In this document: positions 1-64,000 of the stretch, one piece after another
Layout: each line of letters opens with the position of its first letter
How positions within the stretch are numbered: position 1 is the stretch's first letter
IMG/VR virus record: IMGVR_UViG_3300047558_000137
Coordinates: 186,001 to 250,000 of that record
DNA length: 64,000 bases
Direction: 5' to 3' (one strand)
The notes under the pieces: generated by a model
Told to the model about the DNA's origin: nothing
The model's database searches: none
The model's input: the letters and a program-made list of their open reading frames with translations, nothing else
Position numbers and translations under genes: made by a program

Positions 1-124
1 CTAGTAATCTAGCAATAGTATCATTACCGCCGCCGGGACTATATGGAACTACAATTTTAGTTTCGTTTGCATGAACACACAAAGAAATTGCCATAGAAGC
101 AATTACAATTATTTTTTTAATCAT
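1..124 (-). CDS. Partial (5' end) Bug/TctC tripartite tricarboxylate transporter substrate-binding protein
   Basis: Manual translation from ATG at 124 gives MIKKIIVIASMAISLCVHANETKIVVPYSPGGGNDTIARLL, which runs off the window edge. It has a signal peptide followed by the IVVPxxPGGxxDxxAR Bug/TctC motif. Confidence 0.8.
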   Translation of the reverse strand, partial: MIKKIIVIASMAISLCVHANETKIVVPYSPGGGNDTIARLL

Positions 125-144
125 TGGATATATGTATTTGAATA

Positions 145-475
145 GTGGTAGCTTATTCTGTTACGAGGAAAGCTACCGAAACCCTAGGCGGCGTTTAGGC
201 TACCAATGCGAACTGTGAGTCGTTTGCGTTTACTTTTTTGCTTCTACGGCCGGGAAACCCCAACCCTAAGGGCTTTCACATTGCCCTGCTGTCCACTCTG
301 TTACTCTTGACCCAATCGATCCTGTGTCAGGCCCATTATAAAACACACTAAGCACGACTACATTGCCAAAAAGACCTGGAAGTCAAAAACAATGTACATA
401 ATGTGTTTTATGGTGGACCTGGGCGGCACTGCCCCGCCGTCTTGAATCCTTTTCTCTTTGCTTCATACAGCAATA
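145..475 (-). ncRNA. ssrA: Circularly permuted (two-piece) tmRNA, tag ANDSQFALVA
   Basis: On the minus strand the acceptor piece ends GGCGG-GGCAGTG-CCGCC-CAGGTCC-ACCA (CCA end at 411). An intervening hairpin follows at 335-410. The coding piece starts GGGCCTG at 334 and pairs with CAGGTCC to give G3:U70. The tag ORF is at 227-195 and AACAGAA is at 162-156. Outer ends are approximate. Confidence 0.93.
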
Positions 476-477
476 AC

Positions 478-921
478 TTAATACTCTTCTACTTTAACAA
501 TCTTTGCGGCAGTTGTCAAATATTCCCACACACTTTCATTGTAGTGTGGCTTACCTGCCCAATAGTTTTCTGCCGCTGATTTAACTTCAGCACTGTCAAT
601 TGCATGTCCGTCACCGATTAACATACTTACTTCACTGCCCCAGTTTAGATCGTGACGTTGCACAGGACCTTCTGGGACTACAGTAAATAACCAATCAGTT
701 GCACCACCAGCTAAATCTACATCATCTGGATCGCTACACATAAAAACACTTTGCTTATGTGATAGCATGTTTTGTGGACGATACATTTCCAATGGACGAT
801 AAAAGTCCGTATGCCCCCAATTGGCCTCATAGTTGTTGCGTGGGGTTAGAACTGTACCTACTGGTAATTCTGTGGAACTGCCGTGGTAAAATGTTGGACT
901 AGTAATCTCTGTAATACGCAT
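478..921 (-). CDS. Putative ADP-ribosyltransferase (Arr-like fold)
   Basis: FYHGS..LPVGTVLTP, VFMCSD, FTVVPEG and a C-terminal E strand resemble the Arr ART family. TAAATA lies just upstream. Confidence 0.55.
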   Translation of the reverse strand: MRITEITSPTFYHGSSTELPVGTVLTPRNNYEANWGHTDFYRPLEMYRPQNMLSHKQSVFMCSDPDDVDLAGGATDWLFTVVPEGPVQRHDLNWGSEVSMLIGDGHAIDSAEVKSAAENYWAGKPHYNESVWEYLTTAAKIVKVEEY

Positions 922-966
922 TTTATATTTATATCCAAGTTGGTCAACAATCTGACTTGACAGATA

Positions 967-1049
967 GTAGGCTCAACCAACCTAGTGTTCCGGGCTCATT
1001 TCGTGTCTTCTTGGATACAAATAGGTTGCCCTACCGAAGTAGGGCTACC
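967..1049 (-). other. Structured intergenic element (candidate ncRNA or 3' UTR structure)
   Basis: GCCCTAC-TTCG-GTAGGGC hairpin (C-UUCG-G on the minus strand) at 1028-1045, plus a CAACCTA/TAGGTTG stem (978-984/1022-1028) enclosing a further stem. Confidence 0.4.
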
Positions 1050-1074
1050 ACATTAACTAAGGAGAAATCCGCAA

Positions 1075-1398
1075 TTAAGCGGCTGCTTTTTCTGCGGCAC
1101 GAGCTTGGATAGACTCCATGCTAGGCTTAACAGCCTTGGCCTTAACAGTTGCCACAGCATTATACTTGGCATCTGCTGTGTCAATGGCTTCTTTGTATGC
1201 GGCATTAGAATACAAGTCAGTTGTTTTGAGATGGCTAACCAACTCAGCTTTGGTCATGGCCTTGGGCAACTCAAACAGTTGCACATCTGTGTCTGTCTTT
1301 GCCAAGATCTTGACACGGGTCATGTCGGTTGCAAAGCGAACTTTGTAACCAGATTTGCACTTACTAACACCACCAACTTTAAAAAGTTTATCAGTCAT
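1075..1398 (-). CDS. Hypothetical phage protein
   Basis: ORF with a GGAG RBS and phage-like codon usage. Confidence 0.75.
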   Translation of the reverse strand: MTDKLFKVGGVSKCKSGYKVRFATDMTRVKILAKTDTDVQLFELPKAMTKAELVSHLKTTDLYSNAAYKEAIDTADAKYNAVATVKAKAVKPSMESIQARAAEKAAA

Positions 1399-1509
1399 AA
1401 TTTACTCCATAAAAAGACTGTTGTTGAAATGTCCACACACTGGACATATTCAAATTGTAGTTGAAACCGAATTTAGCGTCAACCACAATTTGAACCTTGT
1501 TTGCCCATT

Positions 1510-1638
1510 TTACTGGGCCAATTCCTTGCTGTGCTCTTTAACAGCACCAATACCGTTGTCCAGAATTCGAGCAACACCGCTAAAGCCGACTGTGGCTACA
1601 ACGATGCCCAAAATGAATCCAATTAGAATGTTACGCAT
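1510..1638 (-). CDS. Small membrane protein (42 aa)
   Basis: Manual translation MRNILIGFILGIVVATVGFSGVARILDNGIGAVKEHSKELAQ, with a GAGG RBS. Confidence 0.7.
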   Translation of the reverse strand: MRNILIGFILGIVVATVGFSGVARILDNGIGAVKEHSKELAQ

Positions 1639-1652
1639 TTTGGGCCTCTTGA

Positions 1653-1988
1653 TTAACGGGTAAGTTTGTACATTGTGCCTTTGGGAGTAACTTTACCCCA
1701 GACACCTTCTTTGGCCCAATCTGCTTCGAGCAGTTTGAGAGCTTGGCCATCTGTAATACGATAGCCAATTGCAACTTTTACATAGGCTGTTTTCTTGTCA
1801 TAGCTAACAGGGTAAATAGTTCCTTCAATAACCTCGCCAAGTCCAATTTTGACTTTTTCCAAAAGGAGACTCTGTTTATCAGTATAAAGGCTACGATTAA
1901 CGCTGTTCTTCATACGACGGTCGAGCCATGCGCCGCCCTTGCGGGTAGGGGGTGCTTCGTTTGAAAAATTAGAAACAATAACTTGCAT
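1653..1988 (-). CDS. Hypothetical early protein
   Basis: CAGGAG RBS, downstream of an early promoter unit. Confidence 0.75.
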   Translation of the reverse strand: MQVIVSNFSNEAPPTRKGGAWLDRRMKNSVNRSLYTDKQSLLLEKVKIGLGEVIEGTIYPVSYDKKTAYVKVAIGYRITDGQALKLLEADWAKEGVWGKVTPKGTMYKLTR

Positions 1989-2042
1989 TTTTACACTCCT
2001 GTGTGTAGTTAAAAAATGTTGCTTGTTTGTTGCAACACCTTA

Positions 2043-2130
2043 ATTATACAACAGAAATGGGCTGTTTTTGCCCAGAATTCCCAAATTGTTGCAGAAATAC
2101 AACGGGCACAAAAGTAATACTCAAGTATTA
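2043..2130 (-). promoter_or_regulatory. Early promoter unit with TTGTTG-N8-CAAC and TAATACT-NN-AGTATTA palindromes
   Basis: TATAAT at 2048-2043 and palindromes at 2086-2103 and 2115-2130. The same layout recurs at 15.8, 19.35 and 48.75 kb. Confidence 0.65.
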
Positions 2131-2161
2131 AGTTATAAATACACTAATAAAGGATTCCTAC

Positions 2162-2728
2162 ATGATCACCGAAATTAAAAAATCAAAGCGCTCTAGCACG
2201 TCAGTACAATTTTATAATGAGTCTGGCTCTGCAATTCATGCTGCCGTAGCTGCCGCTGGACAAACATTCATTGATGCAGGAAAAGTAACTGTCAATGAAA
2301 CATTAAGCGACGATGGACTTACAAAAACATACACAACTACGTTTGCTGATTTAGAAACATACGGTCAAGTTGATTCATTAAAAACTGTTGCAATGGATTT
2401 GGATTTCTTGGACTATGTTGGATCACATGGATTCCCATTGTTACCTGACCATTATGTACAAACTGGTATTGAGCAACCATTTGATCATATTATAACCTAT
2501 TCGTTTCCTGAAGGCGCAACAAATGCAGATGGCGAAGAATTAATTACAGCTATTCCGGCTGCGGCATTGAGCAACTATGTATCAGATGTTAATGTTACTG
2601 CAACTAGCGTTGCTATTACCTATAGATTTAATAATTCAACAGAATTTACACAGAATCATTTTAACGATCTTCCGTATTTGACTCAATGGCCAAATGTAAG
2701 CCGCACTCTTTCTTATCAACTTGTATAA
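2162..2728 (+). CDS. Hypothetical late protein
   Basis: TATAAATA at 2134-2141, AAGGA RBS, 188 aa. Confidence 0.75.
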   Translation: MITEIKKSKRSSTSVQFYNESGSAIHAAVAAAGQTFIDAGKVTVNETLSDDGLTKTYTTTFADLETYGQVDSLKTVAMDLDFLDYVGSHGFPLLPDHYVQTGIEQPFDHIITYSFPEGATNADGEELITAIPAAALSNYVSDVNVTATSVAITYRFNNSTEFTQNHFNDLPYLTQWPNVSRTLSYQLV

Positions 2729-2746
2729 TAACAATAACAGTTCAAC

Positions 2747-2775
2747 AAAAAACCCGCCTAGGCGGGTTTTGTTTT
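2747..2775. terminator. Bidirectional intrinsic terminator
   Basis: AAAAAACCCGCC-TA-GGCGGGTTTT between convergent genes. Confidence 0.85.
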
Positions 2776-2788
2776 GGGTAAACAGATC

Positions 2789-3613
2789 TTACTCTGCGTT
2801 CTTACCGCATTTAGCACGTTTAGCATTTGTTAACGCACCAAAGTCCACTGGCCATTCTTGACCAGGTGCAAGTTCTTTGGCGTTAGCTGGAAACTTATAT
2901 TGTACACCAGCTTGTTGTTGAATCTGTGCTACTGGAACACGGAACTTAGTTAAGTCATTGCCTAGGTTAACATAGGGCTTGGTGTGCGGAAATGCCCATC
3001 CAGCAACTGCACCTGTAGCATTGTTAATTACAATTTTATAATATCCATGTGGAACAATGATATCTTTCTTTGCACCGATAAACTCATCACCAGCGCCATA
3101 GAATGCGCCAACGTATATCGTAAAGGGTTGATTCAGTTGTACCGACCATCCTCTTACAGACGTTTCCAGTAATTTCCATATCCCACGATTTAGGCTTCCG
3201 TGTTGTGGGTACATATTTGTCATTAAAAAACTTTCGTACTCTACAATAGCACTCCAGCTTAAATCACCGTCTGGGGCAGCGTGTCCTTTATCGTAGCCAG
3301 TGCCAGCGTAATCATCTGGACGAGCACCACCTTGTACACTTGCGTCGGCAACGAAAGCGTTTGTGCGTGGGAAACAACCCAATGCGTTTTGTGGTAACAA
3401 TGTGTAGGCTACATAAGCAGGTATCTTGACAGGAGCATCATATGCTACTAGGTATGCTTCACGGCAAATAGGTTGCACTTGACGTGCTGTTTGTGCAAAG
3501 CCGTACGGGCTATGTGGTTGGCAAGCCTGTGGTGCCAATGGAGCTCGTTGATCCCAAGCATAACCTGATATGCTTAACGCCGCGAGAATTAGTGAAAAGA
3601 GAATTTTTTTCAT
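2789..3613 (-). CDS. Secreted DNA/RNA non-specific endonuclease (NucA/EndoG family)
   Basis: Signal peptide; YDKGH active-site motif; SFLMTNMYPQ..LNRGIWKLLE. Confidence 0.9.
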   Translation of the reverse strand: MKKILFSLILAALSISGYAWDQRAPLAPQACQPHSPYGFAQTARQVQPICREAYLVAYDAPVKIPAYVAYTLLPQNALGCFPRTNAFVADASVQGGARPDDYAGTGYDKGHAAPDGDLSWSAIVEYESFLMTNMYPQHGSLNRGIWKLLETSVRGWSVQLNQPFTIYVGAFYGAGDEFIGAKKDIIVPHGYYKIVINNATGAVAGWAFPHTKPYVNLGNDLTKFRVPVAQIQQQAGVQYKFPANAKELAPGQEWPVDFGALTNAKRAKCGKNAE

Positions 3614-3664
3614 CGAAAGTCCTTTATAATGGTAAAGTATTTACCAAATTTTGGACTAACTTTG

Positions 3665-3880
3665 TCAGTCAAACTTTGCTAACTGTGTGTAGTAGTCGGG
3701 GCGCTCTTTAAGATGATCTAGAGCGATTTCACGGGCGGTTGCTGTGTTTTTTGTATGCTCATGTTCCACGGAGATACCTTTAGCTAACTGTTGTTTAATA
3801 TATTCAACAGATACACTGTGTCGCTTGGCCAACTGCTCAGGGGACAGTGTGGGTTTATCAAGTATCTCGTGTGCTCTCAT
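3665..3880 (-). CDS. Small conserved phage protein (DUF5661-like)
   Basis: GISVEHEH..AREIALDHLKERPDYYTQL motif. Confidence 0.65.
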   Translation of the reverse strand: MRAHEILDKPTLSPEQLAKRHSVSVEYIKQQLAKGISVEHEHTKNTATAREIALDHLKERPDYYTQLAKFD

Positions 3881-5148
3881 TAGTGTTCTAGCAAGTATGT
3901 GCCAATAACGTCACGACTGTTGGCACTTGTGTCGGGGAATCCAGGACGAACAATAACGTTCCACTTTGGTGTTTCTGGATCGTGCTGTTCATCAGGCAAA
4001 TCTGTCCATTCGTCATAGTCAAGAATGCTTTCAACAGGAACATTGTAGGCTTGAGCTATGCGATTTTTTAGTTCTTCTAAAGCACCTTCTTTGTAACCCC
4101 AGATCTTATCCTTACCCTTAAGATCAAACGGATCTGGTATACGTTCTAATAGGCCTTTAAACATTTCACGTGGAACAATTTGGCTGTGTTTGACACGTTT
4201 ACCAGTCTGCTGTTGGTGAATCTTAATTACTTTACGCTGTTCGCCCTTAGCGCCTTCACTCCAGTTAGGATCAAAGTTTGGTGGCAAATCGGCAGTAATA
4301 GTGTTGGCCATTTTGCTGTAGCAATAGAACTTAACTTCAGGAAAACGTTTGGCAATACGTATGGCCATTTGCAAGTAGGCATCACTAAAGAAGTCGCCGG
4401 CATCATGCCACCGAACGTTAACTTGTATCTTCTGACGCTTGTAGGCTAGATACTGTCCTTGTATTTCGTGACTTAGTTGTTCCTCAAACCCCTGTGGATC
4501 ATTTAGCAAGAAGTTTAAGTTCTGACTCATTGTTTTCCATGGGCCATCAAACACAATGTAAAAGCCGCCTTTAACATAGCAGTTCTGTTGGCAAGAGCCT
4601 GCACCCGGGCAAGTGTTTACATAGACAAACTTATTTGTTTCTTCGTCTACTGCCAGCCCTTTTAATGCAGGCAATGAAGTGTTAAAGTAAACACCAGATT
4701 TTTGCATCTTGCTGTTCTGTGCTAGGATAGATTTAGGTCTAGTTTTAATAATAGCCTTCATTGCTTCAACATCAATGGTTTTACCATCGGCCATAAACTT
4801 AATGCTACTGGCATGAATGTAAGGCTTTGTGTAATAGTCAGTGGTCTTTTCTTTTTCACTACGTGTTTCTGGAGCATCTGGGCCCCATGTTTGTAATGTC
4901 TGTTGACTCTGTTGCTGAGTCTTGCTAGTCTTTTTCTCAGCATCTCTACGCAGTGCATCAGCTTTAATACGACCTAGATAGTCGGCCATTTCTTCATCAG
5001 GTACTTCAGTGTGTGGTGCGTCTAGACCGATTGCTTCATCTACTTCAGCGTCGGGCTGTTGACCTTTAAACAATGCACTCAGTGGCTTTACTTCTACGCC
5101 AGGTAGTTTGATGCTTTCGTATAATTTGTTAAATTCTTTGTATCTCAT
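3880..5148 (-). CDS. GP88-like Fe-S/radical-SAM-like protein
   Basis: TCPGAGSCQQNCY, VRWHDAGDFFS and FYCYSK motifs typical of the phage gene product 88 family. Confidence 0.7.
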   Translation of the reverse strand: MRYKEFNKLYESIKLPGVEVKPLSALFKGQQPDAEVDEAIGLDAPHTEVPDEEMADYLGRIKADALRRDAEKKTSKTQQQSQQTLQTWGPDAPETRSEKEKTTDYYTKPYIHASSIKFMADGKTIDVEAMKAIIKTRPKSILAQNSKMQKSGVYFNTSLPALKGLAVDEETNKFVYVNTCPGAGSCQQNCYVKGGFYIVFDGPWKTMSQNLNFLLNDPQGFEEQLSHEIQGQYLAYKRQKIQVNVRWHDAGDFFSDAYLQMAIRIAKRFPEVKFYCYSKMANTITADLPPNFDPNWSEGAKGEQRKVIKIHQQQTGKRVKHSQIVPREMFKGLLERIPDPFDLKGKDKIWGYKEGALEELKNRIAQAYNVPVESILDYDEWTDLPDEQHDPETPKWNVIVRPGFPDTSANSRDVIGTYLLEH

Positions 5149-5157
5149 ATTGTTCTC

Positions 5158-6405
5158 TTATAATCTGCTGGTAGCATCTTTAATTATGCCTGGTAATACT
5201 TTTTCAATTGCACCTGATACCAATGTAGAAAGATCTCCTTCTAATGTCATTCCGGCATGTTGGAATACATCGGGATCGATTTCATCCAGTTCTTCTACAT
5301 ACATCCAAAATTCTTCTTTACGCATCCAATCGCCAGTTAGGTTAAAGATAAGATCATACATGCCATCTATATTTCCCCAATCGTTTGGACTTGATTGATA
5401 TGCAATTTGTTTGGCTAGGTCCCAAGAATGTGTTAACGAAGTTTCTATCATTGCATATAGTTCTTCATAATCAATAATATCTCTTACCAGGGAATCTGAC
5501 CGTACAACATCTCTAGCAAGTTTCTTGGCTTCGGTGCTTGCAGTATTCTTTAGATATGTTGATAGCTGTTTAGTTAATTGAGATTTAACATCTTGTTCTA
5601 TTGTGTCAAACTGTTCGGGCGAATACAAGAACGCATAGGCACCAGTACGTTCGGCAGTGGCACGGAACAGATCTCTTAATTGTGGAAACCTATCAAGCAA
5701 TGAAGGAATGTCAGTCTGACGATCATTCTCGTCCATAAACTGTTTAGCTTCAAAATGGAATTGATATTTTTCGCCGGGATGTGAAGGCTTTGTTGGGATA
5801 ACAATGTACAATGGTCCGGACTTGGCGTATTGGTCAAACATATTGTTGTCTCGACCTGCTGTACACCAACGTGTGCCTTGCCCATAGTAGCATGATGCTT
5901 TTTCATCGTTGGGCTTAATAACACGCACATCAGCATCGCGGTAGACTTCTTCTGCTGATCCACGGTCTACATTTTTAGGTTCGTCAACAACATCAGGAAA
6001 CTGGTCAACTACCTGACTTAGGTCGGGTAATCCACGATAACGATTAATGTCGTTTTGCGGAACTGGAATCTTTTTCTTTTGTACTAATTTAAAGAATTTA
6101 GCAAGGTAAGGAGTATACTTGCTCATATCTTCAAATTTTACATCACCCTGTGCATAGGCACGTGCCAACCAGGCAACATACTGTTTGTTTGCTGTAGGAT
6201 CAAACTGTTCTAGTTTAACCAACAAATGATGAATAATGTTGGCTGTGCCTTCTTCGCTAGGATTGGCGGGCATGGGCAAAATACGATCTTGCCATGACTT
6301 AGGCTCACGTTGAAACTTTGCCAATAAAGCATTGCCCAGCTTTTGTGCTGTAATGTCTCTATTGTATTCTCTTAATACCTGCGGGCCAAATTGTTTAAAA
6401 CGCAT
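5158..6405 (-). CDS. Conserved jumbo-phage hypothetical protein (WCT motif)
   Basis: ASCYYGQGTRWCTA..F..Y..GPLY..KYQFHF..QFMDEND. Confidence 0.7.
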   Translation of the reverse strand: MRFKQFGPQVLREYNRDITAQKLGNALLAKFQREPKSWQDRILPMPANPSEEGTANIIHHLLVKLEQFDPTANKQYVAWLARAYAQGDVKFEDMSKYTPYLAKFFKLVQKKKIPVPQNDINRYRGLPDLSQVVDQFPDVVDEPKNVDRGSAEEVYRDADVRVIKPNDEKASCYYGQGTRWCTAGRDNNMFDQYAKSGPLYIVIPTKPSHPGEKYQFHFEAKQFMDENDRQTDIPSLLDRFPQLRDLFRATAERTGAYAFLYSPEQFDTIEQDVKSQLTKQLSTYLKNTASTEAKKLARDVVRSDSLVRDIIDYEELYAMIETSLTHSWDLAKQIAYQSSPNDWGNIDGMYDLIFNLTGDWMRKEEFWMYVEELDEIDPDVFQHAGMTLEGDLSTLVSGAIEKVLPGIIKDATSRL

Positions 6406-6418
6406 AAAATAACCAGTT

Positions 6419-7357
6419 TCAGTTATTTATGCGACTATTGTAAGGCATTAGTGCAAGGATTTGATCCAGTCCACGTGCCTGTGCAGCCATGGCACGATGA
6501 TTACCATCTAGTACCCAGCCATCTGCATCAACGACAATTGGCTTACGATTTACGTTATAGCTACTAACATCATCAATGTGGTCCCAGTTGATATCAATAA
6601 CTCGACGATATGGATCATCTTGGTGTACATACTCAGGAGTTTTTAATGAGCTCACTGGTACATATCCTAGTACCCAAACTTTACTGGCCAGAATAGGTTT
6701 TTCTAAATGATACTCGTGATGTATGCCCTGTACATATTTTAGTACCTGGCGGCTAGTAAACAATTTACCAACACCTTTAGGACTATCAATTTCTTCATCA
6801 ACTGGATCACGTTTACTTGGTCTAATCTGCCCATGCAGTGCATCACGTAGTTTCTGTAATGTTATTTTCCAATCAGTATCAACGTGTAATATGCCAATGC
6901 CGCCATGCGATTCCCATAAACGAATATTAGTTTCCCAATCATCAATTAAGATGTTGGGTGTTTCGTCTGGCTGCTGTGCATAGCGATATTTTTCGTGATC
7001 AAATATAACTGCCTGTGGCTGATCCTTGCGGATATACTTGTCTAGCCATTTGGCTTTTTCTTCGCTACTTTGATCCACATTGCTTAGTAAGGGACTGCTT
7101 AGTATGCTGTAGTTGCCGGCAATTTTAATAACGCCTTGTAGTAAATTACTGGCGTTAGGCATTGGGGGCAGTGTCTCGAAGAACTCAGGTTGCTTGGCAA
7201 TTTGATCGATGCCTATGTCTTGACGGTGTATTTCGCGCCAATACTCAACTCCATGTTTGCGGGCAATTTCCCCAAAGAAGTCAGCAAGAACCCCGTCCAT
7301 ATCTACGTAGACTAGGGGTTTTGAATGATATTGATTTTCTAGTTCAAAAAGTTTCAC
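6419..7357 (-). CDS. HAD 5'(3')-deoxyribonucleotidase fused to a ParB/Srx-like domain
   Basis: VYVDMDGVLADF and ILIDD (NT5C-type HAD); C-terminal PIVVDADGWVLDGNHRAMAA (ParB-like). Confidence 0.75.
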   Translation of the reverse strand: MKLFELENQYHSKPLVYVDMDGVLADFFGEIARKHGVEYWREIHRQDIGIDQIAKQPEFFETLPPMPNASNLLQGVIKIAGNYSILSSPLLSNVDQSSEEKAKWLDKYIRKDQPQAVIFDHEKYRYAQQPDETPNILIDDWETNIRLWESHGGIGILHVDTDWKITLQKLRDALHGQIRPSKRDPVDEEIDSPKGVGKLFTSRQVLKYVQGIHHEYHLEKPILASKVWVLGYVPVSSLKTPEYVHQDDPYRRVIDINWDHIDDVSSYNVNRKPIVVDADGWVLDGNHRAMAAQARGLDQILALMPYNSRINN

Positions 7358-7377
7358 AGTAATATATTTATTACTGT

Positions 7378-7935
7378 TTAGCCGTATATCTCTGCAAATA
7401 GTGGGTTAGTATTTTGCAGGAACATTCTGTACACATTGCGGTTACGTGTGACAATTTCTTGTGTGATTGTATTCAAGTCTGCTGGGGGCAAGGGCAGTTT
7501 GGTTTCTGTTTCCCCGTATTCAGATCTAAGTGACATTCCATACTTTGTGCATAGATGCTTAATCGGTTGATTCCAGCTTAGACAGTGCATATACAGACTG
7601 TTATAACCACGATTACGTGCCCAAACAATTGCCTCGCTCATCATACGATCAGCAATGCCATTTCCGCGATGTTCGGCATCAACAATAACGCCAAACTCAA
7701 CTTCGTCAATTTGGCTTTCAGAAATATGAATTGTGCCAATCCACGAACCTTTATATTCTGCAACTAAAAAGTGATGCTTAGGAGCGGATTCAACGACGCC
7801 TTCTACTAGACGATCAATTTGCTCATCTGAGCAGTGTATTCCAAAATACGTTTGTCTAGTTTCAGCATCTAGCTTCTTTAGCCAAACTGCATACTGCCCG
7901 TATTCGGTAATTGATAATAAACGTGTAGTAATCAT
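7378..7935 (-). CDS. GNAT acetyltransferase
   Basis: EFGVIVDAEHRGNGIA motif A; N..IKHLCTKYG motif B. Confidence 0.85.
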   Translation of the reverse strand: MITTRLLSITEYGQYAVWLKKLDAETRQTYFGIHCSDEQIDRLVEGVVESAPKHHFLVAEYKGSWIGTIHISESQIDEVEFGVIVDAEHRGNGIADRMMSEAIVWARNRGYNSLYMHCLSWNQPIKHLCTKYGMSLRSEYGETETKLPLPPADLNTITQEIVTRNRNVYRMFLQNTNPLFAEIYG

Positions 7936-8045
7936 TGTGCAATAATCAAATAAACTACCATCAGCGCAATACCCCAGGCTGCAATTTTTGTGCCTAATTC
8001 ACTTGGTTCAGTAACAACAGAATTGTTGTTTTTTACATTGCTCAT
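7932..8045 (-). CDS. Small membrane peptide (37 aa)
   Basis: Manual translation MSNVKNNNSVVTEPSELGTKIAAWGIALMVVYLIIAQ, with ATGA overlaps on both sides. Confidence 0.55.
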   Translation of the reverse strand: MSNVKNNNSVVTEPSELGTKIAAWGIALMVVYLIIAQ

Positions 8046-8197
8046 AATGCCCAGTCCTTACGGCGGGTGTCATACTCCCTAATCCAATACTCAACTTCTG
8101 CTGTGCTAGTTGGGTATTTACTTGCTACATAATATTCAACGCTGTCTTGGTAAGTGCGTTCTGTAAATAGACTTTTGATCCATTCTAATAGTTTCAT
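8042..8197 (-). CDS. DUF3563-like small protein (51 aa)
   Basis: Manual translation MKLLEWIKSLFTERTYQDSVEYYVASKYPTSTAEVEYWIREYDTRRKDWAL. TAAATA and an AAGG RBS lie upstream. Confidence 0.55.
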   Translation of the reverse strand: MKLLEWIKSLFTERTYQDSVEYYVASKYPTSTAEVEYWIREYDTRRKDWAL

Positions 8198-8280
8198 AGT
8201 TTTCTACCTTTCGTAGTATTTACCACTAGTACTCAGTAGAAACCATGATATTCCTACCAAAATCTGTAACAGATGTTACA

Positions 8281-8901
8281 TCAGCGTTTTTCCACAACTT
8301 GATCGGCTAGACCAAACGCAACAGCTTCTTCTGCTGACAAGAATGTATCAAACTTCATAGTATCGAACATTTCATCGTATGTTTTGCCCACTGTGTTGTG
8401 CTTAACATAAAGTTCAGTTAGACGCTTGTTCAGGCGTTGGCTTTCCTCAAAAGTGCGTTTTGCATCTTCGAACTCCAGCTCTTGAACGTGTACAGATCCT
8501 TTAGTGCTGGGTGTGCCTGAACTAACACGGTGAATCATTGTTCGCGATTCGGGCAATACTAGTCGTTTGCCAGGGGCACCTGCCTGGGCAAGAAGACTTC
8601 CCATAGAGCAGGCTTGTCCCACAACAATGGTACTAACATCGGGTTTGATAAACTGCATAGTGTCATAGATAGCCAAGCCTGCTGTAACGAGACCGCCTGG
8701 GCTATTAATGTAGAATAAGATGTCTGCATCGGGATTTTCACTTTCTAAAAAGAGCATTTGAGCAACAACAAGGCTAGCACTGTGTTCGCTAACCTCAGTG
8801 TCGAGCATGACAATGCGATCTTTGAGCAAACGACTATAGATGTCGTAAGCACGTTCGCCATTAGCGGTTTTTTCTAATACGGTTGGTACAAAATTAGGCA
8901 T
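8281..8901 (-). CDS. clpP: ATP-dependent Clp protease proteolytic subunit
   Basis: [18 protein letters not shown], catalytic Ser in QACSMG, His in MIHR and Asp in DTFL. Confidence 0.96.
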
Positions 8902-9002
8902 AATTCCTGTTAACAGTTGTTGAGTATCTATTATAACACTAGTTTGAATTTTTACAAAGACCTATGATCATGTAAAAATAAATAATACATAAAAGATCAT
9001 TT

Positions 9003-10538
9003 ATGAACATCTATTTCTATAGTCCAAGCTCGGGCTATGTGAGACCGGAACAAGATCCGGACCTTTATCTAAACACCGTACCATTATACCTTGATAGCTA
9101 CATTAAAAATGAAGCTCCGCATCTCTATGAGCATATAACCTGGTGCAAAATACAATTATTAAGAAAGACCCAACAAGAAATTGTTGAACAACTAAAAGAA
9201 TACAACGCCGACATGTTATGTCTGAGCAGTTATATCTGGAACCATGTGCAAGTTATGGCTATAGCAACAGGAATTAAGCAATTCCTGCCAAACCTTATTG
9301 TAGTAGTTGGTGGTCCAAGTATTGATGTTTACCGAAATAGAGAATTTTTAAATCAACATATAGATGTTGACTATGCGGTTTATTCCCAAGGCGAAGAAGC
9401 ATTTGTGGAAATATTGGAGCATGAAATAAATCAGAGACCAATTGATCGGTTACGTGCATCAAATTTAAGTTGGCGAACTTCAACTGGAATTAGAGTTGCT
9501 GATCACAGAGTTTATAAAAAAACCAGTGGTAGTTATTATATCGATTCTAAACATTTACTTGAGCAAATAGTAGCAGATACAGAATATACTGGATACGAAT
9601 TTGCATTGCCTTATGAGACTAGTCGAGGGTGTCCGTTTAAATGCAGTTTTTGCGATTGGACCTCGGGTATTACACATAAGGTAAGCAAACGTCGATTTAA
9701 TTATCGAGATGAGTTTGAATTGTTTGGTAATCTAAACATATTGAAATTTTTTATGGCCGATGCAAACATTGGGCAATGGGACGACGACGTTGGTGTTGCC
9801 CATGCTATGTCTGATTTAAAACGTGAACGCGGATTCCAATTTCAAATACAAGGATGGAATGCTAGTAAAACCCACAAGAAAAATGCATTTGAAATGATGG
9901 ATATATTAGTCGGTGCAGACATTCTATATGCGCCTAAAATATCAGTGCAGGATATAAATGACCAAATTCTATTAGAAAATGATCGTCCTGATATCCCGTG
10001 GACTGAACATCTTACATATATACAACAATTAAAAAATAAACATCCGCATAAACCAGTAATAATAGAAATTATGATTGGACTGGTAGGACAAACTCGAGCG
10101 AGTATGCGTACTATGTTTAGAGAAATCTCTTTACATAAGTTTGTGTTTTTCCCACACCTATGGATTATGCTTCCCAATTCTCCCGCAGGTTACGACTTAG
10201 AATTTCGAAATAAAAATGAAATTGAAACTAGAATAATTGAATGCAATTATTTTATGAGTGAGCCAGCGGAAGGTGTAGTTAGCACCAAAAGTTATTCTCA
10301 AGAAGACTATGCCTACTTTGTTTTATTAACAGCCATTTATAGAATAATACAAATGGAATTTAAGCCGAAATACATCAGCATGAGTATTGATCAAATTGAA
10401 TCAACTGTTGACCGTTTAGTTTCTTCTGTAGTATTCCAAAAGGTATTTAAACAAACAGTATCCAATCTTCAACATAGTGTCGATTTATTTGACGCGGATG
10501 TCATAAGACAAATGGTATCGTTTTACTTAGTTGAATAA
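9003..10538 (+). CDS. B12-binding-domain radical SAM enzyme
   Basis: LSSYIWN..VVGGPS..GEEAF (B12-binding domain); ETSRGCPFKCSFCDW CxxxCxxC. Confidence 0.88.
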   Translation: MNIYFYSPSSGYVRPEQDPDLYLNTVPLYLDSYIKNEAPHLYEHITWCKIQLLRKTQQEIVEQLKEYNADMLCLSSYIWNHVQVMAIATGIKQFLPNLIVVVGGPSIDVYRNREFLNQHIDVDYAVYSQGEEAFVEILEHEINQRPIDRLRASNLSWRTSTGIRVADHRVYKKTSGSYYIDSKHLLEQIVADTEYTGYEFALPYETSRGCPFKCSFCDWTSGITHKVSKRRFNYRDEFELFGNLNILKFFMADANIGQWDDDVGVAHAMSDLKRERGFQFQIQGWNASKTHKKNAFEMMDILVGADILYAPKISVQDINDQILLENDRPDIPWTEHLTYIQQLKNKHPHKPVIIEIMIGLVGQTRASMRTMFREISLHKFVFFPHLWIMLPNSPAGYDLEFRNKNEIETRIIECNYFMSEPAEGVVSTKSYSQEDYAYFVLLTAIYRIIQMEFKPKYISMSIDQIESTVDRLVSSVVFQKVFKQTVSNLQHSVDLFDADVIRQMVSFYLVE

Positions 10539-11378
10539 AACTGATTTAACGCATTGATACCCAGCTAACACTGTTAAGTCTATAGGACTGACTAGATCTG
10601 CTACAGGCAAACTGCCGTTTGTATAGCACCATTGCCAGTCACCAAAAAACTCTCGATGCTTCTGATAGTATTCTAGCATTATAGCATGTTTCCTATTTGC
10701 CTGCACCTGATCTTGTGTAAAAAATCTTACTACAAAATCTGCGCTGTAATGCCTAAATGGTTGAAATGCTTCAGGGGCAATATACTGATCATTGTCCTCG
10801 GCTAGTTCCATAATGGTTTTGCCAATTTCAACATAGTTTAAAAATACAGTGCCCGGTGCCCATGTATCCACAAAGTAAGAGTAATCTGCAATATCAAGTG
10901 TGCGATCTTTTGGCAATCCAAACCAAGTAACAACATGCCTAGGTTCTGCACCCCTGGCCACTGTTTCACAACGATGCACCCAGATGTTTAAATCTGCTAG
11001 AGCACGTCTAGCAGATTCTGGTGCTGTACTCCAGTAGTCTCCAGTCTGTTGATCTAGTAGCCCGTGATGTACTTCAAACACGTGATGTAGGTAGTTAAGT
11101 GTGTCCTGATCACGTATATCCAGCAAAACTCTATTAATAATAGGTCTATGACTGTTTACCATGTCTATACATTTGTTAATGCCCGTTAATGCGTTTTTTA
11201 TTTGTTCTTCTTCTGCACCAAAGCCATAGAAGCGTTTGGGGTCATCAATTGGGTAATTGGCCTGTGCTGTTTTAACTCTTTCAATCCAGCGTTCAACTAC
11301 AGGATTGTCCCGTAGTGCAAATTCTAGTGTTATTGAGTCTGTAGAGTTTGTGTATTCTATTAACAGGCTTTTATGCAT
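10527..11378 (-). CDS. Conserved hypothetical phage protein
   Basis: 283 aa ORF with LNYLHHVFE..LNIWVHRCE His-rich motifs. Confidence 0.7.
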   Translation of the reverse strand: MHKSLLIEYTNSTDSITLEFALRDNPVVERWIERVKTAQANYPIDDPKRFYGFGAEEEQIKNALTGINKCIDMVNSHRPIINRVLLDIRDQDTLNYLHHVFEVHHGLLDQQTGDYWSTAPESARRALADLNIWVHRCETVARGAEPRHVVTWFGLPKDRTLDIADYSYFVDTWAPGTVFLNYVEIGKTIMELAEDNDQYIAPEAFQPFRHYSADFVVRFFTQDQVQANRKHAIMLEYYQKHREFFGDWQWCYTNGSLPVADLVSPIDLTVLAGYQCVKSVLFN

Positions 11379-11398
11379 CTAGGCATTTTAGCAGTTAA

Positions 11399-11896
11399 TT
11401 AACATTTTGTAAAGTCTTGATACTTAAACCACCGGCGTTGCCCATGTGATATTTTTAGATTAAGTCCATAATCGGCAAAACGATCTCGCCAAGCATAAAA
11501 GCTAGGTCCATGTGCGCCGGACTGTTCATACATGGGTCGGCCATAAAGATCAAGGTGCTCCCAACGGTAGATGTCCCACTGATATTGGTGAACCATTTCG
11601 TGTGCTAGGGTATTCAGGAACCATTGGGAGCAGAACCATTTATCCATTAGACTAATAACGCAATAGGAACCCGAAGGCTGTTTGTTGTAGAACCAGCGAC
11701 AGTGGCCCCATGCTTTGCGTATGGACTTTACGTGTATGTCTGGGCGTTTTAGGGCATTGTCAAACACATGCCTGTTTAGAATGTTATATGCGTATATAAC
11801 TTCGTTTGGGTCGGGGCGAAATAACTTACGGCGTTGATAAGTTAGACTAGGAAGCTCTGCTTCCATGATTGCTCTTACTGGGTTTGGTCTAGCCAT
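11399..11896 (-). CDS. SprT-like zinc metalloprotease
   Basis: TLAHEMVHQYQ (HExxH) and AHGPSF. Confidence 0.8.
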   Translation of the reverse strand: MARPNPVRAIMEAELPSLTYQRRKLFRPDPNEVIYAYNILNRHVFDNALKRPDIHVKSIRKAWGHCRWFYNKQPSGSYCVISLMDKWFCSQWFLNTLAHEMVHQYQWDIYRWEHLDLYGRPMYEQSGAHGPSFYAWRDRFADYGLNLKISHGQRRWFKYQDFTKC

Positions 11897-11952
11897 AAAA
11901 AAGCCCTCGCTAAGGTATTTACATACCCCAGGAGAGCTCTTTATAGCTGTGT

Positions 11953-12672
11953 TTAACGAACTGTAGTTTGCCCGATAACTGCGCCTTCTTTTTGCAGTGC
12001 CGCATCACGTTTTTGCACGTATTCTTTGTTATCTACATTAAGCAAAGTAATACCGCCTGTAACTGCTGGCTTGTCTGGATCAGCATTAGACTGTGGCTTA
12101 CCATCAACCTTTTCGTCAAGTTCCTTAAAGGCTTTTTCTTTGCGTTCACCTTCTGTTAAGCGGTCTTTACGAGCATCAGCTTCTTTACGCATTGTGTTAG
12201 CATCGCCAATTGGTAGTGCAACCAACACGTATGTGCGTACACGATTACCTTCGGCCACGTGCTTCATCTCCACAGTTTCAACACCAGTGATATCTACGTC
12301 AGGGCAAATACTGCGAACTGCCATTTCCATAGTCATACCATCTTGTGTGCCAAACATTTTAGTTTGACTACGAACACGGCCGCCTGCGGCTACACAGATC
12401 TTAGTGTAGGCAATAGTCTTGGCCATCATGTCAGCCATTGCAAAGTCTGCGCTGACTGCTGTGCCGTTTTCGTAGACAGCGTTTGTGCTCTTAGGCAACT
12501 TGCTCATCCAGTCCGGGGCCTGGGTAACTGCCTGTGTTGCGGCCTGTGCCTGTGCGGCACGTTCTTGCGCGGCACGATTGCCATATGGGTCAGCTGACGC
12601 TGTAGTCTCAGGCTTAGTTGAGCTACATGCTGTGAGCAATGCAACTGCGGCGATTGTTAAAAGATGTTTCAT
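11953..12672 (-). CDS. Lipoprotein
   Basis: Lipobox LLTAC; APDWM motif. Confidence 0.75.
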   Translation of the reverse strand: MKHLLTIAAVALLTACSSTKPETTASADPYGNRAAQERAAQAQAATQAVTQAPDWMSKLPKSTNAVYENGTAVSADFAMADMMAKTIAYTKICVAAGGRVRSQTKMFGTQDGMTMEMAVRSICPDVDITGVETVEMKHVAEGNRVRTYVLVALPIGDANTMRKEADARKDRLTEGERKEKAFKELDEKVDGKPQSNADPDKPAVTGGITLLNVDNKEYVQKRDAALQKEGAVIGQTTVR

Positions 12673-12718
12673 GTTTTACCTTTCGGTTGTTTAAAATTAA
12701 ATTATAGCACCAAAATCT

Positions 12719-13402
12719 TTAGGCCTGTTGTTTTTCTGCAACAAATGCTAAAAATTCTTCGTCTAGGGCTTTTTGCTTAGGATCTTCCCACAAGAACTTA
12801 TGGGTAGGGGCAGTGGGTCTGGACTTGTTTTGCAACTCAGCCCAAACACAATCTTTTTCGTATTGCTCAATGATACCAGCAGTAACTTCTGGCCAATCAT
12901 AATCAAAGATACGAAAATCCCAGCTATAGCAATTAACTGGACCAAAAACATCTGTGCTGTTGTTATGACCAAAGCGTTGGAATCGTGCGCTGGACACCTT
13001 GGACCATGGTCCATTATAAGATCCGCCACCGCCAGTGCCGGTGTGAACTAATGCTCGGCGGAATGGGTCACTGCCAAAAGTGTAGCCACGTTCGTATCGG
13101 TAACGAACCCATACACGACCTGTCCACCCTGGGTAGCCTGTGGGCACACCATCTTTACGCATGAAATTCTGTGGGTAGCCTTCGGGCCCGCTGTGGCTAT
13201 TACTGACATGGTCAGTATGCGTTACTTGCCAACTAAGACCAACACATTCCACCTTGGGGCTTTCTGTGTAGACCTGTTTGCGTTTAACTGTGGAAATACG
13301 GCGCTCACGATGTTCGTTGAGAACCTGAATTACTGCAAACCCAAGCTCGTCCATTGTACGAGGTTCGGTACCGTAAATTGATTTGGCGTATTGTTTGTTC
13401 AT
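12719..13402 (-). CDS. Hypothetical protein (start revised to MNKQY, probably leaderless)
   Basis: TATAAT lies 6 nt upstream of the ATG at 13402. Confidence 0.7.
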   Translation of the reverse strand: MNKQYAKSIYGTEPRTMDELGFAVIQVLNEHRERRISTVKRKQVYTESPKVECVGLSWQVTHTDHVSNSHSGPEGYPQNFMRKDGVPTGYPGWTGRVWVRYRYERGYTFGSDPFRRALVHTGTGGGGSYNGPWSKVSSARFQRFGHNNSTDVFGPVNCYSWDFRIFDYDWPEVTAGIIEQYEKDCVWAELQNKSRPTAPTHKFLWEDPKQKALDEEFLAFVAEKQQA

Positions 13403-13425
13403 AGCTATATTATAACACCAAAAAC

Positions 13426-13986
13426 TCAGTATTTGTCCACAACTTGCCATTTGGAGTTTTTTGTTGTATTTTCGCGACAAATAACACCTTGATGTGTATA
13501 CAAATTACGATCATTTGAGTTACGCTCTACAAACATACGGCACTGCGTATTCTTGTAGCGGAAGTAGGGGCGCTCTGCAGGAATGATGTGTACGTCAACT
13601 TCGCTTTCCCAAATTGACTCACCAATCCTAACACGGCGAACACGTATGTCTGGAAGATCGCTACAGACCATCTGCTGATCTGCGCCAACTCGCTGTGGCA
13701 CAACTTCTGTTAGCACGGCGCCACGTTTCATGTCCATTGCTTGAGCGCAGGCCTGTGCTTCGGTTTTGCCAACGCCTTCGCCTTCAATGGTTTGCCAATC
13801 TTCGTTAATGTTAAGACGATAGCGTATAACACATTTCTGTCCACGAGCATCTGGCGTTACCATGCGTTGAATGTCTGTGGGCTCTCCAAACACTGTCTTG
13901 GTAGACAAGTTCACAGCAACACGCATATGACAATCTGCATAGACTGCGCCAGATGCAATTAACAGTAGTAAGGCTAATCGTTTCAT
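13426..13986 (-). CDS. Secreted Cys-containing hypothetical protein
   Basis: Signal peptide MKRLALLLLIASGAVYA. Confidence 0.7.
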   Translation of the reverse strand: MKRLALLLLIASGAVYADCHMRVAVNLSTKTVFGEPTDIQRMVTPDARGQKCVIRYRLNINEDWQTIEGEGVGKTEAQACAQAMDMKRGAVLTEVVPQRVGADQQMVCSDLPDIRVRRVRIGESIWESEVDVHIIPAERPYFRYKNTQCRMFVERNSNDRNLYTHQGVICRENTTKNSKWQVVDKY

Positions 13987-14279
13987 TTCTTTGCGTACCT
14001 GTCAGGGTTTGCACAACCAATGCGTAGACTCCAAATTTGAATTCGAGCTGTAGCATTGAACTCTCTGTCCTCGCCATGCAGGTCCTCGGGATTTGCATAG
14101 AAGGTGCCACGCAACCTAAGTTGATTTTCGGCCCACTTAACTCGCTGATCAATGTATGGGCAATCGCGACTGCTCAACTTGACGGCTTTAAGTTCGGCCA
14201 AACTTACACTCTTAGGCTGGGGTGGCGCCTGTGTAGCACACCCAGTAAGTAGGGCAAGAATGATTAGGCCGACTCGCAC
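13983..14279 (-). CDS. Lipoprotein
   Basis: Lipobox LLTGC. Confidence 0.7.
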   Translation of the reverse strand: MRVGLIILALLTGCATQAPPQPKSVSLAELKAVKLSSRDCPYIDQRVKWAENQLRLRGTFYANPEDLHGEDREFNATARIQIWSLRIGCANPDRYAKK

Positions 14280-14449
14280 TGTGTACGGGGTTGTTTGTGG
14301 AATGTTACCACAGATTTAATGGCCTGCTTGGCAGTGGCCTCGTTAACACCAGCGTTACGCTGAACATAGCGAACAGCATCATAGGTGTTAAATTGCAGGG
14401 TGAAGATTGCTTCGTTAGCAAAGCGTTCGACTTGGTTAGTTTGCATCAT
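14264..14449 (-). CDS. Hypothetical protein
   Basis: AAGGAGA RBS. Confidence 0.7.
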   Translation of the reverse strand: MMQTNQVERFANEAIFTLQFNTYDAVRYVQRNAGVNEATAKQAIKSVVTFHKQPRTQCESA

Positions 14450-14493
14450 TTTCTCCTTTAGATGGATGCTTGGGTTTACGTTGATATTGTAAC

Positions 14494-14811
14494 TTAGATT
14501 TGATTTGTTTTGGCCGAAACGGACTGTTTTCGTCGAACAGTACCCGATGTGCCCGTGGGTTTGGATTTGGGTTTCTTGGGATTTTTAGTTTTAGCCTTTC
14601 TGACATTTTTAAATTCCTCTTTTACATACCATTCAAGCATCAAGTTATTCACATGGCTCACTAGGTCTGTAGTTAAACTTTCTGCCATAAACCGCACAGG
14701 GCATTGGCCCCAACTGCGTTTTACGGTAAACTCCTGATACCATTTTCTGTGTTCCGGATTCTCAGGGTTAAACGCCACAATAGGCCGGGACCGTAAGTAT
14801 AATAAACTCAA
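14494..14811 (-). CDS. Hypothetical protein with a basic tail
   Basis: AGGAG RBS, promoter-like TATAAT upstream. Confidence 0.65.
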   Translation of the reverse strand: MSLLYLRSRPIVAFNPENPEHRKWYQEFTVKRSWGQCPVRFMAESLTTDLVSHVNNLMLEWYVKEEFKNVRKAKTKNPKKPKSKPTGTSGTVRRKQSVSAKTNQI

Positions 14812-14857
14812 GTTGGACTCCTAGTCTAAACAAGTGCATATTATACTGCGTCTTGAA

Positions 14858-15061
14858 TTAAACTAACGACTCGTAGGCCATTTCATTGACCATTTCCGGG
14901 CAGGCGCGAGTCAATTGCTCTAACTCATCGTCGGTTAGCTCAGTGCCATCTTCATACTCACCATATGAAAAATAAGCATCGCAGAAGTCTGGGTAGTCTG
15001 TGCTGTCAACACCGTCGACTTCCAAACTGTTTATTGCAATAGCACGACCATTGAGTTCCAT
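14858..15061 (-). CDS. Small acidic conserved phage protein
   Basis: DGVDSTDYPDFCDAY..DGTELTDDELE. Confidence 0.7.
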   Translation of the reverse strand: MELNGRAIAINSLEVDGVDSTDYPDFCDAYFSYGEYEDGTELTDDELEQLTRACPEMVNEMAYESLV

Positions 15062-15363
15062 TATGCGGCTTCCAACATATTAGCTGGCACACGCCAGGTT
15101 GATGTGATCAGTGAACCAGTGCGTTGTTCAGCTACTAGAATGTATTTAATGTTGATCTTTTTAATAGTACCAACAGTAATACCACCAGATCGATTGTTGC
15201 GGAACTTAACAGTATCACCTACTGAGAACTGACGTTTGTTTTCTTTTGTAAGTTGAGCTCTACGATACTTGACTGCATCAGTGATTGAGTTCAACTCATC
15301 GTTAGTAAGATTACCAAACATGATAGCAGTGTTGATCTGCTGGATTTGAGTTAGCTGTTCCAT
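15061..15363 (-). CDS. Hypothetical SH3-like protein
   Basis: FSVGDTVKF..GTIKKIN..WRVPANML. Confidence 0.7.
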   Translation of the reverse strand: MEQLTQIQQINTAIMFGNLTNDELNSITDAVKYRRAQLTKENKRQFSVGDTVKFRNNRSGGITVGTIKKINIKYILVAEQRTGSLITSTWRVPANMLEAA

Positions 15364-15759
15364 TTAAGCCTCCACGGTGTAGGGTTTGTTCCAAGAACCA
15401 ATATTAACATCAACATACCAGCCCACATCAAAGTAGTCCGACTGTATGTCACTACGATCATGATTGCCTTGATTCATTGCTGTGAACAATTCAATCAGAA
15501 ACTCTTTTGCATCACCATCAAAGTGATTGCGATAGTGATAAGGATTAACATCAATGGCCTGCTTCTGTGCGGCCCAACCGTCGGGTTGATCAATAACACG
15601 AACATGGTTACCAATCAGATCCAAACGACCTGACTTGATGTTAACGCAAAGTGTCATATGATTGCGAACTGCAATAGTTGCCTTGATGCCGTATTTCTTG
15701 CAGGCTGCTTTGATAGCCGGGGCCAACTGTGCTTTGCGTTCTTGACTCATATATGCCAT
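15364..15759 (-). CDS. Conserved early phage protein (LPD29-like)
   Basis: DRSDIQSDYFDVGWY motif; CAGGAG RBS downstream of the early promoter. Confidence 0.65.
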   Translation of the reverse strand: MAYMSQERKAQLAPAIKAACKKYGIKATIAVRNHMTLCVNIKSGRLDLIGNHVRVIDQPDGWAAQKQAIDVNPYHYRNHFDGDAKEFLIELFTAMNQGNHDRSDIQSDYFDVGWYVDVNIGSWNKPYTVEA

Positions 15760-15760
15760 T

Positions 15761-15855
15761 TTCAACTCCTGGTTGTTTGTTGCTATGTCTAAATTATAGC
15801 ACCATTTTGGGCAGATTTATCCAAAAAGTGTTGTTTTGTTGCAAAAATACAACAA
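15761..15855 (-). promoter_or_regulatory. Early promoter/RBS unit (near-duplicate of 19321-19417)
   Basis: GCCCAAAATGGTGCTATAAT..GACATAGCAACAAACAACCAGGAGTT; palindrome TTGTTGCAAAAATACAACAA at 15836-15855. Confidence 0.75.
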
Positions 15856-15858
15856 AAA

Positions 15859-16023
15859 TCAATCAATTTGTACGTCAGCAATCTTCCCGTTACGGAAAAT
15901 GTAATACGAATTTACTAATCCGTAGCTAACCCAAATGCAGTTGTTACCCGCTTGCATACTGTAGTTTTCAATGCCACGTTTACGCAGATCTTCAATGACC
16001 AGCATCTGCTCAAACTCATTCAT
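15859..16023 (-). CDS. Small hypothetical protein (54 aa)
   Basis: Manual translation MNEFEQMLVIEDLRKRGIENYSMQAGNNCIWVSYGLVNSYYIFRNGKIADVQID. Confidence 0.6.
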   Translation of the reverse strand: MNEFEQMLVIEDLRKRGIENYSMQAGNNCIWVSYGLVNSYYIFRNGKIADVQID

Positions 16024-16222
16024 TTTTACCCCAAATAAATTCTTCTAAGTCGTAGAGGACTTCTGCTTTACTGTTTCCACTTTTAGAAACGATTGTCATA
16101 CATTCTTTGACGAGCAACTCGGCGAACTTTTCTTTGTCAAAGATCCAACCTTCACCGCTTGTTGATGTTGGCTCAATGTAAGTCGTAGCCTGTTCAGCAA
16201 GTTGTTTAATTCGTTCGTTCAT
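16016..16222 (-). CDS. MNERI-family small protein
   Basis: MNERIKQLAEQA..EKFAELLVKEC. Confidence 0.8.
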   Translation of the reverse strand: MNERIKQLAEQATTYIEPTSTSGEGWIFDKEKFAELLVKECMTIVSKSGNSKAEVLYDLEEFIWGKNE

Positions 16223-16419
16223 ACATATACTCCTGATTCGTATCCTTCTACGCCTTTGATGACTTCTTCAAGTGTGTAAGTATTACCAAACAACTCAATT
16301 TCTTCGGGCCAGTCGTCCATTAGCCCTTCTTGCAATCCGTATGATTGTAGTTTTCCGTTTGGCAAACGCTTACCAGCGAGGTCAAATCCTGCTAAAAACG
16401 GTTTTAATTCTTCGTTCAT
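16219..16419 (-). CDS. Hypothetical cargo protein
   Basis: ATGA-coupled within the array. Confidence 0.7.
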   Translation of the reverse strand: MNEELKPFLAGFDLAGKRLPNGKLQSYGLQEGLMDDWPEEIELFGNTYTLEEVIKGVEGYESGVYV

Positions 16420-16613
16420 TCTTCATCACTCCTTAACGGCACGGTATAACTGCTGGCACCATGAATCTTCATCATGTGTTGGGCCAAAAGCACAGCATTT
16501 TCTCGGTTTGTGGCAAACACAGGATAAAAACTAATACTGGCTTGATACTCACCATTGGGTTTTTCTCCCAACTGAGTGAAACTCAAATTCACCACAAACT
16601 CTTTGGCTTTCAT
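16416..16613 (-). CDS. Hypothetical cargo protein
   Basis: Starts at GGAGTTGAAGAATGA and ends in the variant GGAGTGATGAAGAATGA. Confidence 0.7.
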   Translation of the reverse strand: MKAKEFVVNLSFTQLGEKPNGEYQASISFYPVFATNRENAVLLAQHMMKIHGASSYTVPLRSDEE

Positions 16614-16624
16614 TCTTCAACTCC

Positions 16625-16900
16625 TTATTGAAATTGCCGACGGCTACGACCGATTTCATCACACTTGGCAACAAACTTTGGATTCAATTCAAATGGTTTA
16701 TTGATTGGATCGGTGTTCATCATACGCTTGAGTTCATCAGCATTAGCAAGAATCAACTCAGCGAACTTTTTAAGTTCATCTTCGATAAAATCTTCAGCCC
16801 AAAAGTATTCGTGACCGTTTTGGTAATTACCAACCGTGTAGATAGCACCATTGGTTTCAAACCCAGCCCGTAGAGCAAGTTCTTTTAATCGTTCATTCAT
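16625..16900 (-). CDS. MNERI-family small protein
   Basis: MNERLKELA..KKFAELIL. Confidence 0.8.
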   Translation of the reverse strand: MNERLKELALRAGFETNGAIYTVGNYQNGHEYFWAEDFIEDELKKFAELILANADELKRMMNTDPINKPFELNPKFVAKCDEIGRSRRQFQ

Positions 16901-17136
16901 TCTTCAACTCCAAAATGTTCTTTAATATTGTCTGAGCAGGCCTTAGTGACTATTGCTACCCTAATTGGATAGATTCCGAATCTTTCAACATCTTTGTGTT
17001 TATAACAAGCATCGGCACATTCCCGAACAATTAACTCAGCAAATTTTTCAACATCGCTGTCATCTGAAAAATGCCACTCTCCATTATCGTAACGGAATCC
17101 TGTCTGTTCAGCAAGTTGTTTAATTCGTTCGTTCAC
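16897..17136 (-). CDS. MNERI-family small protein
   Basis: MNERIKQLAEQ..EKFAELIVREC..KEHFGVEE (GTG start). Confidence 0.85.
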   Translation of the reverse strand: MNERIKQLAEQTGFRYDNGEWHFSDDSDVEKFAELIVRECADACYKHKDVERFGIYPIRVAIVTKACSDNIKEHFGVEE

Positions 17137-17357
17137 GGCACCCTCACAAAATCAACATTTTCAACTGCGTCAGTTTTGAACACTCTACCCAGGATGCGAC
17201 TACCAACCGTACCACTCTTACTCAAGTAGTAATCATTGTTTGGCATCAACGAACCGTAGATAGTGCCGCCCACTTTTACTCCACTACCAGGAATCTTTTT
17301 CAATAGCTTTGCTTTGAAAACAACAAGTAAATTAGGATTACTATTATGGATAATCAT
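17133..17357 (-). CDS. Hypothetical cargo protein
   Basis: Coupled between repeat blocks. Confidence 0.7.
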   Translation of the reverse strand: MIIHNSNPNLLVVFKAKLLKKIPGSGVKVGGTIYGSLMPNNDYYLSKSGTVGSRILGRVFKTDAVENVDFVRVP

Positions 17358-17578
17358 TCTTCAACTCCGAAATGTTCTTTGTATCGGTTTAGCATCCGTT
17401 CAAACGCATTGAACGCTAACTCTTGTCGATTCAATTCAATGCATTCCTTTACAATCAACTCGGCGTGCTTGACAGAAACAATGGCATAGTAAATGTCATT
17501 GTATCGGAGTGCTGGTGGCACTTTGCTATCAGCATATTCCAACGCTTGAGTGTATAGTTCTCCAATTCGTTCATTCAT
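17354..17578 (-). CDS. MNERI-family small protein
   Basis: MNERIGEL..KHAELIVKEC..KEHFGVEE. Confidence 0.85.
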   Translation of the reverse strand: MNERIGELYTQALEYADSKVPPALRYNDIYYAIVSVKHAELIVKECIELNRQELAFNAFERMLNRYKEHFGVEE

Positions 17579-17581
17579 TCT

Positions 17582-17803
17582 TCAACTCCGAAATGTTCTT
17601 GCCACATACGCTTGGGTTCGCTGATTATTGGTTGCTTTGCCATGAAACCATTCAGATTCTACCATTGCATCCAACACCATTCGTTCCATCAACTCTACAT
17701 ACTTTTCTGCGTATGCTTGACTATACGGCATTGCTGTAGTTTCGTTTTGCTTGACAGCATAGATACGAGCCTGTTGCTCAAGTTCTTGAATTCGTTCGTT
17801 CAT
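17582..17803 (-). CDS. MNERI-family small protein (3' block read in a shifted frame)
   Basis: MNERIQELEQQA..EKYVEL. Ends RTFRS over the DNA AGAACATTTCGGAGTTGA. Confidence 0.75.
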   Translation of the reverse strand: MNERIQELEQQARIYAVKQNETTAMPYSQAYAEKYVELMERMVLDAMVESEWFHGKATNNQRTQAYVARTFRS

Positions 17804-18108
17804 TTCATTGCCCCCATAATCAGGTTAGCAAACATTTGTTCTTGCTTGCTGATAGTTTCTTCAATGTCTGCATCAAGATCACGGAACTCAACATTAGAAC
17901 GGTTGCGTTGCAGAGTATAGCCGCGGCGTGCCATGAAGTGCAGGAACACATCAACAGTGTAGATCTGTGCAGTTATAAAATCAATCTGTGGCTCAGGCTT
18001 AACACGACTGTGGATTGTTTTAAATAGATCCTTGCAGTCGTGAAAGTCTTTCATGCACTCGGGCAGGTGGCGCTTTTCTTCTAACCAAGCTTCAAGATTC
18101 TTTGACAT
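17800..18108 (-). CDS. Conserved phage hypothetical protein
   Basis: HLPECMKDFHDCKDLFK..YTVDVFLHFMARRGYTLQR. Confidence 0.75.
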   Translation of the reverse strand: MSKNLEAWLEEKRHLPECMKDFHDCKDLFKTIHSRVKPEPQIDFITAQIYTVDVFLHFMARRGYTLQRNRSNVEFRDLDADIEETISKQEQMFANLIMGAMK

Positions 18109-18289
18109 CTGTGTCTCCTTGCGACATTACTTTTGAGTTGGGAATAGAAACCTTAAACCCTGCAGGATGTTCTGCAATGATATGCATACAACCATGAGCG
18201 TTTGTTTCGGGCAGAGTGTGACTAATATAAGTCAGCACCGTACCCGGTGTGATATCGTAGTGCTGTTCTATTACAACAAACTTTTTCAT
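18092..18289 (-). CDS. Hypothetical protein
   Basis: ORF with RBS in the operon. Confidence 0.65.
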   Translation of the reverse strand: MKKFVVIEQHYDITPGTVLTYISHTLPETNAHGCMHIIAEHPAGFKVSIPNSKVMSQGDTDVKES

Positions 18290-18291
18290 CT

Positions 18292-18555
18292 TTAATCCTT
18301 AAAACGCTCACGCATCACTTCCAACACGTACAACGCACTGTTGACTCGTTTGTTGACTTCTTCGGCAGAGAGACCATCATTGAATCCAGTTTGAGCGATG
18401 CGTGTGGCAGTTTGTTTAACTGTTTCAGTGAATTCAACGATCATCAACTCGGCAAAGTGATTTACCATTGCTGACAATTCTTCACTCATGCCAGCAATAC
18501 CTGTTGGGTTTTTGCTAACATACTCTTTAATATCTTCTGGTTTAATATAATTCAT
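18292..18555 (-). CDS. Divergent MNERI-related protein (start MNYIK)
   Basis: Carries HFAELMI over the block-B DNA at 18445. Confidence 0.6.
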   Translation of the reverse strand: MNYIKPEDIKEYVSKNPTGIAGMSEELSAMVNHFAELMIVEFTETVKQTATRIAQTGFNDGLSAEEVNKRVNSALYVLEVMRERFKD

Positions 18556-18677
18556 TTTGCAACTCCATTCAAATAGCGCCATCCGAGTCGTTGTCCCGAA
18601 TAATAAAACAATTTGCCATACCAGTTTTGAAACTGACCCATGGGCTGTGCCAAACGGGTTTTGTCATCGATGTACAT
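18552..18677 (-). CDS. Small hypothetical protein (41 aa)
   Basis: Manual translation MYIDDKTRLAQPMGQFQNWYGKLFYYSGQRLGWRYLNGVAK, ending in GGAGTTGCAAAATGA. Confidence 0.55.
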   Translation of the reverse strand: MYIDDKTRLAQPMGQFQNWYGKLFYYSGQRLGWRYLNGVAK

Positions 18678-18678
18678 G

Positions 18679-18882
18679 TTAGTCCTTTACTCGCTCAACT
18701 TGAGCATGTTCGATTATAACACGGTCACGGATTGCGCCATAAACTGTAATAGGCTGTGTCAACACAATGTGGTGATTAACACGACCACCATAGGCTACAC
18801 GGCTAAGTTCAACACGACCCGACACAGGAATTTCTTCCAGGTATGTGGCTTCAACATACATGCCTTCTAAGTTCCAGCTCAT
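18679..18882 (-). CDS. Hypothetical protein (start MSWNLEG)
   Basis: AAGGA RBS, ATGA overlap. Confidence 0.7.
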   Translation of the reverse strand: MSWNLEGMYVEATYLEEIPVSGRVELSRVAYGGRVNHHIVLTQPITVYGAIRDRVIIEHAQVERVKD

Positions 18883-19103
18883 TTTGTTCCTTTCAACAAC
18901 CAAGTAGTTAGAAATGGTGTGTCATCAATAATACAACATTCGTTCCCGGCTCGCATTTTGTCTTTAACTAACTGCCAACCCATGGCATTATTAAGAGACA
19001 CACGTTTACCATCTTTGGCAATTTGTTTGACACGGTAAACTCGTCCATTGTAAAAAACAACGTTTCCGATATTAATTTCACGACCAATTGCATCTTGTAT
19101 CAT
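18879..19103 (-). CDS. Hypothetical SH3-like protein
   Basis: DAIGREINIGNVV motif. Confidence 0.65.
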   Translation of the reverse strand: MIQDAIGREINIGNVVFYNGRVYRVKQIAKDGKRVSLNNAMGWQLVKDKMRAGNECCIIDDTPFLTTWLLKGTK

Positions 19104-19112
19104 ACCAACTCC

Positions 19113-19319
19113 TTAGGCAACAAAATCAAAATTATAACCGTAGGATCCATCTCGGCTAACTTGAACTTTGTTATTGTAGTCCTTGTTCAACTGTTTGAGA
19201 ATTTTGCGTGATTCGGCTTCGGTGCAGATAACTGACAGCGTACCAAAGAAGAATGTAGCAAGATCTTCTGACTTGACAATTTCTGCTACTTTGCTAAGAA
19301 CTTCTTTTTCGAATGACAT
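19113..19319 (-). CDS. Hypothetical early protein
   Basis: First gene after the early promoter unit. Confidence 0.7.
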   Translation of the reverse strand: MSFEKEVLSKVAEIVKSEDLATFFFGTLSVICTEAESRKILKQLNKDYNNKVQVSRDGSYGYNFDFVA

Positions 19320-19320
19320 T

Positions 19321-19417
19321 TATAACTCCTGGTTGTTTGTTGCTATGTCATTAGTATAACACCATTTTGGGCAAAAGACACCAAATTTCAATCTTTTTTG
19401 TTGTATTTTTACAACAA
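19321..19417 (-). promoter_or_regulatory. Early promoter/RBS unit
   Basis: GCCCAAAATGGTGTTATACT; palindrome TTGTTGTATTTTTACAACAA at 19398-19417. Confidence 0.75.
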
Positions 19418-19420
19418 AGT

Positions 19421-19564
19421 GTAACTTTACGACTATCCCGATAGGACAAGTTACTGCGCTAGCTACTGCAAAATTACCCCAGGTAGCTCAAGGGTTCTCA
19501 AGGAGCCCGGGTGCCCAATCCGGAGGGAATATTGCAATCCCAGAAAAACGCAGGGCGATTTTGT
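19421..19564. ncRNA. Candidate structured non-coding RNA
   Basis: GC-rich intergenic stretch with several stems and potential pseudoknot pairings. Confidence 0.4.
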
Positions 19565-19768
19565 TTATTTGTGTGTGTTTGCAGTCGTGCCCAAGACACG
19601 CTTCTTGCCCAGGCGGATGCCGCACACGTTGTCGTTTACGTCCACAAACAATACAGGGAATGGGCGCTCAAATTTGTAGTCGTCGTTTAAGTAATCTAGG
19701 CACAAGTGCTTAACGTCAGGGCGCTGTTGCAACTGTGTAATGTATGTGCGTTGAAATTGTGTAAGCAT
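19565..19768 (-). CDS. Hypothetical protein (start MLTQF)
   Basis: TGCTATAAT promoter at about 19802-19810. Confidence 0.6.
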   Translation of the reverse strand: MLTQFQRTYITQLQQRPDVKHLCLDYLNDDYKFERPFPVLFVDVNDNVCGIRLGKKRVLGTTANTHK

Positions 19769-19820
19769 TTTGGTACTACTTAGTTTGTTGAACAAGTCTG
19801 TATTATAGCACAAAAAAGCC

Positions 19821-19852
19821 AAAAGAAAGCCCCGCGGACGGGGCTATTTTTT
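19821..19852 (-). terminator. Intrinsic terminator after the phasin-like gene
   Basis: AGCCCCG-TCCG-CGGGGCT-TTCTTTT. Confidence 0.75.
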
Positions 19853-19866
19853 GTAGTACTTGAGTA

Positions 19867-20139
19867 TTACTTTTTAGCTGGTGTAAAAGCCTTGCTAAAT
19901 GCTTCGGTTACTTTTGTGTAATCGAACTTAGCGGCTTCTTGGCCCAACTTAACAGCTTCGCTGGCCAACTTGGTGCCAACTTCTGTGCCAGCTTTAACAG
20001 CGGCTTTTGTGTACTCAGTTTGTGCGTCAACAAAACCGTTTAGTGCCTTAGCAACGGCTTCGTGGTTTGCAAATGCTGTGTTAACGAATTGCTTTTTTGC
20101 TGTCTGAACAGCGTCGATGGTTGTGTCTAATGTAAACAT
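19867..20139 (-). CDS. Phasin-like (PHA granule-associated) protein
   Basis: Small Ala-rich amphipathic helical protein (IDAVQTAKKQFV..FVDAQTEYTK). TGTTGCAGTGCAACA lies upstream. Confidence 0.55.
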   Translation of the reverse strand: MFTLDTTIDAVQTAKKQFVNTAFANHEAVAKALNGFVDAQTEYTKAAVKAGTEVGTKLASEAVKLGQEAAKFDYTKVTEAFSKAFTPAKK

Positions 20140-20215
20140 TGTTTTCTCCTAAATAGACGAAATACTTTTGTCCGGCCCGCCCCATGCAGCACCGTTAAAG
20201 TATTTAGCAATTATA

Positions 20216-20230
20216 TGTTGCAGTGCAACA
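20216..20230. promoter_or_regulatory. PhaR-box-like palindrome
   Basis: TGTTGC-AGT-GCAACA upstream of the phasin-like gene. Confidence 0.5.
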
Positions 20231-20324
20231 AAAATCAAGCATTTTCTCTAGTGAGCTGTCACTAATTTTTTGTCTCCCAAAAAGTCTGCTAATTAAGTGT
20301 ATCAACATTTAGAAGGAGATATTA

Positions 20325-20945
20325 ATGTTCGATATTTTTAAAGGCGTAGACAAAGGCATGCTATCCAAATTGGTATTGCTACACATCGCCGTAATTATTG
20401 TAAGTAACGCTCTAGTCTCAATCCCAGTAGAAATTCTAGGATTCAAACTAACATGGGCAGCATTTACATTCCCATTGGTTATTTTAGCCACTGACTTGAC
20501 TATCCGTTTAATTGGTAAACAGATTGCAAGGGCAACTATTGCAGCCGCTTACCCGTTTGCCATTCTTGGCAGTATTGCGGTAGTGCTTGCAGAAGGCGCA
20601 CCCGAATCGGTTGCTATGCGTATTGGCTTTGCCAGTGCCACAGCGTATCTAATTGGTACATTGTTGGACGTATACGTATTCCAAATCATTCGTGAGCGTT
20701 TCACTAAGCAATGGTGGGCAGCACCAGCATTAAGTGCTATTGTTGCTAACATTATCGACAGTTATACATTCTTCGCTGTAGCATTTAACAACAGTGCAGA
20801 CGAGTATATGGCCGCTAACTGGATGGAAATTGCCATGTCGCAATCCATTCTTAAAATTGCAGTTGGTTTGATTTTCTTCTTACCAGCGTACGGCGTTTTA
20901 TTATCTTACCTCAAGAATCGTATGCACGATACTGATCAAGGTTAA
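20325..20945 (+). CDS. yhhQ: preQ0/preQ1 (queuosine precursor) transporter
   Basis: SNALV..TWAAFTFPLVILATDLT..LDVYVF..WWAAP..HWMEIA-like..FFLPAYGVLL closely follows E. coli YhhQ. Confidence 0.9.
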   Translation: MFDIFKGVDKGMLSKLVLLHIAVIIVSNALVSIPVEILGFKLTWAAFTFPLVILATDLTIRLIGKQIARATIAAAYPFAILGSIAVVLAEGAPESVAMRIGFASATAYLIGTLLDVYVFQIIRERFTKQWWAAPALSAIVANIIDSYTFFAVAFNNSADEYMAANWMEIAMSQSILKIAVGLIFFLPAYGVLLSYLKNRMHDTDQG

Positions 20946-20980
20946 ATAATATACTAATATTTTTCAACTAGGAGAAAATC

Positions 20981-21292
20981 ATGGAATTAGTAATTGGTAT
21001 TTTAGCTCTAATGGTAATCGGATACATTGTATTCTGGCCAAAGACTAAAGAAGAAGTTAAAGAAGCAGTTTCACCTGCCGCACCATATAAAGTAGAAGCA
21101 CCTGCTCCTGTACCAGAAGCAGTTACCGCAGCTATCGTTGAAGGTGCAGGTACTGTAGAAGCAGCACCAGCTAAGAAAGCACCAGCCAAGAAGGCTCCTG
21201 CTAAAAAGCCTGCTGCCGCAAAGAAGCCAGCTGCCGCTAAAAAAGCACCAGCTAAAAAGGCTCCTGCAAAAGCCAAAAAAGCCGCTAAGTAA
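20981..21292 (+). CDS. Membrane-anchored protein with a histone-H1-like AKKPA repeat tail
   Basis: N-terminal transmembrane helix; APAKK/PAAAKK repeats. Confidence 0.7.
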   Translation: MELVIGILALMVIGYIVFWPKTKEEVKEAVSPAAPYKVEAPAPVPEAVTAAIVEGAGTVEAAPAKKAPAKKAPAKKPAAAKKPAAAKKAPAKKAPAKAKKAAK

Positions 21293-21304
21293 TTGGTAGC
21301 CAAC

Positions 21305-22357
21305 ATGGTAGGGGTGTTTGTTCCGCAAGAAACAGACGCCCTTTTTTCTTTTCATTTTTCCCGTTGTTACTTGCAACATCAGATACAGGTCTACAGCGAC
21401 CTCGATCTATTTCGTGCTAGCAGTCACAGTCGCAAGATTGCCTGCTTTCAAATGCCATACCCTTATCAGGAATCATTTGAAACTCTGGTGCAGAGTCTAG
21501 AGTGTGATCATGTTCTGATCTTAATGGCAGAGCTACACGATCGTACAGTAGACTTTATTCGTCGTAATGATCGTAAAGATATAAGTTATTTCATCTGTGG
21601 TGAATTAAATTTTACAGTGGATCATAGTCCCATACATAAATTCTACGATTGGTTTACTACTACTGTACACTTTTATAAGAACGAACGTCCGCAACTGTTA
21701 GACAACAGTCTACATCCATATGAAACTAAACAGTTTTATTTTGACGCCTTACTTGGTCGCAAGAAGAGGCACAGAGACATTGCCTATGATCATTTAGATC
21801 GTACATTAAATGTTGTAACCTACTTAAATGATACTGAATGTGATTTTAGTACGCCCGATAAATGGCGCTGGGAAAGTTCAGGATTAGTAATTGAACAGCC
21901 AGTTGAATGGACTGTCGAACGTGTAAACTATCACGGCTATCGTATGAGTCTGAGTCAGATTGTTCCAATAGAAATTTACAATCAAACTGCATATAGTTTA
22001 GTTGCCGAAACAAACTACAGTAATCACTATAGTTTCTATACAGAAAAAACAGTTAAGCCCATACTGGGACAACGGTTGTTTATCGCCCTATCAGGGCAAT
22101 ATGCCTTACGCAACTTACAGGCATTAGGATTTAAAACGTTTGATGGAATCATTGATGAGACCTATGACAAGATTGAACCATTTGAAGAACGATTCCGTGC
22201 TGCACTTGAGCAGGTTCGTTTATTGTCTAGACGTGATCAACGTGAAGTTCTCGATGAAGTTCGCAATCGATGCGAACATAACTACAGCCACATGATGCGT
22301 ACACCCTGGTACCAAGCATACTTTATGCCTGCGTTTGTCAGTTACTTTAATCAATAA
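21305..22357 (+). CDS. Putative glycosyltransferase-like phage protein
   Basis: SLVAET..TEKTVKPI..GFKTFDGIIDETYD..N C-terminal module shared with 26992-28224. Confidence 0.55.
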   Translation: MVGVFVPQETDALFSFHFSRCYLQHQIQVYSDLDLFRASSHSRKIACFQMPYPYQESFETLVQSLECDHVLILMAELHDRTVDFIRRNDRKDISYFICGELNFTVDHSPIHKFYDWFTTTVHFYKNERPQLLDNSLHPYETKQFYFDALLGRKKRHRDIAYDHLDRTLNVVTYLNDTECDFSTPDKWRWESSGLVIEQPVEWTVERVNYHGYRMSLSQIVPIEIYNQTAYSLVAETNYSNHYSFYTEKTVKPILGQRLFIALSGQYALRNLQALGFKTFDGIIDETYDKIEPFEERFRAALEQVRLLSRRDQREVLDEVRNRCEHNYSHMMRTPWYQAYFMPAFVSYFNQ

Positions 22358-23612
22358 GACCAAAATTAGCCCAACGTGCTTCACCAAGGCTTATCCAGCC
22401 TAGTGGGCCACCTAATGTTGGGTTAGCATTAAACACAACAGTACCTTTTGGTCTGTTGTCGCTTGGTGGTGTGTTACTGCTAGTTAACGTTACTGCACCT
22501 ATAGAAATCTTGTTGACTTCTACACCACCATCTGTAGTTAGAACAATATTGTTTTTACCATTAGTAGTTAACACTAATTTATGTGCCCTAGGTGTTCCGA
22601 TAAAGCCGGTATTGGTTTCTACTTTACCAAATCCTAGTTCTATTTCTTGATCCCAAATGCTCAGTGCATGTGTAGGTTCAATGGTGTTAATGCCCACACG
22701 CTTTTGACTTACGTATAGTGTTTGAGCCAAGAATGCTTCGCCTGTTACTTGCAATTCTTGTAATGCACCAACTGTTTGTAAATTACTTTGTGTAATAAAC
22801 GTACCAAGCATAGATCCATTAACAACATCTTGCCCGTTGACAGTAATCTTATCTAATGTGATACCTTCGTCACGTAGTTTATCTAATACAGTTTTTGCAT
22901 AGGCATCAAACATGCTTTTATCTAAACTGGTTCTTAGATTGTTTGTAGCGGCGTTGACAAACTTTGTAAACATAGGACTATTCTCGGGAATAGAACCGGT
23001 TACATTTAGATCACCCTCAATGGTAGTAGATCCTTTTACAGTTAGATCTTTAGTTAGTAAATTGTTTTCTACAACGGTAACGTCATCTGTAATCGTTAAT
23101 TGGCATCCTGATGCTAGATCTTCAATGCCTGTACTACCAAATTTAGTTATAATGCCGCCCGCTACTTGATCGCCGGTAATAGATAGTTTTGTTAAATCAA
23201 TCGAGCTGGGATCAATACTAGCATGGGGGAATGTTACTTGACCATTTTGTATTGCAGAGATAATAGTTTTTTGATATTCACCACGAAAGTCTAGTGCATT
23301 TATCTTATTATTAACTACATCATTGATTGCAATGACTGCTTGATTTTCAACATTTTCTGTTGCCGTTTGTGCCGCAACATTTAAACGAGTTGCTAACTCA
23401 CGTTCAACTGACTTTGCATCAATTGGCAATTGGTTAAGTTTTGCATCAATGCGTTGACTTAATTTTTCGGACAGCAATGGAGTATAGTCAATTGCATTAA
23501 CTACCTCAGTTACTCTTTGATTAATAATATCAGCAACTTGGCTTTGAACCTTAGTTGTTATTTCTGCTACTATTCCCTGTACTATTTGATTTACGTGTTG
23601 GTCTAGATCCAT
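22347..23612 (-). CDS. Putative virion fibre/structural protein
   Basis: Helical N-terminus, SNLQTVGALQELQV and RVGINT motifs, C-terminal G..VFN..P..GGPLGW. Confidence 0.6.
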   Translation of the reverse strand: MDLDQHVNQIVQGIVAEITTKVQSQVADIINQRVTEVVNAIDYTPLLSEKLSQRIDAKLNQLPIDAKSVERELATRLNVAAQTATENVENQAVIAINDVVNNKINALDFRGEYQKTIISAIQNGQVTFPHASIDPSSIDLTKLSITGDQVAGGIITKFGSTGIEDLASGCQLTITDDVTVVENNLLTKDLTVKGSTTIEGDLNVTGSIPENSPMFTKFVNAATNNLRTSLDKSMFDAYAKTVLDKLRDEGITLDKITVNGQDVVNGSMLGTFITQSNLQTVGALQELQVTGEAFLAQTLYVSQKRVGINTIEPTHALSIWDQEIELGFGKVETNTGFIGTPRAHKLVLTTNGKNNIVLTTDGGVEVNKISIGAVTLTSSNTPPSDNRPKGTVVFNANPTLGGPLGWISLGEARWANFGLID

Positions 23613-23613
23613 T

Positions 23614-24348
23614 TTAGTCGAATTGAATAGAAACTACGTGTTCGTAGTTTTTCTTTATTAGAGATTTGTACATTAGATTCTTGTGTACAAAGAAATTTGC
23701 CGCACCCGAATCCATACTAAACTTAGCCAACTGCTTAAAGTACATGGTCCTACGATTAAATGGACCATATGTTACTAGTTCGTTATCTGGGGTGTTAATT
23801 TCATGCACTGAGGTATGCCACAATGTACGATCCTTAATATCCCAATTATGGTTTTCTAAGAATAACTTACTAGACTCACCATTTTTAACTAGAGCAGGAT
23901 GACTAAATTCGCGATCTTTGAAATCTTGATTTTTATAATCGCGTAGTGTACTTATAACAAAATTTTTAGCCAGGCTACAAATCTTGTTTATTTTTGTCTG
24001 TTGATCTTGATCCGAGTCTGCAAATGTAAAATACTCGTCCATTGCAATTACGCATTGGAATTGTTTACGGTATTGACCTAAATCATCTTCGTTAATATAA
24101 GATACATTAACGCCGCGGCTTTTTACAAAAGATAATGCTGCGTCACTGATTTCGGTAACAGAAATTGATTTAGACTTGCAACTTAACAAGGCAGGATTAA
24201 ATCCCACGAACAATATGCTGGTAGGATCTAGGTTTTCTGTACTGTAGACGCCATCAAGTATATCTTGTTTACGGGCGACTACTTCATTTAACTTAGGATT
24301 AAATTGTAATGCAGATAAAACTGCATCGGTATATCTTGCGAAACTCAT
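23614..24348 (-). CDS. Hypothetical protein (possible Rossmann methyltransferase-like fold)
   Basis: SILFVGF..SVTEIS..FQCVIAMDEYF pattern. Confidence 0.5.
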   Translation of the reverse strand: MSFARYTDAVLSALQFNPKLNEVVARKQDILDGVYSTENLDPTSILFVGFNPALLSCKSKSISVTEISDAALSFVKSRGVNVSYINEDDLGQYRKQFQCVIAMDEYFTFADSDQDQQTKINKICSLAKNFVISTLRDYKNQDFKDREFSHPALVKNGESSKLFLENHNWDIKDRTLWHTSVHEINTPDNELVTYGPFNRRTMYFKQLAKFSMDSGAANFFVHKNLMYKSLIKKNYEHVVSIQFD

Positions 24349-24352
24349 GTAG

Positions 24353-25270
24353 TTATTTATCGGACCGAACCAAATCCAGAGTCACACAATGAAAGCCGCC
24401 TCCTAGGGTTCTACTGTGTCGCAATGTTGAAGGAATAACTGTGAATCCTCTTTTTTCCAAAGTACTGTGTAACGCCGTTTGTTGACTATCACATATAACT
24501 GTGTTGCTGTCCACTGAGAGCATGTTAAGGGCGATCCACTTGCTTGCATACGGGTACTGGTAAAAATTTTGAGGTTCAACAGTATCCACAAAAATCTTCT
24601 CCCAATCCCGGAATACAGCAGGACACGTTTCTTCAGTAACTCTGCTTCCATTTAATAATACCAACCCTTCTCTTAATGCTACAACGGTGCTGTCAATATG
24701 TACACCACTGTAAAAGTTGCACAGTTCGATTTCTACATCGGGAAACTGTTGGCACAACCAATCATAGGCTGCACGATTTCCGCTGGCAGATTCTAACATA
24801 AGCATACGATCGTTAAGACGTAGTACGTTAGCGGCATCCAACACCATGCCATGACTTCTGGGCATGTGTAGAATACGTCCTGCATCTTCTAGTATATCTA
24901 TATAACATTGATATTCCATATCCCTGCAAGGGTACATCATTGCAGGATCTACTACAGTATCACCGTAGACTAGTAAACGATCACGGGGACAATAGTTATA
25001 AAGCCCATCATGCACTTGAAAGTTCATCCAGTCAGGCCGCACAACCTCTACACCCAGCTTGACCAATGTCTGGCATAGCGTATGTAGATCTTCTTCTGTT
25101 TCGTCAATTATCCATTGAGGGACAGGACCCGAAGGGGCTGGAGTTTCTGTCCATAAACTGTTTGCGGCTTCTGCACGATAAACTGGATCATTTACAGGCC
25201 AGTTAGCATAGTCTGCACGACCCACTACTATCTTTTTGAGACTATCCCATTCATTATAACTTGATATCAT
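24353..25270 (-). CDS. Amidinotransferase (glycine/inosamine-phosphate amidinotransferase family)
   Basis: YNEWDSLKKIVVG, CPRD, DAAN, HIDS, GGGFHCVTLD. Confidence 0.9.
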   Translation of the reverse strand: MISSYNEWDSLKKIVVGRADYANWPVNDPVYRAEAANSLWTETPAPSGPVPQWIIDETEEDLHTLCQTLVKLGVEVVRPDWMNFQVHDGLYNYCPRDRLLVYGDTVVDPAMMYPCRDMEYQCYIDILEDAGRILHMPRSHGMVLDAANVLRLNDRMLMLESASGNRAAYDWLCQQFPDVEIELCNFYSGVHIDSTVVALREGLVLLNGSRVTEETCPAVFRDWEKIFVDTVEPQNFYQYPYASKWIALNMLSVDSNTVICDSQQTALHSTLEKRGFTVIPSTLRHSRTLGGGFHCVTLDLVRSDK

Positions 25271-25785
25271 ACCCAACCTGTAATTTGTAGTGTGTAGCGA
25301 TCTTCTAATCCAATATTGGCAGCACTGTGTGGTTCATCATACGCCCATTCTACTGTATCTCCAGCTGTCCAGTTAACATATGGTTTGCCGCCAACTTCTA
25401 AATAATGGCCAGGACGCCAATCCTCGAGCAATACTAGTGCTCTACGAATACGTGTTTCTTTGCCTTGTAATTTAAATAGTTCAATATATCTCTTGTATAC
25501 GTCACTATGCACAGGCATTACTGTGCCAGTCTTCATACGATAGAAGGCTATTCCAATATCGTGCCATCCAAATTCTCGATATATCTTAAAGAACTTGTCT
25601 GACCACGTGGGCAAACGATGACGCATGTCACACAGATCACCGGTGATCTTATTGGTATAGCCCTGTGTAATCCATAAGTCAACACTTACAGGATCATTAA
25701 ATGGTTCTTGTATGTAATCTAGCTTTTTAAATTCATCGTCCCAGAATGGAGTTAGATGATATTTAAATGGTGCGGGTGTTGCCAT
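25267..25785 (-). CDS. 2OG-Fe(II)/cupin dioxygenase
   Basis: MPVHSD..W..GD..PHSAANIG..RYTLQITG. Confidence 0.75.
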   Translation of the reverse strand: MATPAPFKYHLTPFWDDEFKKLDYIQEPFNDPVSVDLWITQGYTNKITGDLCDMRHRLPTWSDKFFKIYREFGWHDIGIAFYRMKTGTVMPVHSDVYKRYIELFKLQGKETRIRRALVLLEDWRPGHYLEVGGKPYVNWTAGDTVEWAYDEPHSAANIGLEDRYTLQITGWV

Positions 25786-26989
25786 AGTGTAATACCTTGA
25801 TGTCTGGATCCGAGACGGTGTAGGTGCGCCATGGATCAACAATTACGCTGCCCTTTAAGAATAGACAGTATTGACTTTGTGGTGTATTAACCCCAGCATA
25901 CCCATACGTTACTTGTCTATTGTGTGCAAGTAGAACAACACCACGAACTTCTTGTGGTACTGTGTCTTCTGTTAGTGGGTCAATGTATATTGGTTCGTGC
26001 CCAAACTCTCTACAGTAATGCCCAACCAACAAACTATAACTGCCTTCTATGTAGGCAACATCAGGTTTGTATGCCTTACCGTGAATGTAAATAGGCAATT
26101 CATATAACTCTGCCTGCTCTACTAGTGACAAAGCCATTAACTTTGCCTGCTTTTCTCTGGCGTGCATGATAGCATCAAACAGATCATAGCCTAGTTCTAG
26201 TTTCTCTGCCAAGAAACGTAAGGCAATGTTGTCACGTGGGTGGCAGGGGCCTGCATCACCTAAACCCGCAGTCATATATTTAGGTCCCATAATTCGCATT
26301 GAGCTTTTCGCTAGTGCGTTTGTTACTACGTCAACATTGATATTGCCTTGTTTGATGGCAACATCCTGGATCATATTAACCAAGCCTATCTTGGCACTGA
26401 TAAATGTGTTGTAGAAGACCTTGATGCATTCAGCTTCGTCCCACGTACCAACTTCATAGCGTGGATCATTTTGCATTAAGGGCTTGTAGAAGTCGATTAG
26501 TTCCTGTGCATCCGTAGTTGTGTCTCCGCCTTCGGTGCCAATGATAACCATTTCGGGATTAACCATGTCCCATTCTACACTGCCCATTGCAATTAAGTAA
26601 GGATTGTAGATAAAACGTGCATTAGTGATTAATGGGCGTAGTCGTTCTCGGGTTGTGCCTGGTAGTACGGTACTAATAAGAACAATTAATTGGTTAGGTC
26701 TGGCCCAACAATTAACTTGTCGAAGAACATTTTCAACGATAGTATAATCAAAGTCTACGTTTTTAAGATGTGTAATAGGTTCTGCGCCGCCATACATTGG
26801 ATCGTGCGGTGTTTGTGTTGCAATAAAAACAATGTCCTTACCTAATACAGCGTCCTTGAGATTGGATGCAATTTTAATCTTGTCACTGGTCTTTGGGTAA
26901 ATATCATAGCCAGTCACATCATATTTTGTTGCCATCACTTCGGCACACGCCATTCCCAATTTGCCTATTCCAATAAAACCAACGTTCAA
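25763..26989 (-). CDS. UDP-glucose/GDP-mannose 6-dehydrogenase family protein
   Basis: GIGKLG, TQTP, STVLPGT, YNP, KVFYNTF, GPCHPRD, AYKP. TTG start with GGAG RBS. Confidence 0.9.
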   Translation of the reverse strand: MNVGFIGIGKLGMACAEVMATKYDVTGYDIYPKTSDKIKIASNLKDAVLGKDIVFIATQTPHDPMYGGAEPITHLKNVDFDYTIVENVLRQVNCWARPNQLIVLISTVLPGTTRERLRPLITNARFIYNPYLIAMGSVEWDMVNPEMVIIGTEGGDTTTDAQELIDFYKPLMQNDPRYEVGTWDEAECIKVFYNTFISAKIGLVNMIQDVAIKQGNINVDVVTNALAKSSMRIMGPKYMTAGLGDAGPCHPRDNIALRFLAEKLELGYDLFDAIMHAREKQAKLMALSLVEQAELYELPIYIHGKAYKPDVAYIEGSYSLLVGHYCREFGHEPIYIDPLTEDTVPQEVRGVVLLAHNRQVTYGYAGVNTPQSQYCLFLKGSVIVDPWRTYTVSDPDIKVLHYGNTRTI

Positions 26990-26991
26990 TT

Positions 26992-28224
26992 ATGTTCTCC
27001 TTAGATAAGTTTTATAATATTCTTCACAATAATTTGATTGCACCATTACATCATACAGGCAGATCAGTTTATTTTTATCCATTTGGTACCTATAACACTA
27101 CTGTTCAGTTACATGATAAGTTCGAAACACCCTGTGATCAAGTTGAAACTAGAACTCTATATGCTGAAAAATCATCATTGCAATGTTATTTCTTTGATCA
27201 AGAACCTCTATACAATTATACATTACCTATACTTAAAAATACACTATTATTTCCTACATATCAAGCAAAAGTTTTTCCACGATACCTAGGTATACTTGCA
27301 AACAGTGAACATTCGGACATTAAAAATCAATGTCTCAGAGATAACAATTTACAAGATTGGTATTATTTTTATCACGGCTTTGCTGCGCTTGATTGGTTTA
27401 GAGATTTTCAGTATGTAAAGCCAAATAGCTTTAATCGAATTAACAAAGTATTTATATGTTACAACCATTTAATATCTAAATATAGATCTTATAGACTGCA
27501 CCTAGTAAGCAATTTAATAGAACAGGACCTTGTTAAGCATGGTAGTGTTAGTTTAAGCCTTTGTGATGAAAATGGAACTTGGCGAGATACTATTGAAAGC
27601 CCAACAAACCCATTAGATAGTCGTGCTAGGATCAAAATATACAATTCACTGAAACAACTTGATGGGCCGTTAATTGCAGATACCCCTAGCGTAAACGGAA
27701 CCTACAGTTCTAACTTAAATCTAGATCATTTAACTGATGCATTGTTCCATATAGTAACAGAAACCGTGTTCTATCAGAATAAATTACACCTAACAGAAAA
27801 GACATTTAAGCCTATTGTTGCCCAACGCCCATTTATACTTGCGGCTGCACCAGGAAATTTGGCATATCTACGTAGTTACGGATTTAAAACCTTTGATCGA
27901 TGGATAGACGAGAGTTACGATCAAGAAACAGACAACTACCTACGTATAGAAATGATAACTCAAGAAATTGCTCGACTATGCCAAATGTCTAAATCTGAGC
28001 TAGATGATATGTATCTAGATATGCAGGATACATTAACTTATAACTATCATCATTTTTACAACAAATTCAAAGAGATAATAGTCGACGAACTAGTAGATAA
28101 CTTCGACAGTATACTAACTAAATTCAATAATGGTAAACAACCTGGCAATCACAGCAAGTATCACCATCGATATGAGTTTGAACCTGGCTATTTAAATTCT
28201 GTTAAACAATTACTATTGAGCTAA
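26992..28224 (+). CDS. Putative glycosyltransferase-like phage protein
   Basis: HIVTETVF..LTEKTFKPI..YGFKTFDRWIDESYD; paralog of 21305-22357. Confidence 0.55.
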   Translation: MFSLDKFYNILHNNLIAPLHHTGRSVYFYPFGTYNTTVQLHDKFETPCDQVETRTLYAEKSSLQCYFFDQEPLYNYTLPILKNTLLFPTYQAKVFPRYLGILANSEHSDIKNQCLRDNNLQDWYYFYHGFAALDWFRDFQYVKPNSFNRINKVFICYNHLISKYRSYRLHLVSNLIEQDLVKHGSVSLSLCDENGTWRDTIESPTNPLDSRARIKIYNSLKQLDGPLIADTPSVNGTYSSNLNLDHLTDALFHIVTETVFYQNKLHLTEKTFKPIVAQRPFILAAAPGNLAYLRSYGFKTFDRWIDESYDQETDNYLRIEMITQEIARLCQMSKSELDDMYLDMQDTLTYNYHHFYNKFKEIIVDELVDNFDSILTKFNNGKQPGNHSKYHHRYEFEPGYLNSVKQLLLS

Positions 28225-28977
28225 GTCAACGTTTTTGTAAATAAACTCAGCTTCGGGTATACGTGTGCGCCCGTTTTTACTGCCTAGCACAACAACTCTA
28301 CGAAGTCCACGCTCAGTTTTAACAGTTAGAATAATACACCCACCGGCTGCATTAGTTGTGCCAGTCTTACTTACAACAAATTCGTGCTTATGTCCTATTA
28401 ATGGATTGGTCTGTTTAAAGATGAGCCACTTCTTTTTGTTTTTAATTTCAACTTTAGTTTTGTTAGAGGCACTAACAATTAAATAATTCTTTTCAGCAAG
28501 TTGTAATAATAGCAATAGGTCTTCGGCTGTGCTAGTATTACCTGGTAGCAGTCCTGTTGCGTCTACTAGAGTGGTATGTCGTAGTCCCCAACGATATGCA
28601 TTGGCATTCATATCACCAATACAGTTACCGTATCCGCCACGATAATTGCGACATAATAGATCTGCGGCATGATTATCACTACGCACTAACGCCATTTCAA
28701 TTAAATCTTGGCGAGTAACCATTAGGCTATTGTTATAACGTATATACTGATTTAAATCTTGCTTTGCATCCATCACTGTTAACACAGTGAATATCTTGGT
28801 AATGGAAGCAATTGGTCTAACAGTGTCTGTGTCCTTGCTGCCCAATACTCGATTGTTCTCGTCTGCAACGAGCCAGCTTCTGGCTGTAAGGTCATCAGTG
28901 TCGTCAATAGTTGCGGCAGGTTTTGCCCAGCAATTGAGGCCGGCAAGTAATGCCAGAACAAGTATAATTTTAGCCAT
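28213..28977 (-). CDS. Peptidase S11 D-Ala-D-Ala carboxy/endopeptidase (PbpG-like)
   Basis: Signal peptide; SxxK (SITK), SDN and KTG motifs. Confidence 0.88.
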   Translation of the reverse strand: MAKIILVLALLAGLNCWAKPAATIDDTDDLTARSWLVADENNRVLGSKDTDTVRPIASITKIFTVLTVMDAKQDLNQYIRYNNSLMVTRQDLIEMALVRSDNHAADLLCRNYRGGYGNCIGDMNANAYRWGLRHTTLVDATGLLPGNTSTAEDLLLLLQLAEKNYLIVSASNKTKVEIKNKKKWLIFKQTNPLIGHKHEFVVSKTGTTNAAGGCIILTVKTERGLRRVVVLGSKNGRTRIPEAEFIYKNVDLAQ

Positions 28978-29021
28978 ATGTCGCAATATTCTTCTAGTAA
29001 CATTAGTTATTTAACCATATG

Positions 29022-29330
29022 TTAAAGACTTAGATTGGGTTTGGGATATCGATATCTAACTTCTGTGCCAACGCTGATAACACAGGCGGCTTCATGATCT
29101 ACTTCGGCAATGGTAAATGACCCAGTTTCTTTGTTAATGTAAACTGAAGTAACAACACCCGCAACTCCTGATGTTTTGCCAATGATCATTGGTTCTTCGC
29201 CATACTTTTCTTTAATCTGCTTTAGAAAAGTCTTTGTATCAAAACACACGATAGGCTTTTCGGCCCTTATAGCATCAGCATGTGCTGCCGTTGAAAGAAC
29301 AAATAGAATCGATACAAGTAATTTAGACAT
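29022..29330 (-). CDS. Secreted hypothetical protein
   Basis: Signal peptide; KPIVC..YGEEP..ETGSFT..ACVISVG. Confidence 0.65.
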   Translation of the reverse strand: MSKLLVSILFVLSTAAHADAIRAEKPIVCFDTKTFLKQIKEKYGEEPMIIGKTSGVAGVVTSVYINKETGSFTIAEVDHEAACVISVGTEVRYRYPKPNLSL

Positions 29331-29341
29331 AAAGTACTTAG

Positions 29342-29482
29342 TCATTCAATCATTGACATTATTTTAATGATGCCAACTACTACAGCTAACACAACCATAA
29401 GTGCCAACGTAGAAAAGCTAATTGCGGCAAATGCTGCAACTGCCAAACTAGAGGCCAACAGTTCTCTCCACCATTTTTTCAT
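29342..29482 (-). CDS. Small membrane peptide (46 aa)
   Basis: Manual translation MKKWWRELLASSLAVAAFAAISFSTLALMVVLAVVVGIIKIMSMIE. Confidence 0.5.
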   Translation of the reverse strand: MKKWWRELLASSLAVAAFAAISFSTLALMVVLAVVVGIIKIMSMIE

Positions 29483-30264
29483 TATCGTCCAGTCCAAACT
29501 TTTGGTTTAGCTTCTTCCTGGCGCTGTTGTTCTGTCTTGGGTATCCAGCCAGTGCCAAGGTGAGGATATTTCTCTATCCTATCTTCGACTATCAGAGCCA
29601 GTGCCAACCCAACTGTTGCCGCAACTAGTATTGATCCTATACCAATCCCAACCTCTACCATGTAGAGATTTAACATATCTCTTCTTCTTCGTTCTTTTGC
29701 TGCGTTTTCACGCATCTGTTTGGCAATTAACTGCTGTTGTTCTTTGCCCATAACTTCCATCATATCCGACACTTCGGTGTATAAGGCACCTAGTTCAGGC
29801 GGACTTTGATAAATCATTACTTCACGTAGTTCTTTACCCATTTCTTCTAATTGCTTACGCATTAGAATACGTTGTAGGGCACGTTTACCTAGGCTTGCAT
29901 CACCAGTGTATACTTCTGTTTTAGCACGGCGTTCTTCTTCGTCGAATATGGCAACACACTTGTAATAGTTGTCGTAATACTCGCCTAGCTTTTCGCCAAT
30001 TTCTTTATAGATATCAGTATGTTCGCCGCTGTTGGCTTTTTTGTTTAGCTCAACAATTTTGTTGCGCTCTTGAACATACTGATTGCGCTGTTCTACTGTA
30101 GCAGGTTTCTCGGGAGGATGTAGCTTTTTAAATTGGTCGTCGAGATCCTTGAGGACTTCTTTCACTTCCCCAGCAGCACCCTTTATGTCTTTATAAAGTT
30201 TGCACCCTTCTTTAACGAGCTTTACAGCGCCGTTAGCAAGGGCAAACAGCGTTAATGGATCCAT
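29482..30264 (-). CDS. Helical protein with a C-terminal transmembrane segment
   Basis: MDPLTLFALA N-terminus, coiled coil, C-terminal hydrophobic helix. Confidence 0.7.
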   Translation of the reverse strand: MDPLTLFALANGAVKLVKEGCKLYKDIKGAAGEVKEVLKDLDDQFKKLHPPEKPATVEQRNQYVQERNKIVELNKKANSGEHTDIYKEIGEKLGEYYDNYYKCVAIFDEEERRAKTEVYTGDASLGKRALQRILMRKQLEEMGKELREVMIYQSPPELGALYTEVSDMMEVMGKEQQQLIAKQMRENAAKERRRRDMLNLYMVEVGIGIGSILVAATVGLALALIVEDRIEKYPHLGTGWIPKTEQQRQEEAKPKVWTGR

Positions 30265-30355
30265 AGGTTTTCAGCCCATTCCTCTCTTATTATATTTAAG
30301 GAAATGGGCTGAAAAATTATCGCTGCGTTTAAGTTATACTAAATAAAACCCCAGA

Positions 30356-31123
30356 TTACTTGCCAGCTAATGGGTTATCCATAGCCTTTTGTATCTTTTG
30401 GTCTACTTCACGCTGTAGTTGCTTTACTGTTTGATCCATTTCTTTGCTGTTCTTGCGTAGATCTTGTTGTACTTCACGAACAGCCAAATCGGCTTCACGA
30501 GCGTTTTGTTTGCTACTACGCTCAACACTTTCAACTACACCTTCTAATCGACGAATATCACTCTTTAGGTCGTTCTTAATATCTTGTGTATATTGAACTG
30601 ACTTTTCAGAATTCTGTTCGGCGATTTCTACTTTCTTGTAGATTTCACTTAGGTCTGGAGCAACATACATAGCAATCTTCTTCTTCATGTCCATGTAGTC
30701 TTTGTAGACTTCAAAGGAACCATAAAGTCCGCCAAGGGCAGATGATATGATAGTACCTACAATCATTAACTTAGCAGGAGTAAAGCTGTAGCCTGCTATG
30801 GTCCATACAGTGTTCTTATCTGTTAGCTTTTGAAGTTTTTCAACTTCGGCGTTAACATCTACTGTACCTGCAGGCATTGCTGGCTTGGCGGATGTCTTAG
30901 CGACTGGTTTTGCACCTTTCTTAGACTTGGCACCTGCTTTACCTTTAGCTGGTTTCTTGCTGCCTTTACGTGCTAATGCACCTGCTGCCGCGGCTCCAGC
31001 AAGACCGGCTAACGCACCAGCATTAGATCCTTCATCTTCGGATTCTTCAGTATCTTCTTCTGACTCATCTAGTTCTTCAGATTCGTCTAGTTCTTCGTCT
31101 TCTGGTTTATTTTCTTCTGACAT
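30356..31123 (-). CDS. Membrane coiled-coil protein with an acidic/basic low-complexity N-terminus
   Basis: EDEELDES repeats, a transmembrane segment, a coiled coil and a DNPLA end. Confidence 0.7.
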   Translation of the reverse strand: MSEENKPEDEELDESEELDESEEDTEESEDEGSNAGALAGLAGAAAAGALARKGSKKPAKGKAGAKSKKGAKPVAKTSAKPAMPAGTVDVNAEVEKLQKLTDKNTVWTIAGYSFTPAKLMIVGTIISSALGGLYGSFEVYKDYMDMKKKIAMYVAPDLSEIYKKVEIAEQNSEKSVQYTQDIKNDLKSDIRRLEGVVESVERSSKQNAREADLAVREVQQDLRKNSKEMDQTVKQLQREVDQKIQKAMDNPLAGK

Positions 31124-31124
31124 T

Positions 31125-33599
31125 TTAGTTTCCTAATTTATATTGGCTATCAACCATTTCTTGCCATTTTGCATCGCTGGCGCCGGACAGTCTTCGCTGG
31201 GCATTGCGATTATCGACGGTAGGTTTGTGATACTGGCGTGCTACTGCGTTCGCTAAAGTATCTGGTACGATTGAATTTTGATATGCCGAGAATCCTGGCA
31301 CGTACCCCATTAGGCCTACTACTAAACCTTGTGTTGCAGCCTGTGCTTCCATTGTGGTTGCGTTGGCACTTGCTGCTGCTGCATCTTTGGCGGCTGCTGC
31401 CGCATTACCACGGGCGGCTGCTTTGGCCACTGCACCTTCTGTTTTCTTTGCATCTGCTTTTGCTTCTGCACTAGGTTGTGGTGCAGGTGCAGGTGTTGTG
31501 GCTGCTGCGGTAGCTGCTGTGGTTGCACTGTTACTAGGAGGGTTAATTACACTAGTTACACTTGTTGGACTGGTTGTACTTGTGGTAGTAGGTGTACTCA
31601 CCGCCGAACTTACCACAGGATCACTGATTGCCACTGCGGCAGGATTGCTTATTACTGTAGCAGGAGATTCTGTAGTTATTGTTACAACCGATGTAGTTGT
31701 TGTCTTTGGTGTAGACAATATGTTCTTGGCTGCGTATGCTGTCGCATAGTTAGGACATGTTCTGTCATACAGTCCGTTTAGTTGACACTGTTGACTAAAA
31801 TAAGCCTGTTGGTAGTTAGGGCAACTAGTTGAATATAGTTGGCTAATGTTACATTGTTGTGTTAAGTATGCTGCCTGATATCCTGGGCAGTCACTCATAT
31901 ACAATGGATTGGCTGTACATTGCTGTGTATGATATGCTTGTGCGTACCCAACACAGTCTGTTGCGTACAACGGATTAATACTGCACTGCTGATTCTTATA
32001 GGCCACTGCATAACCAGGGCATTGGTTACTGTATAATGGATTGGCTGTACATTGCTGACTAAAGTATGCTTGCTGGTATCCCGGACAATCACTCATATAC
32101 AAAGCACTGATACTGCATTGCTGGTCATGATAGGCAACCGCATATCCAGTACATTGATTACTGTACAATGGACTAATGTTACATTGTTGTGTTAGGTAGG
32201 CCTGTGCATATCCAGTACAGTCACTCATATACAAAGGATTAAGACTGCATTGTTGATTATGGTAAGCTGTTGCATAACCGGGACATTGATTACTATATAA
32301 CGCACTAGCGGCACATTGTTGATTAAAATAGGCCAGCTGGTATCCGGGACAGGTTGTATCACTTAGTGGATTGTTTGTGCATTGTTGTGTAAATAATGCC
32401 TGTGCATATCCAGGACAACTTTGACTATATAGCTGATTGGCTGTACATTGCTGTGTTAGATAGGCAGACTGATATCCTGGGCAGTCACTTGCCCATAGTG
32501 GATTAATGTTACATTGTTGGTCATGATATGCCTGTTGGTACCCTGGACAGCTAGTACTACTCAATGGATTAACAGTACAAGGATCTGGTGTGTATTCAAA
32601 GTTACTCCAGACATTGTCAATACTTGCTACGCCAGTGGTTGATACAGAAAAACTCACACTACCCAACGTTGATAGGTTGCGACTTGCAGGAAATAGATAA
32701 CGATAACTAGGCGAACCAGATATGTTCTGTCCAGTGTGAGTATGACTATTTGAATACAACGAATTATTGGCACTATCAGTTAGTCCAACATTTAATGTAA
32801 CGCTACTATTAGTCCACCCCCAGCATCCTAAGAACTGCCAACCAGAACAATATTGTCCTCCCACACTGTAATCATATCCATAATTAAATGCGTGGATCAT
32901 TACATTGGCGCCACTAAGACCCAATGCTTGATTAATAGCATAACTCTGTCCAACAACATTACTTAAAATGTTACTGCTAGTCTGTACGGTGCTATAATTT
33001 GGGCAAGTTGGACTATATGCAGGATTAGTAACACAAGGATCAACTCTGTAGTTCAAACTCATGCCTACATTACGAACTTCTGGCCCAAAGTATCCAGCCC
33101 AAAATCCGCTGTCCTTACTGTTAAAGGATATACTTAAATTCCCTACGCCACTTAGGTTAGCCGGATTGGTTAATGTTTGTGTACCAGTAAATGTAGTCCA
33201 ATCAAACTTTGTATTGTGTGTCGTGGTGTTAGTTAATAGGGTAGCGCCAGTGTTACTAGTCATCTTAGTAACCACAGTCATAGTGTCCACACTGCCTTGT
33301 CTGTTATCGCCGTTCATGTTACGCAGATCGTAGGTATAGTTATACCCATCTACCTGTACGCCAGACCCGCTTAATGCGTTATTAATTGCTGTAGTCTTAG
33401 AGGCAGTGGCTTGATTATAACTCCAGTTAACTGTGCCGGTTGCAGTATCGTAAAGTAGAACAGAACCTGGCATACGATTAGCAGGTAAAGTGCCGTTGGT
33501 TACTCCGGTCCAGTTTGTCCCACTTAATACGTTGCTAGTTGTGTCTGCGTTAACTGCTGAAACAACTAGTGCCAGAATCAGCGCAATTAGTTGTTTCAT
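31125..33599 (-). CDS. Secreted protein with 13 tandem 22-aa Cys repeats
   Basis: Signal peptide; CxxNPLYxxxCPGYxxAYxxQQ repeats; Thr/Ala-rich linker. Confidence 0.8.
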   Translation of the reverse strand: MKQLIALILALVVSAVNADTTSNVLSGTNWTGVTNGTLPANRMPGSVLLYDTATGTVNWSYNQATASKTTAINNALSGSGVQVDGYNYTYDLRNMNGDNRQGSVDTMTVVTKMTSNTGATLLTNTTTHNTKFDWTTFTGTQTLTNPANLSGVGNLSISFNSKDSGFWAGYFGPEVRNVGMSLNYRVDPCVTNPAYSPTCPNYSTVQTSSNILSNVVGQSYAINQALGLSGANVMIHAFNYGYDYSVGGQYCSGWQFLGCWGWTNSSVTLNVGLTDSANNSLYSNSHTHTGQNISGSPSYRYLFPASRNLSTLGSVSFSVSTTGVASIDNVWSNFEYTPDPCTVNPLSSTSCPGYQQAYHDQQCNINPLWASDCPGYQSAYLTQQCTANQLYSQSCPGYAQALFTQQCTNNPLSDTTCPGYQLAYFNQQCAASALYSNQCPGYATAYHNQQCSLNPLYMSDCTGYAQAYLTQQCNISPLYSNQCTGYAVAYHDQQCSISALYMSDCPGYQQAYFSQQCTANPLYSNQCPGYAVAYKNQQCSINPLYATDCVGYAQAYHTQQCTANPLYMSDCPGYQAAYLTQQCNISQLYSTSCPNYQQAYFSQQCQLNGLYDRTCPNYATAYAAKNILSTPKTTTTSVVTITTESPATVISNPAAVAISDPVVSSAVSTPTTTSTTSPTSVTSVINPPSNSATTAATAAATTPAPAPQPSAEAKADAKKTEGAVAKAAARGNAAAAAKDAAAASANATTMEAQAATQGLVVGLMGYVPGFSAYQNSIVPDTLANAVARQYHKPTVDNRNAQRRLSGASDAKWQEMVDSQYKLGN
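31722..32579 (-). repeat. Coding tandem repeat, 13 x 66 bp (degenerate)
   Basis: Repeat units counted in the translation. Confidence 0.85.
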
Positions 33600-34081
33600 T
33601 TCTTCTCAATGACTACTTTCGGTGTACGGGCCGGGTTCGCTTCCCATACCGCTTTTGCTTCCGCACCGATCTTGCCATCAATGGGACAGGGCGTGCCTGC
33701 GTCCATCATAGCATCCCATACGCGGCGGTCTTGACACATAGTAGCAACTGCTGCCACTTTCATGCCCATGTCAAATAAGGTTTTGCTTAGTTTTAGTCGT
33801 TCACAGTTATAGTCGGTTGTAGTACCGCCCATACTGATACCTAGAATTTGTGTTTGTACTGCACCAGATGCTGCAACTGCACATACGTCATTATTAATAA
33901 CTGTAACTGCTGGCGCAATGGCACTAGGTGGTGGACTATGTACAGTGGTCTTACTGTCGCTAAAAGTCGTAGTTGTACTGTTTGAAGTTGATTGAGTGAT
34001 AATTGGGTCTGTTTGTGCAACCGCTGACCCAACGGCAAAAGCCATAACAATGGCCAATAATCTAGTCTTCGCTCCCTGCAT
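33596..34081 (-). CDS. Secreted conserved T4-like phage protein
   Basis: SPPPSAIAP..DVC..GAVQTQILGIS.G..D.NCERLKL..GMKVAAV..CQD.RV..AM..AGTPCP. Confidence 0.75.
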   Translation of the reverse strand: MQGAKTRLLAIVMAFAVGSAVAQTDPIITQSTSNSTTTTFSDSKTTVHSPPPSAIAPAVTVINNDVCAVAASGAVQTQILGISMGGTTTDYNCERLKLSKTLFDMGMKVAAVATMCQDRRVWDAMMDAGTPCPIDGKIGAEAKAVWEANPARTPKVVIEKK

Positions 34082-34162
34082 TTTCTCATCTCCTGTTATG
34101 GTTTTCTTATTATACTAACTAAGAAAAATGCGTATTAGTATTTACAATGAGTTTGTTCTAGA

Positions 34163-34345
34163 TTAAATGCTGCTATCTGTTGGGAAGGTAAACCAATGAC
34201 AACGTTGTAATACCTGTATTACTCTATCACCGGTGGTGTTGAATTTCTTGGCTGCGTATTCAACAAAGTAACTCCAGTCACGTACATAATGTTCATTACC
34301 TTGTTGCCATGCTTGGTAAACGTGCTGTAGTTGAGATTCTGTCAT
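34163..34345 (-). CDS. Hypothetical protein
   Basis: ATGA-coupled to the upstream small ORF. Confidence 0.55.
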   Translation of the reverse strand: MTESQLQHVYQAWQQGNEHYVRDWSYFVEYAAKKFNTTGDRVIQVLQRCHWFTFPTDSSI

Positions 34346-34470
34346 TTCTTTGATTTAGGTTTAACTGCTTCTTTTTGTTCTTTAAGAAGTTTTTGCGTTA
34401 ACGGACTAGTATGATGAGGTGTTTGTTTAGCGGGTTCTTTAACTCTAGGTCTGCGCTTAAACCAACTCAT
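34342..34470 (-). CDS. Small basic peptide (42 aa)
   Basis: Manual translation MSWFKRRPRVKEPAKQTPHHTSPLTQKLLKEQKEAVKPKSKK, with an AAGGAGG RBS and a late promoter. Confidence 0.6.
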   Translation of the reverse strand: MSWFKRRPRVKEPAKQTPHHTSPLTQKLLKEQKEAVKPKSKK

Positions 34471-34512
34471 ACTGCGTCCTCCTTTTAATATTTAAGAAGG
34501 CCGCAACAATGA

Positions 34513-34821
34513 TTATGTATTGTTAAATCTTTTTAGAATTTCTTCATAAAATGTGTCTAGTTCTCCGCCAAACTGTCCTTTAAGGTGTTCTGCAATATCA
34601 TTGCATAGTTTGCTGTCATTTTCTTTCATTGCCTTAACGAACCCTTCGTGTAGAGTTTTATAAGTTTCTAAACTAGCAAATCCATTAATACCTATTTTTT
34701 CTGGTGGAACAACACAGTATGTTGTAACGTCTTTATCCTCAACTTTGAAGGTTTCTAATTCAAGTACAGTATGTGTGCTACGCATCTGTTCTGCTACTTC
34801 TTGATTCCAAATAATCTGCAT
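34513..34821 (-). CDS. Hypothetical protein
   Basis: ORF coupled to guaC. Confidence 0.7.
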   Translation of the reverse strand: MQIIWNQEVAEQMRSTHTVLELETFKVEDKDVTTYCVVPPEKIGINGFASLETYKTLHEGFVKAMKENDSKLCNDIAEHLKGQFGGELDTFYEEILKRFNNT

Positions 34822-35915
34822 TAGACACTTCCAAACACGTTATTAATTTGTTGCGTTACACGAACAAAAGTTGTTCGTTTGCTTAATTCTTTAAGACTAC
34901 GTGCGCCCACGTATGTGCAGGTACTGCGTAGGCCTCCGAGAATATCTAGCACAGTATTGTCTACAGGACCACGATATGGCACACGAACTGTTTTGCCTTC
35001 GCTACTGCGATGATGTGCAACACCACCGCTGTGCTTGTTCATAGCTGTGTCGCTGCTCATGCCGTAGAACTCAACAAACTTTTTATATTCAAAAGTATCT
35101 GCCCAATCTCTATTTAAATTTATTTTATGTTGACGACCAGTGTTTACTCGTTCTTCAATGATTGTTCCACCACCTTCATCATGTCCGGCTAGCATACCAC
35201 CAAGCATTACAAAGTCAGCGCCGGCACCAAAGGCTTTAGCAACATCTCCAGGACAGGTGCAGCCTCCATCGGCAATAATATGACCACCAAGGCCATGAGC
35301 AGCGTCAGCACATTCAATAATAGCACTAAGCTGAGGATATCCCACACCAGTTTGTCTTCTGGTAGTACAGACCGAACCTGGGCCAATCCCAACTTTAACA
35401 ATGTCAATACCATTTAGAATTAACTCCTCTGTGATTTCTGGTGTTACTACGTTACCTGCAATCAGTGTAACGTTTGATCCTACTTCTGTACGCAACCGTT
35501 CAATAAAACGTTGAAAGGCTGCTGTGTAACCGTTCGCCACATCAATGCAGACAAACTTAATAGCAGGATATGCTGTTAGAATATATTTTAATTGTTGTAG
35601 TTCTTCTGGATTAATACCAATGCTAGGAACAATATAATCTTTAAACCCAGGCTTGGCATCTATCCAATCATTCAATGACACCTGCTTGGTAACGGTAGTT
35701 AACATACCATGCTGGCTCAAGGCTTGATGCATAGCAAATGTACCAACTCCGTCCATGTTAGCAGCCATGATAGGAATACCAGTCCATGACTGTTGGCTGT
35801 TACGGAATGTGTAGGTTCTTTTTAGATCTACTTCTTTGCGACTGTTTAGTGTGCTACGCTTGGGTACAAATAATACGTCTTTAAAATCTAACTTGGTGTC
35901 TTGAATAATTCTCAT
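34821..35915 (-). CDS. guaC: GMP reductase
   Basis: [48 protein letters not shown]. Confidence 0.95.
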
Positions 35916-36442
35916 CTTTTAGTAATACCTAATCTATTATATATAGTCTGCACCGCAACAGCTTGACTAACACAATCCTCTAACGCATTGTGTAGCCCGG
36001 CTTTATTCTTTTCTCTAGGATCACCATGCACCTTAAACAGTGTACGGCTATCGCTTATTTGCCAAAACTGCCATGGTGTGGGCCAGCCATATTGGCGATA
36101 CAAGTTTTCTAGAATAGCAATGTCAAACACGGGACCTTGTACCCAAATATTATTTACGCCTACTAGAAACCTGTTTAATTCTTTATACATCTGTTCAATG
36201 CTACAGCGGTCTTCGGTGCCCAATGCTTCTTCGCGCACATCTTCTGCCTGTTGCATCCACCATTGCAGTGTTTCTTCTTGCACTTCACGCCCGGCAGCAA
36301 TCTGTTCATCTGCATCTGGACGTAGGTAAAGGCCCGGGCCTGGGTCAGCCAATGAATATGGATCAAACTTAACTGCACCTAGAGTTAGGATAACACAACC
36401 AGGTCGTGTGCCCAACGTTTCAAGGTCCAACATTACATCCAT
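35912..36442 (-). CDS. DEDDh 3'-5' exonuclease (Rv2179c/ExoVIII-like)
   Basis: [25 protein letters not shown]. Confidence 0.85.
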
Positions 36443-36921
36443 TATTTTTCCTGTTTAAGTATCTTCATTGTTTCAGCTTCGACTACACGTTTACGTAGTC
36501 CGCTACTAGAGAATGAATGATCTCTACTGTTAAAGATATGTTCGATGCCACGATCAAATCCTTCTATTCGACCTGAGAAATCTCGATCTTGGTACTCTAT
36601 ACCCAGAATCCGTACATCGACTGGAAGGATGAGTAAGAGGTCAATGAGATCTTGTTCCGTGGAGTAAACCACGACTTCATCAACATATCGACACGCAGCC
36701 AGTTGTATCTGACGCTCCACAATACTCTGTACAGGTTTGTTCTTGGTGTCCGGTCTATCGATTGTTGGATCTGTTTGTAATCCGCAGATGAGATAGTCGC
36801 AGTGATTTTTAGCTTCTGACAACATAGCAACGTGTCCAGCATGTAGCATATCGAACGTACTAAATGTGATGCCAATGCGCTTACCTTCTGCTTTTAGTTT
36901 TTTGATGTGATTAAATATCAT
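36442..36921 (-). CDS. Cytidylyltransferase (TagD-like)
   Basis: TFDMLHAGH HxGH motif; RDHSFSSSGLR. Confidence 0.85.
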   Translation of the reverse strand: MIFNHIKKLKAEGKRIGITFSTFDMLHAGHVAMLSEAKNHCDYLICGLQTDPTIDRPDTKNKPVQSIVERQIQLAACRYVDEVVVYSTEQDLIDLLLILPVDVRILGIEYQDRDFSGRIEGFDRGIEHIFNSRDHSFSSSGLRKRVVEAETMKILKQEK

Positions 36922-37189
36922 CTTCTGTAATCTCTGCTAGTTCGTCAATACCTTCGCCAGTGGTGTGTTGATAAGTTTTGTCTCCAACTACCCAAGTGTC
37001 TGTCCAAAAACGTTGACTGTTGGTTGATTCTGGTGGAGGTAGTAAGAGCAACATAGTTTCAACTTGTTTGCGTTCTTCGCCTTCTAAGATTCTTGTAGTT
37101 TTGAGTAAACCTAGACTCTTCAGAAACGCACGGGCTTCTTCGGGAGTCTTTGGTGCCGCCGCCTTAATCCATTCCAGTGATCTGCTCAT
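36911..37189 (-). CDS. Hypothetical protein
   Basis: ORF in the operon. Confidence 0.65.
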   Translation of the reverse strand: MSRSLEWIKAAAPKTPEEARAFLKSLGLLKTTRILEGEERKQVETMLLLLPPPESTNSQRFWTDTWVVGDKTYQHTTGEGIDELAEITEDDI

Positions 37190-37503
37190 TACACGTCTTG
37201 TTCGATTTTGACTTGCAATGGGAAACCATTGTTACGTGCCAACATAGTAACTTCGATTCCTTTTTGTTCAGCAATCTCGTAAGGTAACACGGCAACTACT
37301 GCACTACCTTCTTCGTGTACTTTGACTGTTAGTGCTTCAGCAGCACCTTCATCGTAATTGAAAACAATTTTAAGAGTTTCAACAACAAACTCTACTGTAG
37401 TAGTTTCGTCGTTAATATAGATTACACGAAAATTAGGTGGCTCTTTGATATTCAGTTTAGGTTCGATTTGAGGTCGCACCTGAGCTTTGATTTTAGTCGT
37501 CAT
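37189..37503 (-). CDS. clpS: ClpS adaptor protein
   Basis: PPNFRVIYINDETTTVEFVV..VHEEGSAVV..YEIAEQK..FPLQV. Confidence 0.92.
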   Translation of the reverse strand: MTTKIKAQVRPQIEPKLNIKEPPNFRVIYINDETTTVEFVVETLKIVFNYDEGAAEALTVKVHEEGSAVVAVLPYEIAEQKGIEVTMLARNNGFPLQVKIEQDV

Positions 37504-37566
37504 GTTACTTTACTTTGCTATACAGGGGAGGTGATTCTCCCCTGCGTTAATTATACACTATTACGA

Positions 37567-38010
37567 TTATTTTGTAAACGTAATTGCAATCTTCTTAGCC
37601 TTCTTTTCCTCTGGAATGATGCGTTCCAAAGCAATCGAAAGAATGCCATTTTCCACGGTGGCAGCACGTACTTCTACGTTTTCTGCTAGTGGGAAGGTGC
37701 GTGTAAAATTACGAGTTGAAATGCCCTTATGTAGATATTCTACTTCAGGCTTATCTTCATCTTTTGCTCGCTCGCCTTTTACAGTTAGCAAGTTGTCTTT
37801 GAGTTCTACATCAACTTCACTTTCCTTGAAGCCAGCAACTGCCACTTCGATCACAAAATGTGTTTCATCCAATTGGACAATATTGTGCGGAGGGTAGTTA
37901 TCTTTGCTTGCAGCAAAAGTTCGGTTTAGTTCCTCAAACATACGATCAAAGCCAACAGCGTGGCGATGTAGTGAGGGTAGATCAAAAGTACGGATAGAAA
38001 AGTTTGTCAT
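37567..38010 (-). CDS. Small heat-shock protein (Hsp20/IbpA-like)
   Basis: VGFDRMF..YPPHNI..IEVAVAGF..YLHKGIS.RNF..NGILSI.L. Start revised to MTNFS. Confidence 0.93.
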   Translation of the reverse strand: MTNFSIRTFDLPSLHRHAVGFDRMFEELNRTFAASKDNYPPHNIVQLDETHFVIEVAVAGFKESEVDVELKDNLLTVKGERAKDEDKPEVEYLHKGISTRNFTRTFPLAENVEVRAATVENGILSIALERIIPEEKKAKKIAITFTK

Positions 38011-38080
38011 TTTATTCTCCTTTAATAAGCAAGTTATGACATAGTGTGTAGCCCAACCATTGGCACTACACAATTATTTA
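38006..38080 (-). promoter_or_regulatory. ROSE-like RNA thermometer in the sHSP 5' UTR
   Basis: TAAATA, an upstream hairpin, then GTCATAA-CTTGCT-TATTAA-AGGAG-AATAAA-ATGAC, placing UUGCU opposite the SD. Confidence 0.65.
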
Positions 38081-38097
38081 TTATAGATAAACCTAAC

Positions 38098-39186
38098 TTA
38101 GTACGCAACTAATACGGTATCGCTTGCGCCGGTTTTCATTACCTTTTGGTAATCTTCCCATTCTTCTGCAAACTGAGCTGCAAATGCTGGTTGGTGATAC
38201 GGAGTCCATGGACGATCAATTACTTTAGCATAATCAAAACTGATTCTGTATGCAATTCTACCAGGATCGCCTGCAATCCTACGATGCAAAGTAACACATT
38301 GGTCAAACAAACAAATATCGTTATTTTGCTGATAGTAATGATCGTAGATTTGATTTGCACCATCCTCCATTACACCTTTTTCAATGATGTCAATGATTCG
38401 TTGAGATTCTTCGCGGCTCATGCCCTCGATACCTACAACTGTACAACGACTATAACGAATACCACGGATGCCGCCTGGGGTTGTAATTACCACTGGCGTA
38501 GGTACACTAGCATCATCGGGAACAAAATTGCCTTTTAAAAATTCTGCGTATTCAGGGACTGCGGTATCGTAATCATTGATAGCGCCGGTGCTCCAGGCAT
38601 GCACAAATCGCATTTCATCTAATTCACTACGGAAACTTTCGCTTAGGCTTTCGTAAAAATCAACTGTCTGAACAAACCCTGTTGCAGAGCCTATCATTTT
38701 TTGATCGCCCATTAATGCAACCCCGGGAGTAAAATTTAGTAGTGCAGCTTCGTTAGCATGCCAGTGTAAATCACCATTGGTAAAGATTCCCTGTAAGTTA
38801 CCCTGATCGTCGGTTACGCCAGTGATACGTAACAAACGATTACCGTGCTCAGTTACTTTAGTAGCATGGCGCATATATTTCATACTAATAGCCATATCCT
38901 CGGGCATATTAGTTGTTGGCCAAGTGTTTGGTGGACCATATTTCTTAATCATACGATAAGCAAACATGCTTCTCCAAGAATGTTTATTAACTCGATCTTC
39001 TCCCCAAGATTGTATCATTTCAGCATACTGATCATAGTTAATTTTAACATTTCGTAAAACAGTAACTAAATCTGTGGAATGGAATTTTCCAATTTCTGCG
39101 ATTTCTTCGGGAGTAATATGGTCGAAATTGAGGCCGTCGATATAATGCCCGAATCTTCCAAGGCCAGGGATCTTAGATATTTTCAT
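38098..39186 (-). CDS. TauD/TfdA-family dioxygenase
   Basis: LHWHANE, ATGFV, DICLFDQCVTLHRR..RIAYRISF. Confidence 0.8.
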   Translation of the reverse strand: MKISKIPGLGRFGHYIDGLNFDHITPEEIAEIGKFHSTDLVTVLRNVKINYDQYAEMIQSWGEDRVNKHSWRSMFAYRMIKKYGPPNTWPTTNMPEDMAISMKYMRHATKVTEHGNRLLRITGVTDDQGNLQGIFTNGDLHWHANEAALLNFTPGVALMGDQKMIGSATGFVQTVDFYESLSESFRSELDEMRFVHAWSTGAINDYDTAVPEYAEFLKGNFVPDDASVPTPVVITTPGGIRGIRYSRCTVVGIEGMSREESQRIIDIIEKGVMEDGANQIYDHYYQQNNDICLFDQCVTLHRRIAGDPGRIAYRISFDYAKVIDRPWTPYHQPAFAAQFAEEWEDYQKVMKTGASDTVLVAY

Positions 39187-39187
39187 T

Positions 39188-39421
39188 TTAATATAATTTT
39201 TTTGGTAAACTTTGATCGGCTATCTTCTTATTCCAACGTCGAACTGCTTGGTTCTTTTTGCGCTTACGCTCAGTTGTTGGTTTTTCATAGAACTCGCGCT
39301 CACGAAGTTCTTGTAACTTGCCAGATTCTAGCACTTTCTTTTTGAATTTACGAAGGGCCTTTTCTACATTACCATCGTAGACAGAAATAGCAAGACCGCG
39401 AATTTTATCTTTATTTGACAT
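39188..39421 (-). CDS. rpsU: Ribosomal protein bS21
   Basis: [31 protein letters not shown]. Confidence 0.93.
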
Positions 39422-39425
39422 AAGT

Positions 39426-39713
39426 TTATTTAGTAAAGTAATCAGCTGGTGATTTCAAAGGGCATTCTGCACCAAACCGAATTCCAGTTAGAATGGGCAC
39501 ATCTGAGTCTTCTGCCTGTAGTACAGTGTCAGCTCTTTCTACAACCTTTACCAACCAGTTGACATCTTCCATGCCCTTGTGGTAAAAGTAAACATTGTAG
39601 GGTCGTGCCAAATCCCTACAAGCTGTAGCGCACTGCTCAATTTGTTCTTGAGTTGCGTCAACAATTAGTACAGTCTCAATTAAATCCGGGGGAGTTATAA
39701 AGTTGCTATGCAT
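39426..39713 (-). CDS. Hypothetical protein
   Basis: FITPPD N-terminal motif; ORF in the operon. Confidence 0.65.
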
Positions 39714-41220
39714 TTTTATTCAGATATTGTTGAATTTGTTCACGCTCTACGTCTGTTAGTGTATCAGGATCGTAGCGTCCAGAATCAATTTCATCTATCA
39801 GATGTTTGATATACTGTTCTTCGTAAGCATAAACGTCTGTTTGATTTTTGTCAATCTCCATCCATTTTGTGCCGTTGTACTTAAACAATCGGTTTGGTAA
39901 GAAATCTGTGCGTAAGAATAAGTCACCTTTTTCTGGACCAGCAGGATACTCGTTACCAAAACTAGTATTGCTGGCTTTACCTAAATCTGGTCCGTTGTCG
40001 GCCTGTATTGCAAAATGGCTGTGCATTACCCCACGATTAGGTGCCGGTGCGGCCTCAGGTATTCTTGTTATTGCCACTGGCTCTTCTGGTGGCACTACAT
40101 AGTCCCCGGGGCGATCAACTACATCAACGCCCATTGCCAAGATCTTAGGTTCAGGTTCTCCTTCCGAAGTTTTGATCTCTTCGGCTTGCGTATGTTTGTT
40201 CACCTCGACAGGTGTGTCTTCCTCCTGAATCTTAGCTGGAGCAATAGCAATTGATGCAGTGTCTTCCATAATAGTATGTTCAGTCTTTTCAGGCTTAAAC
40301 ACCATTGGAACTAGATCTTTAAAATGCACAAATGGTTGCTTGAGATAGGCAAAACGATCTACTTCGGGCTCTGCTGCCTTGACTTCTTGCAACTCAATAT
40401 CTTTAAGTAGTTCTTCGGCTGCATCATTCATAAATTGATCAATGCTGGCACGTTCTTCTCGGTCTTCTCTGGCCCAGCGTATACTTTGCTGTGCCGCAAT
40501 AATTAATACTAGAGCAAGAGGGTCAAACACTGCAACAATGATAATGATTACCAGTCTAACGGCTTTTTCAAGAATTGATTGATCGGGATTGTCGCCATAT
40601 ACCAAAGCGGCAATATACTTAATCGGACCAACCTCGCTTTCGACTTTGCGGAACTCTGCGGCGATTGGTGCTCGTTCTTCATTGAGTTGAGATATCTTCT
40701 TTTGTTCACTCTCAATCTCGGATAATAGTCGTTTACGTTCAGCCTGTTGCCCACGTCGAATTGCAACCGCTTTGTCAGCACCCTTTTCATCAGTAGAACG
40801 CCCCATGACTTGGTCAACGGCTTCGTCCATTTGCTTGAGTGCTTTACGGTTGGCGTCGATATTATCCTTGGATACTTTGATTTTTTCGTCATAGATTGCC
40901 ACCTTTGCCATTGAATCACCTGATACTAGACTTTGATCACTGTGTGCTTTACTTAAGAAACCAAAGATACCCATACTAGTTAACAGCATTAGGAATGCCA
41001 CAGCAGGTACTAGATAGAATTTATATAGGAAACCGGCTCGATCCCAATTAAGTTTAAGCCAAACAGCGGCAGTGACTTTACCTACTTCAAGGCTGGCGCC
41101 CATAATAAGAATAGGAATAACCGCGGCAGAGAAGATAGCAGTAAGACCTACAATACTATAGTAGGCTGCTACGGCACTGATAACCAGCGCAACAAAAAGG
41201 GTAAAGTAACCAAATATCAT
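39706..41220 (-). CDS. Conserved multi-pass membrane coiled-coil protein
   Basis: AAYYSIVGL..LEVGK..TSMGIFGFLSKAH..EVGPIKYIA..VFDPLA. Confidence 0.8.
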   Translation of the reverse strand: MIFGYFTLFVALVISAVAAYYSIVGLTAIFSAAVIPILIMGASLEVGKVTAAVWLKLNWDRAGFLYKFYLVPAVAFLMLLTSMGIFGFLSKAHSDQSLVSGDSMAKVAIYDEKIKVSKDNIDANRKALKQMDEAVDQVMGRSTDEKGADKAVAIRRGQQAERKRLLSEIESEQKKISQLNEERAPIAAEFRKVESEVGPIKYIAALVYGDNPDQSILEKAVRLVIIIIVAVFDPLALVLIIAAQQSIRWAREDREERASIDQFMNDAAEELLKDIELQEVKAAEPEVDRFAYLKQPFVHFKDLVPMVFKPEKTEHTIMEDTASIAIAPAKIQEEDTPVEVNKHTQAEEIKTSEGEPEPKILAMGVDVVDRPGDYVVPPEEPVAITRIPEAAPAPNRGVMHSHFAIQADNGPDLGKASNTSFGNEYPAGPEKGDLFLRTDFLPNRLFKYNGTKWMEIDKNQTDVYAYEEQYIKHLIDEIDSGRYDPDTLTDVEREQIQQYLNKNA

Positions 41221-41287
41221 AGTCAGTATTTATTGAGTTTTAGACTGTTAGTCTACACTGACTTTTGTTTTGTGTCAAACGTTTTGG

Positions 41288-43495
41288 TTATAGATCTTCG
41301 GTAAAGTTAAATGTAGCTATTACGCTTGAATTATCTGTGCCACCTACCAATAACTTAACGCAAAGTACAACCGTATCCGAATCGGTGTAGTCAATGTTTG
41401 AACCCATATTCAAAAAGTTTAGGGCTGTTTTAACATCACCGGTAAATGTTCCTTGTGCGTACCCTCCGATTAAGGTAATGCCACCCGTGGCTGTAGTGCC
41501 ACTGACATAGTCGAACATACGTGCGGCCTTGCCTACATTAGATGGGGCGGGTGTTGCACTGGTTGTTGGGTTTAAGACTAGACGCCATTGAAAAATACCT
41601 GAGTTCTGTGGATTCAAGTTACCCAAGTCGACTAGCTGTAGAGCGTTTACTTGAATATCGGCACGTTGGTATGGCTCACCTGCACGAATACCCAGTCCCA
41701 GGATCGCATACTCTTTTCCAACATCTGTGTTTTTATTAAACAGAACTGATACAGCAGTTTGTGCAATACCAAAGCTGGGATTTATACCAGCAGTAGTTTC
41801 TACGTTAACTGCTGATCCGCCGATGGTCATACGAGGTGTATAGTCTGGCACCCCTGTGTTAACTATCTCTTTACGATCCATTATGCCCGGGGCACTTTCA
41901 AACTGTGTGCCTGTTACGGGATCTAAATAGTTGTGCAACACATACTTGTGATCATTGTATTGTAAACTAAATCTAATACGACCCGTGCGCGAACCTCTAA
42001 AGTCAAACAAGAACACGTTGGTGTCATGGAATGGCGTGTGAGTCAGTCTGGCAGAACTAACACTTGAATATGTACCTGGATACTGATTGTATACCACGTT
42101 GGCACGACTGTTGCCTGCATCAACCGCGGTAACTAGTCCGCAACCATTAAACCCTGTAGGACTAACTCCGGTAATAGTATACTTGTCGCCTACTTTTACA
42201 TTAGCAATGTTTCCAGATATGTTATACTGAACACGATATACTGTGCCGTCACCAATGATGGCCACGTTGCTCTGAGAGTTCACCCCACTGATGGTTTCCG
42301 TAACAGTATCAGTGTTCCAATTAAGTCCACTTGGTCCTGTTCCATCCAACCGGTCAAGATTAAAATCACTACGCTTAGTGCGAGTCTCAACTAGTGTGCC
42401 ATCAGTCATTCGCTTACGAACTACACAGTATAGGTCATCGGTAACTTCAAAGAATATGCCGTTGTAGTTAGTAAACAAACCCATACGTTTTGCTACGTTG
42501 GCATCAATGCCGTCCCAGTTTATCACGCCAACCCATTCTGTACTAACACCCGGATAGGTTTTAAAACGTCTACGAGTGGCGCGAATGGCTGTGCCTGTTA
42601 AACTTGCGTTGGCGTTGTATGTTAAACCAGGTGTTATTTCTACACTAGCCAAGTTCTGAACAAAAATACTTTGTGCGCCAGTGCCTATAAATTTTTCTTG
42701 TAAACGCAGATCACCGTCTTTGTCTACAGTAGGAACATACCACCATTGTTGTCCACCTGTTACAACACGTAGACGATCGGTTGGATCCATCTGTACAGTA
42801 TCAGCAAAGTAAACTGCTGCCGGTACATTGGCTGCTGTGGACATGGTAACGTTACCTGTTACTACCCAAGGGCTAGTGCCTTGTGTAACTGAGACATTGC
42901 CAGTAACGGCTGGTAAAGTAGTAATACCACTGATATTTCCTGTAACAGAAACAGGCGGCATTGATGTAATACTTACATTGCTAGGAAAGTTGTCTACGCT
43001 AACATTACCATAGACATGCACGTTACCTGTAACTGCCGGCATACGTGATATTTCAACGTTGCCACTTACACCAACATTGCCAGTAATGCCAGGCATGTCA
43101 GTAATACGAATGTTACTTGGGAAATTGGCTACTGTGATCGTTCCGTCTGTTATGCGAACATTGCCAATTAGATTTGTGCCTGCGTCCAGTCGAACATTAC
43201 CAGCAACAGGCATCCATGGAACTGTTAATATTCCACTTGTGCCTATTTCAGTTATGTGTGAATGTATTGGATCGTCGGGGCTACTAAAGACCTGTACAAT
43301 TCCCGGAATAAGAACGTTACCAGAAATAGTAAAAGCATTGGCGCCAAGATTAACACGCAGCTCAGGTTCACCGGTACCATAGCGGTACTGCAACGCACGT
43401 TCAACTGATAATAGGTTAGTTTCCTGTGGGTGCTGATAGTCGGTAGTATTTTGTCTTGCGTCAAATCTACCCGGAGTAGGCGCTTTATAAGACAT
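41288..43495 (-). CDS. Putative virion structural/fibre protein with GNV repeats
   Basis: Repeated (V/I)TGNV units followed by a beta-rich C-terminus. Confidence 0.65.
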   Translation of the reverse strand: MSYKAPTPGRFDARQNTTDYQHPQETNLLSVERALQYRYGTGEPELRVNLGANAFTISGNVLIPGIVQVFSSPDDPIHSHITEIGTSGILTVPWMPVAGNVRLDAGTNLIGNVRITDGTITVANFPSNIRITDMPGITGNVGVSGNVEISRMPAVTGNVHVYGNVSVDNFPSNVSITSMPPVSVTGNISGITTLPAVTGNVSVTQGTSPWVVTGNVTMSTAANVPAAVYFADTVQMDPTDRLRVVTGGQQWWYVPTVDKDGDLRLQEKFIGTGAQSIFVQNLASVEITPGLTYNANASLTGTAIRATRRRFKTYPGVSTEWVGVINWDGIDANVAKRMGLFTNYNGIFFEVTDDLYCVVRKRMTDGTLVETRTKRSDFNLDRLDGTGPSGLNWNTDTVTETISGVNSQSNVAIIGDGTVYRVQYNISGNIANVKVGDKYTITGVSPTGFNGCGLVTAVDAGNSRANVVYNQYPGTYSSVSSARLTHTPFHDTNVFLFDFRGSRTGRIRFSLQYNDHKYVLHNYLDPVTGTQFESAPGIMDRKEIVNTGVPDYTPRMTIGGSAVNVETTAGINPSFGIAQTAVSVLFNKNTDVGKEYAILGLGIRAGEPYQRADIQVNALQLVDLGNLNPQNSGIFQWRLVLNPTTSATPAPSNVGKAARMFDYVSGTTATGGITLIGGYAQGTFTGDVKTALNFLNMGSNIDYTDSDTVVLCVKLLVGGTDNSSVIATFNFTEDL

Positions 43496-43498
43496 TTA

Positions 43499-43729
43499 TT
43501 AACTCCAAGGACGACCTTGGATCAACCCGCCAACGTTGGCATTATCTACTATAGTGTTGCCAGAATACTTAGTTGGTAATTTATTAATATCGTAAGTATA
43601 CCTATCATCTGCGCTAGTGGCCTGGTCTCTATTAGGAGCATCTGCCTGGCGTTTAGCGGCTGCAAGATTTAATTTAGCAACCTGTTTGGCCTGTTTAGTT
43701 GATAACTGTGCGATTCCATTTGCTGACAT
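43499..43729 (-). CDS. Small conserved phage protein
   Basis: ANGIAQL..LPTKYSGN..GL..GRPW. Confidence 0.7.
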   Translation of the reverse strand: MSANGIAQLSTKQAKQVAKLNLAAAKRQADAPNRDQATSADDRYTYDINKLPTKYSGNTIVDNANVGGLIQGRPWS

Positions 43730-44022
43730 TATCGTTTCTCCGCTTGAAATCCTGGGTACATACTAGGTGCGTTAGTTCTGATATCAGCAGGATTTTTTTC
43801 TTGGTGCATATCGTCGCCGCCAGGAAATGCAGCCGATAGTGGTGCTACAACTTCTGCTGGTTCGTTTGCATATTCTGGTTCGGGCACACCTGCTAGGGCA
43901 GATATAATTGCCACTTCGTCTGGTTTGGGCATGCCAATTGGCTCTACTGCTATTTCAACTTCTGGTTGCTCGGCTGCATCAACGATGTCTAGCACTTGTC
44001 TAATAATGTCAGTTACTCTCAT
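43729..44022 (-). CDS. Small acidic late protein (start MRVTDII)
   Basis: TAAATA lies 4 nt before the ATG at 44022. Confidence 0.7.
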   Translation of the reverse strand: MRVTDIIRQVLDIVDAAEQPEVEIAVEPIGMPKPDEVAIISALAGVPEPEYANEPAEVVAPLSAAFPGGDDMHQEKNPADIRTNAPSMYPGFQAEKR

Positions 44023-44036
44023 AGTGTATTTAGTGG

Positions 44037-44348
44037 TTAATGACCTGCTGCTCTTAGTCTTGCGGCTAGCTGGTCTAATGCGGCACCAATGGTAGTTACA
44101 CTGGTATTCCAATTGGCGCTGTTGCCCATAGTATAGCTCTGTGCATATACATTACTGGCTGCACCAACTACATCATTAACTGACAATATAATGTTTCCGG
44201 TACGACCGGCAACTGAATGCACAGGAGTAGAAGCATTGCCACTAGTAATATTGGCAAAGTTAAGATTAATTTTTTGAAATGCGTTACGTAATGGATCACC
44301 AGACCCATCATTTGCTGTTGCACCTACGTTAACGTTAGCAAAACTCAT
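44037..44348 (-). CDS. Short protein with a T4 gp9/gp10 baseplate-type N-terminal motif
   Basis: NVGATANDGSGDPLRNAFQKINLNF; VHSVAGRTGNI. Confidence 0.7.
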   Translation of the reverse strand: MSFANVNVGATANDGSGDPLRNAFQKINLNFANITSGNASTPVHSVAGRTGNIILSVNDVVGAASNVYAQSYTMGNSANWNTSVTTIGAALDQLAARLRAAGH

Positions 44349-44377
44349 ATAAATACCCTTTACGGTATTTATGGTAG

Positions 44378-45397
44378 TTATAGTGTTTTGGCTAGCTCAT
44401 ACAGTGCATGACTTGCAAGGTTCTTGCCCTTACTTTCGCACATGATATCAAAATTGTCCCTAAATGTCAATGCCCACTCGTTTACTGCGCGATTCCAGTA
44501 AAAGTCCGAATGTGCCCGCAGTTTTTGTTTTTTGTAACCTTCTACAAGCAATGCTGAGTAGCTGGGCAACGTGTCTGGGCAGTGGCCGACGAGGTAGTCT
44601 TCTCGGGAGACGGAATAATGTAAAGTAGGACGCACACCCCGCCAACTGTCAATAACTTTTGCAACACGATCGCTACCAACATCAATGTATTCCCCTTCTC
44701 GGGTCCAGTGATGATGTATATCGAGCACAATAGGTACAAGATCACACAACTCCAAACAAGTATCAAGCCCATGTGCATTCTCCTCGTTTTCAATAGTTAA
44801 GCAGTTACGAGCTTCAGGTGATAGACGCTGCCACGCACTTCTAATACCCATCGGCCCCCTCTTGCCCGAGATGTGGACATTGATCTTAAAATCCTGAAAT
44901 TCTCTGCCGTATCCCATCCAGCGGGCCATATCTGCATGATACTCAAACTCCTCTATACTGCGTTCTACGATAGCGTCGGATTCACTAGCAAGAACTGTAA
45001 ACTGGCCAGGATGAAAACTAAGGCGCACTCCACGGGCGCGAGCCAAAGCACCAATCTCAGCAAAGCCTTTTTCGCAAAAGGACTCAACCGCTGTGTCATT
45101 GTAAAATGAACCAAAAGTAGGTTCAGTATAGACAGGCAAGATATCACTACTAAGGCGTACCATACGAAGGGGTGCATCTAGTTCTCCAACTCGTTCAACG
45201 AGCTTGCGTGTGGACTCAATGTTTTGCTTGACAAGGTCCCACAGTTTCTGTTCAGCTACATCAGCAGTCTGGCGCTTGAGCCAGGCTACAGTAGTGCCGC
45301 CGGTGTTGTATTGTTTTGCATCGTCGTTGGGACCTATACCATCAACTTGATCAGGGCGGTCAATCCATTTGCAAGCAAAGCCAATACGTTTGTTCAT
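44378..45397 (-). CDS. uvsE: UV damage endonuclease (UvsE/UVDE)
   Basis: RIGFACK, RLSSD, RLSFHPGQF, INVHI, IENEE, VLDIHHH, HYS, AHSD, CESKGK. Confidence 0.92.
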   Translation of the reverse strand: MNKRIGFACKWIDRPDQVDGIGPNDDAKQYNTGGTTVAWLKRQTADVAEQKLWDLVKQNIESTRKLVERVGELDAPLRMVRLSSDILPVYTEPTFGSFYNDTAVESFCEKGFAEIGALARARGVRLSFHPGQFTVLASESDAIVERSIEEFEYHADMARWMGYGREFQDFKINVHISGKRGPMGIRSAWQRLSPEARNCLTIENEENAHGLDTCLELCDLVPIVLDIHHHWTREGEYIDVGSDRVAKVIDSWRGVRPTLHYSVSREDYLVGHCPDTLPSYSALLVEGYKKQKLRAHSDFYWNRAVNEWALTFRDNFDIMCESKGKNLASHALYELAKTL

Positions 45398-45421
45398 AGT
45401 CATATTATAACACACTTTACA

Positions 45422-45808
45422 TTAAGCAATCCAGCCCTGTCCGGATATATCATGATACCAAGTATAAAAGTTAGCAGGAATACTAAAAGTCCATGGATCC
45501 AATGTATCAATGTAACACTTTTTATTACTTGATAAGTGCTGATATTTTGGTAACACCTCTAGCCCATTCACTGTTAATCCAATATCTAATCCGCTTGTGC
45601 CTTCTTTAAACTCTATTAGATTAACATCCAGTTTAACAGGATCAAATAGATCTAATGTAAATGTAATTTTATCTACATTGATAATAAATCCGTTGAGCTT
45701 TACGAAACTATCCGTCTGGCCATAACGAGTTATTAATAGATCAACTACTAATTTTTGGTGTGTGTCAATAGCCGAGAGATCTGAGAAAGTCTTTATATCT
45801 TGGTACAT
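45422..45808 (-). CDS. Hypothetical protein
   Basis: Overlaps the end of the radical SAM gene. Confidence 0.6.
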   Translation of the reverse strand: MYQDIKTFSDLSAIDTHQKLVVDLLITRYGQTDSFVKLNGFIINVDKITFTLDLFDPVKLDVNLIEFKEGTSGLDIGLTVNGLEVLPKYQHLSSNKKCYIDTLDPWTFSIPANFYTWYHDISGQGWIA

Positions 45809-47063
45809 AATCTAAAATGGAATTCTTTCGTAGTGTTTCAAATCCCTTAAGGAATCTTATTAACTGACTTCTGTGTTGGTCTGCATCCTCGGGGACACTG
45901 TAGTTCTGCATAAAATTATAGTAGTCTATAATGGTGTCTGCAATTACCTGATTAATTCGGCTGTTATTGCGTAGGTTCAATTGTCCAGTGTGAACAAGTC
46001 CATGGCGTAGAATCACCGAAGCTATCTTATCGACAACTTCCTGTCTGATATCATCGGGCATAATCTCAATACGCAGGCAGGCTGGATCACTTAGTATATC
46101 GCAACTTTCAGCAATGACATTTTTCTCTATCATATATTCAAACAGTTGATCTAGTTCGTATGCTGTAAAAATATTAGGTGTAATACGGAGAGAAATGTAT
46201 AACCCACTTTGCTTTCGCAATTCAAGAAAGCTATCAATGTTGGCAAGTATGTCCCCAATCTTCCCGGGATACCTAACATAGTCATTTAAGTCTGTAACCG
46301 ATTCAATGCTAATGCCCATATGAAATTCTTTAAACTGTTTAATTAACTGTTCAACACGTTCGTTGTAAATTGTACCGTTGGTTGTTGTACCAACAATAAT
46401 TTCTTTGCTTAATCCTGCATCTATTAATGCCTGACATATATCATAGAAAGCTGAATCAAATAGCGTTTCGCCACCAAGGAAATGTATGTACTTAACTGGA
46501 ATTGTTTTTAGCTCTGAGACAAATTGATCCACTGCATCCCGAGTCCAACTGTGATATCGGTCGGGCTGTTTAAAAGTCTGGCTGTCAATTTGATGTAGCT
46601 TAACGTAGTCTTGTTCTAATCTACTGCTGGCGATGGGGTCACACATGATACAGGCGCTGTTACAAACATTGCCCAAATCAATTTGTAGATCAACTGGGTG
46701 CATGTCAGCTAAGCCACTATTATTTTGGCTGTGTTGAAAATGGCTGTAGTGCGGACTGCTTAGAGTCTGCAATTCAAATTGATCAGTTATTCCGCTTTTT
46801 AATAACTGTCTGCGGCGGCCGCTTAGTTTGCCAAATTGATCTTGGTAATAACAGTTTGCACAACCTGCGGGCTGTTGCCCTTCTAAAAATTGACTGCGTA
46901 GACTACGCATACGATCACTGTTATAAAACTCCATAACAGATGCGGTGCGTATATTCATAGGAGAACTGCCCCGATCTTTAAACCAGCGGCATTCTTGAAA
47001 GTCCCCGTTGTAGGTTAATCTAACGTGGAACCATGGACTAGAACAAAAAGTATTTTTTAACAT
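45765..47063 (-). CDS. Radical SAM enzyme with an N-terminal Twitch/SPASM-like Cys cluster
   Basis: FCSSPW..CANCY; GNVCNSACIMC; LGGET; TTNGT. Confidence 0.85.
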   Translation of the reverse strand: MLKNTFCSSPWFHVRLTYNGDFQECRWFKDRGSSPMNIRTASVMEFYNSDRMRSLRSQFLEGQQPAGCANCYYQDQFGKLSGRRRQLLKSGITDQFELQTLSSPHYSHFQHSQNNSGLADMHPVDLQIDLGNVCNSACIMCDPIASSRLEQDYVKLHQIDSQTFKQPDRYHSWTRDAVDQFVSELKTIPVKYIHFLGGETLFDSAFYDICQALIDAGLSKEIIVGTTTNGTIYNERVEQLIKQFKEFHMGISIESVTDLNDYVRYPGKIGDILANIDSFLELRKQSGLYISLRITPNIFTAYELDQLFEYMIEKNVIAESCDILSDPACLRIEIMPDDIRQEVVDKIASVILRHGLVHTGQLNLRNNSRINQVIADTIIDYYNFMQNYSVPEDADQHRSQLIRFLKGFETLRKNSILDYVPRYKDFLRSLGY

Positions 47064-47329
47064 TAATGTATGTAGTCTACTTCCAACTCCCAGTAGGTAT
47101 TTCCGCGGGCTTCTGCGGCTGTAATTGCCGCTTCAAAAGGATCGGCTTCTGCTTCAGCAATGGCCACAAGAATAGCATTACCTATTTCACCAGTTTCGGC
47201 CATCTTAACTAATTCCTCTGCAACCTGCCGAAATCCGTCAATGACGATGTTGTATTCTTCTTCAGTTAGATCTTCTATTGCTGTTCTACCGTAGTAAACA
47301 TCAAGTATAAGGTCCTTGGCTGCACTCAC
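47063..47329 (-). CDS. Hypothetical protein
   Basis: Coupled ORF. Confidence 0.65.
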   Translation of the reverse strand: MSAAKDLILDVYYGRTAIEDLTEEEYNIVIDGFRQVAEELVKMAETGEIGNAILVAIAEAEADPFEAAITAAEARGNTYWELEVDYIH

Positions 47330-47511
47330 AGTTGGGCCTTGATACGTGCAATAACTTCTTTTGCTTCAGGATATCCCATGGCGTCCATTTCAGCATTGGC
47401 TAGTTCTTCAGCCAGTTCCTGCAGACAGGCAAAGATAACATCATCTTCTTTTTGGTTAGGTTGAATAGTATACCTAATAGTATACAGATGCTTTGGTTCT
47501 TTATCATTCAT
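47326..47511 (-). CDS. Hypothetical protein
   Basis: Coupled ORF. Confidence 0.6.
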   Translation of the reverse strand: MNDKEPKHLYTIRYTIQPNQKEDDVIFACLQELAEELANAEMDAMGYPEAKEVIARIKAQL

Positions 47512-47906
47512 TTGATTACCCTTTCTGGTTCATTGTTACGATAACTAAACAGTTTAACGCCACGCTTACGAACTAGTTCAGCCATGTCATTGGGGTTAAG
47601 ATCAAACCCCGTTGTAATCGCATCCTTAGTCATATCAGGATCGGTATGCAACATATACAATTCGTAGTTACGTTGCGGGTTAAGTCTTGCACGAAGACTT
47701 GACACTTTAATTATATTCCCAATATCCCGCAAGGCCCGATTAGGCGGTTCCACTTCGGGAAACTTAAGGCGATCAAAAAGATTGTGCTTGTCCGTTTCCT
47801 CTACATCCACTATCTTTTGTGTAAGATCGTGACAGGCTTCTAACCCGTGACAATCCCAGAACAGGATGTAGGTATTATGCGGGGATTCGGTTTTCGTATC
47901 GCTCAT
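47508..47906 (-). CDS. Hypothetical protein
   Basis: WDCHGLE..RARLNPQRNYELY. Confidence 0.65.
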   Translation of the reverse strand: MSDTKTESPHNTYILFWDCHGLEACHDLTQKIVDVEETDKHNLFDRLKFPEVEPPNRALRDIGNIIKVSSLRARLNPQRNYELYMLHTDPDMTKDAITTGFDLNPNDMAELVRKRGVKLFSYRNNEPERVIK

Positions 47907-48228
47907 AACTTTGAATGAATTTTTTACCAACGTCTAGGCTAACATAGTTGTTGCCTTGCATGCCTTGTTCGCTGTAGTCAATATCGTCGCTAGCCAACCC
48001 AAGTTGTTTTAGGTGAGCTTTTAGCTCTTTTTCAAATTGCCGATCCGTATAGATCAGGCCATCTTTATCTACGTTCCACGTTGATTTATCAAAGTAAACA
48101 CGTAGTTCACCAAAATCTTCTTCTTCGTTAAGATATGCAATACGCATACCATTAACACGAACTTCCTTGGCTATGTCGGACCAATAGCCGCAACCATTGG
48201 TGTTAAGGGTAACGTCAAGTTTTTGCAT
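47875..48228 (-). CDS. Conserved phage hypothetical protein
   Basis: GYWS..GELRVYF..GLIYTD..YSEQGMQG..YVSLDV. Confidence 0.75.
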   Translation of the reverse strand: MQKLDVTLNTNGCGYWSDIAKEVRVNGMRIAYLNEEEDFGELRVYFDKSTWNVDKDGLIYTDRQFEKELKAHLKQLGLASDDIDYSEQGMQGNNYVSLDVGKKFIQSYERYENRIPA

Positions 48229-48237
48229 TTTGACTCC

Positions 48238-48678
48238 TTAGGCTACGTTGAGGATACTGCTAACTTTGATGTTAAACACTTCGTTGCCGTCATCTGCTTT
48301 GAACTCGCTAGCAAGAGCGGCACGTTCGGCTTCTTCTTTGGTAATTTCTACACCATCACGTGTGTAGATAGTTTTAGGAATGAAGTTGTTACGGATGCGA
48401 GTGCAACGGAAGTAGAACTCACCTTTGTGTTCGATCACATAAGGAAACACATTCCAAGTGCCCCAAGGCAGGCCTGCATTTTCTGCTGGCAGTTCACCTG
48501 ATGCACGTTTTTCTTGCACGGCTTTGATGTTATCGTAGTCTACTCCAACACGAGCTTGGAATGTACTAGTCTTAGTAATTGCTGTTTCGTTCTTACGAAC
48601 TTTGAGTGGACGAGCTGTAGTGAAAGTTGCGATTTGACCTTTACGCTCGAGCAATTTGTTTACAAATGCGTTTGACAT
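48238..48678 (-). CDS. Hypothetical early protein (start MSNAF)
   Basis: CAGGAG RBS after the early promoter. Confidence 0.7.
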   Translation of the reverse strand: MSNAFVNKLLERKGQIATFTTARPLKVRKNETAITKTSTFQARVGVDYDNIKAVQEKRASGELPAENAGLPWGTWNVFPYVIEHKGEFYFRCTRIRNNFIPKTIYTRDGVEITKEEAERAALASEFKADDGNEVFNIKVSSILNVA

Positions 48679-48711
48679 TTTTGACTCCTGTTTACTGTTG
48701 AACATGTATTG

Positions 48712-48794
48712 ATTATACAACCATTTTGCCCAAAAGACGCCTTTTTGCAAAATATTTCTGTTGTATTTTTGCAACAACTAGTACTAGAGTATTA
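48712..48794 (-). promoter_or_regulatory. Early promoter unit with both palindromes
   Basis: GGCAAAATGGTTGTATAAT; TGTTGTATTTTTGCAACA at 48759-48776; TAGTACT-AG-AGTATTA at 48779-48794. Confidence 0.7.
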
Positions 48795-49445
48795 CTTTTT
48801 AGGGTATACAAATCCTGCTTGTTTGGGCATACACTTTTCAACCACCCAATGTGCAACAATTTGTGCTATTCTGTCTAGATTTGAAGTGTGGCCCCATTCT
48901 TGCCATTCATGCGGAAATGCTTTTGGCACGATCATGTCTACTATTTTTGCATCCCAACGGAATTGTCGTTTACCTTTTGGTTCTTTCCAAGTTAGCCATA
49001 TTCTAACATGGCCCCATGAAGGATTAAACAACCGTCCTGTAACAGGAATTCCGTTTTTATCAACAAAGGTAAAATGTTTATGTTTGGGATATTGCTTGGA
49101 CTTGATCCATGTAAATGCATGATCCTCTATCAAGGCCTTGATCTTAGGATTGTTACGTTCGCGTTCTTCACGTTCTGCTTTAATCCGTAGGTCTTCTTGT
49201 TCTTCACGATACTGTTGGAATTCATCAATGTCGGTTGTTGCAATGCCCATTTCTAATGTTAGCAAAAACGCTTTAACTTGATCATCAGGATCAGCTAAAC
49301 GCCGTTGACGCTGTTCTTCTAATTCAAGCAAAGTATAGATTGTATCACTTCCATTCCAATCATCATAGATGGAATCCATGTCATGTCCCATTAGCACCAT
49401 TGTGGTGTACCACTGTTCCATTAACTTAATTTTTTCTTCAGTCAT
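48792..49445 (-). CDS. Hypothetical protein
   Basis: 217 aa coupled ORF. Confidence 0.65.
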   Translation of the reverse strand: MTEEKIKLMEQWYTTMVLMGHDMDSIYDDWNGSDTIYTLLELEEQRQRRLADPDDQVKAFLLTLEMGIATTDIDEFQQYREEQEDLRIKAEREERERNNPKIKALIEDHAFTWIKSKQYPKHKHFTFVDKNGIPVTGRLFNPSWGHVRIWLTWKEPKGKRQFRWDAKIVDMIVPKAFPHEWQEWGHTSNLDRIAQIVAHWVVEKCMPKQAGFVYPKK

Positions 49446-49735
49446 TGTTTTACTTTCAATAATGCTAGAGTAATAGTCGATTCATCTTTAACATAAATGC
49501 GGCGGCGCTTTTCGGGTCGCTTTTGCTCAAGGATATAATGATCATTTTGTTTATTACGTGGCCACCCATTGTCGTCAAAGTAACGTTCGATATGGGGGCC
49601 GTGAATTTCTGCCAGAGCTCTACTTAACTGACTCCATAACTTAGAATCTTCTAGATTGCTCCATTGGAATTGAGCAATGTAGTGGTACCCCCGATTATGG
49701 TGGTTAAAGCGTCCGTCCGACTTAAAAACTTTCAT
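49442..49735 (-). CDS. Hypothetical protein
   Basis: Coupled ORF. Confidence 0.65.
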   Translation of the reverse strand: MKVFKSDGRFNHHNRGYHYIAQFQWSNLEDSKLWSQLSRALAEIHGPHIERYFDDNGWPRNKQNDHYILEQKRPEKRRRIYVKDESTITLALLKVKQ

Positions 49736-50019
49736 ACTGTATCTTTTCTACTCAATATATCCCACACCATGCCATGCCAAGGCTTAAATGCAACATCGAC
49801 TCGAGTTGGGTCGTGCATGGCCCAATCAAGTTCCCACCACTCCGAGTTTGTGTCTAGGTAGACGATGCGAACACGATTGCCGTAGACTGAACGATAATAA
49901 TTTACTACCGCTTCAGCATCATTTGTGATCGTCATGCCGCCATCAAAGGGTGACAGGTCACGCAAGAACACAATGTTGTTTTTTTCATCGCGTTCAATAA
50001 TACCACTTCTTGCTCTCAT
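49732..50019 (-). CDS. Conserved phage hypothetical protein
   Basis: TITNDAEAVV..RIVYLDTNSEWWEL. Confidence 0.7.
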   Translation of the reverse strand: MRARSGIIERDEKNNIVFLRDLSPFDGGMTITNDAEAVVNYYRSVYGNRVRIVYLDTNSEWWELDWAMHDPTRVDVAFKPWHGMVWDILSRKDTV

Positions 50020-50022
50020 GAT

Positions 50023-50310
50023 TTATCGCCATTCATTTGCACGGTCGATTTCTTCTTGCGTAAACTGACCACCTGAACGGTCAGGGTTCTGTGCCCAACT
50101 ATCTTGTGTGGCTTTTTCGCAACACACTTCCACATCCTGCAAGATACGCTTGAGTTCGTCAATGTTAACCGCAAGGAAAGAAACTGTAGCATACAATGCC
50201 GCATCCTCGGCCATAGTACCAAGACAAAGGACCTTTCGGTGTGCTTCCAACAATTTTTCCTTGCCGGCAATTGTGTTTTTCAGATTATCTCTTACTGTAT
50301 GGATGTTCAT
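50023..50310 (-). CDS. Hypothetical cargo protein
   Basis: Starts at a repeat; ends SW..NPDRSGGQFTQEEID. Confidence 0.7.
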   Translation of the reverse strand: MNIHTVRDNLKNTIAGKEKLLEAHRKVLCLGTMAEDAALYATVSFLAVNIDELKRILQDVEVCCEKATQDSWAQNPDRSGGQFTQEEIDRANEWR

Positions 50311-50480
50311 TCTTCAACTCCAATATAAACTGCACGGCGATTCTTGTCGCTGACTTCGCTAAACCACGCAACAAAATCATCGGCCCCTTGTTTAGTATCA
50401 AACTTTTCTTCGTGATGAACTTTGTATTCTTGAGAATCCCAACGCTTGTGAATTCTGACTTCAACGATATGTTGTTTCAT
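50307..50480 (-). CDS. Cargo small protein ending GVEE (57 aa)
   Basis: Manual translation MKQHIVEVRIHKRWDSQEYKVHHEEKFDTKQGADDFVAWFSEVSDKNRRAVYIGVEE. Confidence 0.75.
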   Translation of the reverse strand: MKQHIVEVRIHKRWDSQEYKVHHEEKFDTKQGADDFVAWFSEVSDKNRRAVYIGVEE

Positions 50481-50710
50481 TCTTCAACTCCGAAATGTGC
50501 TTTCAAATCATTAGCAATAGCAAATGCTATGATCCACTTTGTATCTTCGCCGCGTTCATATTTGTAATCACGCTCGATTTTGGCGGAACATTCCTTGACA
50601 ATCAACTCGGCGAATCTTTGGGTATATGCTTTGTGGAATTCATCGCCTCGGTGGTCAGCAACAACATCATCTTCGGCCTGTTCAGCAAGTTCTTTAATTC
50701 GTTCGTTCAT
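50477..50710 (-). CDS. MNERI-family small protein
   Basis: MNERIKELAEQA..RFAELIVKEC..HFGVEE. Confidence 0.85.
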   Translation of the reverse strand: MNERIKELAEQAEDDVVADHRGDEFHKAYTQRFAELIVKECSAKIERDYKYERGEDTKWIIAFAIANDLKAHFGVEE

Positions 50711-50895
50711 TCTTCAACTCCCAAGTGATTAACGATTGCCCGAGCATTATTGTAATCAACTACATCGCAACATTCCTTGATTATCAATTCAGCGAACTTT
50801 TCTGAATACGCAATCAGCCCTTGTTCGTGGGGCAAATCTTGGTTGCGGTATTGTGCCCTGGCTTGATTCATAAGTATTGCTATTCGTTCGTTCAT
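50707..50895 (-). CDS. MNERI-family small protein
   Basis: MNERI..EKFAELIIKEC..HLGVEE. Confidence 0.85.
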   Translation of the reverse strand: MNERIAILMNQARAQYRNQDLPHEQGLIAYSEKFAELIIKECCDVVDYNNARAIVNHLGVEE

Positions 50896-51089
50896 TTTTC
50901 ATCATCCTGCAGTTTGGTTGCCAGTGCTTGACGAATTTGGTCAAACATTGACGCATTATGATTTAAGGCACTGGCAAATTTGTCTTTGATTTCAGCATCA
51001 AATAACTCGGTAGGATTACCCGTCTTGTCTGCTGTAATACGCTGTTCGGCAAGTTTTGCCAGTTCGTTAAGTTTATCGTTTAATGTCAT
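50892..51089 (-). CDS. Hypothetical cargo protein
   Basis: Lies between block C and block A. Confidence 0.7.
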   Translation of the reverse strand: MTLNDKLNELAKLAEQRITADKTGNPTELFDAEIKDKFASALNHNASMFDQIRQALATKLQDDEK

Positions 51090-51313
51090 TCTTCAACTCC
51101 AAAATGTTGTTTAACTGCGTCAAGGGCAGAGGTCGGATTCATATGTCCACGCTGTGATTTTACAATCACCTTCCATGTTTCCATAGCAACCAACTCGGCG
51201 AACTTTACTCGCCACTCATCTTGCCATTGCGTAAGCAGTAGAATTCTTTCTGTGGGAAGTTCATCTGCCCATCGTTTAGCCTCTACCATCAGTTCTTTAA
51301 TTCGTTCGTTCAT
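51086..51313 (-). CDS. MNERI-family small protein
   Basis: MNERIKELM..KFAELV..HFGVEE. Confidence 0.85.
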   Translation of the reverse strand: MNERIKELMVEAKRWADELPTERILLLTQWQDEWRVKFAELVAMETWKVIVKSQRGHMNPTSALDAVKQHFGVEE

Positions 51314-51527
51314 AGTCCAACTCCACTTCTCGTTCAACATAGGTTTTTGTTGCCATCTTTAACACAACTGCGGCACTATGGCGCCACATATCTTCACGCA
51401 TACCCAGATAACTTAACCCAAGTGCCTTAAAAGCATTGTCAAGTCCATCGTAGTCAAGTGTTGGTGCCGCAAGATGAAACTCTTTGGCACGATGCTTAAA
51501 CTCTTCCCAGGAACACGCTAATGTCAT
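51297..51527 (-). CDS. Hypothetical cargo protein
   Basis: Ends inside block A in another frame (DYERTN*). Confidence 0.7.
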   Translation of the reverse strand: MTLACSWEEFKHRAKEFHLAAPTLDYDGLDNAFKALGLSYLGMREDMWRHSAAVVLKMATKTYVEREVELDYERTN

Positions 51528-51700
51528 TCTTCAACTCCAACGAGTTCTAAAGTCCATCCAACGGGAGGTTCTTCGTTTCGTTTTTCATATCTCTTATTCA
51601 TTGTGTCACACGCTTTTAGTCTCGCTTGTTCCTCATTGATAGCACGAACGGTGACGGTTGCCGTTTTCCAGTAAGCATATTTGAAGGTATATTTGTTCAT
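51524..51700 (-). CDS. Cargo small protein ending GVEE (58 aa)
   Basis: Manual translation MNKYTFKYAYWKTATVTVRAINEEQARLKACDTMNKRYEKRNEEPPVGWTLELVGVEE. Confidence 0.75.
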   Translation of the reverse strand: MNKYTFKYAYWKTATVTVRAINEEQARLKACDTMNKRYEKRNEEPPVGWTLELVGVEE

Positions 51701-51903
51701 TCTTCAACTCCGAAATGTTTTGCAATTCTTTCACCGGCATCGTCACTGTAGTTACGGTTGGTAAAGTTTGTACCCAATGTGGCACATTCCCGAACAATCA
51801 ACTCGGCGAACTTTTCTTTATTAAAAATCTTTTGCGGAGGTGCATAGTTGTATTCCGCAAGGTCGTAAGATTCTTCAATTAGTTCTTTAATTCGTTCGTT
51901 CAT
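51697..51903 (-). CDS. MNERI-family small protein
   Basis: MNERIKEL..EKFAELIVREC..HFGVEE. Confidence 0.85.
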   Translation of the reverse strand: MNERIKELIEESYDLAEYNYAPPQKIFNKEKFAELIVRECATLGTNFTNRNYSDDAGERIAKHFGVEE

Positions 51904-52109
51904 ACCAGTTCTCCTGTAGCATCGTTGACACAGCCTCGGTAGACTGCCTTGAAAAATGATTTTGTGGGTGGTCGTTTATTATCAAACCATTCAATGTAAG
52001 CAGATGCCTCTTCTTTGGTTGAGTATTTGGTTGCAAATGTAACATCGGTCAAGTTAATCTTACCGTTCTCTACGGGGTGGACTTGGACGATGTGAAAGTA
52101 TTTGTTCAT
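51900..52109 (-). CDS. Hypothetical cargo protein
   Basis: Resembles 50307-50480. Confidence 0.7.
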   Translation of the reverse strand: MNKYFHIVQVHPVENGKINLTDVTFATKYSTKEEASAYIEWFDNKRPPTKSFFKAVYRGCVNDATGELV

Positions 52110-52273
52110 TCTTCAACTCCTTGAACCATTAGGTCCATTTCTTTTGCCAAATCTTCCATTAGATGGCGACCTTGTAGTTTCGAACCAATAAAACGGTTGT
52201 CGTAGTAGTCACTGTTCTGGCGCTCACGCTCGTCTAAGTATTCTTCTAAAACTTCTGAAAATTTACGACTCAT
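52106..52273 (-). CDS. Cargo small protein ending GVEE (55 aa)
   Basis: Manual translation MSRKFSEVLEEYLDERERQNSDYYDNRFIGSKLQGRHLMEDLAKEMDLMVQGVEE. Confidence 0.75.
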   Translation of the reverse strand: MSRKFSEVLEEYLDERERQNSDYYDNRFIGSKLQGRHLMEDLAKEMDLMVQGVEE

Positions 52274-52515
52274 TCTTCAACTCCGAAATATGTTTTCGTA
52301 TTAAGACGAATCTTTTCAATCAGTTCAGCAGACTTCTTATCGTTGTTACCGATACAATCTAACTGTTGCAACAGTAGAATGTCATCAAACTTCTTCACAA
52401 TCAACTCGGCGAACTTTTCATCAAAATACGCTTGCCTCTGTACATCATTAAACCCAATTCTTTGATTTACGGTACACCGTGCCTGATTGGCAAGTTCCCT
52501 GATTCGTTTGTTCAT
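52270..52515 (-). CDS. MNERI-family small protein (start MNKRIRELA)
   Basis: MNKRIRELANQA..EKFAELIVK..YFGVEE. Confidence 0.85.
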   Translation of the reverse strand: MNKRIRELANQARCTVNQRIGFNDVQRQAYFDEKFAELIVKKFDDILLLQQLDCIGNNDKKSAELIEKIRLNTKTYFGVEE

Positions 52516-52617
52516 TTTAATCCTTAGTATAAAGCCAGCGGCGAAATCTTGTTGATAATGTGGTTGCAACATTTACTCCAATAATCACAACCACTAACAT
52601 AATTAAAATAGTTTCAA

Positions 52618-52803
52618 TCATTTTACTTCCTCAAGTACATAATAGTCAGCATCAAACACTTGCCTGAAACGACTTGCCAACATAATAGCGTGAGATTCGT
52701 TATCTGCTTTAATATCCATTGTAACACTAGCAGCCTCATTTGTATAAAGGCTATTGTCAAGGTTAGTAAAGAATAACTCTACTTTATACGCTGTCATTTG
52801 CAT
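52618..52803 (-). CDS. Hypothetical protein
   Basis: Start revised to MQMTAYK. Confidence 0.55.
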   Translation of the reverse strand: MQMTAYKVELFFTNLDNSLYTNEAASVTMDIKADNESHAIMLASRFRQVFDADYYVLEEVK

Positions 52804-53065
52804 CTTTAAGAGTGTGCCACACTTTAGGATCAGTACCAAGATACAATGCGTACATGCGATAGTTACGCCATTGTGCAATTTTGTTTACTGTTTGTTCGGC
52901 CCAACGGAAGAAGCTGTCCCTAAACCAAAATGGATTAAGTACAGCCAATACAATGGCCACAAAAACAAAAGGGATGATTGCGTAGGTAAACGCATAGCGA
53001 AAGACCATAGCGCGGTAGTAAAAGCCACCGTCTTTAGTCATAGTAATTTCTTTGGGCAAGGACAT
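52784..53065 (-). CDS. Small membrane protein
   Basis: One transmembrane helix; AGGAG RBS. Confidence 0.7.
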   Translation of the reverse strand: MSLPKEITMTKDGGFYYRAMVFRYAFTYAIIPFVFVAIVLAVLNPFWFRDSFFRWAEQTVNKIAQWRNYRMYALYLGTDPKVWHTLKDANDSV

Positions 53066-53133
53066 AAATTCTCCTACTTAACTTGCTGTCAAGTAGTGTA
53101 GCACGATTGCCGATTTACGCCTAATGTAATACT

Positions 53134-53358
53134 TTAGTGTACTGTTTCTTCGCCCGAAATATCCCCTACATCGTGGATATTAAAAATCTTCAATATTTTA
53201 GCGATGTTTTTTGGCGCTTTGAATGGGACGTCATCGGGCAGTATTACCTGCTTTAACTCCCCTTCTGGCCCTAGAACAAAAACATAGTCTTCGTCTTCAA
53301 TATCTGAACTGTACAATTCTTCATATTCTTGTACAATATCGGTTGCTGTTTTGCTCAT
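53134..53358 (-). CDS. Hypothetical protein
   Basis: Acidic 74 aa ORF. Confidence 0.6.
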   Translation of the reverse strand: MSKTATDIVQEYEELYSSDIEDEDYVFVLGPEGELKQVILPDDVPFKAPKNIAKILKIFNIHDVGDISGEETVH

Positions 53359-53944
53359 CGCTTGGCTCCAGTCTTCTTAAGTATTTAATGATTTGCTTTT
53401 CTAATTTTACTATCACTGATTGATCTGTGTCAAAAGTATTTTGGTACACTTGATACATGGCACAGGCCCGAAAGTCTCTGCCCGAAACTACGCTGTCGGC
53501 AGCAATACTAAACCCATAGGCATCTATTTCGCTTTCGTCGCCCAAATATATTTGATCTTCTGTGTCCCCATGATATCGTTTATATCTGCGCCCACTTTGA
53601 TGTTGCTCACGATGTATAAGTTCATGGGCAGCACATTCTGCTAGATCAAAACTTAGTTGTGCCCAATTGATATTTTTGGTGTTGATACTATCTTGTGCTG
53701 GATGGTAAGATAGTGTAATTTCCACACTGGGCAAGCCCATGGCATCATGATCAGAATCATAAGTTCCTGACACAATTATCATGTTGGGGTCTGCGCCCAA
53801 ATTCCTGTCTGTAATAAAGAGAAAATCCGTAGCAGAAAACTGTCTACGGATTATTCGTGTTACTTCACCGGCTGTAACTGCTCGGGCATTAGTTGTGTAG
53901 TATTCACCTACACATAACAGCCGGTTGTAAGTACTAAAGAACAT
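53321..53944 (-). CDS. Zincin-like protein
   Basis: AHELIHREQ..YLGDESEIDAYG. Confidence 0.65.
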   Translation of the reverse strand: MFFSTYNRLLCVGEYYTTNARAVTAGEVTRIIRRQFSATDFLFITDRNLGADPNMIIVSGTYDSDHDAMGLPSVEITLSYHPAQDSINTKNINWAQLSFDLAECAAHELIHREQHQSGRRYKRYHGDTEDQIYLGDESEIDAYGFSIAADSVVSGRDFRACAMYQVYQNTFDTDQSVIVKLEKQIIKYLRRLEPSDEQNSNRYCTRI

Positions 53945-53946
53945 TG

Positions 53947-54522
53947 TTAGGCATCAGCATAAAATATATGTCCGCCAATTCTTTCCACAAAACGCTTTTG
54001 ATGTGCCCAACTGGGTTTAATTCTACGTTCATGAAAATACATGGCGTCATAGTATTTAACCCTGAGATCCTCGTAACCACCTGACATTAGTTCAGATGCT
54101 ACTTGTAGGCTTTCTGCCCATCTCCAGTCGTTTTTAACCAATTTGTTAGATTCACATTTCCAACTAAATTGGCAGATAGTACGCTTGGACCACACAGTTA
54201 CTTTTTCTGTAACTTGACGTGTAGTTTTAAAAACTGTTCCTTCTGTAACAACTTGTGTTTTTGTTACTTGAGTAGGTACACTTCTTACTGTGCGTTGATT
54301 CACTACACCACATATAGTGTCAGGAAATCTACCACTGTTGCTTCTGTTAATAGTAACAAGGCCAACTGCAACTTTGCCTTCTATTGATTCACCGCCTGCC
54401 TCGTGATAAATGTTACGAGCCAAACAGTCGAGGTCTGATTGCTTGCCGACCTCTTTCGCATGACCGGGTGCCAATACGGTCAGGGCGATTATTGATATAA
54501 TGATTTGCATCATTTTTTTCAT
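53947..54522 (-). CDS. Cell wall hydrolase (SleB/Hydrolase_2)
   Basis: CLARNIYHEAGGE..G..AVG..NR..FPDTICGVV..CQFSW..IGGHIFY. Confidence 0.9.
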   Translation of the reverse strand: MKKMMQIIISIIALTVLAPGHAKEVGKQSDLDCLARNIYHEAGGESIEGKVAVGLVTINRSNSGRFPDTICGVVNQRTVRSVPTQVTKTQVVTEGTVFKTTRQVTEKVTVWSKRTICQFSWKCESNKLVKNDWRWAESLQVASELMSGGYEDLRVKYYDAMYFHERRIKPSWAHQKRFVERIGGHIFYADA

Positions 54523-54648
54523 ATTTCGTCCTCCTTCAGGTTACGCTTTTTTAAGAGCGTAAGAATATTTAATTGATGATATAACTAGTTATAATACTAG
54601 TTAAGTTTTGGAAAGTCTATGTAAATACGGAAAATGGCCATTAACGGC

Positions 54649-56505
54649 TTACTTATTCTGGGATAAGTAGGTGCTTAATGGTATATTTTGCGCCTTTGCT
54701 TGGAAGATTGCATTGGCCGGTTGTGGATCATTGTTGGCTATAATTCCAACTGACATTAGCAATTCTGTGTTGAGTTTCTCTGCCACCGCAGCTCTAATTG
54801 TGTCGCCATAGCTGTCATTGGTTATTAGATTTGCAAAAAATTGTTTAGAATAAAACTGACTATCGTCTGATACTGCCGAGACGATACCTTGTGCAAATGA
54901 TTTTGTATAAGAGCTATCCGTAGTCATAAACTTAACTGAGTGAGCAGACAAATTACTAACTTCAGTGGACAACTTGTTTAACATTATGTAATATAGATCT
55001 TGTGCCAATATTCTTTGCGGAGTCGTAGATGAATCGTCTAATAAAGACACTAGGGAAGATACCGCAGAATTTATAGCAGAGAACGAAGGGATGTATTCTG
55101 GTACTTCTGGGACCGGTGGATCAACACTACCGGGCGAATATGGGACATAACTGGCTAGCCAAGAAAGAACAGCTGACTTCAATGTTGTTAGTGAAGCGGC
55201 CACAGTTGCCCCAAAAGTGTCAGATACTTTATTAGTTTGTTTATATGATTCAGTATAACCTGAGCCTGTGGTTGCCCCTAAGAAGTCACTTAGTACCAGA
55301 TTGTTCATTGGTCCTGTGCCAGTCCCCAATGCTGTTATAGACGACACAGTTGACGATGATAATATAGAGTCGGTTGATTTTGTTGTAGTATGAGATAGGT
55401 CAGGAACTACAATTTTGTTCATAAACGTGGCGATCTCAGCCCATGATGTAAAATTAGCATGACCTATTTTACTCTGAATAAATCTTCCAAACTCTTTAAA
55501 AGATTTTACATTAACTGTTGCCCATTGATCAATTAAATTAGGAGGCACAACCTTGTAAAAATCCAAGAAATCGTCTAGGCTAGTTATCTTATTAACAGTA
55601 GAAGCAGAAAAGCCAGTAGTCGATATCATTGTCGACAAATCAGATCCTTGCACTTGCTTGTAAATGTTCCTAATTACATCTACACTGCCGCCAGTAACAA
55701 TTGTAGTTGTTACAGTCTGTTTAATCGAAGATAATGGAATTTCGCCGTACGGCGATGTTGTTAGCTCTGTGCTTAGATCTTCAGTTGTAGTTGTTGATGA
55801 ACTAGGAATGTGAGTTATATCTGTTACATCAAGACCTGTGGCTGCTAGATTAACAGTTAGATTCCCGTACTTACCAAGACCCTGGTTTAATAAATTTTGT
55901 CCAAATACATAAGGATCATCTAATAGGTTTAGATTTGTAATATCATACATGGTTCCCCACGTAGATACTGTACTTGCAATTAGACTTCCGTAACTGCTTA
56001 ATCCGTGCGTTGCTAAATCATTTAAACCAGTGTGGCCCACACCCGTGTCAGCATAGGTTTGATTTTTAAGAATCTGTACAGATGCTACGGGGTCAAAGGT
56101 ACTGCTTATTTCTCCAAAGACTTGTGTATATACATTGGCAAATCCTGCCATACCATAACTAAAAGGTATGTTAATTTGTGTAGAAACAGTATTACTAACG
56201 CTAGCCACATTAGAGTTGCCATGATAAGATACTGTTCCACTAGATACTGGAGTTATATTACTTGGGTAAATGTCTAATAGATAATGACCATCGGTAATTG
56301 CCATTAACTTACTCGACACCGAATTATATAACAATTCCTGTGCATGACTAGGTGCATCACCAATTAAAGAAAATATATTTGCTGTTAGGACGTAAGTTGA
56401 CGTAGAGTGGAACTTGGTTATTTCTGATGTAACTGTAGTGTTTGCGGCTAACCCATGGCCAGTTAATACCGTGCTAATTGCATTTAATTCAATTGCACTT
56501 GCCAT
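54649..56505 (-). CDS. Putative virion structural protein
   Basis: 618 aa Ser/Thr-rich protein next to the PAAR gene. Confidence 0.6.
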   Translation of the reverse strand: MASAIELNAISTVLTGHGLAANTTVTSEITKFHSTSTYVLTANIFSLIGDAPSHAQELLYNSVSSKLMAITDGHYLLDIYPSNITPVSSGTVSYHGNSNVASVSNTVSTQINIPFSYGMAGFANVYTQVFGEISSTFDPVASVQILKNQTYADTGVGHTGLNDLATHGLSSYGSLIASTVSTWGTMYDITNLNLLDDPYVFGQNLLNQGLGKYGNLTVNLAATGLDVTDITHIPSSSTTTTEDLSTELTTSPYGEIPLSSIKQTVTTTIVTGGSVDVIRNIYKQVQGSDLSTMISTTGFSASTVNKITSLDDFLDFYKVVPPNLIDQWATVNVKSFKEFGRFIQSKIGHANFTSWAEIATFMNKIVVPDLSHTTTKSTDSILSSSTVSSITALGTGTGPMNNLVLSDFLGATTGSGYTESYKQTNKVSDTFGATVAASLTTLKSAVLSWLASYVPYSPGSVDPPVPEVPEYIPSFSAINSAVSSLVSLLDDSSTTPQRILAQDLYYIMLNKLSTEVSNLSAHSVKFMTTDSSYTKSFAQGIVSAVSDDSQFYSKQFFANLITNDSYGDTIRAAVAEKLNTELLMSVGIIANNDPQPANAIFQAKAQNIPLSTYLSQNK

Positions 56506-56506
56506 A

Positions 56507-56839
56507 TTATTTCCCTATTGTAACTGTGGTTGCAGCGATAGTTACCTTATGTTGCATACACGAACACATAGTTCCAAGACGTGCAGCCGGTTTTCCTTCG
56601 ATCCACACTGTGGTACTGCTACCTATAGGAGTAAGCACTGCTATATCGCACTCAACATTGAATCCTGGCATTTTAGGATTAACAGGATTCCCATGTGGTG
56701 TTGTTAAATCGCCAACACGGGCAGCAGGCGATCCTTCGATCATTACTGTAGTTGCACCAATCTCCACCATACCCGGCCCAAGTGGCGGTAGGGGAAATCC
56801 TGTGATAGAGGCCGGAATAGCAACTTTAGCAGCAAACAT
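56507..56839 (-). CDS. PAAR spike-tip protein (gp5.4-like)
   Basis: TVMIEGSPAARVGD..H..TVWIEGKPAARLG..C.C.H. Confidence 0.88.
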   Translation of the reverse strand: MFAAKVAIPASITGFPLPPLGPGMVEIGATTVMIEGSPAARVGDLTTPHGNPVNPKMPGFNVECDIAVLTPIGSSTTVWIEGKPAARLGTMCSCMQHKVTIAATTVTIGK

Positions 56840-57148
56840 TTACTTAATTAATCCTGAACTAACTGTCTCTATGCCTGTTGTGGTCTTGATATAGTGATTT
56901 TCTATATCTTTGATCACTGGGCTGTGCATGATTACATGCGCCTTTGATAGAGTTATGTTAGTATTTATGTCACCAGAAATTAGGCTCTGCATGAGACCAA
57001 TACCCTGCTGACTAGGAATAATTGTGCAGGGCTTGCTTACTACATAAGCATCTGCTTTTTCTTCTACTAACTTAGCAACAACTTCGTCGCCGTTACTGAT
57101 TTTGAAACACACAACGTCACCGACGCTGTAACCTTTTGAAATTAACAT
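56840..57148 (-). CDS. Conserved T4-like small protein (Sm-like)
   Basis: GDVVCFKISNGDEVVAK..Y...TTGI. Confidence 0.65.
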   Translation of the reverse strand: MLISKGYSVGDVVCFKISNGDEVVAKLVEEKADAYVVSKPCTIIPSQQGIGLMQSLISGDINTNITLSKAHVIMHSPVIKDIENHYIKTTTGIETVSSGLIK

Positions 57149-57149
57149 A

Positions 57150-57392
57150 TTAACCTTTTAATGTTGTCCAGAAATCGTCACCTTTGCCTGCTAGGCCTTG
57201 GTAACCACCTTGAATTAATGCTGTACCGTTGAAAATTTGTGGTACACTGCGTAAGCCCATATCTAATAGATGTTGACGTGCGTCTTGATCTTCCTCGATG
57301 CTTACTGTTTTGTATTCTACGCCCTTGCTTTCCAATAGTGCTTTTGCACGATCACAGAAAGGGCAGTTGCTTTTTGAATATACTGTTAACAT
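57150..57392 (-). CDS. Glutaredoxin
   Basis: CPFC..RSVPQIF..GGY. Confidence 0.92.
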   Translation of the reverse strand: MLTVYSKSNCPFCDRAKALLESKGVEYKTVSIEEDQDARQHLLDMGLRSVPQIFNGTALIQGGYQGLAGKGDDFWTTLKG

Positions 57393-57418
57393 TCTATCTC
57401 CTTAACTTATTATATATC

Positions 57419-58546
57419 TTAGAGACTAAAGCCTTTAAAAGTATTGCTATCAACGTCTTGCTTTGTGCCGCCTACTACATAGGTTGTGATTTCAGTTTCC
57501 TGTGGAGCAACTTGCACTTCGCTACCTGCGATCCACTTGGCTGTCCATGGTAATGGATTACTGCCGTTCTTATAGCCGCAATCTAAACCTACTGCGGTCA
57601 TACGCTTGCAGGTTAGCCAATCAACATAGTCACTTAGTAACTGTGTGTTTAGGCCAATCATTGACCCGTCCTTAAACAGATACTTGGCCCATTCTTTTTC
57701 TTGATTGGCTGCACTTAGAAACATTTCTTCACATTCAGCTCGAGTCTCTTCTTTAATTTTTGCAAAGTCTGCATCATCCTGTGGTAACAGTTTGATAAGA
57801 GTTTGTGTGCTACCCAAGTGGACGTTTTCGTCACGGCAAATCAGTTTAATGATCTTAGCATTACCTTCCATCTTCTTGAGCTCTGCAAAAGCCCAAGAGC
57901 AGGCAAACGACACATAAAAACGAATTCCTTCTAGTGCGTTTACGCTGTTAATAGCTAGCCATAGTTTCTTCTTGAGTTCATATTCGTCAATGGTAATTTG
58001 TTCTCCATTGACCACGTGATTGCCTGCACCTAATAGGCGGTGGTAGGTGCCGTATTCAATTACATCATCATAATAGCGACTGATATCCTTGGCGCAGTTA
58101 GCAATTTCTTCAATTTCTAATAGCTCATCAAAGATTCTACCAGGGTCGCTATAGACGTTACGAATAATATGGGTATAACTACGTGAGTGGATTGTTTCAT
58201 TGAATGCCCAAGTCTGGATCCATGTCTCAAGTTCAGGCAAACTGCATAAAGGTAGAAAAGCAAGGTTGGGACTACGACCTTGAACGCTGTCCAAAAGAAT
58301 TTGTCGCTTAAGATTACTTGTAAAAATGTGTTGCTCAAAGTCAGTTAACTCCTTAAAGTCTTTTGCATCACGCATAACATCAACTTCTTCAGGTCTCCAG
58401 AAAAAGCCAAGTTGTTTATCAGTTAACTTGTCAAATTGTCTGTACTTAACAGTTTCGTAACGCTGTACTGCGGTTGGCCCACTTGCATCTAAGAAGGCTA
58501 ATTTTTCTGTATGTTTTTTTGTGTCGTTAATATTAAATACGCTCAT
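57419..58546 (-). CDS. nrdB: Ribonucleotide reductase class Ia beta subunit
   Basis: FFWRPEEVD, QILLDSVQGR, ETIHSRSYTH, LEGIRFYVSF, RDENVH, QVAPQE. Confidence 0.97.
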   Translation of the reverse strand: MSVFNINDTKKHTEKLAFLDASGPTAVQRYETVKYRQFDKLTDKQLGFFWRPEEVDVMRDAKDFKELTDFEQHIFTSNLKRQILLDSVQGRSPNLAFLPLCSLPELETWIQTWAFNETIHSRSYTHIIRNVYSDPGRIFDELLEIEEIANCAKDISRYYDDVIEYGTYHRLLGAGNHVVNGEQITIDEYELKKKLWLAINSVNALEGIRFYVSFACSWAFAELKKMEGNAKIIKLICRDENVHLGSTQTLIKLLPQDDADFAKIKEETRAECEEMFLSAANQEKEWAKYLFKDGSMIGLNTQLLSDYVDWLTCKRMTAVGLDCGYKNGSNPLPWTAKWIAGSEVQVAPQETEITTYVVGGTKQDVDSNTFKGFSL

Positions 58547-59339
58547 TTTTTGTTCCTTGTATATACTCATACAATTCATCTGCAATAATTTGATGTGCTG
58601 CTACTGTAGGATGGGCAGTTGCACAATCTAACATTGATTGATTTTGTAATTCCCTAATAGATTTATTTGAAAACTGTCGTGTCTGGTCAAGTAAGTTTAA
58701 CCAAGGCACCGACGACTGGCTTACGTCGATATTATTACGTCTACATAAAAGACTTAATAAGTCATTGTTCTTTTCTCTAACACGATAAAAATGTTGGTCA
58801 GGTATGTTAACAGATAAATCAAGATCTTGAAAACTGTTGGCAAACAAATGTTCTATATTATTGTTAGATAGATAGTTACTTATCAACAAAACATCTTGAC
58901 CTAGTTTTTGCAATTCGTATTCTTCATTGAAGTATCTTGAAAAGTAATCTTTAACTTCTGCTTCAAGGCCTTGATTAGTATAGTAGCCACCAGCTAAACA
59001 CGATTCTACCTGTCTAGTGGTGCTACTGTACATTTCCCATCTATAAAGGCTAGTTATTCCCCACAAGACGAATATTCTGCTGTATTTTGAACGACTTTGG
59101 TCTATAAAATCGACCAATCTACGTGCCTGTGTCTTATTGTTAGAACCGTGCTGTGCCACAAATACTAGATCGTCTAGTTGTAGGCGTCTACGTAGAATGC
59201 CAGCAAAACTATGCTGGTCTACGTAGGAAGGATCTTCGACGTGACCATAGTCAACGTTGGTAGCGGCTGGATCAGTATCAATTGATTTTGCCGCTACCCA
59301 TGAACATCCTGCTGCAACTAGTACACTAGGCTTTGTCAT
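58533..59339 (-). CDS. SGNH-like hypothetical protein inserted between nrdA and nrdB
   Basis: AGCSW..GSNN..HPTVAAHQIIADEL. Confidence 0.6.
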   Translation of the reverse strand: MTKPSVLVAAGCSWVAAKSIDTDPAATNVDYGHVEDPSYVDQHSFAGILRRRLQLDDLVFVAQHGSNNKTQARRLVDFIDQSRSKYSRIFVLWGITSLYRWEMYSSTTRQVESCLAGGYYTNQGLEAEVKDYFSRYFNEEYELQKLGQDVLLISNYLSNNNIEHLFANSFQDLDLSVNIPDQHFYRVREKNNDLLSLLCRRNNIDVSQSSVPWLNLLDQTRQFSNKSIRELQNQSMLDCATAHPTVAAHQIIADELYEYIQGTKNERI

Positions 59340-61639
59340 ATTACGCAGCTATCACAATCCTCTTGCTCTTGAAGCACTTCCTCTGGCTGGTCAGCTTTTG
59401 TTGATAATTTATCAACATCAATTTCACCTTGGCCATCGTTAGTATTGAAATAATAAAGTTGTTTTGTTCCGTACTTGTAGCACATGATCAGGTGCTTGAG
59501 CATCTCACTCATTGGAATCTTTTCATCCTCGTAGAACGCTGGATTGTACGAGGTGTTGACACTAATGCCTTGATCAATATATTTCTGTAATACTGCACAA
59601 AGTTTTAGGTAACCCTCGGGGCTACGCTGATCCCATAACAATTCGTATTTGTTCTTTAACTTGCGATACTCAGGTACAACCTGTTTTAATACACCATGTT
59701 TGCTTTGCTTCACACTAACATAACTACGTGGAGCTTCAATACCGTTGGTGGCGTTGGAGATCTGAGCACTTGTTTCTGCTGGCATTAACGCCATTAGTGT
59801 GGCATTGCGAATGCCTGTAGTTAGAATCTGTTCACGTAGAGCACGCCATGGCATACGCTCTTGATGTTCAACTAATTCATCAACTTCTTTCTTACGTGTG
59901 TCAATTGGTAGTATACCATCGGCATACTTTAGTTCTTGCCACTTAGTGCATGGACCTTGTTCTTTAGCTAGATCTGCACTTGCTTTAATTAAGTAGTATG
60001 ACCATGCTTCTGCATATTCATCAACTAATGCCAATGCAGCTGGATCGCTGTAGCTAACACCATGCTTGGCCAAGAAGTAAGCAAAGTTAATAATACCATT
60101 GCCAATCGGGCGGAATTCTTTTGTAGCGAGTTCCGCTGCCTTAACTGGATAGTTCTGATAGCTTAACAATGCATCTAGTCCACGAACTGCTAGAGTACAC
60201 ATACGTTCAAAGTCTTTAGGCTCCTTAACGTTGCCCCAGTTCTGTGCAGAAAGTGTACACAATGCAATACGACCTTCTTCGTCGTTAACATCGTTTAATG
60301 GCTTAGTCGGTAAGTCAATTTCTGTACAGAGATTACTCATCTTAATGGGATGTATATCTTCCTTAAACGGCGAATGAGTGTTGGCGTGGTCAACGTTCAT
60401 TAGGTAAATGCGTCCTGTGTCTTTACGCTCTTGCATAAACTTAGTAAACAGTTCTGCTGCCTTGAAAGTCTTCTTACGCAACTTTGTATTACGTTCAGCC
60501 TTTTCGTATAACTCTTTAAATCGGTCTTGATCGTTAAAGAATGCTTCGTACATTTCAGGAACATCGTGTGGTGAGAACAAAGTAATGTCGCCGCCTTGAA
60601 TTAAGCGTTCATACATTAGCTTGTTAAACTGCACACCGTAGTCCATCTGACGTACACGGTTTTCTTCTGTGCCTTTGTTGTTTTTTAATACTAGTAGGTC
60701 TTCAACTTCTAAGTGCCAAATTGGATAATAGATAGTGGCAGCACCATTACGCACACCACCTTGACTGCAACTACGTGTTGCTGCCTGGAATAATTTTAAG
60801 AAAGGTGTTACTCCTGTGTGGTACGCATCGCCGTTGCGGATGGGCGAACCCAACGCTCGAATACGCCCTGCTCCGATACCGATTCCGGCCTTTTGGCTAA
60901 CGTACTTGACAATACTGCTGGCAGTAGCGTTAATGGAATCAAGACTATCATCAGACTCAATAAGAACGCACGAGCTGAATTGTTTTTGCGGTGTTCGTAC
61001 ACCAGCCATGACAGGAGTAGGTAAAGAGATATCAAAGTTAGAGATAGCATCATAGTAGTCCTTGGCCCATTGTAGGCGTGTTTCTTTTGGATAGGCCATA
61101 AACAATGTAGCCGCAATCATCATGTAGGCTACCTGTGGCGTTTCGTAGATTTCACTGGTTACACGATTTTGTACAAGGTACTTGCCACGCCATTGTTCCA
61201 TGGCAACATAGGTAAATGTCTCATCACGGTCATGTTTGATATAATTGCCTAGTGTGTTAATTTCTTCTTCTGAATAATTTTCTAGTAGTTCTTTTGTATA
61301 GTAACCGATGTCAATATTACGTTTAACTAGATCTAACAATGGCCATGGTTTGTAACCACCGTAGACTTGTTTATAGATATGATATGTTAGCAAACGACCA
61401 GCAACGTATTGATAGTTCGGTGCGTCTTCGCTAATTAAATCTGCTGCACTTTTAATTAGGGTTTCTTGAATGTCTGTGCTTTTAATGCCGTTGTAAAATT
61501 GTACATGGCTGTTGATTTCCACTTCGCTAGCACTAACTCCAGTAATTCCTTGTGTTGCCCAAAACACAACCTTGTGTAATTTTTCTAGATTTAGCGGCTC
61601 TTTACGTCCGTCTCTTTTTGTGACTAATATTTGACTCAT
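59336..61639 (-). CDS. nrdA: Ribonucleotide reductase class Ia alpha subunit
   Basis: ATP cone VTKRDGRKE, QFSSCVL, SNLCTEI, ALCTL, KQLYY, terminal CDSC. Confidence 0.97.
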   Translation of the reverse strand: MSQILVTKRDGRKEPLNLEKLHKVVFWATQGITGVSASEVEINSHVQFYNGIKSTDIQETLIKSAADLISEDAPNYQYVAGRLLTYHIYKQVYGGYKPWPLLDLVKRNIDIGYYTKELLENYSEEEINTLGNYIKHDRDETFTYVAMEQWRGKYLVQNRVTSEIYETPQVAYMMIAATLFMAYPKETRLQWAKDYYDAISNFDISLPTPVMAGVRTPQKQFSSCVLIESDDSLDSINATASSIVKYVSQKAGIGIGAGRIRALGSPIRNGDAYHTGVTPFLKLFQAATRSCSQGGVRNGAATIYYPIWHLEVEDLLVLKNNKGTEENRVRQMDYGVQFNKLMYERLIQGGDITLFSPHDVPEMYEAFFNDQDRFKELYEKAERNTKLRKKTFKAAELFTKFMQERKDTGRIYLMNVDHANTHSPFKEDIHPIKMSNLCTEIDLPTKPLNDVNDEEGRIALCTLSAQNWGNVKEPKDFERMCTLAVRGLDALLSYQNYPVKAAELATKEFRPIGNGIINFAYFLAKHGVSYSDPAALALVDEYAEAWSYYLIKASADLAKEQGPCTKWQELKYADGILPIDTRKKEVDELVEHQERMPWRALREQILTTGIRNATLMALMPAETSAQISNATNGIEAPRSYVSVKQSKHGVLKQVVPEYRKLKNKYELLWDQRSPEGYLKLCAVLQKYIDQGISVNTSYNPAFYEDEKIPMSEMLKHLIMCYKYGTKQLYYFNTNDGQGEIDVDKLSTKADQPEEVLQEQEDCDSCVI

Positions 61640-61652
61640 TGATTCCTCTTGC

Positions 61653-62099
61653 TTAATTTTCTATTTGTAATTTGTCTGCGGATAACACTTGATTTAGCTT
61701 TAATGTTTTATCGAAGTGTTCTTTATTTACAACCTGACCATCAATCAAATTAAGAACATATTTCCCTTGATTAAACCAAGCTAAATTATACGCATACCTA
61801 GTTTTGGGGTCGGTATACGTTCTAAACTCTACTTCTAAATTGTTTCTATGCGTAGTTAATGATATAGTATATATTATTCCTAGGCATTTTGCAATGTCGC
61901 AGTAGTAATTTTCTTCAATTAACTGCCAAGGGCTTGGCCAATTTTCAGGATCTTTTGGGTCTAGATAATAAGGGCTAAAGGGAGCCCGGGACCATAACTC
62001 AGCGGTTTGGTCCAAGGCTTGCTCTATAGGTAAAGAATCTAACGAAAGTCGAAAATCACGCCAAGACCTCAATCGGTCTTCGGCTGGTAGTTTGAACAT
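61653..62099 (-). CDS. Conserved hypothetical phage protein
   Basis: RLRSWRDFR..WSRAP..WPSPWQLI. Confidence 0.7.
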   Translation of the reverse strand: MFKLPAEDRLRSWRDFRLSLDSLPIEQALDQTAELWSRAPFSPYYLDPKDPENWPSPWQLIEENYYCDIAKCLGIIYTISLTTHRNNLEVEFRTYTDPKTRYAYNLAWFNQGKYVLNLIDGQVVNKEHFDKTLKLNQVLSADKLQIEN

Positions 62100-62102
62100 T
62101 TA

Positions 62103-63440
62103 TTATACGAATTGTTTAATACTGTATTTAAAGGTTTGGCTAGCAGTGGCAGCACAAATTACGCTACCATTGCCATGTATCCATAAGTTAGCATTTAATG
62201 TTGTACCAGATTCGGTATACTCGTCATCAAACACTACTTCGGATCCAGTGTTGTTGAATTTTAATACGCCATATCTGTAGTTGTTACTTGAATCATTGAT
62301 CTGATAATCAATTGCGCCTGCACCTGTAGCTACAGATGTAATAGTATTGCTACCAGTAGATAGACTTGCTTGACGTCCTGTACCAACTTTTAAGGCACCA
62401 CTATAGATACCTGTGCGGTCACCTGATCCAAATGTGTCGCCAAAACTATAAACATTGCCCGACATTGAAGACACTGGTGTTGCTACTGTGCTACTAAAAT
62501 AGTTGTTTAGACTAACAAGGCCGGAAATAAACGTTCCCGGTTGTATACCATAAGAAGTTAAACTTGTAAATTCACAATTTACTACTCTAACAGTATCAGC
62601 ATATCCTGTTGCACCAATGCCCACCAATCCACCGTCAAAAGTACAATTTCTAAAAGTAGTCGATTGTGCTGTATTCACTGAAGAAGAAAAACGTACAACT
62701 TGAAGTGTAGTTGCCGCACCACAAAACTGAACGTTTTCAAAAACAGAGTCATTGGTACTATCAAGTACAACAACTGGACTTGTGCCACTAGTTACTTCAA
62801 ACTTTATTCCAGACACAAATATATGTGTAGGCATAGCTGCACTATTTGTTCCAAAATAGGCACCAACTTGATATAAGCTATCAGTTGGCTGAATGATTGT
62901 TGTTGATGTACTTTGAATTATTGTATTTTCTTTACCATCGCCTACTAAAACACAATATGGCGGAATTAACAGTTCGCTTGATACTATATAAGTTCCAGCT
63001 GGAAAATATATTGGTCTACGAACATTAGGATGTGTGGTTAGAACAGAAGAAACGTAGATTTGTTGTATGGCACGATTAATCGCATCAGTATCATCTGTTG
63101 TGCCATCACCTGCGGCACCAAAATCTTTTACAGAAACGTGTTCATCTAATACGCTTTGAATACTGCGTGTAATTGGTGACAAACTTGTAGCACCTGTTTG
63201 GCTGGTATAGCCAGCATCTGTGCCTTTGAATGTGTAACTGAACAAGAAACCCAGAAAGTCACTGTACTCAGTTAAAATTTCTGTTACACCTTCTGTAGGT
63301 GCGCCTTCTGTTAGTGTGCCATTACCAATAAACAAACGGCGTTGGTCAACACTCCAGCCTAATTCAGCACTTGCCAATTGTGGCAAATCTTGCTGTAGAC
63401 CGCGGCGGTGCTGAATTTTTGAGATTTGTACGATTGCCAC
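62103..63440 (-). CDS. Virion protein with an Mtd-N-like start and a pectate-lyase-3 beta-helix
   Basis: IQHRRG..LASAELGW..LFIGNG; SVKDFGAAGDGTTDDTDAINRAI..YFPAGTY. Confidence 0.8.
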   Translation of the reverse strand: MAIVQISKIQHRRGLQQDLPQLASAELGWSVDQRRLFIGNGTLTEGAPTEGVTEILTEYSDFLGFLFSYTFKGTDAGYTSQTGATSLSPITRSIQSVLDEHVSVKDFGAAGDGTTDDTDAINRAIQQIYVSSVLTTHPNVRRPIYFPAGTYIVSSELLIPPYCVLVGDGKENTIIQSTSTTIIQPTDSLYQVGAYFGTNSAAMPTHIFVSGIKFEVTSGTSPVVVLDSTNDSVFENVQFCGAATTLQVVRFSSSVNTAQSTTFRNCTFDGGLVGIGATGYADTVRVVNCEFTSLTSYGIQPGTFISGLVSLNNYFSSTVATPVSSMSGNVYSFGDTFGSGDRTGIYSGALKVGTGRQASLSTGSNTITSVATGAGAIDYQINDSSNNYRYGVLKFNNTGSEVVFDDEYTESGTTLNANLWIHGNGSVICAATASQTFKYSIKQFV

Positions 63441-63539
63441 TTTATTTCTCCAATTTGTTACTATATTTATCGATCCAAACCCGCTTGCCTTCCTCCATTA
63501 CCCAGCTTTTACTTATATACTTATTTGAACTTTAGCCAT

Positions 63540-64000
63540 TTAGCTAGTCAGGTAGTATAGCTCTACTCGCTTAGTCCACTCGTCTGTCCAGTGATCAAAT
63601 TCGTCACCTGAGACTTCAAATTCCAGGTATTTTGGCGTCTCAAGGGTACCATCTTCTAGGGTTTTGGGCTGTACAGCCATCAAAATTACACCGTCACGTA
63701 TATTGGTACCATAAGTGTGATTATGTGCCTGTGCATAGGCAGCTAATTGTAAAAAGTAATCAGTGATATATTCACGCTTCTTAATCTTGTTACTTTGCTT
63801 GAAGTCTAGGATAGCAGGACGACCTTTCCATACACCAATACAGTCTGTGGTGCCAGCATATAACCCACTATAATATAATGGTACTTCACTGCCCCAGAAT
63901 TCTGTCACGTGACTTAGTCCATGTAGAATAACTTCTGCTGCCATAAACCAACTTGGATGTGCATAGGGATTAGGTGGCAAGGGTTTCATATCCTCTTGCA
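63540..64000 (-). CDS. PD-(D/E)xK exonuclease, partial (5' end outside the window)
   Basis: SEVPL..YAGTTDC..ILDFKQS..YFLQLAAYA. Confidence 0.85.
   Translation of the reverse strand, partial: QEDMKPLPPNPYAHPSWFMAAEVILHGLSHVTEFWGSEVPLYYSGLYAGTTDCIGVWKGRPAILDFKQSNKIKKREYITDYFLQLAAYAQAHNHTYGTNIRDGVILMAVQPKTLEDGTLETPKYLEFEVSGDEFDHWTDEWTKRVELYYLTS

What the first reader, a model, noticed from the sequence alone, without database searches (positions are those of the whole stretch)
16610..17603. Block C is kept even when it is not read as GVEE, which points to nucleotide-level selection
Seen: at 16610-16624 the 15-mer lies after the TAA of ORF 16625-16900, so it does not encode GVEE. In ORF 17582-17803 the extended block AGAACATTTCGGAGTTGAAGAATGA is read in a shifted frame (RTFRS*) but is intact. 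Three non-MNERI cargo proteins (50307, 51524, 52106) also end in GVEE. Inference: the element is a DNA or RNA signal (recombination site and/or a fixed translational-coupling module), and GVEE is a by-product.
Basis: partly seen in the sequence, partly recalled or inferred. Interest (0 to 1): 0.68.

Follow-up and report, generated by a model that had tools for sequence, protein, structure and literature searches.

The report
Shared start-stop junction shuffles phage gene cassettes
A 15-base ribosome-binding, start and stop junction is copied letter for letter between small genes of a giant freshwater phage and of more than a hundred unrelated phages, and it marks the exact points where gene cassettes have been swapped, so the peptide tail it spells (GVEE) looks like a side effect.

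Summary
GGAGTTGAAGAATGA occurs 12 times exactly in the window and 17 times in the 374-kb phage genome. All copies are on the minus strand, in three arrays of small overlapping genes. In all 17 copies the ATG inside the block starts the next ORF. The upstream ORF reads it as GVEE-stop in 14, in a shifted frame (..RS-stop) in 2, and not at all (after TAA) in 1.

The block is GGAG (Shine-Dalgarno), a 7-nt spacer, then ATG overlapping TGA. The same 15-mer sits in 131 of 146 unrelated viral contig clusters. In a sample found by protein pattern, not by the block, 96 of 102 GVEE tails use identical codons, while the adjacent Phe codon varies freely. One-letter variants show no enrichment for synonymous changes (6 versus 27).

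Sequence similarity between copies switches on or off exactly at the block edges, and the neighbours on the two sides assort independently. Two other blocks of the MNERI family have frozen codons too, and half-genes are shuffled at the mid-gene block.

Best reading: a plug-and-play translation junction that also serves as the homology patch for cassette exchange. It works like the PeSL elements of T4-type phages but is not one. Neither translation nor recombination has been tested experimentally. All comparative evidence comes from metagenome assemblies.

The parts
16610..16624 (-). exact 15-mer, untranslated by the upstream ORF (follows its TAA); its ATG starts ORF 16416-16613
16897..16911 (-). 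exact 15-mer read as GVEE-stop by family ORF 16897-17136; starts family ORF 16625-16900
17354..17368 (-). exact 15-mer read as GVEE-stop by family ORF 17354-17578; starts cargo ORF 17133-17357
17575..17599 (-). extended block (25 nt) read one frame off as RTFRS-stop by family ORF 17582-17803; its ATG starts family ORF 17354-17578
50307..50321 (-). exact 15-mer ending cargo ORF 50307-50480 (..IGVEE) and starting cargo ORF 50023-50310
50477..50491 (-). exact 15-mer ending family ORF 50477-50710 and starting cargo ORF 50307-50480
50707..50721 (-). exact 15-mer ending family ORF 50707-50895 (..HLGVEE) and starting family ORF 50477-50710. With block A downstream this is the longest conserved junction and the place most often hit by contigs of other metagenomes
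51086..51100 (-). exact 15-mer ending family ORF 51086-51313 and starting cargo ORF 50892-51089
51524..51538 (-). exact 15-mer ending cargo ORF 51524-51700 (..VGVEE) and starting cargo ORF 51297-51527
51697..51711 (-). exact 15-mer ending family ORF 51697-51903 and starting cargo ORF 51524-51700
52106..52120 (-). exact 15-mer ending cargo ORF 52106-52273 (..QGVEE) and starting cargo ORF 51900-52109
52270..52284 (-). exact 15-mer ending family ORF 52270-52518 (..YFGVEE) and starting cargo ORF 52106-52273
16416..16430 (-). degenerate copy (3 mismatches, read SDEE-stop): the 3' half with ATGA is kept and the SD is moved one base upstream
51310..51324 (-). degenerate copy (3 mismatches) read in the third frame by ORF 51297-51527, which stops at the TAA inside block A of the next gene
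18552..18566 (-). degenerate copy (2 mismatches) in front of ORF 18292-18555
15859..19319 (-). array 2: a run of about 17 small, mostly ATGA-overlapping ORFs, five of them MNERI-family members (16016-16222, 16625-16900, 16897-17136, 17354-17578, 17582-17803)
50023..52572 (-). array 3: five family members (50477-50710, 50707-50895, 51086-51313, 51697-51903, 52270-52518) interleaved with unrelated cargo ORFs
19313..19373 (-). sigma70-like promoter repeat with a leader ending in GGAGTT..ATG, upstream of array 2
15753..15813 (-). second copy of the promoter repeat, just downstream of array 2; its leader ends GGAGTTGAAAATG, one base short of the block

Best explanation
Block C is a self-contained translation junction. 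It consists of a Shine-Dalgarno GGAG, a fixed 7-nt purine-rich spacer, and an ATG whose last two letters, with the next A, form a TGA. The block starts whatever gene lies downstream. It also terminates the upstream gene within a few bases of that start, in two of the three frames (TGA at +5 and at +12). The third frame is closed by a TAA in block A when a family gene follows. Because the same 15 nt flank many otherwise unrelated small early genes, the block is also the homology patch at which cassettes are exchanged, deleted and inserted by homologous recombination, within a genome and between co-infecting phages. The phage encodes a RecA/UvsX-like protein. Every exchange at the block regenerates intact expression signals on both sides, so cassettes carrying the consensus block spread, and that would keep it identical. 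GVEE is simply what the block spells when the upstream ORF enters it in frame 0. Shown here: the sequence anatomy, the frames, the frozen codons, the lack of synonymous enrichment, and the homology breakpoints at the block edges. Inferred: that ribosomes re-initiate there, and that the exchanges happen by homologous recombination at the block.
For: The ATG of the block starts the downstream ORF in 17 of 17 own copies and opens an ORF of 30 aa or more in 244 of 253 distinct copies in relatives. Frames in the own genome are 14 GVEE-stop, 2 shifted and 1 after a stop. In relatives they are 224 in frame, about 15 shifted and 2 after a stop. Codons are frozen next to a freely varying Phe codon. In block C, third codon positions are as conserved as first and second positions. 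One-mismatch variants are 6 synonymous to 27 non-synonymous. The promoter-proximal leaders use nearly the same SD-spacer-ATG without any upstream ORF. Among 276 contexts of the exact block, 23 pairs are alike upstream only, 31 downstream only and 1 on both sides. Identity drops from about 0.9 to 0.28 at +15, or rises from about 0.3 to 1.0 at position 0. Pairs with similar V2 segments have unrelated downstream genes in 40 of 52 cases. In the own genome, paralogues share only islands of 18-52 nt at the blocks. Single cassettes of the window occur at 90-99% identity in other freshwater metagenomes, end at block edges and run on into unlike sequence. The exact block is present in 131 of 146 unrelated contig clusters with GC 0.33-0.52. 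A RecA-like gene is present.
Against: Other genes of this genome use heterogeneous SD and spacer sequences. Translation alone therefore does not require this exact spacer, and the reason for letter-perfect identity remains an inference. Fifteen bases is a short substrate for RecA-type recombination. Random pairs of family junctions share a median exact run of only 9 nt, and 15 nt or more in 22% of pairs. All comparative evidence is from metagenome assemblies; chimeric joins at repeats cannot be fully excluded, although 15 nt is below assembler k-mer sizes. No expression data were available: no run on record as RNA holds the stretch.
Confidence: 0.68

Rival explanations
1. A translation signal only. 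The 15-mer is an optimised ribosome-binding, re-initiation module kept by selection on expression. Homology breaks at its edges merely because it is the only thing unrelated cassettes have in common, not because exchanges happen there.
For: SD, 7-nt spacing, and the ATG used in 17 of 17 and 244 of 253 copies. A near-identical leader occurs at promoter-proximal genes. GGAGTTGA matches 7 of 8 bases of the extended SD consensus (my own knowledge of the 16S 3' end, not tested for the unknown host).
Against: The genome's other starts work with varied SD and spacers. Local RNA folding does not differ from other starts. This rival does not explain why blocks A and B, which have no RBS role, are frozen too. 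It also does not explain why both flanks assort independently.
Confidence: 0.15
2. Target of a sequence-specific factor. A dedicated nuclease or recombinase (integron-like or homing-like) recognises the block and moves cassettes.
For: Sharp edges and letter-perfect identity across 131 unrelated contig clusters. Cassettes are bounded by direct copies.
Against: No inverted repeat or hairpin (0 pairs). No tyrosine recombinase and no reverse transcriptase in the genome. Breakpoints also fall at blocks A and B, which have different sequences. The shared heptamer is not enriched or skewed elsewhere in the genome.
Confidence: 0.07
3. Binding or cleavage site of a common post-transcriptional regulator (of the RegA or RegB type) that switches the whole set of early genes together.
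For: Identity extends beyond the SD into the spacer. The genes lie in promoter-driven arrays of small genes typical of early regions. T4 RegB cleaves at GGAG (my own knowledge).
Against: No RegA or RegB family match in the genome, although the control genomes were silent too, so this is weak evidence. It does not explain the homology breakpoints or the frozen blocks A and B.
Confidence: 0.05
4. Protein-level selection. GVEE is a functional C-terminal tail, and the identical codons reflect ancestry or codon bias.
For: The preceding His-Phe is conserved as amino acids with synonymous variation. The AlphaFold model places FGVEE as a tail after helix 3.
Against: Codons are far beyond usage expectation. 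There is no synonymous enrichment among variants. Intact copies exist that are untranslated or read in another frame, some persisting in diverged lineages. Unrelated cargo proteins carry the tail, with homology starting exactly at GGAG.
Confidence: 0.03

Closest known systems
PeSL (promoter-early stem-loop) cassettes of T4-type phages (Arbiol et al. 2010, PMC2839356; Comeau et al. 2014, PMC4122927)
   Same: Short repeated regulatory sequences flank small, mostly unknown genes in plastic regions. They include the upstream stop, the SD and the start of the next gene. They serve as points of exchange between otherwise unrelated sequences, so each exchange keeps the cassette expressible.
   Different: A PeSL is an intergenic promoter plus terminator stem-loop. 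Block C has no promoter and no stem-loop. It is only 15 nt, lies inside overlapping coding sequence as a translational rather than transcriptional junction, and is shared letter for letter among more than 100 unrelated phage contig clusters rather than within one phage pair. Mini-circles were shown for PeSLs; nothing comparable has been tested here.
ATGA start-stop overlaps (termination-reinitiation coupling) in bacterial and phage operons
   Same: SD inside the end of the upstream gene, with the stop overlapping the next start; most junctions in these arrays are ATGA overlaps.
   Different: Ordinary coupled junctions differ from gene to gene. Here one exact version, spacer included, is reused 17 times in one genome and across many phages, also where the upstream ORF does not read it in frame.
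Conserved-motif recombination in T-even hypervariable loci (glycine-rich motifs of the gp38 adhesin; the capsid-targeting sequence of the internal-protein locus).
   Same: Short conserved stretches inside or at the ends of genes bracket hypervariable segments and are proposed crossover points. This parallels blocks A, B and C bracketing V1 and V2.
   Different: A different protein family and different phages. Here the joint at the gene end is at the same time the RBS and start of the next gene.
Integron gene cassettes (attC sites)
   Same: Arrays of promoterless, same-orientation small cassettes bounded by a repeated site.
   Different: No attC-like hairpin, no integrase, and the repeat is a translation signal.

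Membership tests
PeSL | sigma70-like early promoter inside the repeat | tested here: not met
   The 15-mer and its conserved flanks contain no -35/-10 pair. The promoter-like repeats lie elsewhere (window 19313-19373 and 15753-15813).
PeSL | stable stem-loop (terminator or attenuator) | tested here: not met
   RNAalifold on 12 copies with 40-nt flanks predicted 0 pairs. Local folding energy does not differ from other starts.
PeSL | homology between otherwise unrelated sequences ends at the repeat (point of exchange) | tested here: met
   The identity profile switches at the block edges: 23 pairs alike upstream only, 31 downstream only, 1 alike on both sides.
PeSL | circular excision products between neighbouring repeats | not testable with these tools
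   Only assembled contigs were on hand, no raw reads.
Coupled start-stop junction (SD + ATGA) | SD-like sequence 5-9 nt upstream of a start codon | tested here: met
   GGAG followed by 7 nt and then ATG in every copy.
Coupled start-stop junction (SD + ATGA) | upstream stop overlaps or abuts the downstream start | tested here: met
   Stop at +12 (ATGA) in 14 copies, at +5 in 2 and at -3 in 1 of the 17 own copies.
Coupled start-stop junction (SD + ATGA) | downstream translation depends on upstream translation | not testable with these tools
   Needs reporter assays or ribosome profiling.
Integron attC | imperfect inverted repeats folding into a hairpin | tested here: not met
Integron attC | tyrosine recombinase (IntI) in the element | tested here: not met
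   No PF00589 match in the 374-kb genome; the control genomes all matched.
Diversity-generating retroelement | reverse transcriptase with template/variable repeat pair | tested here: not met
   No PF00078 match. The variable parts differ by unrelated sequence and indels, not by point changes at adenines.
Any described protein family for the MNERI proteins | match to a Pfam or PHROG model, a cultured-phage gene or a solved fold | tested here: not met
   Pfam and PHROGs gave no meaningful match. tblastn against 50,697 phage records gave none. The Atlas neighbours are viral hypothetical clusters only. The 3-helix model (pLDDT 86) has no PDB match with E <= 0.001.

The most novel reading that the evidence does not exclude
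The block is the universal connector of a cassette pool shared by many freshwater phages. Any small gene that starts after ATGA and ends in the 15-mer can be dropped between two others, in any of more than 100 unrelated phage lineages, and be expressed at once. It would be an integrase-free counterpart of an integron. The MNERI proteins would in addition be diversified combinatorially by swapping half-genes at an internal frozen block (V1 and V2 pairs: 121 discordant against 3 concordant), as expected for proteins in an arms race with host defences. A sequence-specific factor acting on the shared GAGTTGA core of blocks B and C is not excluded.
Probability: 0.35. Interest if true: 0.8.

Novelty: new variant of a known kind. 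Interest (0 to 1): 0.66.

Why it matters
If this reading is right, it gives a concrete, sequence-defined mechanism for how phages trade small accessory genes. The connector is a 15-nt translational junction that keeps every recombinant expressible, and it is shared far beyond one phage lineage. It also identifies a large, undescribed family of three-helix phage proteins built from two independently shuffled halves. That makes the long-standing 'linker sequence' idea of modular phage evolution testable on a defined motif. The exact motif is also a practical handle for finding accessory-gene arrays in uncultured phage genomes.

Tried and rejected
- Conserved RNA structure around the block: none found. 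Folding energy and accessibility are the same as at other gene starts.
- Generic RBS consensus of the genome as the sole cause: rejected. Other starts use AAGGAG-like SDs with varied following bases and spacers of 5-8 nt.
- Nested ORF from the out-of-frame ATG in block B: median length 5 codons, rejected.
- Chi-like genome-wide signal: the heptamer GAGTTGA is at expected frequency and unskewed outside the arrays.
- DGR: no reverse transcriptase.
- Integron-like system: no tyrosine recombinase.
- RegA/RegB-type regulator: no match, but the control genomes were silent too, so this is weak.
- Naming the protein family: Pfam, PHROGs, INPHARED (DNA near and distant, tblastn, and the 61-nt junction), the Atlas and a PDB fold search gave nothing informative. 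The only plausible database hit was one uncultured Caudoviricetes record from a freshwater spring (H14), which was not followed up.
- Literature search for the peptide and DNA motifs: no relevant paper.
- Expression: no run on record as RNA holds the stretch.
- Recombinant junctions in reads: only assembled contigs were available, so rare variants and circles cannot be seen.

Full report
**What is there.** The window is bases 186001-250000 of a 374,314-bp IMG/VR virus record (GC 0.41). It carries phage structural and nucleotide-metabolism genes and is only remotely related to cultured phages. The 15-mer GGAGTTGAAGAATGA occurs 12 times exactly in the window, against 0.14 matches expected with up to 2 mismatches. 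It occurs 17 times in the genome, always on the minus strand, in three arrays of small, mostly ATGA-overlapping ORFs. The copy at 16610-16624 follows a TAA. The extended copy at 17575-17599 is read as RTFRS-stop. Three unrelated ORFs (50307-50480, 51524-51700, 52106-52273) end in GVEE.

**What the copies share.** In all 17 copies the ATG inside the block starts the downstream ORF, and the downstream N-termini are diverse. The upstream ORF reads the block as GVEE-stop in 14 copies, one frame off (..RS-stop, TGA inside GTTGAA) in 2, and not at all in 1. An alignment of the 12 window copies with 40-nt flanks has exactly 15 invariant columns with sharp edges. The anatomy is GGAG, seven bases, then ATG overlapping TGA: a Shine-Dalgarno, start and stop junction. 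Two sigma70-like promoter repeats bracket array 2. Their leaders end in nearly the same SD-spacer-ATG without any upstream ORF.

**The gene family.** Seventeen ORFs of the genome belong to one family of 62-100 aa. It has three conserved blocks:
- A: MNERIKELAEQA at the start.
- B: KFAELIVKEC in the middle.
- C: HFGVEE at the end.

It matches no Pfam or PHROG model and no cultured-phage record. Its Atlas neighbours are viral hypothetical clusters. With an alignment of 67 sequences it folds as a confident three-helix protein (pLDDT 86) with FGVEE as a tail, and no solved fold matches.

**Relatives.** A scan for the 18-mer TTYGGAGTTGAAGAATGA found more than 120 contigs. The 194 loci fetched fall into 146 clusters with no megablast similarity to each other, with GC from 0.33 to 0.52. 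The exact 15-mer is present in 131 of these clusters. It is present in 51 of the 68 clusters found by protein pattern alone.

**Nucleotide or protein selection.** These tests used the pattern-unbiased sample of 282 family ORFs.
- 102 ORFs end in GVEE and 96 of them use the exact 15-mer.
- The codons are GGA 101/102, GTT 98/102, GAA 102/102 twice, and TGA 101/102. Usage of GGA, GTT and GAA elsewhere in the same genes is 0.26, 0.40 and 0.76.
- The Phe codon immediately upstream is TTC/TTT at 58:41, so synonymous sites have had time to randomise.
- In block C, third codon positions are as conserved as first and second positions.
- Among in-frame ends with one mismatch, 6 changes are synonymous and 27 are not, where 9:25 are possible. 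There is no sign of selection on the amino acids GVEE.
- Of 253 distinct exact copies in relatives, 224 are in frame, about 15 are shifted and 2 follow a stop. The ATG opens an ORF of 30 aa or more in 244.
- Shifted copies recur in diverged V2 lineages (L062/L103, L085/L144, L121/L042). They are exact as often as in-frame ones: 3 of 5 against 96 of 175.
- 39 of the 253 copies follow a non-family ORF.

**Block C is not alone.** Blocks A and B have frozen codons too. Block B is AAG TTC GCC GAG TTG ATT in 89 of 155 cases, and these are mostly non-preferred codons. Variable columns follow codon usage. Block B has no RBS role and no nested ORF. This points to a cause common to all three blocks.

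**Recombination.** The segments between blocks assort independently.
- Pairs with V1 at least 75% identical and V2 unrelated: 67. The reverse: 54. Both alike: 3.
- One such mosaic pair lies in this genome: 182233-182343 against window 17354-17464, 91% identical, with unrelated V1 segments.
- Pairs with similar V2 have unrelated downstream genes in 40 of 52 cases. Pairs with similar V1 have unrelated upstream genes in 42 of 49.
- Among 276 contexts of the exact block, 23 pairs are alike only upstream, 31 only downstream and 1 on both sides. Mean identity steps from about 0.9 to 0.28 at +15, or from about 0.3 to 1.0 at position 0.
- Within the genome, paralogues share only islands of 18-52 nt at the blocks.
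- Contigs of three other freshwater or aquatic metagenomes, from other studies, hold single cassettes of window 49800-53000 at 90-99% identity.
- The genome encodes a RecA/UvsX-like protein.

**What it is not.** There is no conserved RNA structure and no unusual accessibility. There is no reverse transcriptase and no tyrosine recombinase. No RegA or RegB match was found, but the controls were silent, so that is weak. The heptamer GAGTTGA, shared by blocks B and C, is at expected frequency outside the arrays. Other genes use varied SD and spacer sequences, so translation as such does not demand this exact spacer.

**Mechanism proposed.** The block is a plug-and-play translation junction. It supplies SD and start to the next cassette, and it stops the previous one in two frames (+5 and +12). 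A TAA in block A closes the third frame at +25, as in ORF 51297-51527. Because it is the only sequence common to unrelated cassettes, exchanges at it move whole cassettes and leave both partners expressible. Cassettes that keep the consensus are the ones that spread, which would hold the letters fixed. The same logic at block B shuffles half-genes. The anatomy, frames, codon statistics and breakpoints are shown here. Re-initiation and recombination at the block are inferred.

**Comparison with known systems.** It works like the PeSL cassettes of T4-type phages, where repeated regulatory sequences including stop, SD and start serve as points of exchange (PMC2839356, PMC4122927). It fails the defining PeSL features of promoter and stem-loop. 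It resembles ordinary ATGA coupling, but one exact version is reused across genes and genomes. It resembles integron arrays in layout only. I file it as a new variant of a known kind.

**Caveats.**
- All relatives are metagenome assemblies. A 15-nt repeat is below assembler word sizes, which argues against chimeras, but block A+C junctions reach 30-50 nt.
- Copies within one contig are not independent.
- The contigs laid are assemblies and cannot show rare variants or circles.
- The host is unknown.
- Only genetic code 11 was used.

Noticed in passing
window 19300-19385 (-), 15753-15813 (-), 48673-48738 (-); also G000:C1:180775-180832 (-) and 55541-55602 (+): A repeated 60-85-nt element with TTGCCC, a 17-nt gap, TATAAT or TATACT, and a conserved leader ending in GGAGTT..ATG. 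It is probably the phage's sigma70-type promoter for operons of small genes. Two copies bracket array 2.
   Followed up: partly
blocks A and B of every family ORF, e.g. window 50590-50615 and 51787-51813: The mid-gene block B (KFAELI) keeps non-preferred codons (AAG TTC GCC GAG TTG ATT) in 75-93% of family ORFs from 68 unrelated contig clusters, while the next Val codon is free. Blocks B and C share GAGTTGA in different frames. This is only loosely explained by the recombination-joint idea.
   Followed up: partly
window 17354-17464 versus G000:C1:182233-182343: Two family genes share the second half (91% nucleotide identity) but have unrelated first halves: a mosaic with its crossover in block B inside one genome.
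   Followed up: yes
window 17133-17357 and G000:C1:181633-181857: A 74-aa cargo gene (MIIHNSNPNL..VENVDFVRVP) is present twice at 73% nucleotide identity, each time entered through block C, but with different upstream neighbours.
   Followed up: partly
window 51297-51527: This cargo ORF runs through a degenerate block in the third frame and stops at the TAA inside block A of the next gene (..DYERTN). Blocks C and A together carry stops in all three frames.
   Followed up: partly
window 52106-52273 and locus L154: The cargo protein ending ..MVQGVEE has a homologue on another viral contig that also ends in QGVEE followed by a family gene, so the tail travels with the cassette.
   Followed up: no
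G000:C1:319880-320632 (-), outside the window: RecA/UvsX-like gene (PF00154, E 6e-14), a candidate for the recombination inferred at the blocks.
   Followed up: no
window 45765-47063 (-) and 59336-61639 (-): A radical-SAM-domain protein and a class I ribonucleotide reductase large subunit lie between and beyond the arrays. Many large ORFs of the window have no PHROG match.
   Followed up: no
window 50656-50762 and 51726-51832: In three other freshwater or aquatic metagenomes, hundreds of contigs pile up on these two stretches (the block C + A junction and block B). The family is therefore abundant in such waters.
   Followed up: partly

What the first reader, a model, noticed from the sequence alone, without database searches (positions are those of the whole stretch)
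50023..52515. Repeat-punctuated gene-cassette array with a three-block modular small-protein family
Seen: eight exact copies of GGAGTTGAAGAATGA (block C) lie 164-438 bp apart. Each supplies an SD, the stop codon of the upstream ORF (GVEE*) and the ATG of the next ORF. Five paralogs follow the pattern block A (ATGAACGAACGAATT..; MNERI), variable segment, block B (AAGTTCGCCGAGTTGATTGT; KFAELIV), variable segment, block C. The variable segments show no visible similarity to one another. Unrelated cargo ORFs are slotted C-to-C or C-to-A. Inference: the constant blocks act as recombination handles. They would allow whole self-translating cassettes to be added, removed or reordered, and the two variable segments to be swapped between paralogs. 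That would be an integrase-free, integron-like diversification system for early effector proteins. No integrase or reverse transcriptase is present in this window.
Basis: partly seen in the sequence, partly recalled or inferred. Interest (0 to 1): 0.88.

Follow-up and report, generated by a model that had tools for sequence, protein, structure and literature searches.

The report
Shuffling small-gene family in jumbo phage
A giant uncultured phage carries arrays of tiny genes from a very large, undescribed family whose three short constant DNA blocks mark where variable gene pieces and whole neighbouring genes have been swapped between phages, giving a natural mix-and-match library of small acidic proteins.

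Summary
Eight exact GGAGTTGAAGAATGA copies lie at 50307-52284. Chance expectation is 0.14 copies. The window is part of a 374-kb IMG/VR jumbo-phage contig.

The MNERI / KFAELIV / HFGVEE genes belong to a very large family with no annotation: 9,152 cluster representatives, no Pfam or PHROG match, and found only in uncultured phages.

- Codons inside the blocks are fixed far beyond background usage (CGA 87% against 12%; GCC 78% against 20%; GGA 94% against 24%).
- The two variable segments reassort. 72 gene pairs share segment 1 and 50 share segment 2, but only 5 share both.
- 44 of 92 homology breakpoints between related phage contigs lie within 25 nt of a block, against 8% at random positions.

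Best explanation: short-homology recombination at nucleotide-conserved blocks. Block C also serves as a translational-coupling ribosome-binding site.

It is not an integron: no integrase, no attC-like inverted repeats. It is not a PeSL either: no promoter-terminator motifs. "Early effector" is untested.

I rate it a new variant of known motif-mediated modular shuffling, in an undescribed protein family of unknown function.

The parts
52270..52284 (-). Block C copy 1 (GGAGTTGAAGAATGA): end of family gene 52270-52515, start of cargo 52106-52273
52106..52120 (-). Block C copy 2: end of cargo 52106-52273 (..QGVEE*), start of cargo 51900-52109
51697..51711 (-). Block C copy 3: end of family gene 51697-51903, start of cargo 51524-51700
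51524..51538 (-). Block C copy 4: end of cargo 51524-51700 (..VGVEE*), start of cargo 51297-51527
51086..51100 (-). Block C copy 5: end of family gene 51086-51313, start of cargo 50892-51089
50707..50721 (-). Block C copy 6: end of family gene 50707-50895 (HLGVEE*), fused directly to block A of family gene 50477-50710
50477..50491 (-). Block C copy 7: end of family gene 50477-50710, start of cargo 50307-50480
50307..50321 (-). Block C copy 8: end of cargo 50307-50480 (..IGVEE*), start of cargo 50023-50310
52270..52515 (-). Family member (81 aa, MNKRI..KFAELIV..YFGVEE)
51697..51903 (-). Family member (68 aa). AlphaFold2 model: helix, beta-hairpin (segment V1), long helix (block B and start of V2), loop (rest of V2), helix (start of block C)
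51086..51313 (-). Family member (75 aa)
50707..50895 (-). Family member (62 aa)
50477..50710 (-). Family member (77 aa)
52106..52273 (-). C-to-C cargo (55 aa, MSRKF..). The same small gene sits next to family genes in L070, L018 and L152, with tails GVEE, GVEA and GIKE
51900..52109 (-). C-to-A cargo (69 aa, MNKYFHIV..). It belongs to a cargo family with its own conserved junction GGAGAACTGGTATGA joined to block A in L102, and close variants of it in L080 and L174
51524..51700 (-). C-to-C cargo (58 aa), no relatives found in the fetched loci
51297..51527 (-). C-to-A cargo (76 aa). It reads through a degenerate, frame-shifted block C (51310-51324) and overlaps block A
50892..51089 (-). C-to-A cargo (65 aa)
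50307..50480 (-). C-to-C cargo (57 aa). A distant relative of the MNKYFHIV cargo family whose usual ..GCVNDETGELV tail is replaced by block C (..IGVEE*)
50023..50310 (-). Cargo (95 aa) starting at block C copy 8. Relatives in L025, L140 and L073 have different ends
16016..18566 (-). Second array: four exact block C copies (16610, 16897, 17354, 17575), one near copy (18552) and six family members (16016-16222, 16625-16900, 16897-17136, 17354-17578, 17582-17803, 18292-18555), interspersed with cargo ORFs

Best explanation
The locus is one of two polycistronic arrays of small accessory genes in a 374-kb uncultured jumbo phage. It is built around members of a very large, undescribed family of acidic proteins of about 70 aa.

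Each family gene has three blocks conserved at the DNA level: A (start, MNERIKEL..), B (central helix, ..KFAELIVREC) and C (end, ..HFGVEE*). Two unrelated variable segments, V1 and V2, lie between the blocks.

Block C has two roles. It ends the family protein, and it supplies GGAG, a 7-nt spacer and an overlapping ATGA that couple translation of whatever gene follows.

The blocks share 15-32 nt of exact identity among hundreds of otherwise dissimilar genes. I infer that general short-homology recombination or template switching, during replication or co-infection, crosses over inside them. This exchanges V1 modules (A to B), V2 modules (B to C) and whole genes or foreign ORFs (C to C, C to A), both within and between phages. 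Repeated exchange in turn keeps the blocks homogeneous at synonymous sites. The outcome is a combinatorial repertoire of V1 x V2 surfaces on a constant small scaffold.

Shown: the block anatomy, the codon-level conservation, the independent assortment of V1 and V2, and the enrichment of breakpoints at blocks.

Inferred: the recombination pathway; that diversification is the selected benefit; and that the proteins are binders of host or defence factors.
For: Anatomy and non-randomness.

Family size and lack of annotation:
- More than 120 IMG/VR stretches carry the exact 21-mer (capped).
- More than 1,014 proteins match in the 5.8-billion-sequence set.
- 9,152 cluster representatives match at E<=1e-3 and 2,138 at E<=1e-10.
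- No Pfam or PHROG hit for the five paralogs of this locus or for 127 aligned members.

Codon conservation, measured on 400 unique genes from 160 loci against the codon usage of long ORFs in the same loci:
- R4: CGA 87% against 12%.
- L8: CTT 67% against 17%.
- A36: GCC 78% against 20%.
- E37: GAG 85% against 26%, while E42 is GAA 92%.
- L38: TTG 82% against 25%.
- G68: GGA 94% against 24%.
- The pattern is the same in loci fetched only through a codon-degenerate pattern.
- 68 of 71 GVEE-ending genes selected through block B carry the exact 15-mer.

Reassortment:
- 72 pairs share V1, 50 share V2 and only 5 share both.
- Of 32 pairs with at least 93% V1 identity, 26 have V2 similarity below 0.6 (median 0.33, near the random-pair level). 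Likewise for 19 of 24 V2-sharing pairs.
- Three-way example: the L090 gene combines V1 of one L001 gene with V2 of its neighbour.
- Window gene 16016-16222 shares a 100% identical V1 with a gene in a 364-kb phage contig (L102), but the V2 is unrelated.

Breakpoints:
- Identity tracts of module-sharing pairs end in blocks A, B or C.
- 44 of 92 internal homology boundaries between related contigs lie within 25 nt of a block, against 8.2% of random positions.

Block C behaves as DNA rather than only as a protein tail. Of 247 copies, 41 end non-family ORFs and 21 have no in-frame ORF. One window member is frameshifted yet keeps block C intact.

Block C is not the phage's generic ribosome-binding site. 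Of 16 window genes with GGAG plus a 7-nt spacer, 11 use TTGAAGA and the other five all differ.

The assembly is sound. The same array was recovered from a second sample with 1 mismatch in 20.6 kb. A whole module with both flanking blocks has a median length of 126-129 nt.

Structure: pLDDT 88; V1 forms a beta-hairpin and the rest of V2 a loop, on a three-helix scaffold. The proteins are acidic, median pI 4.9.
Against: - No recombination event has been observed directly. Everything is inferred from comparing metagenomic assemblies.
- Exact identity in the blocks is short: 15-32 nt within the window, and a median of 11 nt for block B between random family pairs. That is at or below the homology usually needed for efficient RecA-type exchange.
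- No recombinase was found in this window. The rest of the 374-kb genome was not examined.
- About half of the homology breakpoints between related contigs are not at blocks, and at least one mosaic junction lies inside a variable segment. Block-independent illegitimate exchange therefore also occurs.
- Part of block C's conservation can be explained by its ribosome-binding role alone.
- Protein function is unknown, so the benefit of diversification is conjecture.
Confidence: 0.7

Rival explanations
1. An ordinary, fast-diverging paralog family. On this view the blocks are just the conserved protein core plus a ribosome-binding site, the variable segments diverged by point mutation and indels, and no special recombination occurs.
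For: The blocks coincide with the predicted scaffold helices. Block C contains a canonical GGAG, 7-nt spacer and ATG, and half of all window genes overlap the upstream stop as ATGA.
Against: Codon choice is position-specific and contrary to background usage: GAG at one Glu and GAA at the others, and rare CGA and CGG for Arg. V1 modules 93-100% identical are joined to V2 modules with similarity near the random-pair level, and the reverse. Breakpoints are about fivefold enriched at blocks. Divergence by mutation cannot produce identical half-genes next to unrelated halves.
Confidence: 0.06
2. The nucleotide conservation serves an RNA-level function. For example, block C could be a shared translational operator or nuclease site, comparable to T4 RegB cutting at GGAG or RegA binding at start regions (my own knowledge). 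That would co-regulate all array genes, and recombination at the blocks would be a by-product.
For: The identical 7-nt spacer TTGAAGA occurs in 11 of the 16 window ribosome-binding sites with GGAG at this spacing, whereas other genes use varied spacers. Block C persists where it is not translated as GVEE.
Against: It does not explain the fixed codons in blocks A and B, which lie inside ORFs. The one candidate A-B pairing (GAACTT with AAGTTC) shows no meaningful covariation: 4.90 pairs against 4.84 in shuffles, with few compensating changes. No Rfam family matches the arrays. The idea is compatible with the best explanation rather than exclusive of it.
Confidence: 0.12
3. The mosaics are chimeric metagenome assemblies, created where the assembler jumped between paralogs or strains at the repeated blocks.
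For: All comparative data are short-read metagenomic contigs. Repeats of 20-50 nt recur many times per genome.
Against: The window array was assembled identically from a second sample, with 1 mismatch in 20.6 kb. Other loci recur at 99.8-100% identity. A module with both flanking blocks is usually 150 nt or less (93% for A-V1-B, 86% for B-V2-C), so a single typical read would span both junctions; read lengths were not checked, so this is inference. The codon conservation in the blocks cannot be an assembly artefact.
Confidence: 0.05
4. A dedicated, enzyme-driven cassette system (integron-like or shufflon-like). Its recombinase would be encoded elsewhere in the genome and would recognise the blocks as sites.
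For: The core is exact and invariant at 15 nt, all copies share one orientation, and C-cargo-C units exist.
Against: No integrase or recombinase was found among the 41 ORFs of at least 150 aa that were scanned. There is no inverted-repeat or attC-like structure at the junctions. Exchange also occurs at blocks A and B, which differ in sequence. The family occurs on contigs from 4 kb to 374 kb with varied neighbourhoods.
Confidence: 0.05

Closest known systems
PeSL (promoter-early stem-loop) cassettes of T4-type phages (Arbiol et al. 2010, PMC2839356; Comeau et al. 2014, PMC4122927)
   Same: Short conserved sequences are repeated between small non-essential ORFs in hyperplastic regions of large lytic phages. 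Homologous recombination between the copies explains insertions, deletions and replacements between related phages. The motif also has an expression role.
   Different: PeSLs are intergenic promoter-plus-terminator units. Here the repeats are coding and translation-coupling sequences, with no promoter or terminator signal. They sit inside and at the ends of one protein family, they also shuffle sub-genic modules, and they are shared across a far wider set of phages. Mini-circles were demonstrated for PeSLs and were not tested here.
gp38 / gp37 tail-fibre adhesins of T-even phages: conserved glycine-rich motifs separating hypervariable segments (Trojet et al. 2011, PMC3157838, citing Tetart et al. 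1996, 1998)
   Same: Conserved motifs form a structural core and separate hypervariable segments. Exchanges occur within or near the conserved motifs and create chimeric proteins with new combinations of variable segments.
   Different: No homology to gp38. These are multi-copy, non-structural proteins of about 70 aa arranged in arrays, not a single virion adhesin. The conserved blocks also join neighbouring, unrelated genes.
Integron gene-cassette arrays
   Same: Arrays of short, same-orientation, promoterless ORFs are separated by a recurring sequence, and cassette content varies between relatives.
   Different: No IntI integrase was found, there is no attC imperfect palindrome, and there is no evidence of site-specific excision. 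The recurring sequence here is translated and acts as a ribosome-binding site.
Polymorphic toxin loci (CdiA/Rhs), where a conserved motif marks a swappable C-terminal domain (my own knowledge, not tested here)
   Same: A short conserved coding motif marks the boundary at which unrelated downstream modules are exchanged by homologous recombination.
   Different: Those are large secreted bacterial toxins with paired immunity genes. Here there is no toxin or immunity signature, and there are two variable modules per tiny protein.

Membership tests
Integron | Tyrosine recombinase IntI next to the array | tested here: not met
   Pfam scans of 40 of the 45 window ORFs of at least 150 aa show no integrase or recombinase, and a PHROG scan of a 41st ORF shows none. 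The rest of the 374-kb contig was not examined.
Integron | attC sites (imperfect inverted repeats) at cassette boundaries | tested here: not met
   Only two inverted repeats occur in 49900-52700, and neither lies at a junction. The 15-mer is not palindromic.
Integron | Cassette excision as circles by site-specific recombination | not testable with these tools
   Needs raw reads or PCR.
PeSL regulatory cassettes | Composite sigma-70-like promoter plus stem-loop terminator between ORFs | tested here: not met
   Promoter-like and terminator-like sites occur at shuffle level in both arrays. The junctions are overlapping ATGA with no intergenic space.
PeSL regulatory cassettes | Indel and replacement breakpoints between related phages fall at the repeated motif | tested here: met
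   44 of 92 breakpoints lie within 25 nt of a block, against 8.2% at random positions.
gp38-type modular adhesin | Conserved motifs alternating with hypervariable segments that reassort | tested here: met
gp38-type modular adhesin | Homology to gp38 / tail-fibre adhesin | tested here: not met
   No Pfam, PHROG or PDB sequence match, and no fold match.
Diversity-generating retroelement | Reverse transcriptase plus template/variable repeat pair differing at adenines | tested here: not met
   No reverse transcriptase among the scanned ORFs. The variable segments are unrelated in sequence and length, not point variants of a template.
MNERI-KFAELIV-HFGVEE small-protein family (undescribed; defined here by HMM) | Full-length match to the family profile, with blocks A, B and C in order | tested here: met
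   The five genes in the flagged locus and six in the second array seed or match the HMM. There are 9,152 representatives in the 1.84-billion-protein library.

The most novel reading that the evidence does not exclude
Uncultured, apparently freshwater phages may share a pan-genomic combinatorial library of tiny acidic proteins. Nucleotide-conserved linkers would be maintained, through second-order selection or molecular drive, because they let roughly 60-nt V1 and V2 specificity modules and adjacent genes be reassorted between co-infecting phages without any dedicated enzyme. That would act as a repertoire-generating mechanism for host-takeover or anti-defence binders. It would be mosaicism operating routinely below the level of the gene and across thousands of genes.
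Probability: 0.35. Interest if true: 0.85.

Novelty: new variant of a known kind. Interest (0 to 1): 0.74.

Why it matters
Phage mosaicism is usually described at the level of genes or gene blocks. Motif-mediated shuffling has been documented in only a few cases, such as T4 PeSLs and the gp38 adhesin.

Here one undescribed family, with more than 9,000 clusters at 50% identity, shows exchange of modules of about 60 nt between constant blocks of 20-30 nt. The two halves of a 70-aa protein have essentially independent histories, and the same blocks splice in unrelated genes.

If this is confirmed, it gives three things:
- A tractable natural system for measuring how little homology phage recombination needs.
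- An explanation for codon-level conservation without any RNA structure.
- A large set of scaffolded variable mini-proteins whose targets, possibly host or defence factors, could be screened.

It also warns annotators that the recurrent ..GVEE* tails on unrelated ORFs are junction sequence rather than evidence of homology.

Tried and rejected
- Close relatives among isolated phages. Megablast and blastn of the locus found none, tblastn of a family member found none, and a 59-nt C+A junction query gave only chance-level hits apart from one metagenome-derived record.
- An orthologous array in a diverged relative, searched through a flanking protein. This returned only the same phage from a second sample. 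It confirms the assembly but says nothing about indels.
- Functional annotation. Pfam, PHROGs, a PDB sequence profile, and Foldseek against PDB and BFVD gave nothing, or only uncharacterised proteins of uncultured phages.
- An RNA stem between block A (GAACTT) and block B (AAGTTC). Pairing is barely above shuffled, with no compensatory pattern, so I rejected it.
- Known RNA families in the arrays: none. The only Rfam hit in the window is a tmRNA elsewhere.
- PeSL-like promoters or terminators, and attC-like inverted repeats: none.
- Block C as the phage's generic ribosome-binding site: rejected, because other GGAG sites use varied spacers.
- Host inference from genome contigs. All 17 hits are MAG contigs of scattered phyla, probably mis-binned phage DNA.
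- Not done: scanning the remaining 310 kb of the contig for recombinases, testing whether the family co-occurs with any enzyme, and formal recombination tests such as PHI or GARD.
Full report
**1. The observation**

The 15-mer GGAGTTGAAGAATGA occurs 12 times exactly and once with two mismatches. All copies are on the minus strand. Dinucleotide-preserving shuffles expect 0.14 matches.

Read on the minus strand, every copy is GGAG, a 7-nt spacer and ATGA. The upstream ORF ends ..GVEE* and the next ORF starts at the overlapping ATG.

Five genes in the flagged locus carry blocks A, B and C in order: 52270-52515, 51697-51903, 51086-51313, 50707-50895 and 50477-50710. Six more are in the second array. 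Among these 11 paralogs the two variable segments, V1 and V2, are no more alike than shuffled sequence.

Unrelated ORFs sit C-to-C (52106-52273, 51524-51700, 50307-50480) or C-to-A (51900-52109, 51297-51527, 50892-51089).

**2. Where the window comes from**

The window is positions 186001-250000 of IMGVR_UViG_3300047558_000137, a 374,314-bp viral contig. It has no nucleotide relative among 50,697 deposited phage genomes.

Its genes include:
- ribonucleotide reductase, IMPDH/GMP reductase, UvdE and ClpP;
- radical-SAM and B12-binding proteins;
- a cell-wall hydrolase and virion proteins distantly like those of cyanomyoviruses and Salicola phage SCTP-2.

No integrase, reverse transcriptase or recombinase appears among the 41 of the 45 ORFs of at least 150 aa that were scanned. 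About 99 of 108 genes are on the minus strand, and half overlap the preceding stop as ATGA.

A second sample yielded a 30.9-kb contig that matches the array region with 1 mismatch in 20.6 kb. The array is therefore not a one-off assembly product.

**3. The family is very large and undescribed**

So does a fully codon-degenerate pattern for KFAELIVREC.

One member finds more than 1,014 proteins at E<=1e-3, all named 'hypothetical' and none with a Pfam domain. A 127-sequence profile finds 9,152 representatives of 50%-identity clusters (2,138 at E<=1e-10) among 1.84 billion proteins.

Neither Pfam nor PHROGs matches any of the 127 aligned members at a meaningful level. Nothing is found among isolated phages. 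In GTDB genomes the motif occurs only on MAG contigs of scattered phyla, some named for lakes or reservoirs. I found no paper containing the motifs.

**4. Test 1: synonymous sites**

An HMM built from the 11 window paralogs recovers 400 unique genes in 160 loci. In the conserved columns, codon choice is position-specific and far from the codon usage of long ORFs in the same loci:

| Position | Dominant codon | Frequency | Background |
|---|---|---|---|
| R4 | CGA | 87% | 12% |
| L8 | CTT | 67% | 17% |
| K34 | AAG | 86% | 36% |
| A36 | GCC | 78% | 20% |
| E37 | GAG | 85% | 26% |
| L38 | TTG | 82% | 25% |
| R41 | CGG | 53% | 5% |
| G68 | GGA | 94% | 24% |
| V69 | GTT | 89% | 38% |

By contrast, E3, E7, E42, E70 and E71 are GAA at 92-100%.

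Sampling bias does not explain this:
- Block A was never part of a search pattern.
- The same preferences appear in the 53 loci fetched only through the degenerate block B pattern.
- Among 152 genes chosen through block B alone, 71 end in GVEE, and 68 of those carry the exact 15-mer.

The blocks therefore do not vary freely at synonymous positions.

**5. Test 2: do V1 and V2 share a history?**

At thresholds of at least 75% nucleotide identity and at least 70% coverage, 72 gene pairs share V1, 50 share V2 and only 5 share both.

Of 32 pairs with at least 93% V1 identity, 26 have V2 similarity below 0.6, with a median of 0.33 against 0.26 for random pairs. Of 24 pairs with at least 93% V2 identity, 19 likewise have V1 similarity below 0.6. 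All but one of these pairs come from different loci.

Concrete cases:
- The L090 gene carries the V1 of one L001 gene and the V2 of its upstream neighbour.
- Window gene 16016-16222 has a V1 100% identical to a gene in a 364-kb contig (L102), joined to an unrelated V2.

Among the 400 genes there are 341 V1 clusters and 355 V2 clusters.

**6. Test 3: breakpoints**

For module-sharing pairs, the high-identity tract ends inside block B in most cases. On its other side it ends inside block A or C.

I examined 14 related contig pairs. Of their 92 internal homology boundaries, 44 lie within 25 nt of a block. The figure for random positions in the same loci is 8.2%. Examples include kilobase-long flanks that stop exactly at block A, and 235-nt C-to-C units that sit at different distances from the flank.

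The other half of the boundaries are not at blocks. One junction (L102 3306-3521 against window 16625-16900) lies inside V2. Block-independent exchange therefore also happens.

**7. Block C behaves as DNA, not only as a protein tail**

Of 247 exact copies in the loci plus the window:
- 185 end a family gene;
- 41 end an unrelated ORF of at least 35 aa;
- 21 have no in-frame ORF. Many of these are preceded by the extended ..AAAGAACATTTC sequence joined to foreign sequence.

The downstream gene is a family member in only 61 cases.

Window member 17582-17803 is frameshifted near its end. Its block C bases are intact, but the protein ends ..TFRS*.

Cargo genes are themselves conserved across phages:
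- The MSRKF/MRKF cargo recurs next to family genes, with tails GVEE, GVEA or GIKE.
- The MNKYFHIV cargo family has its own junction, GGAGAACTGGTATGA (with close variants in L080 and L174), fused to block A. This is seen in the window and three other loci.
- The window paralog 50307-50480 has that tail replaced by block C.

Block C is not simply this phage's preferred ribosome-binding site. Of 16 genes with GGAG at 7-nt spacing, 11 use TTGAAGA and the other five spacers all differ.

**8. What the protein looks like**

AlphaFold2 with the family alignment gives pLDDT 88.3 and pTM 0.71. The model has:
- helix 3-11 (block A);
- a beta-hairpin, residues 13-27 (V1);
- helix 29-46 (block B and the start of V2);
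- a loop (the rest of V2);
- helix 56-64 (the start of block C).

No PDB fold matches. BFVD returns only uncharacterised proteins of uncultured phages. The proteins are acidic, with median pI 4.9 and median net charge -6.

My functional reading is inference. The constant helices form a scaffold and V1 and V2 are presented surfaces, so the family may bind variable host or defence targets. Nothing here tests the timing of expression.

**9. Mechanism**

The arrays have no promoter or terminator enrichment and no inverted repeats at the junctions. No known RNA family matches them. Exact identity between blocks within the window reaches 32 nt (A), 23 nt (B) and 26 nt (C).

The best-supported model is short-homology recombination or copy-choice between blocks, within a genome or between co-infecting phages. 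Repeated exchange would also homogenise the blocks. That explains the fixed codons without invoking RNA structure; the single candidate A-B stem shows no covariation. Block C additionally works as a coupled ribosome-binding site, so any ORF joined at that point is translated.

Assembly chimerism is unlikely for three reasons:
- A module plus both flanking blocks has a median length of 126-129 nt.
- Arrays recur identically across samples.
- Codon conservation cannot be an assembly artefact.

**10. Comparison with known systems**

Functionally this resembles PeSL-mediated modular shuffling in T4-type phages (PMC2839356, PMC4122927). It also resembles the conserved-motif and hypervariable-segment design of gp38 adhesins, where exchanges occur in or near the conserved motifs (PMC3157838).

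It is a member of neither. There are no promoter-terminator units and there is no homology to gp38. It fails the defining features of an integron (IntI, attC) and of a diversity-generating retroelement.

The new elements are:
- the handles are coding and translation-coupling sequences of one very large, unannotated family;
- exchange operates on modules of about 60 nt within a 70-aa protein;
- the same handles also splice in unrelated genes across many phages.

**11. Verdict**

I rate this a new variant of a known kind. Confidence in the mechanism is about 0.7 and interest is 0.74. Direct evidence from read-level junctions or an experimental cross is still missing.

Noticed in passing
window 144-523 (-): A permuted (two-piece) tmRNA gene: Rfam RF04321 at 102 bits, overlapping the alpha-proteobacterial tmRNA model RF01849 at 57 bits. 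ARAGORN reported no tmRNA. Short pieces of it recur at 84-86% identity in L130 and L066.
   Followed up: partly
window 16016-18566 (-): A second repeat-punctuated array with four exact copies and one near copy of the 15-mer and six more family members.
   Followed up: yes
window 17582-17803 (-): A family member with a frameshift near its 3' end. The block C nucleotides are intact, but the protein ends ..TFRS* instead of ..HFGVEE*. The same TFRS tail occurs in other loci.
   Followed up: partly
window 51794-51813 vs 51697-51716 (and every family gene): Blocks B and C share TTCG(CC)GAGTTGA, offset by 2 nt. As a result F-A-E-L and F-G-V-E are encoded by nearly the same bases in two reading frames. 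Unexplained; it may be chance.
   Followed up: no
window 51900-52109 (-); L102 112-315; L080; L174: A separate small cargo family (MNKYFHIV..) has its own conserved coupling junction, GGAGAACTGGTATGA (..TGELV*; close variants in L080 and L174), fused to block A. This is seen in the window and three other loci.
   Followed up: partly
L102 3306-3521 vs window 16625-16900: A non-family N-terminal half is joined to the same C-terminal half (..TDPINKPFELNPKFVAKCDEIGRSRRQFQ*) that ends a window family member. This mosaic junction lies outside the blocks.
   Followed up: no
window 62103-63440 (-): A tailspike-like ORF combining a Major-tropism-determinant N-terminal domain (Mtd_N) with a pectate-lyase-like domain.
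   Followed up: no
window 8281-8901, 28213-28986, 45765-47063, 9003-10538, 20325-20945: Auxiliary genes unusual for a phage: ClpP protease, a D-Ala-D-Ala carboxypeptidase, a radical-SAM/SPASM protein, a B12-binding-domain protein and a Vut_1-type transporter.
   Followed up: no
L182-L198 (genome contigs): All 17 genome-collection hits to the 21-mer are MAG contigs assigned to unrelated phyla (Bacteroidota, Actinomycetota, Burkholderiales, Planctomycetota and others). They are probably phage DNA binned into bacterial MAGs.
   Followed up: no
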